From Deltaproteobacteria bacterium (lineage in GTDB: Bacteria > CG2-30-53-67), in contig JAADIO010000061.1 in NCBI GenBank assembly GCA_013151235.1, positions 1-51,611 of the forward strand: DNA of 51,611 nt, read 5' to 3'. The notes beneath the pieces are model-generated. The model was not told where the DNA came from. It did not search any database and saw only the letters and a list, made by a program, of their open reading frames with translations. The first letter of the stretch is position 1; each line of letters starts with the position of its first letter. Made by a program: the position numbers and the translations under genes. Shown one piece after another: positions 1 to 51,611 of this stretch.

Positions 1-222
1 CATGGTCTTGACGCCCCAAGCGCCAAGATAAAAGAAATTCGCCATGAGATAGAAGTCATTGCCCGTAAACGACAGAAGAATGAAAGTAATATTCCCTTAT
101 CCACGATAAGATCGCTAAATGGCAAGATACATTTCATATCTCAGCTCAATCGGGGTGCCGGGAAATCCCTCCGCAAACGCCTTACAGCCCTCCCATCAGC
201 CGGAGAAATGCCTCAAAATTAA
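1..222 (+). CDS. 3' end of a gene running in from the left edge; C-terminus resembles the thumb region of a retron-type reverse transcriptase
   Basis: Frame 1 is open from base 1 to TAA at 220-222: HGLDAPSAKIKEIRHEIEVIARKRQKNESNIPLSTIRSLNGKIHFISQLNRGAGKSLRKRLTALPSAGEMPQN*. The pattern 'P..K.KEIR..I ... L.GKI.FI..LN...GK.L' matches what follows the VTG motif in retron RTs. The catalytic YADD region is outside the window. Confidence 0.5.
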   Translation, partial: HGLDAPSAKIKEIRHEIEVIARKRQKNESNIPLSTIRSLNGKIHFISQLNRGAGKSLRKRLTALPSAGEMPQN

Positions 223-287
223 GGCATCATTTTCCCGGGTTTCTCCTACCAAAACCCGGTTCCGACTACACAGAAGCCCATATCCAC

Positions 288-360
288 GGCACACGATTTT
301 GGCACACACAGAGGGTGCGAGAAATTTTTATGGCTGTTTTCAATGACTTACAGATATGGT
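288..360. mobile_element. Probable att junction (attL/attR) of an integrative element inserted at the tRNA-Leu 3' end
   Basis: GGCACAC direct repeats at 288-294 and 301-307 (arm-type-like) and an IHF-like site TTTCAATGACTTA at 338-350 lie next to the tRNA CCA end. Sequence to the left is visibly more AT-rich. Confidence 0.5.
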
Positions 361-448
361 TGGTGCCCGGGGCCGGAATCGAACCGGCACGGAGCCAAGC
401 TCCAAGGGATTTTAAGTCCCTTGTGTCTACCAGTTCCACCACCCGGGC
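361..448 (-). tRNA. tRNA-Leu (anticodon TAA)
   Basis: GCCCGGGTGGTGGAACTGGTAGACACAAGGGACTTAAAATCCC...GGTTCGATTCCGGCCCCGGGCACCA; long variable arm, encoded CCA. Confidence 0.97.
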
Positions 449-498
449 CGTTTGCAGGGATAAGAAATTACGCTTGAGGGATGCAACATGAACGGAGC

Positions 499-573
<75 letters not shown>

Positions 574-624
574 TGATAAATTAATCAAAGAACAGACTAA
601 CGCTGCTCTTTGAGTATTCATAAA

Positions 625-699
625 TGGAGCGGGAAACGGGATTTGAACCCGCGACCCTCGCCTTGGCAAGGCGATGCTCTACCACTGAGCTATTCCCGC
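625..699 (-). tRNA. tRNA-Gly (anticodon GCC)
   Basis: GCGGGAATAGCTCAGTGGTAGAGCATCGCCTTGCCAAGGCG...GGTTCAAATCCCGTTTCCCGCTCCA; first gene of a Gly-Cys-Leu operon. Confidence 0.97.
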
Positions 700-715
700 T
701 CATTCAGTTTTAAGA

Positions 716-744
716 AAATTAACAAGATTCATCAAGGTTGTCAA
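716..744 (-). promoter_or_regulatory. sigma70 promoter of the tRNA operon
   Basis: TTGACA-17 bp-TAATTT on the minus strand just upstream of tRNA-Gly. Confidence 0.7.
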
Positions 745-772
745 ACAAAAAATGAGAAAAAACCCTTTTTTA

Positions 773-801
773 TTGACATCTTACCCCCCGGCCGTTATAT
801 T
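773..801 (+). promoter_or_regulatory. sigma70 promoter of hisS-aspS
   Basis: TTGACA-17 bp-TATATT, followed by RBS GGGAG and GTG start at 829. Confidence 0.75.
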
Positions 802-828
802 GTGTGGATTTTACAGGGAGAACTCTGC

Positions 829-2094
829 GTGGAATTCAACGCAATCAGGGGAGTAAAAGATATCCTCCCCGAAGAAATCGATAAATGGCAAGCGGTCGAA
901 TCCTCTGCCCGTGAGACGCTGGAGAATCACGGCTACCGGGAGATCCGGATCCCCGTCTTTGAAGCAACGGAACTCTTCGCACGGAGTATCGGCCAAGGCA
1001 CGGATATCGTCGAGAAAGAAATGTACACCTTTGCGGACAGCAGAGGGGGCAAGATCTCCCTGCGGCCGGAAGGAACGGCCGGCGTGGTCCGCGCAGCAAT
1101 CGAGCATCACCTTCTCACGCCTTCTGCGGTCAACAAGCTTTACTATATCGGCCCCATGTTCCGTCACGAACGGCCCCAGAAGGGAAGATACCGCCAATTC
1201 TATCAGATCGGCGCCGAACTGTTGGGGGTTGACGATCCCAGAGTCGACGCGGAGGTCCTCTCCATGCTCCACCTGCTGTTGCAGCGTCTCGGCATCAACG
1301 GAATTCAACTGGAGCTCAATTCCCTCGGCTGCAAATCATGCCGTCCCTCATACCGGACGGCCCTGCAGGATTTCCTGCGGGCTGCCGGGGACGCTCTCTG
1401 CACGGACTGCATACGACGGACCGATCTCAATCCCCTTCGGGTCCTCGACTGCAAGAATCCCCATTGCAGGGAGGCGATCAAGGACGCTCCGTCGGTGCTT
1501 TCTTCTCTATGCAGCGACTGCATGGACCATTTTGAAACGGTGAAAAATACCTTGGACGATCTTGCCATCACCTATGTAATCAATGAACGGCTGGTCCGGG
1601 GGCTCGACTATTATACCCGGACCACCTTCGAGTTCACCACGACTCAGCTCGGTGCACAAAATGCCGTGGCGGCCGGCGGCCGTTACGACGGGCTGGTGGA
1701 AGAGTTGGGGGGACCTCCCACGCCGGGGATCGGTTTCGCCCTCGGTATGGAACGGCTCATTGCCCTGCTGCCGGAAGGTACGGGCCGCAGCGATCGTCAC
1801 GTCCTCTATCTCGCCCCCCTGGGTGATGCGGCCGTCGTCCGGGCGCCGCGGCTGATGCACCAGCTCCGAAGCCGGGGGATTTCTGCGGAAACGGATTACC
1901 GGGGGAAGAGTCTCAAAAGTCAGATGAAGAGAGCGGACAGGCTGCATGCCTGCTATGTGGGCATCCTCGGAGAGGATGAATTGAGCGAGGGGGTCGTCCT
2001 CCTACGCAACATGGCAAACAAGGAACAACGAAAGGTCCCTCTGGACCAATTTGTCGAAGTTATTACCTCAACGTTGTCACGGGATCATTCATGA
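829..2094 (+). CDS. hisS: Histidine--tRNA ligase
   Basis: LRPEGTAG, FRHERPQKGRYRQFYQ, LVRGLDYY and GGRYDGL motifs. Start moved to GTG 829 because the longer ORF overlaps tRNA-Gly. Confidence 0.97.
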   Translation: MEFNAIRGVKDILPEEIDKWQAVESSARETLENHGYREIRIPVFEATELFARSIGQGTDIVEKEMYTFADSRGGKISLRPEGTAGVVRAAIEHHLLTPSAVNKLYYIGPMFRHERPQKGRYRQFYQIGAELLGVDDPRVDAEVLSMLHLLLQRLGINGIQLELNSLGCKSCRPSYRTALQDFLRAAGDALCTDCIRRTDLNPLRVLDCKNPHCREAIKDAPSVLSSLCSDCMDHFETVKNTLDDLAITYVINERLVRGLDYYTRTTFEFTTTQLGAQNAVAAGGRYDGLVEELGGPPTPGIGFALGMERLIALLPEGTGRSDRHVLYLAPLGDAAVVRAPRLMHQLRSRGISAETDYRGKSLKSQMKRADRLHACYVGILGEDELSEGVVLLRNMANKEQRKVPLDQFVEVITSTLSRDHS

Positions 2095-3866
2095 AAACCA
2101 TCAAACGGAACAGATATTGTGGAGAACTCGGGGCCGGTGATGCAGGGACGACGGTCGTCCTCGCCGGCTGGGTACAGAAACGGAGAGACCACGGGGGATT
2201 GATCTTCATCGATCTCCGGGACCGGTCGGGCATTGCCCAAATCGTCTTCAGCCCGGACGTTTCCCGGGATAGCCACGAATTGGCCCATGATCTTCGAAGT
2301 GAATATGTCATAGTCGTGCGGGGCGAGGTCCGGAGGCGCCCGGAGGAGATGATCAATCCCAAGCTTGAGACAGGCCGGATCGAGGTCTATGTCGATCATC
2401 TCGAGATCCTCAACAAGAGCAAGACCCCTCCCTTCATGATCGAGGACGACATCGACGTTTCCGAGAGCCTCCGTCTGAAGTACCGTTACCTCGACCTGCG
2501 CCGCAAGCAGATGCAGAAGGCCGTGAAACTGCGCCACCACATCTCACGGATCACGCGGGAGTTTCTGAATCAGAAGGGGTTCCTGGAGATCGAGACCCCG
2601 ATCCTGACCAAGTCTACGCCCGAAGGGGCGCGGGATTACCTTGTCCCCAGCCGGGTCTCGCCCGGGCATTTTTATGCGCTGCCCCAATCGCCTCAACTCT
2701 TCAAACAGCTCCTGATGATGTCCGGTTTCGAGCGTTACTACCAGATCGTCCGGTGTTTCCGGGACGAGGACCTCCGGGCCGACCGGCAGCCGGAATTCAC
2801 CCAGATAGACATGGAACTCTCCTTCATTGATGAAGAAGACATATTCACCATCGTGGAGGAGATGATCGCCCGGATCTTCCGGAAGACGAGGGGAATCGAG
2901 GTGAAGACACCCTTCCTGCGTATGCCCTACGCCGAGGCCCGGGACCGTTTCGGACTCGACAAGCCGGATACCCGCTTCGGACTGGAATTGAAAGATATAT
3001 CCGGCCTGGCGGAAGAGTCCGGGTTCAAGGTCTTCACGGGGGCCGTGGCCTCCGGCGGGACGGTGCGGGGGATCCGCCTCCCCGGCTGCGCCTCCTATTC
3101 CCGGAAGGATCTCGACAACCTGACGGAATATGTCAAGATCTTCGGGGCGAAGGGGCTCGCCTGGCTGAAGGTCGCAGAAGGCAACAGGATCGAATCTCCC
3201 ATCGCAAAGTTCTTCTCTCCGGAGCTACTCGGTTCGATCCGGGAACGGCTCGGCGGAACTCCCGGCGACCTGCTCGCCTTCGTGGCGGACTCCCCGGAGG
3301 TCGCTTTCGAGGCCCTCGGCAACCTTCGCAACGAAATGGGGAGGCGCCTGGGGCTGATCGACAAGACCTTGCACGATTTTCTCTGGATCACCGACTTCCC
3401 GCTCCTTGAATGGGATGCGCAGGAGAAACGTTACGTCGCGCTCCACCATCCTTTCACCGCCCCGCGGGAGGAGGATCTTACGCTGATGAAGTCCGATCCG
3501 GGGAAGGTCCGTGCCAGGGCCTACGACCTGGTTTTAAACGGGTCGGAGATAGGCGGCGGCAGTATCCGTATCCATCGCCAGGAGGTTCAGGAGGAGATGT
3601 TCGACGCCCTGGGGATAGACCGTGAAGAGGCGAAGGATCGCTTCGGGTTCCTCCTGGAGGCCCTTGAATACGGTGCGCCGCCCCACGGCGGGATCGCCTT
3701 CGGTCTCGACCGTATTACCATGATTTTAAGCGGCGCCTCATCCATTCGGGAGGTCATTCCTTTCCCGAAGACCCAGAAGGCAGCCTGCCTGATGACCGAG
3801 GCACCGTCCCGGGTCGACAAAAAACAACTTGATGAGCTGATGATCCGGACGGAAATCGTAGAATAA
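2091..3866 (+). CDS. aspS: Aspartate--tRNA ligase
   Basis: RRDHGGLIFIDLRD, ALPQSPQLFKQLLM, FRDEDLRADRQPEFTQID, GAPPHGGIAFGLDR; ATGA overlap with hisS. Confidence 0.98.
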   Translation: MKTIKRNRYCGELGAGDAGTTVVLAGWVQKRRDHGGLIFIDLRDRSGIAQIVFSPDVSRDSHELAHDLRSEYVIVVRGEVRRRPEEMINPKLETGRIEVYVDHLEILNKSKTPPFMIEDDIDVSESLRLKYRYLDLRRKQMQKAVKLRHHISRITREFLNQKGFLEIETPILTKSTPEGARDYLVPSRVSPGHFYALPQSPQLFKQLLMMSGFERYYQIVRCFRDEDLRADRQPEFTQIDMELSFIDEEDIFTIVEEMIARIFRKTRGIEVKTPFLRMPYAEARDRFGLDKPDTRFGLELKDISGLAEESGFKVFTGAVASGGTVRGIRLPGCASYSRKDLDNLTEYVKIFGAKGLAWLKVAEGNRIESPIAKFFSPELLGSIRERLGGTPGDLLAFVADSPEVAFEALGNLRNEMGRRLGLIDKTLHDFLWITDFPLLEWDAQEKRYVALHHPFTAPREEDLTLMKSDPGKVRARAYDLVLNGSEIGGGSIRIHRQEVQEEMFDALGIDREEAKDRFGFLLEALEYGAPPHGGIAFGLDRITMILSGASSIREVIPFPKTQKAACLMTEAPSRVDKKQLDELMIRTEIVE

Positions 3867-3970
3867 ATTTTCTCCCCGCTTCTGCCGGGGGGGATGGAAA
3901 AGAATCCATTCGAAAAACATCTCCGCCCGGCATATCTTCCCAGTGGGCGGAATGAGGAGATCATATAGAT

Positions 3971-4810
3971 ATGTTGCAAAAAAATCCTGCACAACCTCCG
4001 GTCCTATGTAGGAGAAAAAATCTCCATGAGGCATCTGACAAAGGAAGAAGAAAGTCGGGAAAGTTCTTTTTTCACTCTCTGTTATGCCTCTGCTCTCTTG
4101 TCGTAATCATCTTCTTGACTTCCTGCGCGAGGATCCCTGTCCAGGAGATCCAGGACGCTCGAGACCTCTTCGAGGCGGCAAAGAGTTCCTGCGCCCGGGT
4201 CTACATGACGCAGGAGATGAAACAGGCGCAGTCAAGACTCGGTCAAATCGACCGGGGAACACGGAAGAAAACCCGCCTCCCCAAAAAGAAGCTGAGAAAG
4301 CTTGCCCTTGAGGTCCAGGATCTCTCCAAAAAGATGGTCAACGAAACGGCCCGCATTAAAACAAGACTCTATAAGAAAATCCAGCAGAATATCCTTCTCG
4401 CCATAAAGAACATTCACGAAGGAGAAAAGGCGGAGGCAAATCGCTACGCCCGGAAGGAATACAGAGAAGCGATTGCCGGTGTACGCAAGGCACGGAAGCT
4501 CTCCCAGGAGGAATGCCGCTATACTGAAGCACTGAAAGAGTCGGAATCCGCCCTGGAATATGCAAAAGAGAGCATTACCAAGGCCCGTGCTTTCAAGAAG
4601 GAATTAGAGAAGAAACTACCCCATTACCACATTGTACGGAAAGGGGAAACCCTGAAAAGTATCGCGAAGAGCGAACCGGTCTACGGAGATGAGTCTTTCT
4701 GGGAGATCATATACAAGGCTAACCGGGACCAGATCCGTAACCCCGACGTCCTCTATCCCGGCCAGCAGATTTATCTCCCTTCCAGGAAGGAATTCTCTCG
4801 CTCACATTAA
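3971..4810 (+). CDS. Putative lipoprotein with helical (DUF4398-like) repeats and a C-terminal LysM domain
   Basis: Hydrophobic stretch ending LTSC, alanine-rich helical repeats, and C-terminal YHIVRKGETLKSIA...WEIIYKANRDQIRNPDVLYPGQQIYLP (LysM). Start uncertain. Confidence 0.8.
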   Translation: MLQKNPAQPPVLCRRKNLHEASDKGRRKSGKFFFHSLLCLCSLVVIIFLTSCARIPVQEIQDARDLFEAAKSSCARVYMTQEMKQAQSRLGQIDRGTRKKTRLPKKKLRKLALEVQDLSKKMVNETARIKTRLYKKIQQNILLAIKNIHEGEKAEANRYARKEYREAIAGVRKARKLSQEECRYTEALKESESALEYAKESITKARAFKKELEKKLPHYHIVRKGETLKSIAKSEPVYGDESFWEIIYKANRDQIRNPDVLYPGQQIYLPSRKEFSRSH

Positions 4811-4831
4811 CCTTGTATCCGGCAGCTCCCA

Positions 4832-5104
4832 ATGGACCTGAAACTTATTATCACAGTCTTTGCCACCGTTTTCCTCGCCGAGGTCGCCGACAAGACGCAG
4901 ATCGCGACTTTTCTCTATGCCTCGGACAGCGGCAACTCCCGCCTGGCCGTCTGGATAGGTGCCGTAGCCGCTCTCACCCTGACCTCTACGATCGCTGTGT
5001 TTGCAGGTTACTATCTCTCTCATCAAATCAACGCAAAGATCATGACAAGAATCGCCGGTACAACCTTTATCATCGTGGGAGTCTGGACACTGCTGCGGGG
5101 GTGA
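4832..5104 (+). CDS. TMEM165/GDT1 (UPF0016) family membrane protein, single-repeat form
   Basis: FLAEVADKTQIAT resembles the ExGDKT motif; three hydrophobic helices in 90 aa. Confidence 0.85.
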   Translation: MDLKLIITVFATVFLAEVADKTQIATFLYASDSGNSRLAVWIGAVAALTLTSTIAVFAGYYLSHQINAKIMTRIAGTTFIIVGVWTLLRG

Positions 5105-5145
5105 GCAAAGGGGAGCTGGACGCCTGCCTCCTCACGCTAAAGCAT

Positions 5146-5200
5146 AAAAAATCCCCATCCTCTTTCCCTCTATACTATGCAGGAAAAAAGGATGGGGGAT
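5146..5200 (-). terminator. Intrinsic terminator between convergent genes
   Basis: ATCCCCATCC...GGATGGGGGAT stem with an A-run on the left (U-tract on the minus strand), just after the cytochrome stop. Confidence 0.55.
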
Positions 5201-5220
5201 GGGGTTTGTGTCGGCTTTCT

Positions 5221-7635
5221 CTATTTCCAGGAATCCGCTACAATTTTCTGCAGCTTATCGTAAGGATACTTCCGAACGAGATCCTTGACCGAAAGTTTCT
5301 GATCTCCTTGCCGCATGAAGTGCATCAGCGTCACTGACGCCCAGTAATCGTTATACACGGCCGACCCCTTCAACTGGACCGGGACACCCATCTTGTTGAC
5401 CGTATGACAGGCTGCACAGGTGACCGGTCCCGCATATTTCCCGTCCGGACTGAACTGGAGAGCCTGTTCATGACTGGTCCGGTCCACGGTCCGGTCCGGC
5501 CCTTCATAACGTGTTGGATAAAGACCGTGAATCGATTCATGGCAGGACTGGCACGCCATGTCTCCGTGGGCCTTGGAATACCGATAGAGGGCGTACTTGT
5601 TCGGTTGGTCGATCGGGAAGTATTGCCCTCCTTCACTCTCCACGAAAGGCGCCGCATGGCAGTTGGCACAGTGCGGCTCCGAGGCCGCCAGCCACCAATC
5701 CTTTCCACCGGAGGCTCCGTCGTAGGGAACGGGATTCCCTTTTTTTGCATTCCAAGCAGCAAGAACAAGCTTTCCTTTCGCATCTTTGGATGCACGCACC
5801 ATAGTCGCACCCTTATGGTCCAGGTAAAAGCTGGTTAAAGGATTAGATTTTGTACCCACTTTCGGGTCCGCATAATAATCTCTGAATTTCGCCTCATCCC
5901 CACCGGAGATCGTCTTTACAACCTCCTGAATAGGACGATTACGCAGGGTCTTCCCTTTCTGTGTAACAACATTTGTAAGATTGTCATACCGATAAAGGTC
6001 CTGCGTTAACTGGTTATGACAGTTGGTACAGGTCAGCCCCCGCATTTCGTTGATCTTTTCTCCGTTCTCGTCACGCAGACTGACATTTTCCAGATACCAC
6101 CGTCCAACGTTATTCAGGAAAAAGGGCGGCTTGACGTCGGGATTCGTGTGCGCATCCCGCCTCAGATAGCATCCGCCGCCGGCGATTCTCTGGTCGGCAC
6201 CGGTAAAGCGGGGGATCCCCACATCGTTGATGATCTGGAAGGGATTGCTGGAAAAATCATTCATCTCTTTCGGTTGCCAGTGGGTCGGGTGGCAAGCCTG
6301 ACAACTCTGTGTCCGACCGGCTTTGTCCCCCATCGGAATCACTTGCATGTGAGTGCCGTGTATCGCTTCGGTCAGCGGGATGGCCTGCACCGCTTTATAG
6401 CCGGTCACACCGGAACGCGGTTCATGCAGATTGCCGGAGATGTTGTCTCCATGGCAGTCGGCACAGTTGACCGGCCCGACCGAACCGAGTCGATGCGTTG
6501 AGGCATTCTTGTCATACTCCTTCAGAAACCCGGTTCCAAAATGCTTGTCATGCAGTTCCAGGATGTTGATCGCAGCCTGGGAAAATCGAGCCATGTACTC
6601 GGAGATGTCCGGATATGCGTGCGTCCGGTAAAAATACTCCTCGTCAAAATGAACCAGCCCTTCCTGCCGCGACATAATCGCCGCCCGGCCGTCACCGGAG
6701 TGGCAAGCATAGCAGTTCGGGATATCAACGGGGTTGGTCCCGATATATTGGATAACACGGCCTTTGTGCATGATCGGCTTTTTGTTGCCGTCCTGAAGCT
6801 GCACCACCGACACCTGGTAGGGCTGAAAGTTCTTGTTGGTGATGGTACGCATGGTCTTGGTCAGCCGACTGTCATTAAAAGCCGTCAGGGGAAGCCCCAG
6901 CGCATCCCAGACATAAGAGGATGTCAGTTTTAACGGCACGTTCCGAACCGCCGGAATCAGGGTGTCCGTGAGAACGACATTCCCCCCTTCGTCACCGGCA
7001 TAGTCGAGATAACCACCGGACAACGCCTTACCGCTCGGCCCGGCATCGACCGGAATCTGGATCTCTTTCCCGATGTGCAGACGCTTTTTGGGACTCCAAT
7101 CCTTGGGAACGGTCCCATCCAGGTCCCGGTAAATGAACAGGTGCGTCCAGACATAGTTAGCCATATTGTCACCGGCGTCATCCATCCGGCCATTCCCGTT
7201 CACATCCTTGGCCACCCCCCAGTACCGCATCTTGTTTCCTTCACTGTAGCTGTTGTCCTTGATATAGTAGTAAAGCTTCACATTGTCATCGGGGGAGAGA
7301 AGCTGGGGAAGTTTCCCGTTCTCCCCCGATTTGACCGCCTGGGCCTGGATGCTGTTATAGGGGGGAATGATACAGCAATAAGTCATATTGAACCCGACAC
7401 AGTGCATCCCTAATTCATAGTTGATGAAAATGTTGTACGGGTTTCGAGGATTGTAGGCCACAATCTTCCTCCCGAAAAATCCACCGGTCTTCAGCGTGGA
7501 AGGCTCTAAAAAATCAAGCCCGAAGGGAGGCTTCGTGTCATATCGGGCCTTGGCCAGGAGGGACGGAGTAAAAGAGAAAAGGATCGCTGCAAAAACAACG
7601 GTCATCCACACGCCCCGGTTTTGTAATTTTTTCAT
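5221..7635 (-). CDS. Large secreted multiheme cytochrome c (7 CxxCH)
   Basis: CYACH, CADCH, CQACH, CTNCH, CANCH, CQSCH, CAACH; Sec-type signal peptide; N-terminal ELGMHC...YCCIIPPYN domain; RBS AAGGAGG before ATG 7635. Confidence 0.9.
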   Translation of the reverse strand: MKKLQNRGVWMTVVFAAILFSFTPSLLAKARYDTKPPFGLDFLEPSTLKTGGFFGRKIVAYNPRNPYNIFINYELGMHCVGFNMTYCCIIPPYNSIQAQAVKSGENGKLPQLLSPDDNVKLYYYIKDNSYSEGNKMRYWGVAKDVNGNGRMDDAGDNMANYVWTHLFIYRDLDGTVPKDWSPKKRLHIGKEIQIPVDAGPSGKALSGGYLDYAGDEGGNVVLTDTLIPAVRNVPLKLTSSYVWDALGLPLTAFNDSRLTKTMRTITNKNFQPYQVSVVQLQDGNKKPIMHKGRVIQYIGTNPVDIPNCYACHSGDGRAAIMSRQEGLVHFDEEYFYRTHAYPDISEYMARFSQAAINILELHDKHFGTGFLKEYDKNASTHRLGSVGPVNCADCHGDNISGNLHEPRSGVTGYKAVQAIPLTEAIHGTHMQVIPMGDKAGRTQSCQACHPTHWQPKEMNDFSSNPFQIINDVGIPRFTGADQRIAGGGCYLRRDAHTNPDVKPPFFLNNVGRWYLENVSLRDENGEKINEMRGLTCTNCHNQLTQDLYRYDNLTNVVTQKGKTLRNRPIQEVVKTISGGDEAKFRDYYADPKVGTKSNPLTSFYLDHKGATMVRASKDAKGKLVLAAWNAKKGNPVPYDGASGGKDWWLAASEPHCANCHAAPFVESEGGQYFPIDQPNKYALYRYSKAHGDMACQSCHESIHGLYPTRYEGPDRTVDRTSHEQALQFSPDGKYAGPVTCAACHTVNKMGVPVQLKGSAVYNDYWASVTLMHFMRQGDQKLSVKDLVRKYPYDKLQKIVADSWK

Positions 7636-7655
7636 AGACCCCGCCTCCTTCATGG

Positions 7656-8549
7656 TTAAAAGTCATACTTCATATTCATATAAAGACCGGTATTCACATT
7701 CCGGTTCACAATATTGCCGAAATTAACCACGGCCCCCGTGATCGAGAGTCCCTTGGTCGGGAAATAGGCGATAAAAAAATCGGTCCAGTTATCTTCCTGG
7801 AAGGAACCGATACCGGCAACGCTCTTGTACTCGTTCGGTTTGCCCCGGAACTCCACGCCGACCGCTACATTTGATTCCGGGAGAACAGCCAGGGAGGCTT
7901 CCGGCTCAAAATTCCCGTTCTTGCTGAAGCCGAGATAGCCGGTCTGCGCAGCCTTGGTGTACCGGCCGCTCAGGTTGATCAGTACCGGCATTTTCCACCC
8001 TTTATAGAGCTTGGTCACCGAAAGACAATAATCCAGACCCGAATCATCATCCATACCGGTGGAAGTAAACGCCCCTCCACCGTTCTTGTCCGCGTGGGCT
8101 ATATCCTGGTTCTTTTTATACTCGATGGAAACCGATACCGCGGGAAGAGTATCCGTTTCTTTTAACAGCAAGACTTTAGCATGATAAGTGTCAATCGTCA
8201 ACTCGTCAATGCCGATATTCAGACCGTTCCCGCCCAGGATATTGGTCGTATCGAAAACCGTGCGTGCAAAGCCAAGTTCCAGGCGGTCGCTGATGGTCTC
8301 GTTGAAGTGATATACATTCACATTGAAATTCTGAGGGAAGATGTAGGTCGATCCCACGGACGGATTCCCGAAAAGTTGCCCATCTGCGGGGGGATTCGTC
8401 AGATAGGCCCAGGGAACGAGCCCTCCCCCGCCTTCCCCTTCAATATTGACCACAGGAGGACCTGCGATTGCGGACCTCGTAACCAGGAAGATAAAACTGA
8501 CCAAAAACATCGAAAAAACCGGCAAAGCGTGATAACATTTCTTCATCAT
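7656..8549 (-). CDS. DUF3034-family putative outer-membrane beta-barrel
   Basis: Signal peptide, EGEGGGGLVPWA signature, alternating beta-strand pattern, C-terminal YDF (aromatic terminal residue typical of outer-membrane proteins); RBS AGGAGG before ATG 8549. Confidence 0.75.
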   Translation of the reverse strand: MMKKCYHALPVFSMFLVSFIFLVTRSAIAGPPVVNIEGEGGGGLVPWAYLTNPPADGQLFGNPSVGSTYIFPQNFNVNVYHFNETISDRLELGFARTVFDTTNILGGNGLNIGIDELTIDTYHAKVLLLKETDTLPAVSVSIEYKKNQDIAHADKNGGGAFTSTGMDDDSGLDYCLSVTKLYKGWKMPVLINLSGRYTKAAQTGYLGFSKNGNFEPEASLAVLPESNVAVGVEFRGKPNEYKSVAGIGSFQEDNWTDFFIAYFPTKGLSITGAVVNFGNIVNRNVNTGLYMNMKYDF

Positions 8550-8818
8550 TCTGTACCTCCTAAATACATTAGCTTGCATCAAGTTTACGATCGATCGTCC
8601 CTTCCCTCCCTACCTCCTCCCCCCCTTCTGTGGAATTATCAAGCCTGACATTTTACCGGACAGACCCACCCGCACCGGCATATAAAAACGACAGCGGTTA
8701 CGCATTTTCCCATGGTCTGTTTTGTTGTGCCGGGGCGAGAATCGTCACCGGGTGCATTGTGCATGAGTACGCGAACCCATACTCACGCAGACCCGGTGTC
8801 AACGATAGGATATAACAA

Positions 8819-8834
8819 TGCAATCCCCGTGCCG
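8819..8834 (-). promoter_or_regulatory. sigma54 (-24/-12) promoter for the DUF3034-cytochrome operon
   Basis: CGGCACGGGGATTGCA matches YGGCACG-N4-TTGCW with exact GG-N10-GC spacing. Confidence 0.85.
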
Positions 8835-8873
8835 ACAAGCTGGAGACGGCGGATGACACGTCATTTTGGGAGA

Positions 8874-8886
8874 CAACCTATTGAAA
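8874..8886 (-). promoter_or_regulatory. IHF-binding site upstream of the sigma54 promoter
   Basis: TTTCAATAGGTTG (1 mismatch to WATCAANNNNTTR) in an AT-rich context about 40 bp upstream of the -24 box. Confidence 0.55.
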
Positions 8887-9010
8887 TAATTAAAAACAGA
8901 AAGATACTGGATGGGCAAATTCCCCGGCCGCCGCAACAAATACCGGGTGGACAATCGTGCAGCATGCCCTCCCACACAGTGCATAAATCGTGCGGGAAGT
9001 CGAAAAAGGA

Positions 9011-10339
9011 TTAGATCAGACCGTACTTTTTCCGTTTGCGGTAGAGGGTGGAAACATTGATGCCAAGCTCCTTCGCGACCATGGCGAGGGTGTTGGGAAA
9101 ACCGGAATATTTTTCTTCCAGTTCCAGCAGAAAATCCTTCTCGGTTTTCTTCCTTTCCAGAACCTCCGTCGGGAAGATCTGGAAATGTTGTACATCAAGG
9201 ATATCGCCGCGGGAAAGAACAACCCCCCTTTCAATGTTGTTCTCCAATTCCCGAACGTTCCCCGGCCAGTCATACTGAAGAAAACGGGTCAGAAGCTCCG
9301 AAGGAATGACCTGAATCGCTTTTTTGTGTTTTTCGTTGAACCGCTCCAGAAAAGTATTGGCCAGAAGATAGATATCGTCTTTTCTTTCCCGAAGAGGAGG
9401 GATCACGATGGGAACCACATTGAGACGGAAGTAGAGATCCTCCCGGAACCGGCCTTTCCGGATCGCCTCTTCCATGTCCACGTTGGTGGAGGCCACCACC
9501 CGGACATCGATCCGGACGGTTTCATTGCTTCCTAACCTTTCGAATTCCATCTCCTGAAGGACTCGCAACAGCTTGGCTTGCATGCTCATGGAAATATCCC
9601 CGATCTCGTCGAGAAAGAGGGTTCCGCCGTCGGCCTGTTCAAACCGCCCTCTACGGTCCCGGTGGGCACCGGTAAAAGCTCCCCGAACATGGCCGAAGAG
9701 TTCCGTTTCCAGGAGAGTGTCGGGCAGGGCCGTACAGTTGATCTTGACGAAGACCTTTTCCGAACGGGGACTGTTGTAGTGTATCGCCCGGGCGATCAGT
9801 TCCTTCCCGGTCCCTGTCTCGCCCCGAATCATGACCGTGGCATCAGTCCCGGCGACATTGTCCACAACGCCCAGAAGGTCGAGCATCTTTTTGTTATTCG
9901 TAATAATCCGCTCGAAACGGTACTGCTTCTTCACCTCCTTCCGGAGGCCACGGACATCTTCAACAAGGTGCTTCTTCTCCACGGCCTGTTTCAGCAGGAG
10001 AAACATCTCTTCATAGTTCAGCGGTTTGGTGAGATAATTGAAAGCCCCTTTTTTCATCGCCTCCACGGCCATTTCAATCGATCCGAAAGCCGTCACCATG
10101 ATCACCGGAAGATCAGGGTACTTTCCCCGCGTCTGTTCCAGAAACTCGATCCCCGTCATTTCAGGCATTTTGTAGTCAACGATCACGGCATCACAGGTCG
10201 TTTGCACCAATACATCCAGCCCCTCCCTGCCTGAAGGAGCCGTTTCCACCCGGTAGCCCTGGGTGGCCAGGTTCAGCCGCATCACCTCCAGGATTGCCGG
10301 CTCATCATCTACAACAAGAATGGTTGATTGTTCAGGCAT
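9011..10339 (-). CDS. NtrC-family sigma54-dependent response regulator
   Basis: Receiver domain (VVDDE, D-YKMP), Walker [33 protein letters not shown], Fis-type HTH. Confidence 0.96.
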
Positions 10340-12425
10340 CCGTTTTTCCCTTCAGTGTGATTTTGATGGGAAGCTGTATCACCACTTCCGTACCCGGTCC
10401 ATCGGTCCGTTTTTGAACTTTCAGTTCCCCCTGGTGCTGAGTGATGATCTGGCGGACGATGGCCAGCCCCAAACCAGTCCCATTGACTTTGGTCGTAAAA
10501 AAGGGCTTAAAAATGGAATCCATGAGTTCTTCCGGAATTCCCCGTCCCGTATCCCGAATCGCAACCTCCACCCAATCCCCTGTCCGGCCGTTTTCCATAT
10601 TCCGGGTCGCAAGTTGAAGAATCCCCCCCGTCGGCATAGCCTCAATGGCGTTCTCCAGCAAGTTGATGATCACCCGCTGAATCTGGTTGGCATCAATACA
10701 GAGAGGAGGGATCCCGGGGTCAAACTCCTTCACCAGCGAAAGACCGGCCTGCCGGATCTCTTCCACGAGAAAGGAGGTTGACTCCTCGAGGAGTTGATTC
10801 AGGTCGCATTCGTTGAAATTCGGCACCATCGGATTAGAGACCTTCAGCAGATCGGAAGTGACGTTATTCAGCCGCTCCACCTGCCCCCGGACCAGGTTGG
10901 AGATATTCAGGATCTCGGGGTCTTCCTGATACTTCGTAATGAGATAATGCACCCCTCCCTCGATGGCATTCAGGGGATTCCGGACATCGTGAGCAACCTT
11001 GGCGGCGACTTCACCCAGCTCGGCCAAATGACGGGAAATGTTGAGTTCTTCGCGCATTTTTTCTTTATCGGTAATATCCTCAAAGACAACAATGATCGGA
11101 GAATTTCCGGCCCGATTATCCCCATGAAGCGGCAGGACGCTCAAACTCAAGGTCATCCTCTCCCCCCCCATCTTCCGGACCGTCATTTCATGTCCCACAA
11201 GGGGGTTCCCTTCCTCCCTATACCGCTCAATCGCCTGGAGAATCATACCGAAGAATGCATTGCACCGGGTACAGATCTTCTGAACCTCGACGATACTCTT
11301 TCCCAGGAGCTGAGTCAGATCTCCTCCGAGGATCTTCTGGGCGGCATGGTTGTAGGTCCGGATAATCAGGTGAGAATCCATGGAAATAACGGCGGAGGAG
11401 AGACTGTTCAAGATCCGTTCGTTGTAAACCCGTAACTCTTCATTCTCACGGTTGGCCCGCTCAAGCTGTTTTGCATAGACTTCAATATTCTCCTTGGCTT
11501 CCTTCATCCGTTCCGTGTTATAAACCAGGTCCCGCACCATAATGTCGAAACCGTCGTTAAGCTGTTCCAACTCGTCACCGCTGTTTTTCCGATAGACAAC
11601 ACATTCCCGGCAGTCCCCGATCTTCTGGGCGTAGACCCCCTGCACCTCGCCTTTACAGAAAGTCCCCGCCATCACCCAGCACTTCTCCTCCCGATTCTGA
11701 TAAGAAGGACATTTCTCTTGTTTGCAATCCAGCTCCTCCCAGCAGTAGACATAGTTCATCGGCATCCGCTTTTCCGGAAACTTGCCGTGTAGTACATCGT
11801 AGATCTTGTCGGTCAGAAGGTGAACGGGATAGGAGACCAGTTTGACAACGATAAAGGCAGCAATCAGGCCGAAGACGGCGACAAAGAGAATGACACTCAG
11901 GATGTTTTCCAGCGTCGCCCGTCTTGGATGTTTGAAAATACGACGGAGGGTAATCGGCTCAAACGTAACGATCGTACTCCCCAGGTACTGATTCCCGCTG
12001 TAAACCGGGGCATAGACCCCTTCGATTCCCTCGGCGGCGTTTTGAAAGTAGTAATACCCTTTTTCCCGGTAGGCCTTCCGTGCAGCGGCACCCACCGGGA
12101 CCCTTTTCCCGATCCCCTCCAGATGAGTCTGGGCAACCACGATCCCCTCCCGGTTCAGGATGGAACAGTCCCGGACGTCGGACAATTTCCCCACAATCTG
12201 CACCAGGCGGTTCAGCATCATCTTGTGCTCGATCAGCAGAATGGGCGGAACATTCTCGGCAAGATTAATGGCCAGGGCGATATGTTCCTGGCGAATGATC
12301 GTTCTTTCATTGCGGACCACGAGGAGACTCCCCGCCCCGCCGATGATGACCACAAAGAGGATATAGGTGACGATCACCTTCTGGTTAATCGACAAATGCC
12401 TGTAGTATTTGAAGAACCGGATCAT
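10332..12425 (-). CDS. Membrane sensor histidine kinase (periplasmic Cache-like domain, HAMP with Cys-rich two-CW insert, PAS, HisKA, HATPase)
   Basis: Two TM helices, CWEELDC...CW..AGTFC..QG...K..DCREC insert, AHDVRNPL H-box, NLLENA, DTGRG, FTTK, GTGLGL. Confidence 0.93.
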   Translation of the reverse strand: MIRFFKYYRHLSINQKVIVTYILFVVIIGGAGSLLVVRNERTIIRQEHIALAINLAENVPPILLIEHKMMLNRLVQIVGKLSDVRDCSILNREGIVVAQTHLEGIGKRVPVGAAARKAYREKGYYYFQNAAEGIEGVYAPVYSGNQYLGSTIVTFEPITLRRIFKHPRRATLENILSVILFVAVFGLIAAFIVVKLVSYPVHLLTDKIYDVLHGKFPEKRMPMNYVYCWEELDCKQEKCPSYQNREEKCWVMAGTFCKGEVQGVYAQKIGDCRECVVYRKNSGDELEQLNDGFDIMVRDLVYNTERMKEAKENIEVYAKQLERANRENEELRVYNERILNSLSSAVISMDSHLIIRTYNHAAQKILGGDLTQLLGKSIVEVQKICTRCNAFFGMILQAIERYREEGNPLVGHEMTVRKMGGERMTLSLSVLPLHGDNRAGNSPIIVVFEDITDKEKMREELNISRHLAELGEVAAKVAHDVRNPLNAIEGGVHYLITKYQEDPEILNISNLVRGQVERLNNVTSDLLKVSNPMVPNFNECDLNQLLEESTSFLVEEIRQAGLSLVKEFDPGIPPLCIDANQIQRVIINLLENAIEAMPTGGILQLATRNMENGRTGDWVEVAIRDTGRGIPEELMDSIFKPFFTTKVNGTGLGLAIVRQIITQHQGELKVQKRTDGPGTEVVIQLPIKITLKGKTDA

Positions 12426-13174
12426 TTTATCGTTCTCCAGCCCGAGGGAAGCGTCGCCAGCCCCTCGTGCAGAAGCGTCTCCACACCGTTCAGCCGCTTT
12501 TCGATCCGGGCCAGCTTAAAGGTATGCCAGTCCTGCCGACAGGCAATGAGTTCATGCTGTGCCAGATGCAGAAAACCCTCTGCCTTTGAAATCTTGCACC
12601 CTCTCGCCCGGGTCGCATGAAGCTTGGTCTCGGTCCGGTCCACCTTCCGGGAAATACGGTTCATCTTCAGCAGGACCTCTTTCGCCTGATTGAGAATACC
12701 GGGACGGCTGCTCATTTTTGTATTATGGCATATGCCGCAGAAGAGTTCCAACTGTGTCGGGCGGAGGACCTTCGTCGACATGGCATCATGACAGGTAACG
12801 CAGTTCGGCCCGACCCCTTTGGTCATCAGCATCCTGTAATGGACACTCATCTTGAATTCGAGGAATTCGTGTTTATGACACCGCCCGCAAAGCCGGGGGA
12901 TATTCGTATAGTAGACGGAACTCTTCGGGTTCATCGAATCATAGACCCCTTCATGGGCCGCCTTTTTACTCTCTTTTCCCGGGTTTCCCCCATGACAATT
13001 ATTGCAGGTCACCCCCATACGGGAGTGAACGGAATCACGCCACTCGGCATGGCGTTCCTTCATGGAAGGGCGGACAAGCCTGGCATGGCATGTAACACAG
13101 CTATCGCTTCCGAAGGCAGGCACGGAGAAGCAAAGGATGAATAAGATCAGAAGAAAAAAGCGCAATACCGTCAT
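12422..13174 (-). CDS. Periplasmic pentaheme cytochrome c with C-terminal helical bundle
   Basis: Signal peptide; CVTCH, CNNCH, CGRCH, CVTCH, CGICH; ATGA overlap with the kinase start. Confidence 0.9.
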   Translation of the reverse strand: MTVLRFFLLILFILCFSVPAFGSDSCVTCHARLVRPSMKERHAEWRDSVHSRMGVTCNNCHGGNPGKESKKAAHEGVYDSMNPKSSVYYTNIPRLCGRCHKHEFLEFKMSVHYRMLMTKGVGPNCVTCHDAMSTKVLRPTQLELFCGICHNTKMSSRPGILNQAKEVLLKMNRISRKVDRTETKLHATRARGCKISKAEGFLHLAQHELIACRQDWHTFKLARIEKRLNGVETLLHEGLATLPSGWRTIK

Positions 13175-13288
13175 GGGGCACAGTATACATAATTTTTCAC
13201 TCTTTTTCTACCTTTGAAGAGCGCTGTGCTTTAGGCGGGAGATCGGGGAAACTTTTCTGTACCGGACGATGGAGATCCTGTAAACCCG

Positions 13289-14239
13289 TCAGAAAGCGCC
13301 GATCTTACGGAAACGTTCAAGTCGGTTTGCCGTCAACTGCTCCGGGGGCATCTTGGAAAGATCTTCGAGAACCTCCAGCAGGGCCGTCTTCAAGGTCTCC
13401 GCCATCTCCTCATGATTTCTGTGTGCCCCCCCCAAGGGTTCCGGAAGAATCCGGTCCACGATGCCCATCTTTTCCAGATCCTGGGCGGTCATCTTCAAGG
13501 CCTTTGCCGCCTCCTCCGCCTTCGAGGTCTCCCTCCAGAGGATCGAGGAACAGGACTCGGGAGAGATTACGGAATAGACCGCATTCTCCAGGATGATCGT
13601 CACATCCCCCACGCCGATGGCGAGTGCCCCACCGCTCCCCCCCTCTCCGGAAACCACCACAACGATGGGCGTTTTCAGGTTGGACATCTCGAAGAGGTTC
13701 CGGGCGATAGCCTCCCCCTGTCCCCGTTCTTCTGCACCAATGCCGGGATAGGCCCCCGGCGTATCGATAAAGGTAATGATCGGCATTTTGAATTTTTCCG
13801 CCAGTCTCATGATCCGCAGAGCCTTGCGATATCCCTCCGGTGCCGGCATACCGAAATTCCGATCAATATTCTCCCGTGTGTTGCGCCCCTTGTGATGACC
13901 CACAACAGCCACGGGGATCCCGTCCAGCCGTGCCAGACCGGCAACAATGGCAGGATCATCCCCGTAGGTCCGGTCACCGTGCAGCTCGTAGAACTCCTCC
14001 ATCATGAGCGATACGTAATCAAGGATATTGGGCCGCCGGGCATGCCGGGCCAGGAGCGTCTTCTGCCAGGGAGAAAGATTGGAATAAACGTTCCGCTGAA
14101 GCTGATGGAGCTTTTTCTGAAGACGGTGCAGTTCATCCGTACAATCACGCCCTTCCATACTGGAGACCTGTCGCAGCTCTTCCATCCTGCTCTCCAGCTC
14201 CATGATCGGTTTTTCAAATTCGAGATAGTTGTTGGCCAT
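13289..14239 (-). CDS. accA: Acetyl-CoA carboxylase carboxyltransferase alpha subunit
   Basis: YLEFEKPI, ELHGDR, NFGMPAPEGYRKA, DTPGAYPGIGAEERGQ, GEGGSGGALA. Confidence 0.98.
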   Translation of the reverse strand: MANNYLEFEKPIMELESRMEELRQVSSMEGRDCTDELHRLQKKLHQLQRNVYSNLSPWQKTLLARHARRPNILDYVSLMMEEFYELHGDRTYGDDPAIVAGLARLDGIPVAVVGHHKGRNTRENIDRNFGMPAPEGYRKALRIMRLAEKFKMPIITFIDTPGAYPGIGAEERGQGEAIARNLFEMSNLKTPIVVVVSGEGGSGGALAIGVGDVTIILENAVYSVISPESCSSILWRETSKAEEAAKALKMTAQDLEKMGIVDRILPEPLGGAHRNHEEMAETLKTALLEVLEDLSKMPPEQLTANRLERFRKIGAF

Positions 14240-14319
14240 GGTTGATGATTCCTTTCCATTCTCTCCATGGGATTAATGATTGTCACATTTTGAGATTTTG
14301 TCACCGTTCCACAAAGAAA

Positions 14320-14373
14320 GTTCAAGCCGTTCAAAAGAGTTTAAACGGTTTAAACCGCTTGAACTGTTCGAAC
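14320..14373. repeat. Palindromic array of ~9-nt units (GTTCAA / GTTTAAAC / TTGAAC)
   Basis: GTTCAAGCC GTTCAAAAGA GTTTAAACG GTTTAAACC GCTTGAACT GTTCGAAC in the dnaE-accA spacer. Confidence 0.7.
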
Positions 14374-14380
14374 TATCTTG

Positions 14381-17300
14381 CTAAGACACCGTCACCGACC
14401 GGTCGCCGGCCAGCCGTTCGATCGCCATGATCATGCTGTCGGAGGGAGTCACCCGGATTTCATCTCCCACGGAGATCACGGCCTCGCTGTGGTTGGGAAT
14501 CTCAATATGGATGAAGACCCCGCAATTTCCCCGGTGCTCCATCAGAACATCCCGGATCCGGACCAGATGATCATCACTCAATCCGGGCGATTGCAAACGA
14601 ACGTCGACCCGGCGGGCCTCCCGGACCCGAACATCTTTCAGCAAGGAAATTTCATCGGAAATGATGGTCACCCCTTTTTCATCCTTCTTGATCCGTCCTT
14701 TCAAAAGGAGGGGAAGATCGCTCTCCAACAGTTCATGGATCTTCTCGTAGACCTTGGGAAAAACCAGAACCTCCACCGACCCCTGCAGGTCCTCCAGGGT
14801 GAGGATGGCCATTTTGTCCCCCCGTTTCGTCACTTTCTTCTTACAGGCATTGATGACCCCGCAGAGGGAGATCTCGCTGTTGTCGCTCATCCCGGAGAGT
14901 CGTTTCGTATCGGCATTCGTCAGTTTCCGGATCTCATGGATACAGCGAGTCAACGGGTGACCGGAGATATAAAAACCGAGGGATTCCTTCTCAAAACGAA
15001 GCCGCTGATTCTCATGCCACTCCTCCAGATCGGGAAGACCATCCCCCTCGTCAGGGGAGGCGCCCGTCCCCATCGAACCGCCGAAGAGATTCCCCTGCCC
15101 CCGCTCCCGGTCTTTCTGAACCCGCTGCGCCGCGTCCATGGCCCGTTCATAGACCGCCATGAGCTGCGCCCGTTTCGCCCCGGTGGAATCGAAGGCCCCG
15201 CACTTGATCAATCCGTCGATCACCCGCTTGTTCACCTTCTTCAGGTCCACCCGTTCGCAAAAATTAAAAATCGAATCAAAGGGACCGTCCACCTCACGGA
15301 CACGCAGGACCTCTTCAATCGCCCCCTCCCCGACGTTTTTCACGGCGGCCAGGCCGAATCGGATCTTGTTGCCCTCCACGGTAAACTCGACGGAGCTTTT
15401 ATTCACGTCGGGCGGCAGGATCTCAATCCCCTGGGCCCGACATTCGGAAATGTATTGGACCACCTTGTCGGTATTGTCCATATCCGAAGAGATCAGTGCC
15501 GCAATAAAGGCGACGGGATAGTGGGCCTTGAGATAGGCCGTTTGATAGGCGATCAGGGCATAGGCCGCTGAATGGGACTTGTTGAACCCATAGCCGGCGA
15601 AGTAGGCCATGTCGTCGAAGACCTTCTCCGCCTTTTTCAAGGGAAACCCCTTTTTCACGGCACCGGGGATTCCCAACTTTTCATCCCCGTGGAGAAAAAT
15701 CGACTTGTGCCGCTCCATCTCCTCGGCAATCTTTTTCCCCATGGCACGGCGCAGCAGGTCGGCGGCGCCCAGGGAATAGCCGGCCAGGACCCGGGCAATC
15801 TCCATGACCTGTTCCTGGTAAACGATCACGCCGTACGTATCCTTGAGAATCGGTTCCAGCGCCGGCAGTGCATACTCCAGCGCCTTCTTTCCATGTTTTC
15901 GGAGGACGAAATCGTCCACCATGCCGCTTCCCAACGGACCCGGCCGGTAGAGGGCCACCAGGGCGATGACATCTTCAAAAGTCTGCGGTTTCATTTTGAC
16001 CAGCAGTTCACGCATCCCGGAACTTTCCAGTTGAAAGATCCCCATCCCGTCCCCCCGGGAAAGAAGATCATAGACCGCCGGATCGTCCAGGGGAATCGTG
16101 GAGATCTCCAGACGGTCCGTGAGCCCTTCGTCCTCCTTCTGACGGTTGATCATCTTCACGGCATTGTCGATCACCGTCAGGGTACGAAGCCCCAGAAAAT
16201 CGAACTTGACGAGGCCGACCACTTCCACCATCTTCTTGTCGTATTGGGTCACCACCTCGGCATCGTCGCTCCGGTAGAGAGGGGTCCACTCCCGAAGCGA
16301 CCGATCTCCGATCACAACCCCCGCCGCGTGGGTCGATGCATTCCGGGACAGCCCCTCCAGGGCGAGGGCGATATCGAGCAGTTTCCGGATCTTCGGGTCT
16401 TCTTTGGCCAGTTCGTTGAACTTCTTCTCCCGCTTGATCGCTGCGGCGAGTTTGATCCCTAACTCGTTGGGCACCAGTTTCGCCAACCGGTCGGCCTCGG
16501 CGTAGGGGATCTCAAGTACCCGGGCCACATCCCGGATCACCGCCCGGGCCTGCATGGAACCGACCGCCATGATCTGGCCCACGGCCTCCTTGCCGTACCC
16601 CTTGTCGATGCTGTACTTCTTCGTGACATAGTCGATCACCTCTCCGCGCCGGTCCATACAGAAATCGATATCGAAGTCGGGCATGCTGACCCGTTCCGGA
16701 TTGAGGAACCGCTCGAAGAGGAGGCCGTAGGGGATCGGGTCGATATCGGTAATCCCCAGGGAATAGGCCGTGATCGACCCGGCGCCGGAACCCCGGCCCG
16801 GCCCAACGGGGATCCCCTGTTCCTTGGACCAGCGGATAAAATCCCAGACGATCAGGAAATAGCCGGCAAAGCCCATCTGGATGATGATCTCGAGTTCCTC
16901 CTCCAACCGTTTCCGGTAGACGTCCTCCTGATCCCGGGGGACCTGCCCCGACTCCATGCGGTGCAGCAACCCCTCTTCCGCCTTCCGCCGCAGGTAGGAG
17001 TCGAGAGTCTCCTCTTCCGGAACATCGTAGGTCGGCAGATAGGTCCGGCTGAAATCGAGTTTCAGATTGCATCGCTCGGCAATTTCAATGGTATTCCGGA
17101 GCGCCTCCGGTACATGGGCGAAGGCCTGCCCCATCTCCTCCGGAGATTTGAAGTAGAGCTGGTCCGTGCTGAAACGGAATCGTTTTTCATCCCCCAGGGT
17201 CTTGCCGGTCTGGACGCAGAGGAGGACTTCGTGGGCGGCCGCATTCTCCTTCAGAAGATAGTGGCAGTCATTGGTGGCCACCAGCGGAAGGGCCAGCTTC

Positions 17301-17893
17301 TCAGAAAGCCGGATCAGCCCTTCGTTGACGGTCTTCTGCCGCTCCAGACCGTTTTCCTGCAACTCAAGGTAGAAATTTTCCTTCCCGAGGATCTCGACAT
17401 ACTCCCGTGCCGTCCGGAGGGCTTGCTCCTCCCGCCCCTCCAGAAGATGAATCGGGATCTCCCCGTGGAGGCAGGCGGAAAGACCGATCAGCCCTTCCCC
17501 ATGTTCCGCCAAGACCTCCTTATCGATCCGGGGTTTCCGGTAGAACCCCTTCTGGTAGCCTTCGCTGACGAGCCACATGAGGTTCTTGTACCCTTCCATA
17601 TTTCGGGCCAGGAGAATCAGGTGATAGGCATTCTCTTCGTTTCCCGCGGGCTTTTCCAACCGGGAGCCCGGCGCCACGTAAACCTCGCAGCCGATGATCG
17701 GTTTGATCCCGCTTTTGACGGCCTCCTTATAAAAATGCACCGCACCGATCATGTTTCCGTGATCCGTAATGGCCAGGGCCGGCATCCTGAACTCGGAGGC
17801 CCGGGCAAAGAGATCCTTCAAACGAATGGCGCCGTCGAGCAGGCTGAACTGGGTATGCACATGGAGGTGGACAAAGTCGGCGTGTCTGGACAT
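14381..17893 (-). CDS. dnaE: DNA polymerase III alpha subunit
   Basis: PHP domain HLHVHTQFSLLDG, GPGRGSGAGS, MPDFDIDF, KFDFLGL, YGFNKSH, OB fold; no intein-sized insertion. Confidence 0.98.
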   Translation of the reverse strand: MSRHADFVHLHVHTQFSLLDGAIRLKDLFARASEFRMPALAITDHGNMIGAVHFYKEAVKSGIKPIIGCEVYVAPGSRLEKPAGNEENAYHLILLARNMEGYKNLMWLVSEGYQKGFYRKPRIDKEVLAEHGEGLIGLSACLHGEIPIHLLEGREEQALRTAREYVEILGKENFYLELQENGLERQKTVNEGLIRLSEKLALPLVATNDCHYLLKENAAAHEVLLCVQTGKTLGDEKRFRFSTDQLYFKSPEEMGQAFAHVPEALRNTIEIAERCNLKLDFSRTYLPTYDVPEEETLDSYLRRKAEEGLLHRMESGQVPRDQEDVYRKRLEEELEIIIQMGFAGYFLIVWDFIRWSKEQGIPVGPGRGSGAGSITAYSLGITDIDPIPYGLLFERFLNPERVSMPDFDIDFCMDRRGEVIDYVTKKYSIDKGYGKEAVGQIMAVGSMQARAVIRDVARVLEIPYAEADRLAKLVPNELGIKLAAAIKREKKFNELAKEDPKIRKLLDIALALEGLSRNASTHAAGVVIGDRSLREWTPLYRSDDAEVVTQYDKKMVEVVGLVKFDFLGLRTLTVIDNAVKMINRQKEDEGLTDRLEISTIPLDDPAVYDLLSRGDGMGIFQLESSGMRELLVKMKPQTFEDVIALVALYRPGPLGSGMVDDFVLRKHGKKALEYALPALEPILKDTYGVIVYQEQVMEIARVLAGYSLGAADLLRRAMGKKIAEEMERHKSIFLHGDEKLGIPGAVKKGFPLKKAEKVFDDMAYFAGYGFNKSHSAAYALIAYQTAYLKAHYPVAFIAALISSDMDNTDKVVQYISECRAQGIEILPPDVNKSSVEFTVEGNKIRFGLAAVKNVGEGAIEEVLRVREVDGPFDSIFNFCERVDLKKVNKRVIDGLIKCGAFDSTGAKRAQLMAVYERAMDAAQRVQKDRERGQGNLFGGSMGTGASPDEGDGLPDLEEWHENQRLRFEKESLGFYISGHPLTRCIHEIRKLTNADTKRLSGMSDNSEISLCGVINACKKKVTKRGDKMAILTLEDLQGSVEVLVFPKVYEKIHELLESDLPLLLKGRIKKDEKGVTIISDEISLLKDVRVREARRVDVRLQSPGLSDDHLVRIRDVLMEHRGNCGVFIHIEIPNHSEAVISVGDEIRVTPSDSMIMAIERLAGDRSVTVS

Positions 17894-17977
17894 GAGAATG
17901 ATGATCCTACGGAAAATTCACATGATGAGAATTTGGAAATTCACGACCTTACAGAGAAGCCGTAAAACTTGAAGGAA

Positions 17978-18006
17978 AGTTTACATCGATCAATAAGACA
18001 AGTCAA
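17978..18006 (-). promoter_or_regulatory. sigma70 promoter of dnaE
   Basis: TTGACT-17 bp-TAAACT. Confidence 0.6.
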
Positions 18007-18033
18007 CAGAAGTTCCCCAAAACGGAAGAATCT

Positions 18034-18996
18034 CTATCTCTGACGCCCCCTTTTCTTGCGAGCCCTGGGATGCGCACGGTCATAGACCTCCATCAGTTTC
18101 CCCATGCTCAGGTGGGTATACTTCTGCGTGGTGGAGAGACTGACATGGCCTAAGAGTTCCTGAATGGAGCGGAGATCGGCGCCGCCGTCGAGAAGGTGGG
18201 TGGCGAAGGAGTGGCGCAAACCGTGGGGGGAAACCGGCTGGGAAAGCGCCGCCTGACGGACGGCCTTGTCCACCACGTTCCGGATCCCCCGGACGCCGAG
18301 CCGGTTTCCGAATCGATTGAGAAAGAGAGGGGTCCCTGCTCCCTCCCGGAGGAGACCTTTCTTCTCCACCTCCTTTTTTTCCGCCAGATAGACCTGCAGG
18401 GCGGCAACCGCACGGGAACCCAAGATAACGATCCGTTCCTTGCGCCCTTTTCCCGTCACTTTCATCAGGCCGACGGAAAGGTCCACAACCTCTTCATTCA
18501 GCCCCGCCAGTTCGCTGATCCGGATGCCGGAAGAATAGAAGACCTCCAGGATCGCCCGGTCCCGCGCGCCCAATTCAGTCTTTGTATCAGGGACCTCCAT
18601 CAATCGAAAAACATCATCAACGCTCAGAAAGTGGGGGTGCCGTTTGGCTGCCTTTGGTGTCGCAACCACCTTGGCCGGATTGATCCCGATCACCCGTTCC
18701 CGATGGAGAAAGCGGAAAAAGGCTCGCAGACTCGCCAGTTTTCTCCCCATGGAACTCTTCTTTAACTTCTTCTGATGGAGGGAGGCAAGGTAGTGGCGGA
18801 TCACCCGGTTATCGATCCCTGCGATCCCGTCGGAATCGAATTTACGGTGCTGCAGAAAAGCGGCAAACTGGTTCAGATCACTGATGTAGTTTCGGAGGGT
18901 ATGGGGGGAGACATTTTTTTCGTCCTGCAGATACCCTTCAAAGGCGGTGATCAGCTCTCCAAAGGGCAGCGGATCGGAAGGTGACTCCGGTCTCAT
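18034..18996 (-). CDS. xerC: Tyrosine recombinase XerC
   Basis: [38 protein letters not shown]...TTQKYTH; ATG 18996 overlaps the trmFO stop; canonical topA-trmFO-xerC context. Confidence 0.92.
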
Positions 18997-20318
18997 TGCA
19001 CCTTCTCCTGCAGGTACGCCGTCCAGTCTTTCAGGGCCCGGGCCGCAAGTTTCTCCCGTCGAAGCCTCCGGGCACGAACCTTTTCCTCCAGTGCAGGGAA
19101 GAGGGACCAGTTCACGTTGGAGGGCTGAAACTTCGTCGATTCCACATTCGTCACATGGGTAATCAATGCCCCGTGGGCCGTCGTCGGCGGGGGCACGGGG
19201 ATCGGCCTGCCTTCCAGCCATTCGACGGCGAAGAGCCCGGCCATCCAGCCCATGGCCGTCGATTCCACATAGCCTTCCACGCCGGTGATCTGGCCGGCCA
19301 GAAAAACCTCGGGACGCTCCTTGAACTGAAGGCTCTTCGTCAGAACCCTGGGACCGTCGACAAAGGTATTCCGGTGGACACTTCCATAACGGAGGAATTC
19401 CACCTTCTCAAGTCCCGGGATCATCCGGAAAATCCTATCCTGTTCCGGGTACTTCAGTTTCGTCTGGAAGCCGACCATGTTATAGGCCGTCCCCTCCCGG
19501 TTTTCCTTGCGAAGCTGGATCACGGCATAAGGCTGTTTGCCCGTCCGAGGATCAACAAGACCCACCGGTTTCATCGGGCCGAAGAGGGGTGTTTCTTTTC
19601 CACGTTCGGCCATCACCTCAATCGGCATGCACCCCTCGAAGTATTTCGGCTCCTCAAAGGCCTCGGCCGGAACCTTTTCCCCGGCCATAAGGGCTTCATA
19701 AAATCGATCGTATTCCTCCCGGTTCATGGGGCAGTTAAGATAGTCGGCCCCTCCCTTATCATAACGCGACGCGGCAAAAACAATGGACCGGTCGATCGAT
19801 TCCGCTTCCAGAATCGGGGCGATGGCATCATAAAAGTGGAGGTGTGTCGAACCGCTGAAGCGACCGATCGCCTCGGCCATGCTGTCGGAGGTGAGGGGAC
19901 CCGTGGAAAGGACCGTCACGCCTTTTCCGGGAATCACCGTCACTTCGGAACGAATCACATGGATCCGGGAGTGCCCGGTCACGGCATCCGTAATATGGGC
20001 TGCAAACTTCTCCCGGTCCACCGCCAGCGCCGATCCGGCCGGCACGGAATGGGCGTCCGCCGCGTCCATGATGAGAGAGCCGCCCCGGCGCATTTCCTCT
20101 TTCAGGAGGCCGACGGCATTGGTGACGTCGCCGGATCGGAGGGAGTTACTGCAGACCAGTTCGGCCAGGCGGTCCGTCTTGTGGGCGGGAGTAAAACGGG
20201 TCGGACGCATTTCGTAGAGATGGACCGAAACACCCCGCTTCGCCGCCTGCCAGGCCGCTTCGCAACCGGCCAGGCCACCGCCGATAATTGTCAGTTCAGG
20301 GGAAGAATGATTTTCCAT
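18993..20318 (-). CDS. trmFO: Folate/FAD-dependent tRNA (uracil-54-C5)-methyltransferase
   Basis: [52 protein letters not shown]. Confidence 0.97.
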
Positions 20319-20344
20319 AATACCCGGCAATCAGCATTCAGCCG

Positions 20345-22777
20345 TCAGCCTCCGCTCTTCACCACCACTTCCTCCCGGACCTCCCGGACATAATCGCACT
20401 CCTTGACGGGGCAGCCGATGAACTTATGGTATTCTTCATCCTCCTTCCGGAAACGCTCCACAAGGAAGGGGCTTCCGCAATCGGGGCAGGGCTCATTGAT
20501 CGGCCGCTGTTTGCTGTTGAATTTACATTTGGGATAGTTACTGCAACCGTAAAAGGTCCGGCCTTTGAACATCTTCTGCACGACAAAACCGTCGCAGCCT
20601 TTTTCCGGACAATCGACGCCGATACTGATCGGTTTGATGTTCTTGCATTTCGGATATCCGCTGCAACCGAGAAATTTTCCGAACCGGCCGTGGCGAACGG
20701 TCATGGGGCTGCCGCACTTTTCGCAGACCTCATCGGTCGTCTCTTCTTCGGCGGCCTTGATCTTCCCCGTCTCATCCTGCACCATCCGACGGGTGGTCTT
20801 GCAATCGGGATATTTCGTGCAGGCCAGGAATTTCCCGAACCGTCCCTTCTTGACCACCATTTCGGCGCCGCACTTCGGACAGACCTCCTCGGTCTTTTCC
20901 ACGTCCATCATCCGGATTTCACCGTTATCGTCCCGGAGAAAATCCTTTGTGTTCTTGCAGTCGGGATAGGTGGAGCAAGCAAGAAATTCACCGTTGTATC
21001 CCCATTTGACCACCATCTTTGCGCCGCATTTCTCGCAATCGATGTTCGTCTCTTCGACATCTTTCTTCACATCCCGCATGGTGACCTTCGCCTTTTCCAG
21101 ATCCGCGACGAATTTTTCGTAAAAGACCTTCAACGTCCCTTTCCAGTCGGCGGCCCCCTCTTCAATCCGGTCGAGTTCCCCTTCCATGTTGGCCGTAAAC
21201 TCCACGTTGAGGAGGTCGGGAAAGCTTTCGACCAGCAGGCTGTTGACCAGGACCCCTAAGGGTGTGGGGTGAAAACGTTTTTCCCGCAATTCCACATATT
21301 TCCGGTCTTGAATGGTGCTCAAGATCGCGGCATAGGTGCTGGGACGCCCGATTCCCTGTTCCTCCAGATCCTTTACGAGCGTCGCCTCACTGTAACGGGG
21401 AGGCGGCTGGGTAAAGTGCTGCTTCGGATCGATCTTTTTGACGGTGAGGACCTCTTCTTCCTTGAGCGGCGGCAGGATCTTCTCCCCCTCGACGGCCTCC
21501 CCCTCTTCGGTACCTTCCAGATAGAGGGTCATGAATCCCTTGAAGCGGACCGTCGACCCGGTGCCGCGGAAAAGATAATCCCCCACTTCGATATCCACGG
21601 AAATCGTATCAAGGATGGCCGGGTTCATCTGACTTGCCACAAAACGATTCCAGATGAGCTGATAAAGCCGGAAGGCATCCCGCTCAAGATAAGACCGGAC
21701 CTTTGCCGGTTCCCGCAAAGAGGAGGTCGGGCGGACCGCCTCATGGGCGTCCTGGGCTTTTTTCCCCCTGGCATAGACCCGGGGCTTTTCCGGCAGATAG
21801 TCCTTCCCGAATTTCTCCAGCACCAGCCCCCGCACCTCATCGACCGCTTCGTTGGATACCCGGGTGGAGTCGGTCCGCATGTAGGTGATAAGCCCCACAC
21901 TTCCTTCCTCTCCGACGGCCATTCCTTCATAAAGTTTCTGGGCTATCATCATCGTCTTTTTCGCCGAAAATCCGAGCTTCCGGGAAGCATCCATCTGGAG
22001 CTTGCTGGTCGTGTAGGGGGCGACGGGATTGCGTTTCTTCTGCTTCTTTACAATCTTTACGACCCGGAATTCCCGGTCACGGATCGCCAGAAGGATTGCC
22101 TCACTCTCCTCCTGATTATGAATCTCCGCCTTTTTCCCCTTGATCTTGTGCAGTTTGGCCTCGAAAGGAGGCGGAGAGGCTCCTTCCAATTCCGCCGTAA
22201 TTGACCAGTATTCCACAGGTTTGAAGGCCTGAACCTCGGCCTCCCGTTCACAGACCAATCGCACGGCCACGGACTGGACACGCCCGGCCGAAAGACCGCG
22301 CCGGACCTTGTCCCAGAGGAGAGGAGAAAGTTTATACCCCACAACACGATCCAGTATCCGGCGAGCCTGCTGGGCATTGACCCGATTTTCATCAATACGG
22401 CCCGGTTTCTTGAAGGCCTCCTGAATCGCCTTCTTGGTAATCTCGTTGAAGACCACCCGGTAGACCTCTTTGGCCCGATCCCCCAGGGCCTGAGCAAGAT
22501 GCCAGGCAATCGCCTCCCCCTCCCGGTCGAAATCGGGGGCCAGGTAAACGGCATCCGCCGTCTTGGCGGCGCTCCGGATCTCACTTAAGACCTTCCCCTT
22601 CCCCCGGATGGTTACATACTTCGGCTCGAAGTCGTGTTCCACATCGACACCGAGTTCCTTCTTGGGCAGGTCGCGGACATGCCCCACAGAGGCAACGACC
22701 TTATAATTTTTTCCCAGAAACTTGTTGATCGTTTTCGCTTTCGAAGGTGACTCAACAATCACCAGTGATTTTGCCAT
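20345..22777 (-). CDS. topA: DNA topoisomerase I with five C-terminal Zn-ribbon repeats
   Basis: LVIVESPSKAKTI, DREGEAI, SAGRVQS, ITYMRTDS, GIGRPSTYA; repeated CxxC...C...C. Confidence 0.98.
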   Translation of the reverse strand: MAKSLVIVESPSKAKTINKFLGKNYKVVASVGHVRDLPKKELGVDVEHDFEPKYVTIRGKGKVLSEIRSAAKTADAVYLAPDFDREGEAIAWHLAQALGDRAKEVYRVVFNEITKKAIQEAFKKPGRIDENRVNAQQARRILDRVVGYKLSPLLWDKVRRGLSAGRVQSVAVRLVCEREAEVQAFKPVEYWSITAELEGASPPPFEAKLHKIKGKKAEIHNQEESEAILLAIRDREFRVVKIVKKQKKRNPVAPYTTSKLQMDASRKLGFSAKKTMMIAQKLYEGMAVGEEGSVGLITYMRTDSTRVSNEAVDEVRGLVLEKFGKDYLPEKPRVYARGKKAQDAHEAVRPTSSLREPAKVRSYLERDAFRLYQLIWNRFVASQMNPAILDTISVDIEVGDYLFRGTGSTVRFKGFMTLYLEGTEEGEAVEGEKILPPLKEEEVLTVKKIDPKQHFTQPPPRYSEATLVKDLEEQGIGRPSTYAAILSTIQDRKYVELREKRFHPTPLGVLVNSLLVESFPDLLNVEFTANMEGELDRIEEGAADWKGTLKVFYEKFVADLEKAKVTMRDVKKDVEETNIDCEKCGAKMVVKWGYNGEFLACSTYPDCKNTKDFLRDDNGEIRMMDVEKTEEVCPKCGAEMVVKKGRFGKFLACTKYPDCKTTRRMVQDETGKIKAAEEETTDEVCEKCGSPMTVRHGRFGKFLGCSGYPKCKNIKPISIGVDCPEKGCDGFVVQKMFKGRTFYGCSNYPKCKFNSKQRPINEPCPDCGSPFLVERFRKEDEEYHKFIGCPVKECDYVREVREEVVVKSGG

Positions 22778-22862
22778 CTGTTCCTCCATCGAAAATTCGC
22801 TTCAATTCTACTGTAAGAGCGCAACCGGACGCAAATGGACTGGTTTTGAATCTATTCCGGAA

Positions 22863-23957
22863 TTATCTCCGGGTAAACAGTTTCCCCGGATGCTGACGGA
22901 CCAATCCCTTGAGTTCCATCTTCATGAGTAATGAAGAAATCCTCGCAGCCGAATAAGGGGTCTTCCCCGCCAGAACGTCGATATGAACCGGTTCATCCTG
23001 AATCAACTGCAACAGGAGGGATTCCTCCTTTACAACCTCCTGCTTGAACGATTGAGGTTCCCTTCCGCTTACTTTCAGGTATTCGCACACCTCTGCAGGA
23101 AATTCCACCAGGATATCCTCCATGGTCTGGACTAGTTTGGCCCCCTTCTGGATCAACAGGTTAACCCCCTCGCTTTGGGGCGCGCGGATGCTGCCGGGAA
23201 TGGCAAAGACCTCCCGCCCCTGTTCCAGTGCAAATTTTGCCGTAATCAAGGAGCCGCTCTTTTTGGTCGCCTCCACCACGAGGGTCCCGAGGGCCAGTCC
23301 GCTGATGATCCGGTTCCGCCGGGGAAAGTTATAGGGGACCGGAGGGGTCCCCATGGGAAACTCGCTGATCAGTGCCCCCTGTTTCGCGATTTCCCCCTTC
23401 AGTTCCCTGTTGATCCGGGGATAGGGGTAGTCAAGACCGCATCCGAGGACGGCCAGGGTCCGCCCCCCTGCCTTGAGCGCTCCTTGATGGGCCCAGGCGT
23501 CAACCCCCATGGCCAGGCCGCTGACAATCGTCATCCCCAGACCGGCCAGCCGGGAGGCAATCTTTTCCGCATTCAGCCGTCCCTGCGTTGTGGCGGAACG
23601 GGACCCGACCACGGCGAGGGCGATACGGTCGGATTTCTTTATTTTCCCCGCGATATAAAGAACCGGCGGAGCATCGGAAATTTCTTTCAGGGACGGAGGA
23701 TAATCAGCATCTTCCCACGTAACGATCCGCCCCCCGGCGTGTAGAATCTTCTCCTCCTCTGTTCGAACCGTTTTCTCGGGGTCACATTCCCGGATACGGC
23801 GGGCCATCTCTATCGAAAACCCGAAAGTGGTCAGTTCATCCTCGGACCCGGAAAAAATCCGTACAGGATCATGACTTCGCTGAAGAGCCCTCCAGAAAAC
23901 CCTGGGGATCATCCCCATCTGGGCATTCAGGGCAATGTACGCGGCCCTCTTATCCAC
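22863..23957 (-). CDS. dprA: DNA-processing protein DprA
   Basis: AVVGSR, IVSGLAMGVD, FPRRNRIISGL, SGSLITA; probable GTG start at 23957 after AAGGAG. Confidence 0.94.
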   Translation of the reverse strand: MDKRAAYIALNAQMGMIPRVFWRALQRSHDPVRIFSGSEDELTTFGFSIEMARRIRECDPEKTVRTEEEKILHAGGRIVTWEDADYPPSLKEISDAPPVLYIAGKIKKSDRIALAVVGSRSATTQGRLNAEKIASRLAGLGMTIVSGLAMGVDAWAHQGALKAGGRTLAVLGCGLDYPYPRINRELKGEIAKQGALISEFPMGTPPVPYNFPRRNRIISGLALGTLVVEATKKSGSLITAKFALEQGREVFAIPGSIRAPQSEGVNLLIQKGAKLVQTMEDILVEFPAEVCEYLKVSGREPQSFKQEVVKEESLLLQLIQDEPVHIDVLAGKTPYSAARISSLLMKMELKGLVRQHPGKLFTRR

Positions 23958-24264
23958 GGAATTCCTTTTCTCCTTCGCATCGTCGTCCTGCGAAAACACC
24001 CCCTATGGTACGGACACAAAAACCTCTTCGGCCCCTGAAAACCCGCCTTTCGTGCGGAACACCCGCAGGAATGAATCCCTATATTGTGTTACGAAAGCAT
24101 TGACCGGGAAGTTACATTCAGATAATATGATAATTCAAAGCACCCGGAAGATCAAACAATATTTTGACGGCACGGCAGAACGTCTCTCTAATGGCAATCT
24201 CATCTTTAGATTTGCCGTGAACGGGACCTTGTTTGCCGCGCCCTTAAGAACGGGCGGAAAAAAG

Positions 24265-24795
24265 ATGAAACTTCATGAGGCCATCCGGCAACGGCGCAGT
24301 ATTCGGAGTTTTATTGACAAAACAATCCCAAAAGAGGTACTGACCAGGGTTCTCAATGCCGGAAGGCTTGCCCCCTCGGCGGTCAACCTTCAGCCCTGGC
24401 GGTTTATCGTGATTCGGGAACCGGTAACCAAAATGGAGTTGGTCGAATGTACCCGAGGCGGCAAGCATACCCACCTGGGCATGGGGGACGTTATCCTCGT
24501 TGCCTGTGGAAACGAGAAGGAGTGCTACCAGCGCCAGGGAAACTACATGAAAACCTTTGCCATCGACGTGGCGATCGCCCTGGAGCAGATGATACTCGCA
24601 GCCACGGCGGAAGGGCTCGGAACCTGCTGGATCGGCGCCTTCGATGAAGAAAAGGTCAAGACCCTCCTCGACATCCCCGATCCCTGGCGGGTGGTCGCCA
24701 TGACCCCCCTGGGGTATCCTGATGAATCCCCCCCCGACCGGGGAAGAAAATCATTGGACGAGATCGTCTGTTATGAAAGATGGGAAGCTTATTAG
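24265..24795 (+). CDS. Nitroreductase family protein
   Basis: RRSIRSF, APSAVNLQPWRF, LAATAEGLGTCWIGAF, LGYP. Confidence 0.93.
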   Translation: MKLHEAIRQRRSIRSFIDKTIPKEVLTRVLNAGRLAPSAVNLQPWRFIVIREPVTKMELVECTRGGKHTHLGMGDVILVACGNEKECYQRQGNYMKTFAIDVAIALEQMILAATAEGLGTCWIGAFDEEKVKTLLDIPDPWRVVAMTPLGYPDESPPDRGRKSLDEIVCYERWEAY

Positions 24796-24830
24796 AGAAA
24801 AGGCCGCCACGGGTAAATCGGCGCTACACG

Positions 24831-24947
24831 CTCTGTGCCTCAGATTTTCCCCTGTGACGCCCCGTGTTCCCCCGTGGTAGAGGCTTTTGTGTTTTGACTC
24901 TGTGCCTTTGTGCCTCTGCCCCTTTGCACCTTCGCCTTTCGCCTCTG
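24831..24947 (-). repeat. Orphan array of degenerate purine-rich 8-10-nt repeats
   Basis: Minus strand: ...GGCAGAG GCACAAAG GCACAGAG TCAAAACACAAAAGC..ACCACGGGGG AACACGGGG CGTCACAGGGG. Confidence 0.6.
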
Positions 24948-24956
24948 CAGCGGACG

Positions 24957-25928
24957 TTACCCCTCCCGATACAGAAGACACCGGACCCGACGGTTGCCCC
25001 CCAGGGCGACCAGGGGAGGGGCGACCTTGTCGCAGAGTTCAAGACGCTCGGGACAACGGGGATGAAAAAGACAGCCCGGCGGCGGAGCGGCAGCCGTGGG
25101 AATCTCTCCGGTGATCCGGATCCGTTTCTTCTTCTTCGTCGGGTCCGGAACCGGGATCGCAGAGAGGAGCACCCGCGTATAGGGGTGTAACGGCTCCCGA
25201 TAGAGATCGTCCCGATCCGCCTCCTCCATGATCTTGCCCAGGTACATCACCGCCACCCGGTCGCAGAGATATTCGACCACACTCAGATCGTGAGAGATAA
25301 AAAGATAGGTCAGGTGATAACGCTCCTTCAAGTCCTGGAGCAGGTTCAACACCTGTGCCCGGATCGAAACATCCAGAGCGGAAACCGGTTCATCGGCCAC
25401 AATGATTTTCGGGTGGACGGCAAGGGCCCGGGCAATCCCGACCCGCTGCCGCTGTCCCCCGCTGAATTCATGAGGATACTTGTTATAGTCCTCCACCGAG
25501 AGGCCCACATCCTGCAGGAGTTGACCCACCTTCTCGACCCTCTCTTTCCGTTTCAGGTGCATGTTGATCCGGATGGACTCTTCCACGGTCTGCCCCACGG
25601 TCATACGGGGGTTGAGGGAAGCGAAAGGATCCTGAAAGATGATCTGGATCTCCGAGCGTATCCGCCGCATTTCGCTATAACTTTTTTTGAGGAGATCTTC
25701 ATTGTGGAAGAAAACCTCCCCCGCCGTGGGTTGAATCAAACGAAGGATACACTTACCGGCGGTAGATTTCCCGCAGCCTGATTCTCCCACCAGACCTAAC
25801 GTCCGGCCCTCTTGCAAAGTAAGATCCACCCCATCGACGGCCCGTACCTGCCCTGTTCCCCTGCGGAAAAACCCTCCACCGACGGGAAAATATTTCTTCA
25901 GCCCCCTGACTTTAAGAATTGCCGACAA
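24957..25928 (-). CDS. Oligopeptide/dipeptide ABC transporter ATP-binding protein (OppF/DppF-type)
   Basis: [33 protein letters not shown]-terminal GC.FHPRC. Confidence 0.93.
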
Positions 25929-25954
25929 GATAGAACCCTTTTTTTTGCTTATAC

Positions 25955-26040
25955 CTTCTTCAATCCCTTCATGTCCTTCATGGTGAGAATGTCTTTCGCT
26001 TTCGACTCTGCTCTATGCCTCCGTGCTTTGCCTTTGTGCC
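25955..26040 (-). repeat. Orphan array of degenerate purine-rich 8/9-nt repeats
   Basis: Minus strand: GGCACAAAG GCAAAGCACGGAG GCATAGAG CAGAGTCGAAAGCGAAAG..ACCATGAAG GACATGAAG GGATTGAAG. Confidence 0.6.
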
Positions 26041-27024
26041 TCAGCCCCTCTCCCCCCTGAAGTCCTTAATACACCGAACCCAATGCCCCGGCTCCAGCTC
26101 CACATTTGCCGGTTTCCGCCGGCGGCATTCGCCGGTCACATGGCGGCAACGGGGGGCAAAGCTGCAACCGGGGGGGAGATCGACCAGGTCCGAAACGGCC
26201 CCCGGGATGGGTTTCAGGCGCCCCATCCCGCCGGTTTCTCCGATCCGGGGAATCGATTCCAGCAGACCGATGGTATAAGGATGGCCCGGCCGCCGGAAGA
26301 GATCGGAAGTCCGTGCGCTCTCCATAATTTCGCCTGCATACATGACGAAAACCCGGTCGGCCATTTCCGCGACGACACCCAAATCGTGGGTAATCAGCAG
26401 AATCGACATTTCCGACTCCCGCCGGATCTGATTCATCAGGTCGAGAATCTGGGCCTGAATGGTCACATCAAGGGCGGTGGTCGGCTCATCTGCAATCAAG
26501 ATGGAAGGATGGCAGGAGAGGGCCATGGCGATCATGACCCGTTGGCGCATTCCGCCGGAGAACTGGTGGGGATATTCGTCAATCCGCTGTTCCGGTGAGG
26601 GGATCCGGACCCGGCGTAAAAGATCAAGGGTTCGTGCTCTCGCCTCCCCTTTGTTCACTCCCTGGTGAAGGATCACGGCCTCGGCGATCTGGTTCCCGAT
26701 GGTAAAGACCGGATTAAGGGAGGTCATCGGTTCCTGAAAAATCATCGAAATCCGGTTTCCCCGGATGCTCCGCATCCGCTCCGGTTCAAGTTCAAGGAGG
26801 TCTTGCCCCTCGAAAAGGATCTTCCCGCTGACGATTTGCGCCGGCGGGACGGACAGGAGTCTCAGGATAGACAGTGCCGTGACGCTCTTGCCGCAACCCG
26901 ACTCTCCGACGACCCCCAGGACTTCCCCTTTTGCCAGGGAAAAACCGACACCGTTCACGGCGTGGACAACGCCGGAATCGGTATGAAAATGAACGGTGAG
27001 ATTTTTGATTTGCAGGATGGGCAT
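26041..27024 (-). CDS. Oligopeptide/dipeptide ABC transporter ATP-binding protein (OppD/DppD-type)
   Basis: [45 protein letters not shown]; start set at MPILQIKNL. Confidence 0.93.
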
Positions 27025-27123
27025 GAATATCGTCGATGATTGACCACCGCCACGAAGAGGCGGAACATTGGCGGCTTCGCAAAAAAATCCGTCCGGAACA
27101 AAATTTTTCACAAGACCGGCCGC

Positions 27124-27840
27124 CTACCCCACAGCCTCATCTTTCGGCTCAACCAGACGGAGAAAGGTCGCCGTTTCCCTGTGTGAAGGATCGATTCGCT
27201 CAGCCTCCCGGAACTCCCGGATTGCCAGGTCTTGCCTCCCTTGCTTGTAGAAGGTCAGACCGAGATGGAGCAGGGCCGGAATATAAAGCGGATTGAGTTT
27301 TTTCGCCTCCTCAAGATAGTTCAATGCACCCTTGAAATCCCCCTTCTCCCGATGGGAAAGCCCGATCTTCATCAGCACCTCGATGGAGTCGGGACGCATC
27401 TTCAGCGCCATCCGGTATTCATGGATCGCCTCGTCGAACCAACCGATCTCGTTGTAGGCATCCCCGGTCTCCACATGCATGCCCGTCAGTTTCCCCTTAA
27501 CAAAGGGATCGATCGACAGGGGAGCCGTCCTGACATTGTCGGCGGTCAAGTGAAAAACCTCTTCGGCTTCGTCAAAACGACCGCTTTCATTAAGGGTAAT
27601 TACCAGGTTCAAGGCCGCCTCCGTATAATTCGGATTAATCTCCAAGGCACGGCGAAAGGCTTCCGTTGCCTTCTGAAATTTTCCGTCGGCATGATAGATC
27701 GTTCCGAGCTTGCTGTGGATCTCGGCAAGATTCGGCTCCTGCGTAAGAACCCTCTCGAAACATTCCCGGGCCGGGTCGTATTCTCCCTGCTTGAAATGCA
27801 TCTTCCCCCGGACGATCATATCGTGTACGGACTCTTTCAT
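27124..27840 (-). CDS. Tetratricopeptide-repeat protein
   Basis: Multiple TPR-type repeats (A...F..AL..NP.Y.EA..NL). Confidence 0.85.
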   Translation of the reverse strand: MKESVHDMIVRGKMHFKQGEYDPARECFERVLTQEPNLAEIHSKLGTIYHADGKFQKATEAFRRALEINPNYTEAALNLVITLNESGRFDEAEEVFHLTADNVRTAPLSIDPFVKGKLTGMHVETGDAYNEIGWFDEAIHEYRMALKMRPDSIEVLMKIGLSHREKGDFKGALNYLEEAKKLNPLYIPALLHLGLTFYKQGRQDLAIREFREAERIDPSHRETATFLRLVEPKDEAVG

Positions 27841-27854
27841 GAAGGGCTCCTTTC

Positions 27855-28715
27855 TTAACGACTCTTTTCCAGATAGTGGAAAAATTCCGATTTCGGACTG
27901 AGGACCAGCAATGTCTTGTCCTTCAGCGAATTCCCGTAGGCATCCATGGTACGCATGAACTTAAAGAAGTCGGGATCCTGCTGATAGGCCTCGGCATAGA
28001 TCCGGGTCGCGATGGCATCTCCTTCTCCTCTCAGCTCTTGTGCCTTCCGCTTTGCCTGCGCCAGAAGGATAGTCCGTTCCTTGTCGGCTTCGGCCCGCAC
28101 CTTGATGGCCTTCTCCTCCCCCTCGGAACGGTAACGCTTGGCCTCCTGCTGCCGTTCGGCCTGCATCCGGCCGAAGACATGCTTTTCATTCTGTTCCGGC
28201 AGGTCGGCCCGCTTGATCCGGACGTCGACGACCTGAATCCCATAGGAGGGGGTCTTCAGATTCGTATCCTTGGTCACGTCCCCCATGATGTGGGCCCGGT
28301 TCTCCGAAACAATCTGGGCGAGGGTATATTTCCCCAGTTCCGCCCGGAGGTTGGAATAGATGATATCATCCAGCCGGGCCTGGGCGCCGCTTTCATTACG
28401 CATGGTCTGGTAGAACTTCAGCGGATCCGAGATATACCACTTGGCATAGTTGTCGATGACCAGGTTCTTCTTATCCTGCGTCACCACCACCCGGGCGTCG
28501 GCATCGTATTCGAGGATTCGATTGTCGAAGAAGAGAACCTGCTGCACGAAGGGGACCTTGATATTCAGGCCGGGCTTGTGGATCGTCTTCACCGGTCTTC
28601 CCATGAAAAGGACCACGGCCGATTCCGTCTGGTCCACGGTAAAAAAGACCTGGGGAATCAGAACCAGTGCCCCGAAGAGTATGATCACGGCTATGGCTGA
28701 AGAGAACTTTTTCAT
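27855..28715 (-). CDS. hflC: FtsH protease modulator HflC
   Basis: N-terminal TM, SPFH domain, DVRIKRADLP, RMQAER, RSEGEE, DPDFFKFMRTM. Confidence 0.94.
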   Translation of the reverse strand: MKKFSSAIAVIILFGALVLIPQVFFTVDQTESAVVLFMGRPVKTIHKPGLNIKVPFVQQVLFFDNRILEYDADARVVVTQDKKNLVIDNYAKWYISDPLKFYQTMRNESGAQARLDDIIYSNLRAELGKYTLAQIVSENRAHIMGDVTKDTNLKTPSYGIQVVDVRIKRADLPEQNEKHVFGRMQAERQQEAKRYRSEGEEKAIKVRAEADKERTILLAQAKRKAQELRGEGDAIATRIYAEAYQQDPDFFKFMRTMDAYGNSLKDKTLLVLSPKSEFFHYLEKSR

Positions 28716-29791
28716 CTTCTTCCCCCTTTCCCGTCAACAGCAGCACTGTCCTGCGTCCCCTTTTGGATCCTGTCCAGAGGAAGGTAGGGAAGAATCTTGT
28801 CCGCGGTCTTCCCGTCGATGATAATCTTCTCCATCCGAGGCATGATCTTCTCCATGGTCTCCAGATAGATCCGGGTGCGGGTTACATCCTTCGCCTTCCG
28901 GTACTCCGTGAGGACCTGAAGAAAACGGCTCACATCCCCCTTGGCCCGGTCGATCTCCGCCTCCCGGTAGGCCTGCGCCTCATTCACAAGCTGTTCCGCC
29001 ATTCCCTTGGCCTTGGGCAGAATATCGTTACGGTATCCCATGGCCTGGTTTTCCGTCTTCTCCTTGTCCTCCTTGGCCGACGCAACATCCTTGAAGGCCT
29101 CGATAACCGGTTTCGGCGGAAGGACATCCTGCAGCCGCACCGCATCGACCTTGAGACCGGCATGATACTTGTCGAGAATCTCCTGCAGAAGACTCTTGGT
29201 ATCTTCCTGAATTTGCAGTTTTCCTCCCGTCAGGACGTCATCGATCCGGTTTTTGCCGACGACCTCCCGCATGGCCGCCTCCGATGCATCCTTGATCGTC
29301 TTCTCCTGTCCTTTAATGGCAAAAAGATACTGCACGGGATCCTTGATCCGGTACTGCACAATAAATTCCAGTGCGACGATATTTTCGTCCCCCGTCAGCA
29401 TCAGCGCCTCCGACGGGACGGAACGATACCGGGCGGGAGGACCGGCGGTAATGGTGCGGAACCCTACCTCCAGACGGTGGACCTTGGTCACCTTCGGTTT
29501 CAGGACCGTCTCCACAGGAAAGGGGACATGCCAGTGCGGACCGGGAGGACTCGTACGAACCATGGCGCCGAAACGCTTGACCACACCCATTTCCTCCGGA
29601 GCCACAACATAGACGCCGGAGGCCATCCAGAGGAGAAAAAACAACAGGAGAAGCACCCAGGCACCGGGGAGCTTCTTCCGGAAGGACTTGAAGGAACGGA
29701 GGGACTCTTCCAGCTTCTTGACAACATCTTCAATGGGCGGAGGCCCTTCTCCCCACGAACCGCCTCCCGGTTTGTTCGGATCCCAAGGCAT
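28712..29791 (-). CDS. hflK: FtsH protease modulator HflK
   Basis: MPW...GPP N-terminus, MLTGDENIV, AF.DV..A..D, TRTRIYLETM. Confidence 0.94.
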   Translation of the reverse strand: MPWDPNKPGGGSWGEGPPPIEDVVKKLEESLRSFKSFRKKLPGAWVLLLLFFLLWMASGVYVVAPEEMGVVKRFGAMVRTSPPGPHWHVPFPVETVLKPKVTKVHRLEVGFRTITAGPPARYRSVPSEALMLTGDENIVALEFIVQYRIKDPVQYLFAIKGQEKTIKDASEAAMREVVGKNRIDDVLTGGKLQIQEDTKSLLQEILDKYHAGLKVDAVRLQDVLPPKPVIEAFKDVASAKEDKEKTENQAMGYRNDILPKAKGMAEQLVNEAQAYREAEIDRAKGDVSRFLQVLTEYRKAKDVTRTRIYLETMEKIMPRMEKIIIDGKTADKILPYLPLDRIQKGTQDSAAVDGKGGRR

Positions 29792-30030
29792 GAGTCACTC
29801 CTTCCTCTGCTCGATCGACGAGGGGTCAGGCATCTCTCCTCATCAGGAGGATGCATATTAAATCATAAAGATGATCGCGAAGAAAAACGGTAATGTGTGT
29901 GGTGAGTCTAATCGATTTACAGTGAAAGATCAAGCCCCGTGCATGAGAAAAGATGAGAGAAAGAGCGCACAGGCAATCCCCCGGATACGAAAGGCCCTTC
30001 CGCCGGAATCCGCAAAGGCAATTTCCGTTG

Positions 30031-30372
30031 TCAGAAAACCTCCATCTCCCGAACCCGAAGCTCATTTCCGGAAATCAGCTCGGAGGCAATCGAACCGCAC
30101 TTCTCGCAGGTCATTCTGAAGCCGCCGGCGCTGTACTCGGCGGAACAGGAGAGACAACGAACCCTGAGCGGTACGGCATTAATCGCAAGTTCCGCCCCTT
30201 CGGCCGGTGTATCCCGGCTCAAAATCTGGAAAGAATCCCGCAGATCATTGGAGTCAAGACCACTCATCTCTCCAACCTCCAGAACCACCCGCTTGATGCG
30301 GTTCGCACCCTCGGACTGGGCCTTCTCAATGAGCTGATGCAGCATTTCACGGGTGACGGTCATACAGTCCAT
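30031..30372 (-). CDS. HypA/HybF-like metallochaperone lacking the N-terminal MHE motif
   Basis: LEVGEMSG, T.AEGAEL, CLSC...CEKC, SGNELRV; starts MDCMT after RBS GAGG. Confidence 0.8.
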   Translation of the reverse strand: MDCMTVTREMLHQLIEKAQSEGANRIKRVVLEVGEMSGLDSNDLRDSFQILSRDTPAEGAELAINAVPLRVRCLSCSAEYSAGGFRMTCEKCGSIASELISGNELRVREMEVF

Positions 30373-30437
30373 TTTTTCCTCGTGGTGGTTTGTTGTTATT
30401 ATACCATAGATTCTGAAGGCCACAAGGCACCGTCGCT

Positions 30438-31055
30438 TTATTCCGGGCAATAATGTTCCGCCACCAGATAGAGTTCCACACTTCGGGAACGGGACGCCGG
30501 AGGTTTGGCAACACGGCAGCTTCTGAAACGGCCCCGCAATCGTTTCAGAAGAGGGGGAAAGTCTTTTCCCTGGAAGATCTTGACCACCAATCCCCCCCCG
30601 GACCGGAGTACGTCGGGAAGAAGGTCGATTACCCCTTCCACCAGGACCATGCTCATGTCATGATCGAGGGAGGGGATCCCGCGGGTATTCGGGGCCATAT
30701 CCGAAAGGACACGATCGACCTTTTCAGCCGGGAACTGACCGATGAGACGTTCAATCCCCACAGGGTCAAGGAGATCACATTGCAGGATCGTCACGCCGGG
30801 GATCGGATCCATCGCAAGAAGATCCGCGGCGACGACACGTCCCTTCCTTCCGACGATCGATACCGCCACCTGGCTCCATCCTCCGGGCGCCGCCCCCAGA
30901 TCGAGGACCCGGTCTCCGGGATGGATCACCCGAAACTTCTGTTGAATCTGCAGCAATTTGTAGGCCGATCGGGAACGGTATTTCCCCTCCCGGGCCTGCC
31001 GAACGTAAAGATCCCTTTCATGTTCCCGAATCCACCTTTTGGAAGAGCGGCTCAC
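30438..31055 (-). CDS. rlmE: 23S rRNA Um2552 methyltransferase
   Basis: YRSRSAYKL, LDLGAAPGGWSQ, SDMAPN, KIFQG, KP.ASRSRS.E. Confidence 0.95.
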   Translation of the reverse strand: MSRSSKRWIREHERDLYVRQAREGKYRSRSAYKLLQIQQKFRVIHPGDRVLDLGAAPGGWSQVAVSIVGRKGRVVAADLLAMDPIPGVTILQCDLLDPVGIERLIGQFPAEKVDRVLSDMAPNTRGIPSLDHDMSMVLVEGVIDLLPDVLRSGGGLVVKIFQGKDFPPLLKRLRGRFRSCRVAKPPASRSRSVELYLVAEHYCPE

Positions 31056-31231
31056 CGGTCACGACTCCATCTAACTATGAAAACTATAATCGAAAATGCT
31101 TGCCCGCGCAAAAGAGGCGATTTATGGTTGCAACTATTTTTTGCATCGTGGTATATTGAAAACAATCCGTCAACCTTGTCAATGAATCATTTTCAATCCT
31201 GATTGTTTTCTCTACTCTCTGGAGGCTCGTC

Positions 31232-32053
31232 ATGGAATCAAGAGAAAATGCACGCTATCTTATATTGGCCAATGTGAACGGGAAAAAGACCGCAATCCAA
31301 GTGGATGGTCTTTATACTATCCTGCCTCCGCAAAATTTTCCACCCCAAATTCCCAATGAAATCCAGTATCAGGACGAACGTCTTCCCCTCTATCGTGCCG
31401 GAGAACTCGTCGATACTTTTGAAAAGAAGTCGTCCGGTCATGATTCCTACGAACAGCTCTACCGGGAGTTTCTCTCCAAAGTCAAAGAGGTCTCCGACGA
31501 CGTCGCCAATATGAAACGGAAATTATCCAGGAACATGGAGCAGGACCTTGCCCGGATCACCCATGAAGGACTCCCCACCACCTCGGACCAGCTCTCCTCG
31601 ATTCAGTCCGAATCCGCCGCCACGGCCGACAACATCATGGGACTGACCGAAAAGGTTCAGGAGAGTCAACAAAAAATGGGGGAAAAATTTTCAGCGATCA
31701 AGTCGGCACTGGAGGAGATCAAGAAACAGGAAACAAGTTTTTTTGAGCTGATTGAGGGACTGGAAGGCGTGATTAATGCCAATAATTCGGATTTGACGAA
31801 GATCATGACGACCCTTACCTTCCATGACATTACCAACCAGAAACTGCAGAAAGTGGTCGGCGCGCAGGAGGAGATGGAAGACAAGCTCCTCTCCATCCTC
31901 TTCCATTTCGGGATCGAATTCCGAAAGGAAGAAAACCCCGATGACGAGGTGATCAAACGGGGCGAAGAGATGCTGCACCTCCTGCAGGGAGCGAACAAAA
32001 AAACGATCGACCAGGAAGAAGTCGATCAATTACTCACGGAATTTTTGAAATAG
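31232..32053 (+). CDS. CheZ-like phosphatase with a short N-terminal extra domain
   Basis: Coiled-coil, A..IMGL.E, LTFHDITNQKLQKV (DxxxQ), C-terminal DQEEVDQLL..F. Confidence 0.75.
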   Translation: MESRENARYLILANVNGKKTAIQVDGLYTILPPQNFPPQIPNEIQYQDERLPLYRAGELVDTFEKKSSGHDSYEQLYREFLSKVKEVSDDVANMKRKLSRNMEQDLARITHEGLPTTSDQLSSIQSESAATADNIMGLTEKVQESQQKMGEKFSAIKSALEEIKKQETSFFELIEGLEGVINANNSDLTKIMTTLTFHDITNQKLQKVVGAQEEMEDKLLSILFHFGIEFRKEENPDDEVIKRGEEMLHLLQGANKKTIDQEEVDQLLTEFLK

Positions 32054-32336
32054 TGGAAAAACTTTTCCCATTTTGGGAAAAGTTTTTCATATATAGGGCA
32101 TTTCTTTTCTTATTCATCTCAAGAGAGTACCACTCACGCCTGCGTGCCTGTATCATCCTCATAACCCACTGTAAACAATCAATTATATACAGTATATCTG
32201 CAATTTGCTGTAGACCGAACGGCATAAATTGCAAATAAACAGACCAAACAAAATTCTTCCCGCCAAAAAGGCCGATGCTTTTTTTAACATATAATTCAAT
32301 GTGATAGGCAATTTGCCGCCGGGAGATCCGACATTC

Positions 32337-32352
32337 CGGCATCTGAATTGCA
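32337..32352 (+). promoter_or_regulatory. sigma54 (-24/-12) promoter upstream of the ECF sigma gene
   Basis: CGGCATCTGAATTGCA with GG-N10-GC spacing, at the end of a ~350-bp AT-rich spacer. Confidence 0.7.
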
Positions 32353-32404
32353 TATAATAAAATCATTCTTCTGAGAAAGGACACCTCAATTTAAAGGAAA
32401 AGAC

Positions 32405-32950
32405 GTGGCACATAAAGACCTGCAAATGGTAACACGAATCCTCAATGGTGAACGGGAAACCTTCGAGACCCTCTACGACCTCTACTTTCCGAAGGTCTAC
32501 AATTATGTTTATATGAAACTGGGGGACCGGACGGAGGCGGAAGACCTGGTGCAGGACGTCTTTGTCTCAACGATTGAGTCGCTGGAAAGTTATGAGGGAC
32601 GATCCTCCCTTCTCTGCTGGATCTTCAGCATTACCAAAAACATGCTGAAAAACTTCTACCGGACCCGGAAACAGAACAGTTCCTGTTTTGTGGACGCCGA
32701 CGGTCAGTGCCGAAACAACTTTCATAAAATTTTTCAGACCCCCCTAGACCACCTGGAATACAAGGAATTTCTGGAGAAGTGGCACGAAAACATCTCCAAT
32801 TTGCCGCCTGACTCCAGAACGATTTTCTATCTGAAACATTTTAACGGGTTGACCATCAAAGAGATCGCCCGGAAAACCAACAAATCAGTCGGCGCCATCA
32901 AGGCCTCCCTTTATCGCACGAAAATAGCCCTGACGGAAGAAACGGGTTGA
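32405..32950 (+). CDS. ECF (group 4) RNA polymerase sigma factor
   Basis: AEDLVQDVF, W.FSI.KN region 2; region 4 GLTIKEIA...VGAIKASLYR. Confidence 0.9.
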   Translation: MAHKDLQMVTRILNGERETFETLYDLYFPKVYNYVYMKLGDRTEAEDLVQDVFVSTIESLESYEGRSSLLCWIFSITKNMLKNFYRTRKQNSSCFVDADGQCRNNFHKIFQTPLDHLEYKEFLEKWHENISNLPPDSRTIFYLKHFNGLTIKEIARKTNKSVGAIKASLYRTKIALTEETG

Positions 32951-33070
32951 CCCGGCCGTCCATCCTTTCCAAGATCTTTCCACATTCATAATCCATATTC
33001 ATTGCCCGCCACATTAATTGATGCTACACTGAACCGGTTTTAAGAAGATTCCATCTCTCTGCTGGAAACC

Positions 33071-36000
33071 ATGACCGACACGATTGTAAATCTTCAAAAC
33101 CTCTGGGACCGTATTCTCGCCCCGGAAGGGGACCGGGTCGACCTGGCCGGGCTGGCGGGGTCCTCCCGGGCGTACCTGCTGGCCCGCCTGGAAGAATTCC
33201 GGCCCCATCCCCTCCTGGTGATTACTTCTTCTCCCTCGGAGGCGGAACGGTTTTTTAACGATCTCTCCTTTTTCCTGCGGGGAGCCTCACTGGGAGAAAC
33301 GGTCGTCCTCTTTCCACAGTGGGAGGTCCTCCCCTATGATGACAGAAGCCCGCACCCGGAGATCGTTCGGCAACGTCTGACGGCCCTGAACCGGCTGGCC
33401 GGAAACGAAAACCTCATCACCATCACAACCGTACGGGCGGCGATCCAGAAGGTCCTGCCGAAAGAGGCCTTGTCAAGAGGCTCCTTCACGCTCCATGTCG
33501 GAGAGTCCCTGGAGCCGGACCTCTTGACGGAAGAGCTGATCCATTTCGGATACCGTCAGACCGATCTCGTGGAATGTCCCGGCACCTTCTGCAGGAGAGG
33601 GGGGATTCTTGATCTCTTTCCCCCGAATCTTGACACCCCTTTGCGTCTCGATTATTTCGGCGATGAGATCGAATCCATCCGTCGTTTCTCCCCTGAAAAT
33701 CAGCGTTCGACGGACCCGGTCGATTCCTGCACCATCCTTCTTTCCCGGGAAATCCTGCTCGATCCGGCATCCATGGCATCCCTGCACCCGGACGGTGAGA
33801 TGCAGCGATGCCCGGCATTGTCACAGATTGAGGAGGGGATCATTCCCGAAGGAATTGAGTTTTATGCCCCTCTTTTCACGCCGCGCATGGCCACCCTCTT
33901 TGATTATCTCCCGGAGAATACCGGAGTGGTCATCGACCAACCTGCAAAAGTCGAAGAGCAGGCGGAAAAGTTTCACCATGAGATTGCCGAACGCCATGAC
34001 ATCGTCCGGGAACAGGGGAAAGCTCCCTGTGCCGCAGAGGAACTCTATCTCGATGCAAAAGATTTCCAGGCGGTACTGGAGACAAAACACCGGGTATGGT
34101 TTGTCCTGTCGGGAGGAGAAGAACCACAAGAACTTTTTTTCAAAACGGAGTCCATCGGCGGGTTGGCCCGTCCCGGCAAAAGCAGGATCACCGCTTTGAG
34201 TGAGACCCTTCAGACCCTTCGGAATGAAACGGACCTTTCCATCGTGGTCCGTACGAAAGGGCAGGCCGAACGATTGATGGAGATCCTGACGGAAGAGGAA
34301 GGAATCCCCTGTCGGCGGATCGACCATCTGCCGGAGGTCCCCAGGCCGAAAGGGGCGGTCGGAATCCTGATCGCCCCCCTCTCTTCGGGGTTTCGTTTTC
34401 CCCTCTTCGGCCTGACCCTGATCACCGAGGAAGAGATCTTCGGCATTAAACGGAGCCGCCGTCCGCCCCGTCAGGTCAAGGAAGGTCCCTTTGTCACCCG
34501 CCTTTCCGATCTTGCGGAAGGGAATTTCGTCGTTCATATCGATCATGGCATCGGGATCTACCGGGGCCTGCGGGAGGTGGAGGTCGAGGGAAGCGCCCGG
34601 GACCTGATCCGGATCGAATATGCAGGCAAAGATCTCCTCTACCTGCCTCCGGAAAAGCTGCACCTCATGCAGAAATACTCCGGCAGCGATGAACATGCCG
34701 TCCAGATCAGCAAGTTGGGGGGAACCGGCTGGGAAAAACTGAAGGGAAAAATCAAGAAATCCATCGAAGAGATGTCCCGGGAGCTGATCGAACTTTATGC
34801 CGAACGGAAGGTCGCACAAGGAACCGCCTTCTCCCCTCCGGACAGCCTCTTCCGCGAATTTGAAGAAACCTTCGAATATGATGAGACACCGGATCAGGCG
34901 CGGGCCATCGAGGAGGTCCTCCAGGATATGCAAAAACCAACCCCCATGGACCGGCTTGTCTGCGGGGACGTGGGGTACGGCAAAACCGAGGTAGCAATCC
35001 GGGCCGCCTTCAAAGCGGCTCTCGACGGGAAACAGACCGCCATCCTCGTTCCGACAACCCTCCTGGCCCGTCAGCATGCCGAAAACTTTGCCAGGCGCTT
35101 CCGCCCCTTTCCGGTGGAGGTGGCGATGTTGAGCCGTTTTGCGAACCGAAGCGAACAGAAAGTGACCCTGGAGAAGATCAAAAAGGGCGAAACGGACATC
35201 CTGATCGGAACACACCGCCTCCTCTCCCGGGACATCGCCTTCAAAAATCTTGGACTTCTCATCATCGACGAGGAACAACGCTTCGGCGTTCGCCATAAGG
35301 AAAAGCTTAAACAGCTCCGGAAAGAGGTGGACGTTCTCACCCTGACCGCCACCCCGATTCCCCGGACACTGGAGATGTCTCTGCTCGGCATCCGGGACAT
35401 CAGTATCATCAATACCCCCCCGGAGGACCGGCTCTCCATTGATACCCGCGTGGTCCGATTCTCGGAGGGGATCATCCGGGAGGCATGCCTGAGAGAACTC
35501 GACCGGGGCGGGCAGATATTCTTCGTCCATAACCGGGTACGGGACATCGACCGGATGGCAGAGAGGATGCGACGGATCGTCCCCGAGGCACGGGTGGACG
35601 TCGCCCACGGGCAGATGGAGCAGCACCATCTGCAGGAAGTCATGAATCGCTTCCTCGATCGGGAAACGGACCTGCTGGTCACGACAACCATCATTGAGTC
35701 GGGTCTCGATATTCCCAACGCCAACACCATGCTTATCCATCAGCCTGAAATGTTTGGACTCGGGCAGCTTTACCAGCTCCGGGGACGGATCGGACGGACT
35801 CGTCATCGGGCTTACGCCTATCTTCTGACCCGGGCCGACCGCTCCATGACCGAGGTGGCCCGTCAGCGGCTGCAGGTCATTCAGGAGTTGACCGAGCTCG
35901 GATCGGGCTTTCAACTGGCCGCCCGGGACCTTGAAATCCGGGGAGCGGGAAATCTTCTGGGCGCGAAACAATCGGGTTTTATCTCCGCCGTAGGGATCGA

Positions 36001-36499
36001 CCTCTACATGCAGCTCATCGAAGAAGTCTCCCTCAAGTTAAAAGGAGAAAAACGGGAAGAGACGATTGAGCCTTCCCTCCGGATACGCGTCTCGGCCCGC
36101 ATCCCGAAGGCTTACATCCGGGAGGATCGTCTTCGTCTCGATCTCTACCGCCGTCTGGCTCTTCTCGATTCAAACGAAGAACTTTACCGGATTGCAGATG
36201 AGATGAAGGACCGTTTCGGCACGCCCCCGAAGGAAGTCCACAATCTTTTGCGGCTGGCGGAGTTGCGTATCCTCTGCAGAAAGCTGCGTGTTTTGGAGAT
36301 CCTCGAACAGAAAAAGGGAATCCGTCTGAGCTTCGACCGGGAAACCCCGGTTTCCCGGGAACGGATCATTACGCTTTTGCAAAGCGCTCCCCATCTCATC
36401 CACCCGCTGTCCGAATACCAGTTGGAATTCATGAAGGAAGGAGAGTCCTTCGGCGAGACCTGGGTCCGGATGAAAAACTTCTTGCAGGAACTGATCTGA
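33071..36499 (+). CDS. mfd: Transcription-repair coupling factor
   Basis: RGGILD, VVHIDHGIG, CGDVGYGKTEVA, DEEQRFGV, TATPIPRTL, QLRGRIGR, DLEIRGAGNLLG. Confidence 0.98.
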   Translation: MTDTIVNLQNLWDRILAPEGDRVDLAGLAGSSRAYLLARLEEFRPHPLLVITSSPSEAERFFNDLSFFLRGASLGETVVLFPQWEVLPYDDRSPHPEIVRQRLTALNRLAGNENLITITTVRAAIQKVLPKEALSRGSFTLHVGESLEPDLLTEELIHFGYRQTDLVECPGTFCRRGGILDLFPPNLDTPLRLDYFGDEIESIRRFSPENQRSTDPVDSCTILLSREILLDPASMASLHPDGEMQRCPALSQIEEGIIPEGIEFYAPLFTPRMATLFDYLPENTGVVIDQPAKVEEQAEKFHHEIAERHDIVREQGKAPCAAEELYLDAKDFQAVLETKHRVWFVLSGGEEPQELFFKTESIGGLARPGKSRITALSETLQTLRNETDLSIVVRTKGQAERLMEILTEEEGIPCRRIDHLPEVPRPKGAVGILIAPLSSGFRFPLFGLTLITEEEIFGIKRSRRPPRQVKEGPFVTRLSDLAEGNFVVHIDHGIGIYRGLREVEVEGSARDLIRIEYAGKDLLYLPPEKLHLMQKYSGSDEHAVQISKLGGTGWEKLKGKIKKSIEEMSRELIELYAERKVAQGTAFSPPDSLFREFEETFEYDETPDQARAIEEVLQDMQKPTPMDRLVCGDVGYGKTEVAIRAAFKAALDGKQTAILVPTTLLARQHAENFARRFRPFPVEVAMLSRFANRSEQKVTLEKIKKGETDILIGTHRLLSRDIAFKNLGLLIIDEEQRFGVRHKEKLKQLRKEVDVLTLTATPIPRTLEMSLLGIRDISIINTPPEDRLSIDTRVVRFSEGIIREACLRELDRGGQIFFVHNRVRDIDRMAERMRRIVPEARVDVAHGQMEQHHLQEVMNRFLDRETDLLVTTTIIESGLDIPNANTMLIHQPEMFGLGQLYQLRGRIGRTRHRAYAYLLTRADRSMTEVARQRLQVIQELTELGSGFQLAARDLEIRGAGNLLGAKQSGFISAVGIDLYMQLIEEVSLKLKGEKREETIEPSLRIRVSARIPKAYIREDRLRLDLYRRLALLDSNEELYRIADEMKDRFGTPPKEVHNLLRLAELRILCRKLRVLEILEQKKGIRLSFDRETPVSRERIITLLQSAPHLIHPLSEYQLEFMKEGESFGETWVRMKNFLQELI

Positions 36500-36518
36500 T
36501 TATGATAGGAACCCAGTC

Positions 36519-37463
36519 ATGTCGCATTCCCCCATTCTCCGGGCACCCATTTTCCGGACACTGTTCTTCATGCTCTTCGTCCCGATCTTGTTCTCCCGAT
36601 GCAGCAAGATCCCGGAGAAGGAGGAGGCGTCCGTTGTCGCCCGGGTGAACGGCGAGCCCATCCTGCAGGCGGAACTGGACCGGGAGATCCTCCATATTGA
36701 CAACAGTTTTTCCCTGCCGGTGGAACGGAAACCGGACCGGAAGTTCTCGGAGGAAATCCTGCGCCGGATGATCCGGCGACGCCTCCTGTTACAGGAAGCG
36801 AAAAAACTGGGAATGACCCTTTCCGGCAAGGAGGCGGCAAAAATGGTGGCCGAACGAAAGGGAGATCTCTCCCGGAAGGATCTGGAAACCTTGCTCAAAA
36901 ATACCAACCACAATTACGATGAATGGAAGAAAGGGATCATCGAAGACGCACTGATCGAACGGCTGATACAACAACAGATCAATGCAAAACTCCATGTCAG
37001 TGATGAAGAACTGATCGCCTACTATGAAGCCCACCCCAAAGAGTTTGATCTACCGGAACGGGTACACGTTCGGCAGATTGTCGTAGCAAAAAAAGAAGAG
37101 GCCGAAAAAATCCGCAAACGACTCGTTGACGGGAAGGAGGACTTCGCCCTGGTTGCCGTGGAGGTCTCACTCAGCCCCGATGCAGAGCAGGGTGGAGACA
37201 TCGGCACTTTTGCCCGGGGACAAATGCCCCCGGAGTTCGACAAGACCTGTTTTGCGCTGGAAGTCGGCGAAATCAGCCCGGTCGTGAAATCCCCTTACGG
37301 CTACCACCTCTTTCGTGTAGAGCAGCACTTCCCGGCGGGACGGCAGACCTTCAAAGAGGCCCGAAAGGAGCTTTACAAAAAATTCATGGCCAGGAAACGG
37401 GAGGAGGCCTTTGAACATTATCAGGAAAAACTCTGGAACCAGTCAGAGATCATCTTTCATTGA
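36519..37463 (+). CDS. SurA/PrsA-like parvulin peptidyl-prolyl isomerase (possible lipoprotein)
   Basis: VVARVNGEPI, VHVRQIVV, GGDIG, F.L..GEIS..VKSPYGYHL. Confidence 0.88.
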   Translation: MSHSPILRAPIFRTLFFMLFVPILFSRCSKIPEKEEASVVARVNGEPILQAELDREILHIDNSFSLPVERKPDRKFSEEILRRMIRRRLLLQEAKKLGMTLSGKEAAKMVAERKGDLSRKDLETLLKNTNHNYDEWKKGIIEDALIERLIQQQINAKLHVSDEELIAYYEAHPKEFDLPERVHVRQIVVAKKEEAEKIRKRLVDGKEDFALVAVEVSLSPDAEQGGDIGTFARGQMPPEFDKTCFALEVGEISPVVKSPYGYHLFRVEQHFPAGRQTFKEARKELYKKFMARKREEAFEHYQEKLWNQSEIIFH

Positions 37464-37486
37464 TCCTTCATCCATGGAGAAGCGGT

Positions 37487-38562
37487 ATGATCCGGAAATC
37501 CTTTATATTTGATGCTCTCGTAAAAAGTTGTTTTCCGGATTCCGTTCATGGTTCGACAGGCTCACCACGAACGGAATATCAATCACTTACACCGTTCGCC
37601 CTGAGCTTGTCGAAGGGCTTTTCGTGACTTTTTACGAGTCCATCATATTTATCCTCTTTCTTCTCGGAACGCTCGGCACCGCCCACGCGGAGATTCTCGA
37701 CCGAATCGTCGCCGTTGTCAACAACGATGTCATTACCCTAAGCGAGCTGAAACAGGCGGAGACCTCTATCCTTCAAACCGGCCCGTCTTCCTCGAAACCG
37801 GCCCCGGCCAAACTCCTTAACGAACTCATCAACAAAAAAATAAAACTGCAAAAAGCCAAGGAGTTGGGGATCGTCGTCTCCGATAAAACCGTGGACGACG
37901 GCGTCAACGAGATCGCCCAACGAAACGGTCTGACGGAAACAATTCTGAAAGAAAAACTCAAGAAGGAGGGCATCCCCTGGAACGACTACAGGGAACAGAT
38001 CCGCGACCAGATAATTCTGACTCGGATGCTGAACCGGGAAATCCGCTCCAAGATTGTCCTGCTCCCCGAAGAAGCGAAGGAATACTATCTGAAGCACCAG
38101 GACCGTTTCGTCCGTAAAGCAAAAAAACATATCCTCAGGATACTGCTGACCCTGCCCGAAGGAGCAACACAGGAGATCATCGACGCCCGAAAGGAGGAGA
38201 TGGAGAAATTACGAAAACGGATCGTAAGCGGTGAGAATTTTCGGCAACTTGCGATTCGTACCTCTGAGGGACCGGAAAGCAAAAACGGGGGAGACCTCGG
38301 TGACTTTGCCGAAGGTGAACTCCGGGAAGATTTGAGCCGGGCGATTGCAGGATTGAAGGCCGGAGACGTCTCTTCCGTCTTCCGGACACCGGAGGGAATT
38401 ACCCTTCTGATGGTCGAAGAGATCAAAAAGCCCAAACCCATTCCTTTTGAGAAGGTCCAAGATTCAATCCGGAAGGCCCTCTACCAGGAAAAGGTAAAGA
38501 AAAAATACGAGTCCTGGATCAAGGAGCTACGCGAGGAAGCCTACATCGAGATTAAACTCTGA
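37487..38562 (+). pseudogene. surA: SurA-like parvulin PPIase with its signal peptide interrupted by a MITE (frameshifted from the native ATG; possibly rescued by an alternative start)
   Basis: RBS GGAG + ATG 37487. Removing 37511-37650 restores MIRKSFIFILFLLGTLGTAHA-EILDRIVAVVNNDVIT. The downstream GGDLG and PPIase domain are intact. Confidence 0.75.
37511..37644 (+). mobile_element. MITE copy 1 (134 bp)
   Basis: TIRs GATGCTCTCGTAAAAAGT / ACTTTTTACGAGTCCATC; TSD ATATTT at 37505-37510 and 37645-37650; internal REP-like hairpins and IHF consensus TATCAATCACTTA. Confidence 0.9.
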
Positions 38563-39535
38563 TCACATTCTTTTTTCCCATATGTTCTTCTACGATCCGG
38601 GCCAGGACATTGATGAACTCGGGGTCGATGTTGATCGATTCGGTACGGCGGTATTCCGTAATCCCGCGTTCCTTCGCCCGGTCCCGGTAGAGCATATCGA
38701 TCTCGTAGAGGGTCTCGATATGATCGGAGACGAAGCTGACGGGGACCATAAGAAGCGCCTTTTTTCCCGCAGCGGCAAGCCGGTCGATCACCTCTTCCGT
38801 GCCGGGCCGCATCCACTTCACCGGACCGCTCCGGCTCTGGAAGGCCAGGTGATGGGAGATCCCGTCGACACGTTCGACAACCCCTCGGACGGTCTTTTCG
38901 ATCTCCGATAGATAGGGATCACCCTCGTCGATCATCCTCTGAGGAAGGGCATGGGCCGAGAAGACGACCTCGACTTCGTCCCTGCATTCTTCCGGAAAAT
39001 CGGCAAGTCCCTCCCGAACTTTTGATGCCAGAACATCGAGATAAGCGGGGTGGTCGCACCAGCTCCGGACGGCGGTATATTCTTTCCTGATCCCGGCTTT
39101 TTCAAAAGCCCGGTCGAGGTCGTTCAGGCTGGACCCGGTGGTGGTCCGGGAATAGTGCGGGTAGAGGGGAAGGGCGATCACCTTATCCGCCTCTTCCCGT
39201 TCGATTTCGGCAACGACCTCGGAGGCGGTGGGAGAAGTATAGCGCATGGCGATCCGGACGGAGGCATCGATCCCGGATCTGCGAAGCCGATCCTGCAACG
39301 CCTCCCCCTGCTGTTGCGTGATCTTCAGGATGGGGGACCCCCCTCCGATTTTCCGGTAGTTGTCGAGAACGTTTTTCAACCGGAAGCAAACGATCAGGCG
39401 AGAAAAGAGAGGCTGCAAGGGAAGACGAATGATCTCCCGGTCGGAGAAAAGGCGCATCAGAAAGGGACGGACTTCATCAAGCGTTCCCGGCCCCCCGAGA
39501 TTGAGAAGAATCACGGCGATCTTCTGAGACATCAC
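38552..39535 (-). CDS. hemH: Ferrochelatase
   Basis: LLNLGGP, YRKIGGGSP, AMRY, PLYPHYS.TTTGS, FSAH.LP, FQSRSGP..W..P, FVSDHIETLYEID. Confidence 0.96.
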   Translation of the reverse strand: MMSQKIAVILLNLGGPGTLDEVRPFLMRLFSDREIIRLPLQPLFSRLIVCFRLKNVLDNYRKIGGGSPILKITQQQGEALQDRLRRSGIDASVRIAMRYTSPTASEVVAEIEREEADKVIALPLYPHYSRTTTGSSLNDLDRAFEKAGIRKEYTAVRSWCDHPAYLDVLASKVREGLADFPEECRDEVEVVFSAHALPQRMIDEGDPYLSEIEKTVRGVVERVDGISHHLAFQSRSGPVKWMRPGTEEVIDRLAAAGKKALLMVPVSFVSDHIETLYEIDMLYRDRAKERGITEYRRTESINIDPEFINVLARIVEEHMGKKNVIRV

Positions 39536-40566
39536 CCGCTCTTTTTGCTGTAACGATGGACGGCATCGATAAATGCCTTCGCATGATCCTCCGGCGTGGG
39601 GGGGAGGATCCCGTGACCGAGATTGAAGATGTGCCCCGGCGCACCGCCGTTCAATTCGAGGATCTTTTGCACCCGCCGCTCAATCTCCGGAATCGGAGCA
39701 AAGAGGGCGGTGGGGTCGAGGTTCCCCTGGACGGCGGTTCCCGGTCCGAGAATCCGTCGGGCTTCATCAAGATCAATCCGCCAGTCGATACCGACCACAT
39801 CGGAGCCGGCTTCTTTAATCTTTGAAAGCAGGGCCGATCCGGTTCCCACATAATGGATCACCGGAACGTCTTCCCGGTTCACCCCTTCGATAACCCGCCT
39901 GGTGTAGGGAAGCGCAAAAATCTCGTAATCGCCGGGACTAAGAATCCCTCCCCAGGTATCGAAAATCTGGACGGCCTGGGCGCCGGCGGCGATCTGGGCA
40001 TTGAGATAGCGGATGATCGTCCCGGTGATCTTGTCCATCAGAGCGGCGTAGAGGTCGGGTTCCTGATACATGAGGCTCTTGAGGTGGATATAACTTTTTG
40101 AGCCGCCTCCTTCGACCATGTAGGTCGCCAGGGTAAACGGAGCACCGGAGAAACCGATAAGAGGGACCTTCCCTTCCAGTTCTTTGCGAAGCAGCCGGAC
40201 AGCCTCCATCACGAAGGGGACCGACTCCTCCGGGTCGGGAACACGGAGGGCATCAATCTGCGCCCGGTTCCGGATCGGGTCGGGAAAGAGGGGCGCCGGG
40301 GTGAACTTCAGTTCCATCCCCATCGGCTCGATCGGGATCAGGATGTCGGAAAAGAGGATGGCCGCATCAACACCGACCTCGTCCACGGGAAGCAGGGTCG
40401 CCGCGGCCGCCAGTTCCGGAGTCTTGCACATGGTCAGAAAGTCCGCCTTCTTCCGCAGCTCCCGGTAACTTTTCAGAAACCGGCCTGCCTGCCGCATCAT
40501 CCAGACCGGGGTCTTCTCTACCGGTTCGCCTCGGCAGGCCCGTAAGAACAGATCATTGAATGCCAT
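39532..40566 (-). CDS. hemE: Uroporphyrinogen decarboxylase
   Basis: PVWMMRQAGR, DAAILFSDIL, GFSGAPFTLATY, QGNLDP, IFNLGHGI. Confidence 0.98.
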   Translation of the reverse strand: MAFNDLFLRACRGEPVEKTPVWMMRQAGRFLKSYRELRKKADFLTMCKTPELAAAATLLPVDEVGVDAAILFSDILIPIEPMGMELKFTPAPLFPDPIRNRAQIDALRVPDPEESVPFVMEAVRLLRKELEGKVPLIGFSGAPFTLATYMVEGGGSKSYIHLKSLMYQEPDLYAALMDKITGTIIRYLNAQIAAGAQAVQIFDTWGGILSPGDYEIFALPYTRRVIEGVNREDVPVIHYVGTGSALLSKIKEAGSDVVGIDWRIDLDEARRILGPGTAVQGNLDPTALFAPIPEIERRVQKILELNGGAPGHIFNLGHGILPPTPEDHAKAFIDAVHRYSKKSG

Positions 40567-40594
40567 AACTTCTCCCTTTGAAAAGTCGATTCTT

Positions 40595-40874
40595 CACCAG
40601 ACGCAAGGAACGCAAAGAGAACGGGTAACTGATTGTTTTCGTTCTTTTTATTTGCTCGTCCAAGCCGTTGATCTTGACCCTGAACTTTGTGCCTGTGTGC
40701 CTTTGACCCGCTGTGTCTCGTCTTTCTTCCCCGTGACTCCCCGTGTTCCCTGTGGTTCAATGCTTTTGCTTTTGACTCTGACCTTTCTTTTCTCCGCGTC
40801 CTCTGCGTCTTTGCGGTGAGTGCTTTTCGCCTTTGATTATTGTTTCTCTCTGTGATCTCTGTGTGCTCCGTGAT
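40595..40874 (-). repeat. Compound orphan array of 8/9-nt repeat triplets inside the heme operon
   Basis: Minus strand: ATCACGGAG CACACAGAG ATCACAGAG; ACCGCAAAG ACGCAGAGG ACGCGGAG; ACCACAGGG AACACGGGG AGTCACGGGG; GGCACACAG GCACAAAG. One oppositely oriented module lies at 40595-40619. Confidence 0.7.
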
Positions 40875-40888
40875 AAAAGTGTTTCCGC

Positions 40889-41959
40889 CTACTTTTCTTT
40901 CCGCATCTTGATCGGAATATAATTGCAAAAGGGCTCTTCCGCCAGATAGTCTTCATGGATCGCGTCGGCCCGCGCCCGGCAACCACCGCAGACGTTGATA
41001 TATTCACAGGCGCCGCATTTCCCCTTGTATTTCTTGAAATCCCGCAGATCCCGGAACAGCTCCGAATTCTCCCAAATCTCCCGGAACTTCTTTGTTTTCA
41101 CATTCCCCGCCGATTTCGGGAAATAGCTGCACGGCTTCACCTCGCCGAAACAATCGATCAGACAGATCGATTGCGCCGCAATGCACCCCTTACCCCCGCC
41201 GGTGGAAAACTTCAGGCTTCGCCGCTCAAAGGGAATCCCCTCGGCCTTGGCCAGTTGCGGTACGAGCCGGTAGTAATGGGGGGCACAGGTGGGACGCATG
41301 AGGATCTCCTTCTCCTTCTTCTCCTGCTCGTAGTGCCATTTCAGGATCTCTTCGTAGTCCTCCTTGGAGATCAGCTCGGCGGTAATCGCCTCTCCCCGGC
41401 CGGTCGGAACGATCATGAACATGTACCACGCCGTCGCCCCCAAATCCTTCGCCAGATGGAAAACGTTGGAAATATCGGTTTGGTTCCGACGGGTAAAGGA
41501 GGAATTGATGATGAACTCAATGCCGTGCTTCTTCAAGGTCCGTGCGCCACGGAGGATCCCTTCGAAGGAGCCCTCACAGTCCCGAAAGTTGTCATGGATC
41601 TCCGCGGAGGAACCGTCGAGGCTCAAAGAGACGATCCGAATCCCCGAGGCCTTGATTTTCTCGCAGATTTTGTCATCGACAAGGGTCCCGTTCGTGGCCA
41701 TGCACATGCGGAGGCCCTTTCCAGTCCCGTAGGCGGCCAGTTCAAAGATATCTTTCCGCAGGAGGGGCTCCCCGCCGGAAAGAACGACGACAGGGCTGCA
41801 AAACTCGACAATGTCATCAATGAGCTTCTTCCCCTCCACCGTGGTGAAATCTCCCTCCGAAGCCGTGAGATCGGAGGAACAACGGCAGTGAACACAATGA
41901 AGATTGCACCGCTGTGTCGTCTCCCAGGCAATCCATTTGGGGATAAATTCTTTGGTCAT
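40889..41959 (-). CDS. Radical SAM/SPASM protein of the AhbD/NirJ-like heme-biosynthesis group
   Basis: [39 protein letters not shown]...[22 protein letters not shown]; first gene of the rSAM-hemE-hemH operon. Confidence 0.85.
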
Positions 41960-42049
41960 AGGTTTCCCCTGTCTCCGGTATAATATTCACGTATCTGTAT
42001 ATTTTTATCACAAAGAACAGCTGAATTCAATCCGAATAGCATTATATTT

Positions 42050-42973
42050 CTACCAGATCCTCACCCGCGCCTTGATCCCCCGCTTTTCCATTATATCCTT
42101 TATATCCGGGACATCCTCCACGAAGAAGTGGTCCACATGGTCCAGGGAGGTCTTGAGGCGCCCGGAGAGATCCTGGAAATCGTCCAGGGTGCCGGGAAGT
42201 TTCTCCGAGACGATGGAGAGATTCTTCATCGTCTTCCCGAGGTTTTCGGCAAGGTCGGGTGACTTCTTTTCAAGATCGGACGTCAGTTTCTCCAGGCGGG
42301 CAAGGATGAGATTCAGGTTCTTCGCCGTCTTTGGAGCATTCTTCCCGAAGGAAACGGAGATCCGCTCCAGGTTGTGAATGGTGCGGTTCAGCGATTCCTT
42401 GTTGTCGGAGATCAGATCCTTCGCATCCCGGGTCAGTTGATCCAGGTTCCCGATCGTCCGGTCCAGCTTCCCGCTGTTGTCGGCCAGGGTCTTCACCACC
42501 CGGCTCAAATTGTCCGCGAAGCCTTCGGCCTCAAAACGGTCAATGAAATGCCCGACCTTGTCGACAAACTGATTCATGTCGATTGCCTTGGTCGCCTTCG
42601 TGATCACATCACCGTCCCGCAAGGGGCCGGCCGTGCTCTCCGCCGGGATGATCAGTTCCAGAAAATTCTCCCCTAACAGGCTTTCGGGACGGATCTTCGC
42701 CTCCACATCACGGGGGACCACCACATCTCCGGTCAGACGGATCTTGACTTCCGCCTTCCCCCCCCTGAAGGCCAAGGAGGTAATCTTCCCGAAGTTCACC
42801 CCCTTGATCTTCACGTCCCCCCCCTTCTTCAGCCCCGTGGCGTCATTAAAAACGACCGTCACCTCACGCCCCTGATGCAGAGAAAAGGATCCGACTTTGA
42901 AAGCGAGGTAAAAAAACATTGCAATGGCAAGGAGAACGAACATACCGAGTATGACAAAACGATTCCGGCCCAT
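42050..42973 (-). CDS. MlaD/MCE-domain protein with long helical extension
   Basis: N-terminal TM, F.DATGL..G..VKIKGV..G, SLLGENFLEL.P, heptad repeats. Confidence 0.9.
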   Translation of the reverse strand: MGRNRFVILGMFVLLAIAMFFYLAFKVGSFSLHQGREVTVVFNDATGLKKGGDVKIKGVNFGKITSLAFRGGKAEVKIRLTGDVVVPRDVEAKIRPESLLGENFLELIIPAESTAGPLRDGDVITKATKAIDMNQFVDKVGHFIDRFEAEGFADNLSRVVKTLADNSGKLDRTIGNLDQLTRDAKDLISDNKESLNRTIHNLERISVSFGKNAPKTAKNLNLILARLEKLTSDLEKKSPDLAENLGKTMKNLSIVSEKLPGTLDDFQDLSGRLKTSLDHVDHFFVEDVPDIKDIMEKRGIKARVRIW

Positions 42974-42990
42974 GAGGTCCCTCTCATAAT

Positions 42991-43023
42991 TCCGCTGTCA
43001 GCAATCCGCTGTCAGCAATCCGC
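42991..43023. repeat. 14-bp tandem direct repeat (TCCGCTGTCAGCAA x2.4)
   Basis: Seen directly in the mlaF-mlaD spacer. Confidence 0.8.
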
Positions 43024-43070
43024 CAAAAAACACCATTGTTTCCCTTGCATCCCATCAATGCAGATCAAGA

Positions 43071-43835
43071 TCAAGATTCACAGACAGGCGGCACGATCTG
43101 AATCGGCCCCTCCGAACTGCGGCCGAAAAACTGCTTTAACACATCATTGTCCATGGTACGGACCTCCTCCTTCGATCCGAAGGCCACCAGTTTTCCCGCC
43201 CAGAGCATCCCGATATAATCTGCAATCTTGAAGGTACTTTGAATATCATGACTGACAACGATGAAGGTACATTTCGAACGTTGCTGCATCTCCAGGATCA
43301 GGTTATCGATCGAATCGGCCGTCACCGGATCAAGCCCCGATGAAGGTTCGTCGAAAACGACAATGTGGGGCTCCAGGGCAATGGCCCGGGCCAGCCCCAC
43401 CCGGTTCCGCTGCCCACCGGAAAGTTCCGAAGGCCACCGGCAATCGGAATTGGCCATCCCCACGGCGGCCAGTTTTTCGGCAACAATCTCACGGATTTCA
43501 TCCTCCGGCAGGTTCCGATGCTCCCGTAAGGGAAAGGCCACATTCTCCCCCACGGACATGGAGTCGAAAAGTGCCCCGTTCTGAAAAAGGACGCCGAACT
43601 TCTTCCGGAACTCGTAGAGTTCTCCGGGAGGCATACGGGAAATCACCTCTCCGTCAACAATGACCTCCCCGGCATCGGGCTTCATCAGACCGACTAAAAG
43701 CTTGATGAAGATGCTCTTGCCCGTACCGGACGGCCCGATAATCATGGTGATCTTCCCCTCGGGAATCACGCATGAGACATCATCGAGGACCACAAGGTCA
43801 TCGAAGGCCTTGCTGACATGACGGTATTCAATCAT
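43071..43835 (-). CDS. mlaF: MlaF/Mkl-type ABC transporter ATPase
   Basis: GPSGTGKS, LFQNGALFDSM, PSELSGG, DEPSSGLDP. Confidence 0.9.
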   Translation of the reverse strand: MIEYRHVSKAFDDLVVLDDVSCVIPEGKITMIIGPSGTGKSIFIKLLVGLMKPDAGEVIVDGEVISRMPPGELYEFRKKFGVLFQNGALFDSMSVGENVAFPLREHRNLPEDEIREIVAEKLAAVGMANSDCRWPSELSGGQRNRVGLARAIALEPHIVVFDEPSSGLDPVTADSIDNLILEMQQRSKCTFIVVSHDIQSTFKIADYIGMLWAGKLVAFGSKEEVRTMDNDVLKQFFGRSSEGPIQIVPPVCES

Positions 43836-43837
43836 AA

Positions 43838-44611
43838 TTACATAAACATGATCTGCGTCAGGACAATATTGATAAAAACGACCGCCGTGGACATCCGGAC
43901 CACGGCAAGGTTTGTCGCCACCCCCACTCCCCTGGCCCCGCCCGAGGCGGTATAGCCGCTGTAACAGGAGACGGTCGTTACGATCGCTCCGAAGACCGAC
44001 CCCTTGACCATCCCCTTCAGCAGATCCTGAATCGTAATATTGGCGAACACAAGATCCATGAAGGCGCTTCCATTCAGATGGAGTTGAAAAACCGCCACGA
44101 GATATGCTGCAAGAGTACTCACAAAATAGGTAACCACCACCAGGAGCGGAAGAACCAGAATGGCAGCGAGAATCCGTGGAAGGATCATGTAGGGATAGGG
44201 ATTGACCCCCATCACCTCAAGGGCGTCGATCTGTTTCCCGATCCGCATGCTCCCGATCCTCGCCGCCATTTGCGTTCCCGCCTTGGCCCCGGCAATCAGC
44301 CCGGCAATCATGGGGGAAAGTTCGCGGATATTCGCTACGGCTACGAACATTCCCACCAAGTCCTGTGCCCCGAACTTCTTGAAGATGACATACCCTTCCA
44401 CGCAGAGATTCATGCCGATGAAGGCCGCCACCGGGAAGAGGACCGGCAGGGACCGGCTGCCGATCGTGTTCATCTCATCAATGAAGTTTAGAAAATAGAA
44501 CTTCCGGGAAAAAAGGCTCCGGACCGACTCCATGAGAAAGAAGGCAAACCGGCCGAACTCCTCGAAGAGAAAATCAAGAAGCCCGCGGGACTGGAGGGAG
44601 GGTAAGGCCAT
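43838..44611 (-). CDS. mlaE: MlaE-family ABC permease (paralog B)
   Basis: IRELSP, IGSMRIGKQIDALEVMGVNP, PR, GGARGVG.AT..AVV. Confidence 0.9.
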   Translation of the reverse strand: MALPSLQSRGLLDFLFEEFGRFAFFLMESVRSLFSRKFYFLNFIDEMNTIGSRSLPVLFPVAAFIGMNLCVEGYVIFKKFGAQDLVGMFVAVANIRELSPMIAGLIAGAKAGTQMAARIGSMRIGKQIDALEVMGVNPYPYMILPRILAAILVLPLLVVVTYFVSTLAAYLVAVFQLHLNGSAFMDLVFANITIQDLLKGMVKGSVFGAIVTTVSCYSGYTASGGARGVGVATNLAVVRMSTAVVFINIVLTQIMFM

Positions 44612-44620
44612 ATTTGCATC

Positions 44621-45400
44621 CTAGAAACTGAAGCCGAAAAAGGCTGTCGTCAGGAAATAGTTCATCACCATGATGGAAACCACCGAAGAGACGACGGTAT
44701 CGTTCGTCGCCTGCCCCACACCGGCCGCCCCGTCCCGGACATGGAAACCGTAATAACAGGAGATGAGGATCACCAGGAGCCCGAAACAGGCCGCCTTGAT
44801 AATTCCGCCGCTAATGTCCGTCATGCTCAACCATTTGAAAAGGTTCCCCATGAAACCACCGCCGTTGGAGCCTTGCACCATCACCGTGATGACATAGCCG
44901 CCCATGATCCCCGTAAAGGTGCCGATCAGGGTTAATATGGGGGTAATCAGGAGACCCGCCAGCATGCGCGGGACAATGAGGGCCTTATAGGGATTGACGG
45001 CCATGACCTCATAGGCGTCGATCTCTCCCTTGACCCGCATCGCTCCCAATTCGGCGGCAATCTCCGCCCCCGTCTGGGAGGCAACCATGATCGCCGTCAT
45101 CACCGGAGCAATCTCCCGGAACAGTGTTACGGAGAGCAGGCTGCTTGTCATCGTCGTAGCACCGAAGATTGCAAAGACCTTGAGACTCTCCATGGCCATC
45201 ACGGCACCCATGGGAGCAAGGACAAAGAGGATCGGGACCATGCAATGAACGCACATCCGTTCCATCTGTTCCAACAGGTTTCGGAAATAGAATTTCGGAG
45301 AGAAGACCGCAAACAGGACGTCCAGAAAAAATCGGGCGATCCTCCCCAGAGCTGGAACCACGGGGAAGTAGCGGGTAATCATCTCGGCAGCCCATTCCAT
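44621..45400 (-). CDS. mlaE: MlaE-family ABC permease (paralog A)
   Basis: REIAP, AELGAMRV..EIDAYEVMAVNP, GAAGVGQAT..TVV. Confidence 0.9.
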   Translation of the reverse strand: MEWAAEMITRYFPVVPALGRIARFFLDVLFAVFSPKFYFRNLLEQMERMCVHCMVPILFVLAPMGAVMAMESLKVFAIFGATTMTSSLLSVTLFREIAPVMTAIMVASQTGAEIAAELGAMRVKGEIDAYEVMAVNPYKALIVPRMLAGLLITPILTLIGTFTGIMGGYVITVMVQGSNGGGFMGNLFKWLSMTDISGGIIKAACFGLLVILISCYYGFHVRDGAAGVGQATNDTVVSSVVSIMVMNYFLTTAFFGFSF

Positions 45401-45637
45401 GACGGTTCATCACCCCTTTAACCTGAGAACTTTCGCTTCGGAAGATCTTGACAGCTCTTTCAGCGATCTTTAGAACCGGGCCTATCATAGTATGAAAACC
45501 GTTGATTTGTCAACAAAAGGGGGAGCGAAGGAGGCTCTTTGCACACCGGTCGAGAATATGATTTCATTGACAAGGCAGCACGGACATAGTATGAAAGAAA
45601 AGTCGTCACCTCCATCACACTTTACGAAAGAGTCACC

Positions 45638-45772
45638 ATGAACCCCCGCCTCCGGAAATGTATGGGGATACTTATTTTGACCGTAGCCTGCGGCGGAGAA
45701 AAAAGCAAGACCTGCACGACACCGGAGGAAAAGGTCAAAACCTCCCAGGGGGAACCAACATTCAGATTATGA
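45638..45772 (+). CDS. Unannotated 44-aa small ORF with lipobox-like N-terminus
   Basis: MNPRLRKCMGILILTVACGGEKSKTCTTPEEKVKTSQGEPTFRL*; lies between a TTGACA box (45567) and the radical SAM gene; below the ORF-track cutoff. Confidence 0.4.
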   Translation: MNPRLRKCMGILILTVACGGEKSKTCTTPEEKVKTSQGEPTFRL

Positions 45773-45788
45773 AAGCAGGAAAATAATT

Positions 45789-47108
45789 ATGCCCTCATCC
45801 CCAAAAAGACCCTTACTGCTCTTAATCCAGCCCGCACAGGAAAGTGACCGGCTCGGGACAAAACGGAGGCGTACGACCGGCTTTCCGAAGGTCACCCTTC
45901 CTCTGCTTGCCGCCTATGCGGAGGAACGCTTCGATGTCCGTATCGTGGATGAAAGTGTGGACGACATCGACTTCCGTATGAAGCCCGACCTGGTTGCAGT
46001 AACGGTCCTGACCCTGACGTCTAAACGGGCCTATGAAATCGCTGATGCCTTCCGGAAAGAGGGAGTCAAAGTTGTCCTCGGGGGTCCCCATGTCTATTTC
46101 TTCCCGGAAGAAGCGGCAAAGCATGCGGATGCGCTTGTCCTGCGGGAGGCCGAAACGGCCTGGCCGCCACTCCTGAAGGATTTCTTAAACGGCGACATGA
46201 AGGCCCGATACGAAGGGGAGCACCTGCACGATATGAAAGGGCTTCCCCGTCCCCGGCTTGAGTTGCTCAGACGCAATGCCTACCACACTGTGAACGTGAT
46301 CGAAACGGGAAGAGGATGTCCGCACCGATGTACATATTGCAGTGTAACACTCTACTGGGGACATACATTCAGATTGCGACCGATTGAAGAGGTCATCGAG
46401 GAGATACGTTCCATGCCTCCGGGGGAAATCGCTTTTATCGATGACAATATCATCGGCTCACCCAGGCGTGCCAAAGAACTTTTTCGAGCCATTACCCCGC
46501 TGAAACGGACCTGGGCCAGCCAGGCGGACCTCAAGATCGCAAGGGATCCCGAACTCCTCCGGCTCTGCGCCGAAAGTGGATGCCGCTGGTTGTTCATGGG
46601 TCTTGAGAGCGTCAATTCAGAAAACATCGCCGACGTGGGAAAATCCCGAACGAATCCCGTGGAAGAGTACGCAGCGTCCATTGCCACGATTCATCAGGCG
46701 GGGATCAAAGTCTTGGGCTCCTTCATCTTCGGCCTCGACCATGACACAAGTGACGTGTTTGATAACACCGTCGATTTCTGTATCCGCAACGGACTGGCTG
46801 CAGCAAACTTTTATATTTTCACACCCATGCCGTTCACAAAGCTCTTCGACGAGATGAAGGACGATGGACGCATACTTCACGAAGACTGGTCGAGGTATGA
46901 TGCCAACCATGTGGTCTTCAAACCCAAAAACATGACCCCGGAGGAACTGATGGAAGGATACCTCGGGGCCTACCGGTCGTTCTACGGAACCTCCTCGATC
47001 CTTCGGCGGACATTGCAGCACCTGCCGAGACGGCCTCTGCAAGTTCTTGCCTACAACCTGGCCCGAAAATTTCACTACAAACGTTTCCGGGAAGTATGCG
47101 AATGGTAA
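45789..47108 (+). CDS. B12-binding-domain radical SAM protein
   Basis: VVLGGPH cobalamin-binding fold, GRGCPHRCTYC, DDNI, GLES, SFIFGLDHD. Confidence 0.92.
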   Translation: MPSSPKRPLLLLIQPAQESDRLGTKRRRTTGFPKVTLPLLAAYAEERFDVRIVDESVDDIDFRMKPDLVAVTVLTLTSKRAYEIADAFRKEGVKVVLGGPHVYFFPEEAAKHADALVLREAETAWPPLLKDFLNGDMKARYEGEHLHDMKGLPRPRLELLRRNAYHTVNVIETGRGCPHRCTYCSVTLYWGHTFRLRPIEEVIEEIRSMPPGEIAFIDDNIIGSPRRAKELFRAITPLKRTWASQADLKIARDPELLRLCAESGCRWLFMGLESVNSENIADVGKSRTNPVEEYAASIATIHQAGIKVLGSFIFGLDHDTSDVFDNTVDFCIRNGLAAANFYIFTPMPFTKLFDEMKDDGRILHEDWSRYDANHVVFKPKNMTPEELMEGYLGAYRSFYGTSSILRRTLQHLPRRPLQVLAYNLARKFHYKRFREVCEW

Positions 47109-47149
47109 CCGCCGCAATCCTGTCCGCTGAAAAAAAGACAAGAATTCCC

Positions 47150-47178
47150 TTGACATGATGATCCGGATGTGGTCTACT
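47150..47178 (+). promoter_or_regulatory. sigma70 promoter for the cold-shock gene
   Basis: TTGACA-17 bp-TCTACT with an extended TG. Confidence 0.5.
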
Positions 47179-47230
47179 GTGAGGCATAGTTTGGGTTGTG
47201 CAGATATATCATCGTAAATCAGATAAATAT

Positions 47231-47271
47231 AAACCGCACAGATTGTCAAACCTGTGCGGTTTTCTTTTTTT
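47231..47271 (+). terminator. Intrinsic terminator-like hairpin in the csp leader
   Basis: AAACCGCACAG-loop-CTGTGCGGTTT followed by TCTTTTTTT. Confidence 0.7.
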
Positions 47272-47332
47272 GGTCATCGGTCAAAACTGCACATTGGGTT
47301 ATTGTTTTATACCGAAGACAAAGGAGAACAAA

Positions 47333-47533
47333 ATGTCAGAAGGTACAGTGAAGTGGTTCAACGACGGCAAGGGTTTTGGTTTCATTGAGCAGGAAGATGG
47401 TCCTGACGTATTCGTCCATTTTTCCGAGATTCAGGATGAAGGCTTCAAAACCCTGGAAGAAGGTCAGAAGGTCAGCTTTGAAGTCAGCCAGGGGCAGAAA
47501 GGCCCCCAGGCCTCCAAAGTGATCAAGATGTAA
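47333..47533 (+). CDS. Cold-shock protein (CspA family)
   Basis: [18 protein letters not shown]...DVFVHFS...GQKGPQA; RBS AAGGAG. Confidence 0.97.
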
Positions 47534-47556
47534 CTCTTAAACAGAGGTTACGAACC

Positions 47557-47590
47557 AAAAAGCTCCGAGGGAAACCACGGAGCTTTTTTT
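47557..47590 (+). terminator. Intrinsic terminator after csp
   Basis: AAAAAGCTCCG...CGGAGCTTTTTTT. Confidence 0.85.
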
Positions 47591-47620
47591 ATGCCCTCAT
47601 TTGCTTCGCACACAAGATTT

Positions 47621-47798
47621 AATGGTGTCGTAAAAGTTGCTCACAAAGTTCCGTTCATGGTTCGACAGGCTTCCGAGCATGGTGAGCTTGCCGAACCACA
47701 CGAACGGAATATCAATAACTTACACCGTTCGTCCTGAGCGGGCCTGTGCTGAGCCGGCCGAAGGGTCGAAAGGCTTCGTAACTTTTTACGACACCATC
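47621..47798 (+). mobile_element. MITE copy 2 (178 bp, internally expanded)
   Basis: TIRs AATGGTGTCGTAAAAGT / ACTTTTTACGACACCATC; flanking duplication AAGATTT at 47614-47620 and 47799-47805; IHF consensus TATCAATAACTTA. Confidence 0.88.
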
Positions 47799-47834
47799 AA
47801 GATTTCGGAATCCCCAAAGTTGACCACAGCGGGA

Positions 47835-49139
47835 TTATACATTTTCCCTGGAAAAGAAAATCTTGAAACCGGAGGGGGGAAGGCTAAAATCAGAGAAACC
47901 GGAAAGTACCCGGGTGTTCGGACCCAAAAACGCCTCAAAAAAAGGCACCCCTTCCGGAAAGAGGGGAGGGAACGACTCGATCCGACCGGCCTGTTCTTTT
48001 GCGGGATCCCGGTTGAGCAGGAGGAGGGCCGATTCCGTCCGATCGAAGGTCGATTTCCGCAAAGCGCAGATCCGGTCATTGCCGCAGTCGATGACTTCGA
48101 TCGGACCGTCCTCATTGAAGACGGAGTGTCCCTTTTTGAAGGCATTGACCTCGGTAATGAATCCGGTAAGATCGATCCCCGTCTCCTCCCAGTCGGAGGG
48201 GCGGGTCGAAACGACATGAAGCCGTTTCCGGAATCCAAATTCGAACCCGATCGGCATCATTACCGCCGTGGAGAAGAGGGCGGAAAAGAGGTAGCGCTGC
48301 CTGATCGCCGCCACATTTCCTTCCAATTCTTCGGCCAGCCGGTTCGTATCGTGGGATTCCGCGAAGCTGACGGAGGGGGCCCATTGTGCGTTTTCGGCAT
48401 ACTGGTCCAGACACCAGGGCGCCTCGAAGTCCCAATACTTTGAGCTGTTGAAGGTGTAGTCGAACCCGGCCTTCGCCAGCCGGACCACATCCTCAATCGT
48501 GCAGCCGAGGGTCTCCGCAAAAAAGAGGGTCCCGGGGTAGATTCCTTTGATCTTCCCGATCAGCGACGCCCAGAGTGCATCGGGCACCTGGTAGGCGGCA
48601 TCGCACCGGAACCCCTCGAATCCTATCTCATGGTAATTGAGGACCAGATCCTCCCAGTAACGCCGGAGGTTCTCCCGGTCGGGGGAGCATTCGTTGTCGA
48701 TCTCGGCCAGGTCCCCCCAGACGGCGACGCATTTGTCTCCCTCCCAGGCCGAGGGGTGAACGATCTTCCCCTTCTCATCCCGGCGGTACCAGTCGGGGTG
48801 TTCCTTCAATAGAGGGGAGTCGATGGCGGTATGGTTGATGACAAGGTCCATGATCAGGTGAAGCCCCATCCCGCGCGCCTCCTCCACAATCCGCCGTAGC
48901 TGTTCCATCGGCGGAAGTCCGTTGTCTGCAACAAACAGCGGATTGACCACATAATAATCCTTTACCGCATAGAGACTCCCCGAAAAACCGGGCTGGTGAA
49001 ACGGGTTGATGAAAATCCAGTTGAAACCCATGCCGCACGCCCGTTCGAGGTGGGGGCGCCAACGGTCGAAGGGGCCGGCGATCAGCGGGAAAAGATTGTA
49101 AATCCGCGCTCCTTCCGCAACGGGGCGATGTCGTTTCAT
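47835..49139 (-). CDS. GH13 alpha-amylase-family protein (GlgE-like catalytic domain)
   Basis: GSLYAVKDY, DLVINHT, GFRCDAAY, AETLG, ESHDT. Confidence 0.88.
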   Translation of the reverse strand: MKRHRPVAEGARIYNLFPLIAGPFDRWRPHLERACGMGFNWIFINPFHQPGFSGSLYAVKDYYVVNPLFVADNGLPPMEQLRRIVEEARGMGLHLIMDLVINHTAIDSPLLKEHPDWYRRDEKGKIVHPSAWEGDKCVAVWGDLAEIDNECSPDRENLRRYWEDLVLNYHEIGFEGFRCDAAYQVPDALWASLIGKIKGIYPGTLFFAETLGCTIEDVVRLAKAGFDYTFNSSKYWDFEAPWCLDQYAENAQWAPSVSFAESHDTNRLAEELEGNVAAIRQRYLFSALFSTAVMMPIGFEFGFRKRLHVVSTRPSDWEETGIDLTGFITEVNAFKKGHSVFNEDGPIEVIDCGNDRICALRKSTFDRTESALLLLNRDPAKEQAGRIESFPPLFPEGVPFFEAFLGPNTRVLSGFSDFSLPPSGFKIFFSRENV

Positions 49140-49278
49140 GAACGTCCTTTCGGTGAATTTGGGAAGTGTAGCCGAGGGGAGGTCGCCCTGTCAATGGGAG
49201 AAAAATCTTGCCCTGCTTCGGGAAGGTATGCTAATTTCCTGAATAAAAAATTCCCTGCTCCACCGGAAAGGACGCCTC

Positions 49279-50052
49279 ATGCGGAAGACAACCCCCCTGA
49301 TTCTGCTCCTTATTGTTGCAGCACTGATCGGCTCCTTCTTCTATTCCCGGGCACGCAACCGGGCACTGACGGAAGAGTTGGAGAAGCTGCAACAGGAGAT
49401 CACTGCGTTAAAGACCTCATCGGCAAAAACGGAAAATCTTCTTGCCGCGATCAACAAACGGCTCAACCCGCCGCCGAAAACGACCTGGATCGGGATTGAC
49501 GACGACCCGATGCTGGGAAAAAAGGATGCCCCGGTCACGATCATTGAGTTTTCCGAGTTCCAGTGCCCCTACTGCGCCCGCTTTGCGTTGAACACATTTC
49601 CGGAGATCCGGAAAAAATATATCGATACGGGGAAGGTCCGTTTCGTCTTTCGTAACTATCCGCTGGCGTTCCACAAGAACGCTGCAAAAGCGGCGGAAGC
49701 CGGGGCCTGCGCCGCCGAGCAGGGGATGTTCTGGAATCTTCATGACATCCTCTTTCAGCACCACGACACGCTGACGCAGGAAAACCTGAATCGCTACGGC
49801 AAGGAGGCCGGCCTCTTTATGGATGACTATCTTTTCTGCATGGAGAGCGGCAAACATACCGTGGAGATCCAAAAGGACATCCGGGACGGGAAACGGGCCG
49901 GCGTCACGGGGACCCCGAGTTTCTTCATCGGAGTGACCCGGAAGGATGGCCGGATCAAGGGGACGATCCTCCGGGGGAGTGAGCCCTTCGCCGCCTTCCG
50001 GTCCCTGATCGAAGAAAAACTGCAGGAAGCCGCATCCATGATGGTGTCGTAA
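49279..50052 (+). CDS. DsbA-family thioredoxin-fold protein (C-terminus altered by a MITE)
   Basis: N-terminal TM, G..DAPVTIIEFSEFQCPYC, GVTGTPSFFI. Confidence 0.9.
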   Translation: MRKTTPLILLLIVAALIGSFFYSRARNRALTEELEKLQQEITALKTSSAKTENLLAAINKRLNPPPKTTWIGIDDDPMLGKKDAPVTIIEFSEFQCPYCARFALNTFPEIRKKYIDTGKVRFVFRNYPLAFHKNAAKAAEAGACAAEQGMFWNLHDILFQHHDTLTQENLNRYGKEAGLFMDDYLFCMESGKHTVEIQKDIRDGKRAGVTGTPSFFIGVTRKDGRIKGTILRGSEPFAAFRSLIEEKLQEAASMMVS

Positions 50053-50171
50053 AAAGTCATGAAGCCCTTCGACAAGCTCAGGGCGAACGGTGTAAGTTAT
50101 TAATATTCCGTTCGTGGTGAGCTTGTCGAACCATGAACGGAACCCGGAAAACGACGTTTTACGAGTTCATC
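50040..50171 (-). mobile_element. MITE copy 3 (132 bp, inverted relative to copies 1 and 2)
   Basis: TIRs GATGGTGTCGTAAAAAGTC / GACGTTTTACGAGTTCATC; TSD ATCCAT at 50034-50039 and 50172-50177. Confidence 0.9.
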
Positions 50172-50280
50172 ATCCATGGCCCCCCGTTGAAATTTCGATG
50201 AAAATTCTTGACACTCTCCCGCTTTCCATATAGTTTCTTGAAGTTTCAGAAAATTTTATTTTTCGAATTCATTCAGGCAA

Positions 50281-51611
50281 ATGTTGAAACTTTTTTTCCG
50301 GCACAAATGGGGTCCTGCGCTGCTTATCCTGCTGCTGGCCGCCCTGGTCTTTTTCTACAATCTCGGAGACATCTCCCTGTGGGACCCGGATGAACCGAGG
50401 GGGGCGGTGATCGCCCATGAGATGTTGCAACGGGGCGACTGGATCCACTTAAGCTACAACGGTCATCCGGTCACGGATAACCCTGCGCTGGTCAAACCTC
50501 CCCTCTACTACTGGAGTATTGCCCTCTTTTCGGCACTCCAGGGGCATGTGGATGAGTTTTCCGCCCGTCTTCCCTCGGCACTGGCCGGGATCACCACGGC
50601 AATCCTTGTCTTTTTCCTGGGGGCAAGGATCTTCGGGACAAAAACGGGGTTTCTCGGAGGACTGATCTTCATCAGCAACCACATGCTCTTTGAACAGGCT
50701 CGTTCCGCCGAGATCGATATGACCCTGACCTTTCTCATCACGGCCGCCCTCTTTCTCTTCTACCACTGTTATCATGAGCATTACCGGCCGGGGTGGCTCT
50801 ACCCCGCCTACGCCGCCCTGGGCCTTGCCGTTCTGGCCAAGGGGCCGGTGGGGGTCATTGTTCCGCTGATGATCGCCTTTCTCTATCTCCTGGCCCGGCG
50901 GGACCTGAAGGCCATCGGAAAGATCAAACTCCCGGCGGGTCTGCTGATCATCCTCGCCGTCGCCTCCCCCTGGTTCATCCTGGAAGGACGGGCCTTCGGT
51001 GCCGAATTCTTCTTCCGGCAGAATTTCGAGCGTTTCTTCCACGCCTTCGATCACATCCAACCCTGGTACTATTATTTCGTTAAACTTCCGATCCACTTTC
51101 TTCCCTGGACCCTCCTGCTTCCGGCGGCCGTCGCCTACTGGTTCCGCCGACGGAAGGAGAAAAATCCAGGGCGGACCTTTCTGCTCATCTGGTTCATTGC
51201 GACCTTCGTCTTTTTCAGCCTCTCCCAAAGCAAACGGTCGCTCTATATCGTTCCGCTCTATCCGGCCCTCTCCCTTCTCGTGGCGGAAGCACTGGAGAGG
51301 ATCTCGTCGGAGCAGAACCTGGCCTCTCTTCTGCCCTGGATCCGGGGAGGGGCGGCCTTTTTTGCTCTTCTCCTCGTCACGGCGGGAGGGACCGCCGCCT
51401 GGCTCGCGGCCACCCGTTTTCATGATCTTGCCCGGCCGGTCGCCCTTCTTGTCGCGGCTGCCCTGGCGGGCGCAGCGCTTCTCTACCGGATGATCCGGAA
51501 AGGGGAAGGAAGAGGGATCGTGACGGCCTTCCTGGTCTGTGCCTTCGGTCTGGAACTCCTCATGGCGGGGGTGGTCTATCCTTCCATCGACGTCAAGAGT
51601 CGTTCATCAAA
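50281..51611 (+). CDS. ArnT/PMT-like (GT-C fold) membrane glycosyltransferase, truncated by the window end
   Basis: MLKLFF...LWDPDEPR...EML.RGDW...KPPLYYW...RLPSAL...LAKGPVG...PWYYY; absent from the ORF track because it has no stop within the window. Confidence 0.88.
   Translation, partial: MLKLFFRHKWGPALLILLLAALVFFYNLGDISLWDPDEPRGAVIAHEMLQRGDWIHLSYNGHPVTDNPALVKPPLYYWSIALFSALQGHVDEFSARLPSALAGITTAILVFFLGARIFGTKTGFLGGLIFISNHMLFEQARSAEIDMTLTFLITAALFLFYHCYHEHYRPGWLYPAYAALGLAVLAKGPVGVIVPLMIAFLYLLARRDLKAIGKIKLPAGLLIILAVASPWFILEGRAFGAEFFFRQNFERFFHAFDHIQPWYYYFVKLPIHFLPWTLLLPAAVAYWFRRRKEKNPGRTFLLIWFIATFVFFSLSQSKRSLYIVPLYPALSLLVAEALERISSEQNLASLLPWIRGGAAFFALLLVTAGGTAAWLAATRFHDLARPVALLVAAALAGAALLYRMIRKGEGRGIVTAFLVCAFGLELLMAGVVYPSIDVKSRSS

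Follow-up and report, generated by a model that had tools for sequence, protein, structure and literature searches.

In the MtrCAB, PioAB and Geobacter Pcc systems, the gene for an outer-membrane barrel adjoins the gene for a multiheme cytochrome. Among other outer-membrane proteins, KdgM and NanC are specific channels for acidic sugars whose genes lie with catabolic genes, COG4313 proteins handle hydrophobic compounds, and FapF handles amyloid subunits. In Escherichia coli, TorT, TorS and TorR place a respiratory operon under two-component control, and this system too includes a pentaheme c-type cytochrome, TorC; one report gives a KD near 1 uM for binding of TorC to the periplasmic detector of TorS (PMC11727998). 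We analyzed a window of 51,611 nucleotides (the whole stretch of deltaproteobacterial DNA presented here), and compared its genome (G000) with eight others of the same bacterial family, nine in total. G004 represents a syntenic sister genus, G005, G006 and G007 carry sister loci without DUF3034, and G001 and G002 have no cyt7-family match.

The locus comprises five co-directional genes, all on the minus strand, for a pentaheme cytochrome (cyt5), a sensor histidine kinase (HK), an NtrC-type activator, a DUF3034 protein and a heptaheme cytochrome (cyt7) (Table 1). Recomputing the gene order gave the arrangement described in the first-pass annotation, an overlapping trio followed by promoter, barrel gene, seven-heme gene and terminator. 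The cyt5 and kinase genes share 4 nt (ATGA), the kinase and activator genes share 8 nt, and a spacer of 428 nt separates the activator gene from DUF3034. From DUF3034 to cyt7 there are 2 nt to the first ATG and 20 nt to the second, and no terminator-like hairpin was seen in this gap. The stem of the terminator after cyt7 has a loop of more than 8 nt and is followed by AUUUUUUAU; the structure folds at -30.1 kcal/mol (z -4.5), and 0 of 200 shuffles folded equally well. An Rfam scan of positions 5000-13400 (E<=1) returned as its sole match a sub-threshold PK-repZ on the opposite strand, and no known RNA element in the leader of ~260 nt upstream of DUF3034. A search for sequencing runs covering positions 5100-9100 found none.

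Table 1. Features of the locus, in the order of transcription.
Feature	Position	Strand	Description
cyt5	12422-13174	-	250 aa, 5 CxxCH; pentaheme c-type cytochrome, exported or N-terminally anchored
HK (sensor histidine kinase)	10332-12425	-	697 aa; HisKA, HATPase_c, PAS (Pfam)
NtrC-type sigma-54 enhancer-binding response regulator	9011-10339	-	442 aa; REC + AAA+ (GAFTGA) + HTH_8
Two GCACGAT boxes	8987-8993, 8954-8960	-	candidate activator sites; conserved in family spacers
IHF-like site	8874-8886	-	TTTCAAtaggTTG; between GCACGAT boxes and promoter
Sigma-54 promoter	8819-8834	-	cGGCACggggaTTGCA; -24 GG / -12 GC
DUF3034 barrel	ORF 7656-8582; 7656-8549 from likely ATG 8549	-	297 aa; PF11231
cyt7	5221-7653	-	810 aa, 7 CxxCH + 4 other Cys; exported heptaheme cytochrome
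Intrinsic terminator	5144-5197	-	17-bp stem + U-run; operon end

The whole window was scored against the sigma-54 consensus TGGCAC-N5-TTGCW, with at most one mismatch allowed. The promoter cGGCACggggaTTGCA is the only site found; it has one mismatch, so that the promoter of the first-pass annotation stands but its description as perfect does not. By itself this lone match proves nothing, since a mean of 0.84 such sites is expected by chance across the window. It carries weight because it lies on the correct strand and in the spacer between the activator gene and DUF3034, and because TGGCAC-N5-TTGCT promoters without mismatch occupy the equivalent position in all four orthologous loci (G004, G005, G006 and G007). 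The -24 and -12 elements have the spacing of sigma-54 promoters, and the site precedes the predicted target gene and sits beside an activator gene. An IHF site had also been placed ahead of the promoter. We find TTTCAAtaggTTG there, one mismatch away from WATCAANNNNTTR, which we take to be the IHF consensus and by which we call the site IHF-like; G004, G005, G006 and the paralogous locus have a TTCAA-N4-TTG-like element as well, 40-60 nt ahead of their promoters. Of the two GCACGAT boxes, one precedes the promoter by 126 nt and the other by 159 nt. Such a box occurs in all five NtrC-target spacers of the family and is aligned between G000 and G004; genome-wide, 4 of 54 sigma-54-like sites have one within 350 nt, and only the DUF3034-cyt7 promoter has two. 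Judged by their sequence, the boxes are candidate binding sites for the activator.

The activator is an NtrC-type enhancer-binding regulator with a receiver domain (Response_reg, 1.7e-29), an AAA+ domain (Sigma54_activat, 1.5e-71) with GAFTGA in its translation, and a Fis-type HTH (HTH_8, 4e-5). In the kinase, two transmembrane helices flank a periplasmic domain of ~135 aa (topology read off the sequence), and a HAMP-like linker with a cytoplasmic Cys-rich insertion leads to the PAS, HisKA and HATPase_c domains. Seven cysteines (228, 234, 239, 249, 257, 272 and 275) are invariant among five kinase orthologues. The trio recurs at one chromosomal site, and we read all three of its genes in six of the nine family genomes. 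The order dnaE-accA-cyt5-HK-NtrC, sigma-54 promoter, targets and, farther on, lysM-aspS is syntenic in G000, G004, G005, G006 and G007. In these five genomes the promoter precedes cytochromes of the unnamed heptaheme (cyt7) family, which supplies the first cytochrome gene after the promoter every time: G000 and G004 have DUF3034 together with cyt7 as the target, and the other three genomes a nine-heme cyt7 paralogue (1027-1063 aa). The regulon is not fixed, since no target cytochrome, promoter or box adjoins the trio in G001 and G002. The proposed sigma-54 switch, with its adjacent two-component system and translationally coupled pentaheme gene, is conserved across the bacterial family.

The DUF3034 protein matches PF11231 over profile positions 4-254 of 255 (E 1e-48, 166.6 bits, cut-off 25) and has a signal peptide, a conserved IEGEGGGGLvPWA motif in its N-terminal part and KYDF at its C terminus. 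Its AF2 model (pLDDT 90.9, pTM 0.85, ~12 strands) is an outer-membrane beta-barrel, as the first-pass annotation had it. The closest structural neighbors are 12-stranded channels and translocators (VIA-align Z: FapF 20.3, KdgM 19.6, COG4313 18.3, NanC 18.1), and the barrel is by inference a channel for solutes. A metagenome scan for DUF3034 used a 19-row alignment, and 80 loci were read. An exported Bac_globin gene follows DUF3034 in 35 of the 80, and a dCache-HAMP-GGDEF-EAL gene is near it in 35 of the 80; elsewhere, the usual companions of DUF3034 are an exported truncated globin and a dCache-HAMP-GGDEF-EAL sensor, which with a cupredoxin-like protein make up an uncharacterized module of Proteobacteria. 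The label cupredoxin comes from a Cys-x2-His-x2-Met motif; Pfam gave only a sub-threshold CarboxypepD_reg. A literature search on DUF3034, at the level of search records, found nothing on function.

The heptaheme protein combines a heme-free N-terminal domain of ~275 aa with a signal peptide that has no Cys lipobox. Its homologues (1019 matches) come from Aquificota, Methylacidiphilaceae, Chloroflexaceae, Nitrospirota and others, and the best 120 of the 1019, from several phyla, are 62-84% identical to it. In an alignment of 28 sequences that span several phyla, columns are on average 73% identical; the heme-free domain (67% identity, 30% invariant columns) is conserved as strongly as the heme part. 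Invariant positions include H84, C85, C93, C94 and C495, and all four cysteines outside the CxxCH motifs are invariant. The family has no NCBIfam entry, no PDB entry fell below E 0.01 in either a sequence or a profile search, and the ESM Atlas holds only unnamed multiheme clusters without structure. The AF2 model, built with 28 aligned homologues, has a pLDDT of 50.5 and was not used for fold searches. A literature search on heptaheme proteins and Methylacidiphilum found nothing, and no active-site motif, enzymatic activity or solved relative of cyt7 is known. We suspected recoding in cyt7 paralogues, but the apparent internal stops are flanking stops and the ORFs are intact. The C-terminal three-heme region (residues 656-754) matches PF22113, the MtrC/MtrF domain II/IV (37.9 bits, cut-off 30); cyt7 does not otherwise resemble the MtrC/OmcA decahemes, which have a lipoprotein signal, two beta-barrel domains and ten hemes split between two pentaheme domains. 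Homologues in Chloroflexaceae have a pair of class-I cytochrome c domains at the N terminus, a fusion expected of an enzyme with a built-in redox partner. From sequence features such as these, cyt7 would be an enzyme and not a wire, with a direction of electron flow that is equally provisional.

We favor a two-operon unit in which a cyt5-kinase-activator switch regulates a small-solute channel and a periplasmic multiheme oxidoreductase, an explanation that seems to us evenly poised between right and wrong. The first operon would supply the pentaheme cytochrome, the sensor kinase and the activator, probably at a low constitutive level. On an unspecified redox or small-molecule signal, the kinase would phosphorylate the activator, which could then bind the GCACGAT boxes and, aided by an IHF-type bend, open the sigma-54 promoter. 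The products of the second operon would be the 12-stranded DUF3034 barrel, through which a small solute may pass the outer membrane, and the heptaheme protein, soluble in the periplasm and most probably an oxidoreductase acting on that solute and exchanging electrons with other c-type cytochromes.

The first-pass annotation had proposed a candidate new porin-cytochrome system comparable to Mtr, Pio and Pcc, to be given up if other genomes did not conserve the pairing, which is largely what we find. In a true conduit, cyt7 or part of it would dock in or on the DUF3034 barrel and carry electrons across the outer membrane. Adjoining barrel and multiheme genes that are predicted to be co-transcribed fit this idea, as do the PF22113 match and the presence of cyt7 paralogues, in this genome and its kin, beside surface-type proteins (e.g. 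TSP3/NIDO/dockerin in G005). Nevertheless, ~12 strands stand against 26 for MtrB and a predicted 28 for UetC, as given in a Tenderiales preprint, and such a barrel lacks the width to enclose a heme protein. The Uet cluster described there was considered as a relative and set aside, UetC being unrelated to DUF3034; a Pfam scan of the barrel returned PF11231 only and no MtrB/PioB family match. Seven hemes in 810 aa, with a large heme-free domain, do not make a dense wire. The pairing, moreover, is rare: DUF3034 adjoins cyt7 only in G000 and G004, in none of 80 other DUF3034 loci from metagenomes, and in none of 25 other cyt7 loci from genomes, 20 of which extend 1 kb or more upstream. The Chloroflexaceae cyt7 loci that we read have no DUF3034 nearby, and two genomes of the same genus encode a cyt7 74-75% identical and no DUF3034. 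Among 401 sampled genomes, 6 have DUF3034, 14 have cyt7 and 2, which are syntenic, have both. The pairing traces to one evolutionary event. With a channel too narrow and a pairing too rare, the conduit reading is not supported, and we consider it very improbable. The earlier annotation had also allowed for uptake and turnover of a small compound, and that option, as a channel with a heme enzyme, fits best.

The rarity of the pairing also means that DUF3034 and cyt7 need not go together generally. They could have a common promoter and separate functions, with DUF3034 a general sigma-54-controlled envelope or signaling barrel inserted upstream of a regulated cytochrome gene, in parallel to the proteobacterial globin and GGDEF-EAL module. 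The genome encodes a second DUF3034 copy, 86% identical, which has its own sigma-54 promoter and PAS-sigma-54 activator and is accompanied not by a cytochrome but by a NosL-fused barrel and a REC-only protein. Since this copy, with other partners, also lies behind a sigma-54 promoter, DUF3034 may be a generic sigma-54-controlled envelope protein. The globin and GGDEF-EAL neighbors in metagenomes and the ancestral targets of sister genera, which have no DUF3034, point the same way. However, the order and tight spacing of DUF3034 and cyt7 are retained in two genera, and both the canonical context and the present one put an exported heme protein gene after DUF3034, which suggests a shared theme rather than chance. 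We think separate functions rather unlikely.

The role of cyt5 is the other point at issue. The protein matches Cytochrome_C7 (Pfam, 4.3e-8) and ends in a helical region; NCBIfam matches to NrfH, NrfB and DmsE are far below their cut-offs. By analogy with TorC, cyt5 may modulate the kinase. Its best matches in all eight other family genomes (43-72% identity) are likely orthologues, and in all eight loci read, G001 and G002 included, the gene lies directly upstream of the kinase gene. G001 and G002 (93% and 89% complete) have no cyt7-family match at E<=1e-20; retention beside the kinase there ties cyt5 to the sensor and not to the enzyme. Alternatively, cyt5 could be a NapC/NirT/TorC-like carrier from the quinol pool or respiratory chain to cyt7-family proteins, and the kinase would rely for sensing on domains of its own (periplasmic, Cys-rich and PAS). 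The first CxxCH follows the N-terminal hydrophobic helix directly, and there is a partial match to NapC/NirT (PF03264, 26.7 bits, cut-off 24.1, profile positions 27-72 of 174). Among 120 longer cyt5 relatives listed, ~23 are fused to membrane cytochrome b domains and no kinase or signaling Pfam domain was seen, which fits an electron carrier. Complex prediction for cyt5 (23-250) and the kinase periplasmic domain (38-172), with 5-row alignments and 4 hemes, reached ipSAE values of 0.01 and 0.00, below the mark of 0.32, and speaks to binding in neither direction. A cyt5-like paralogue on C7 has no adjacent kinase, and we therefore claim no recurrent cytochrome-kinase pairing. Against a carrier that is not a sensor input, the gene is grouped with the regulators and not downstream of the sigma-54 promoter, besides its retention in G001 and G002. 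We regard such a carrier as a real possibility that falls short of probable; the two roles are in any case compatible, as TorC has both (PMC11727998).

The cyt7 family is large and very strongly conserved, and has neither name nor structure. In one lineage, this locus and its four sister loci put the family under a sigma-54 two-component switch of its own. That switch, together with predicted co-transcription with a channel in two genomes, speaks for a periplasmic activity under regulation and points to a possible partner. The locus is also a second, independent case of DUF3034 directly ahead of an exported heme protein gene. One could go further and envision DUF3034 as a channel class serving exported heme proteins and the cyt5-kinase pair as a new type of periplasmic redox sensor, a joint reading that we think unlikely. 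If it were true, DUF3034 would serve a heptaheme enzyme at this locus and truncated globins in Proteobacteria, the barrel would admit a small redox-active ligand (e.g. an N- or S-oxide, sulfide or a metal ion), the kinase would have a multiheme cytochrome as its ligand, and there would be a first functional handle on a heptaheme family of methane-, sulfur- and hydrogen-oxidizing bacteria. The organism is uncultured and the present value of the locus is as a lead; cyt7 orthologues in cultured Methylacidiphilum and Persephonella are practical entry points.

Each known system shares only part of this design. Unlike the cytochromes of Mtr, Pio and Pcc, cyt7 is heme-poor, with a large heme-free domain and no lipobox, and the barrels differ in family and size. 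KdgM/NanC, COG4313 and FapF are alike in fold and size (rmsd 2.0-3.1 A over 170-225 residues, Z 18-20) but have no sequence similarity to DUF3034 (5-12% identity), to which the IEG-GGGGL-PWA motif is specific. TorC is known to bind the kinase detector (PMC11727998), whereas cyt5 is known here from its sequence, with five hemes and a partial NapC/NirT match. The TorC gene lies within the target operon and the cyt5 gene beside those of the regulators; TorR belongs to the OmpR type of sigma-70 activators, and the protein here to the NtrC type of sigma-54 activators. The proteobacterial globin module has the barrel family in common with this locus (~30% identity between barrels), and in it too an exported heme protein gene follows DUF3034 and a periplasm-sensing signaling protein adjoins. 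Its heme protein is a small globin and its output c-di-GMP, whereas here they are a multiheme cytochrome and sigma-54 transcription.

On the favoured reading the locus would be a respiratory operon under sigma-54 two-component control that includes a specific outer-membrane channel; it varies known kinds of system and is made up of two uncharacterised families: DUF3034, a beta-barrel family (PF11231), and the family of the heptaheme cytochrome c, cyt7. The first-pass annotation had described five genes at this position, and the sequence confirms all five ORFs, with their coordinates and overlaps (see table). They lie on the minus strand, flanked by accA/dnaE on one side and by a GDT1-like gene, a LysM gene and aspS on the other. 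The genes for the pentaheme cytochrome c (cyt5) and the histidine kinase meet at an ATGA, and those for the kinase and the NtrC-type regulator overlap by 8 nt; we call these three genes the trio. Both cytochromes hit generic multiheme models only in a Pfam scan, and NCBIfam holds no family name for DUF3034 or cyt7. Convergent with the end of cyt7, and with a terminator region in common, is a 90-aa, half-size ORF of the GDT1 family of divalent cation/proton antiporters (4832-5104, plus strand).

Genes and control elements of the locus
Feature	Position	Strand	Details
cyt5	12422-13174	minus	250 aa; CxxCH at 26, 57, 96, 125, 146
Histidine kinase	10332-12425	minus	697 aa; Pfam PAS, HisKA, HATPase_c
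NtrC-type regulator	9011-10339	minus	442 aa; Pfam REC, Sigma54_activat, HTH_8
GCACGAT boxes, two	8954-8960 and 8987-8993		upstream of sigma-54 promoter
IHF-like site TTTCAAtaggTTG	8874-8886		upstream of sigma-54 promoter
Sigma-54 promoter cGGCACggggaTTGCA	8819-8834	minus	inside 428-nt spacer; one mismatch to TGGCAC-N5-TTGCW
DUF3034	7656-8582	minus	297 aa; probable start ATG at 8549 behind AGGAGG; Pfam E 1e-48
cyt7	5221-7653	minus	810 aa; 7 CxxCH plus Cys 85, 93, 94, 495
Operon terminator			17-bp hairpin + U-run; z -4.5

The sigma-54 promoter is the window's only site with at most one mismatch to its consensus. About one such site per window is expected by chance, so the weight of this promoter lies in its position and conservation. 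The genome of the window (G000) has 54 sigma-54-like sites, of which four lie no more than 350 nt from a GCACGAT box; the DUF3034-cyt7 locus alone has two boxes. The leader of ~260 nt matches no Rfam family.

The phylum-level group of the window comprises 14 species genomes. Genes in the sister genus (G004) run dnaE-accA-cyt5 (56%)-kinase (67%)-NtrC (74%)-DUF3034 (84%), followed at the contig end by the first 38 residues of cyt7; a second contig opens with its last 40 residues (85% identity) and continues with a 9-heme paralogue, a 7-heme paralogue, lysM and aspS. The trio occupies the same chromosomal site in G005, G006 and G007, with other downstream targets: a 1063-aa, 9-heme cyt7 paralogue in G007; a 1027-aa 9-heme paralogue, a PpiC-type isomerase and a 776-aa 7-heme paralogue in G006; and a TSP3/NIDO/dockerin protein, then a 1039-aa 9-heme paralogue, in G005. 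Every spacer in these four genomes holds a sigma-54 promoter with no mismatch, and a GCACGAT box just 3' of the regulator gene. Because the same site, promoter and box precede cyt7 paralogues across sister genomes, the trio is predicted to be the ancestral switch for cyt7-family cytochromes. The proposed sigma-54 two-component switch with its own cytochrome gene is real and conserved. In G000 the older targets are now on a different contig.

The first gene behind the G005 promoter (L154 8151-9986) encodes 611 aa with thrombospondin type 3 repeats, NIDO and a weak dockerin match, and resembles a surface or matrix protein. On contig C25 of G000, the relocated paralogue cluster (L155 3989-14084) contains a 1725-aa ORF with 16 CxxCH, a 479-aa ORF and a 737-aa 7-heme paralogue, together with an FGE-sulfatase-like gene (PF03781, E 8e-57). 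Since the neighbouring protein family has extra cysteines that are invariant, an enzyme of FGE type there might point to cysteine modification.

The trio is also kept at the dnaE...aspS site in G002 and G001 (L168, L169), although in G001 cyt5 is apparently split into two frames and the NtrC gene was not identified. Downstream of it these two genomes show neither a target cytochrome nor a sigma-54 promoter or GCACGAT box, and no cyt7-family gene was found in either. After the regulator G002 has an opposite-strand GAF-GGDEF gene, and G001 a similar-looking gene at the corresponding place.

The DUF3034 protein had been proposed to be a barrel, a check named beforehand, and it models as one (pLDDT 90.9, pTM 0.85, about 12 strands; 73-sequence alignment). 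The strands come after a signal peptide and an N-terminal segment that is conserved and rich in glycine, IEG-GGGGL-PWA; the C-terminus reads ...KYDF. The closest DUF3034 homologues share 59-75% identity with this protein. In an all-against-all structural search the top ranks are 12-stranded outer-membrane barrels, namely FapF (Z 20.3), KdgM (Z 19.6), the COG4313 channel (Z 18.3) and NanC (Z 18.1), with autotransporter beta-domains at Z 15-17; Foldseek agrees.

The database contains 1019 relatives of cyt7. Of these, the 120 best are 62-84% identical, belong to Persephonella, Methylacidiphilum, Nitrospirota, Syntrophales and others, and include no named protein; sequence and profile searches found no solved relative. 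Cultured carriers of an orthologue include Methylacidiphilum fumariolicum SolV and a Persephonella strain. Across 28 aligned sequences columns are on average 73% identical, conservation in the heme-free N-terminal domain (residues 36-310) equals that in the heme domains, and H84, C85, C93, C94 and C495 are invariant. Chloroflexaceae homologues (L021, L022, L027, L028) are 1057-1198 aa long, and in L028, the record read, the conserved N-domain is preceded by a fused membrane anchor and two class-I cytochrome c domains (CAICH, CLACH). Strong conservation, a low density of hemes and this fusion to a redox partner suggest that cyt7 fits better as an oxidoreductase than as a wire. In the same-genus genome G008 (L015 3000-9800), a 74% identical cyt7 is oriented divergently from its neighbours and has no regulator nearby; judged by eye from their translations, the neighbours look like an NMT1-like binding protein, two CobW/G3E-type GTPases and a uroporphyrinogen-decarboxylase-like methyltransferase.

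A gene-neighbourhood check did not bear out a conserved DUF3034-cyt7 pairing. No DUF3034 or cyt5 match occurs at 25 cyt7 loci of species-representative genomes, 20 of which extend 1 kb or more upstream; the lowest tblastn E for DUF3034 is 0.84, and neighbours vary by phylum. None of 80 metagenome DUF3034 loci has a cyt7 match, and the five with an ORF carrying two or more CxxCH within 8 kb have just two motifs each. Among 401 sampled genomes, six have DUF3034, 14 have cyt7 (E<=1e-40) and two have both, the other four DUF3034 genomes lacking a cyt7 match. In two genomes of the same genus a cyt7 of 74-75% identity sits in a different context, and DUF3034 is absent. By these sequence surveys the pair is essentially not conserved.

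DUF3034 usually stands in other surroundings. Many of the metagenome DUF3034 loci are short; an exported Bac_globin gene lies directly downstream in 35/80, a dCache-HAMP-GGDEF-EAL gene nearby in 35/80, and a small exported Cys-x2-His-x2-Met protein nearby in 26/80. Another DUF3034 gene of G000 (L003 8000-13316, contig C54, about 35999-41315) encodes 292 aa with 86% identity; ahead of it lie a sigma-54-like promoter of its own, TGGCACattatGTGCA, and the gene for a 582-aa PAS-sigma-54 activator. Downstream come genes for a REC-only protein and for a NosL domain joined to a MetA-like outer-membrane barrel and, beyond these, CcoI/CopA-type ATPase, FixH-like and FixG-like genes (read by eye), a possible copper-related theme.

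As the best reading, we judge the chances about even that the locus provides a regulated small-solute channel and a periplasmic heptaheme oxidoreductase, as candidate roles. DUF3034 and the 810-aa cyt7 are an insertion common to G000 and G004; that DUF3034 is there incidentally seems unlikely. The new porin-cytochrome conduit of the first-pass annotation is not supported, given about 12 strands against the 26 of MtrB and a pair that is not conserved. A true conduit is very improbable: a pore of 12 strands has room for a small solute or an unfolded chain, and is too small for a folded heme protein. A Tenderiales preprint gives 26 strands for MtrB and a predicted 28 for UetC, whereas the DUF3034 barrel is small.

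Likely cyt5 orthologues (best matches, 43-72% identity) occur in 8/8 other genomes of the bacterial family, and cyt5 lies directly upstream of the kinase in 8/8 loci read, G001 and G002 included. Further inputs to the kinase could be its periplasmic domain of ~135 aa, its PAS domain and a Cys-bearing HAMP insertion. This insertion (residues 226-276; window 11600-11750, minus), between two HAMP-like helices, is Cys-rich (CWEELDCKQEKCPSY...CW..AGTFC...GDCRxC), is covered by no Pfam model, has seven Cys invariant in five orthologues, and is a candidate Fe-S or zinc site. It is conceivable, at rather less than even chances, that cyt5 is a plain electron carrier: its first heme motif directly follows the N-terminal helix, as in NapC/NirT, whose model it partially matches, and among 120 longer relatives listed no signalling domain was seen and some 23 carry a fusion with cytochrome b domains. 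However, its place beside the kinase in G001 and G002, where a cyt7-family gene was not found and the regulator has no promoter or box behind it, ties cyt5 to the sensor. The two roles can combine, as in the likewise pentaheme TorC of E. coli, described in PMC11727998 as a carrier that also binds its own operon's sensor kinase.
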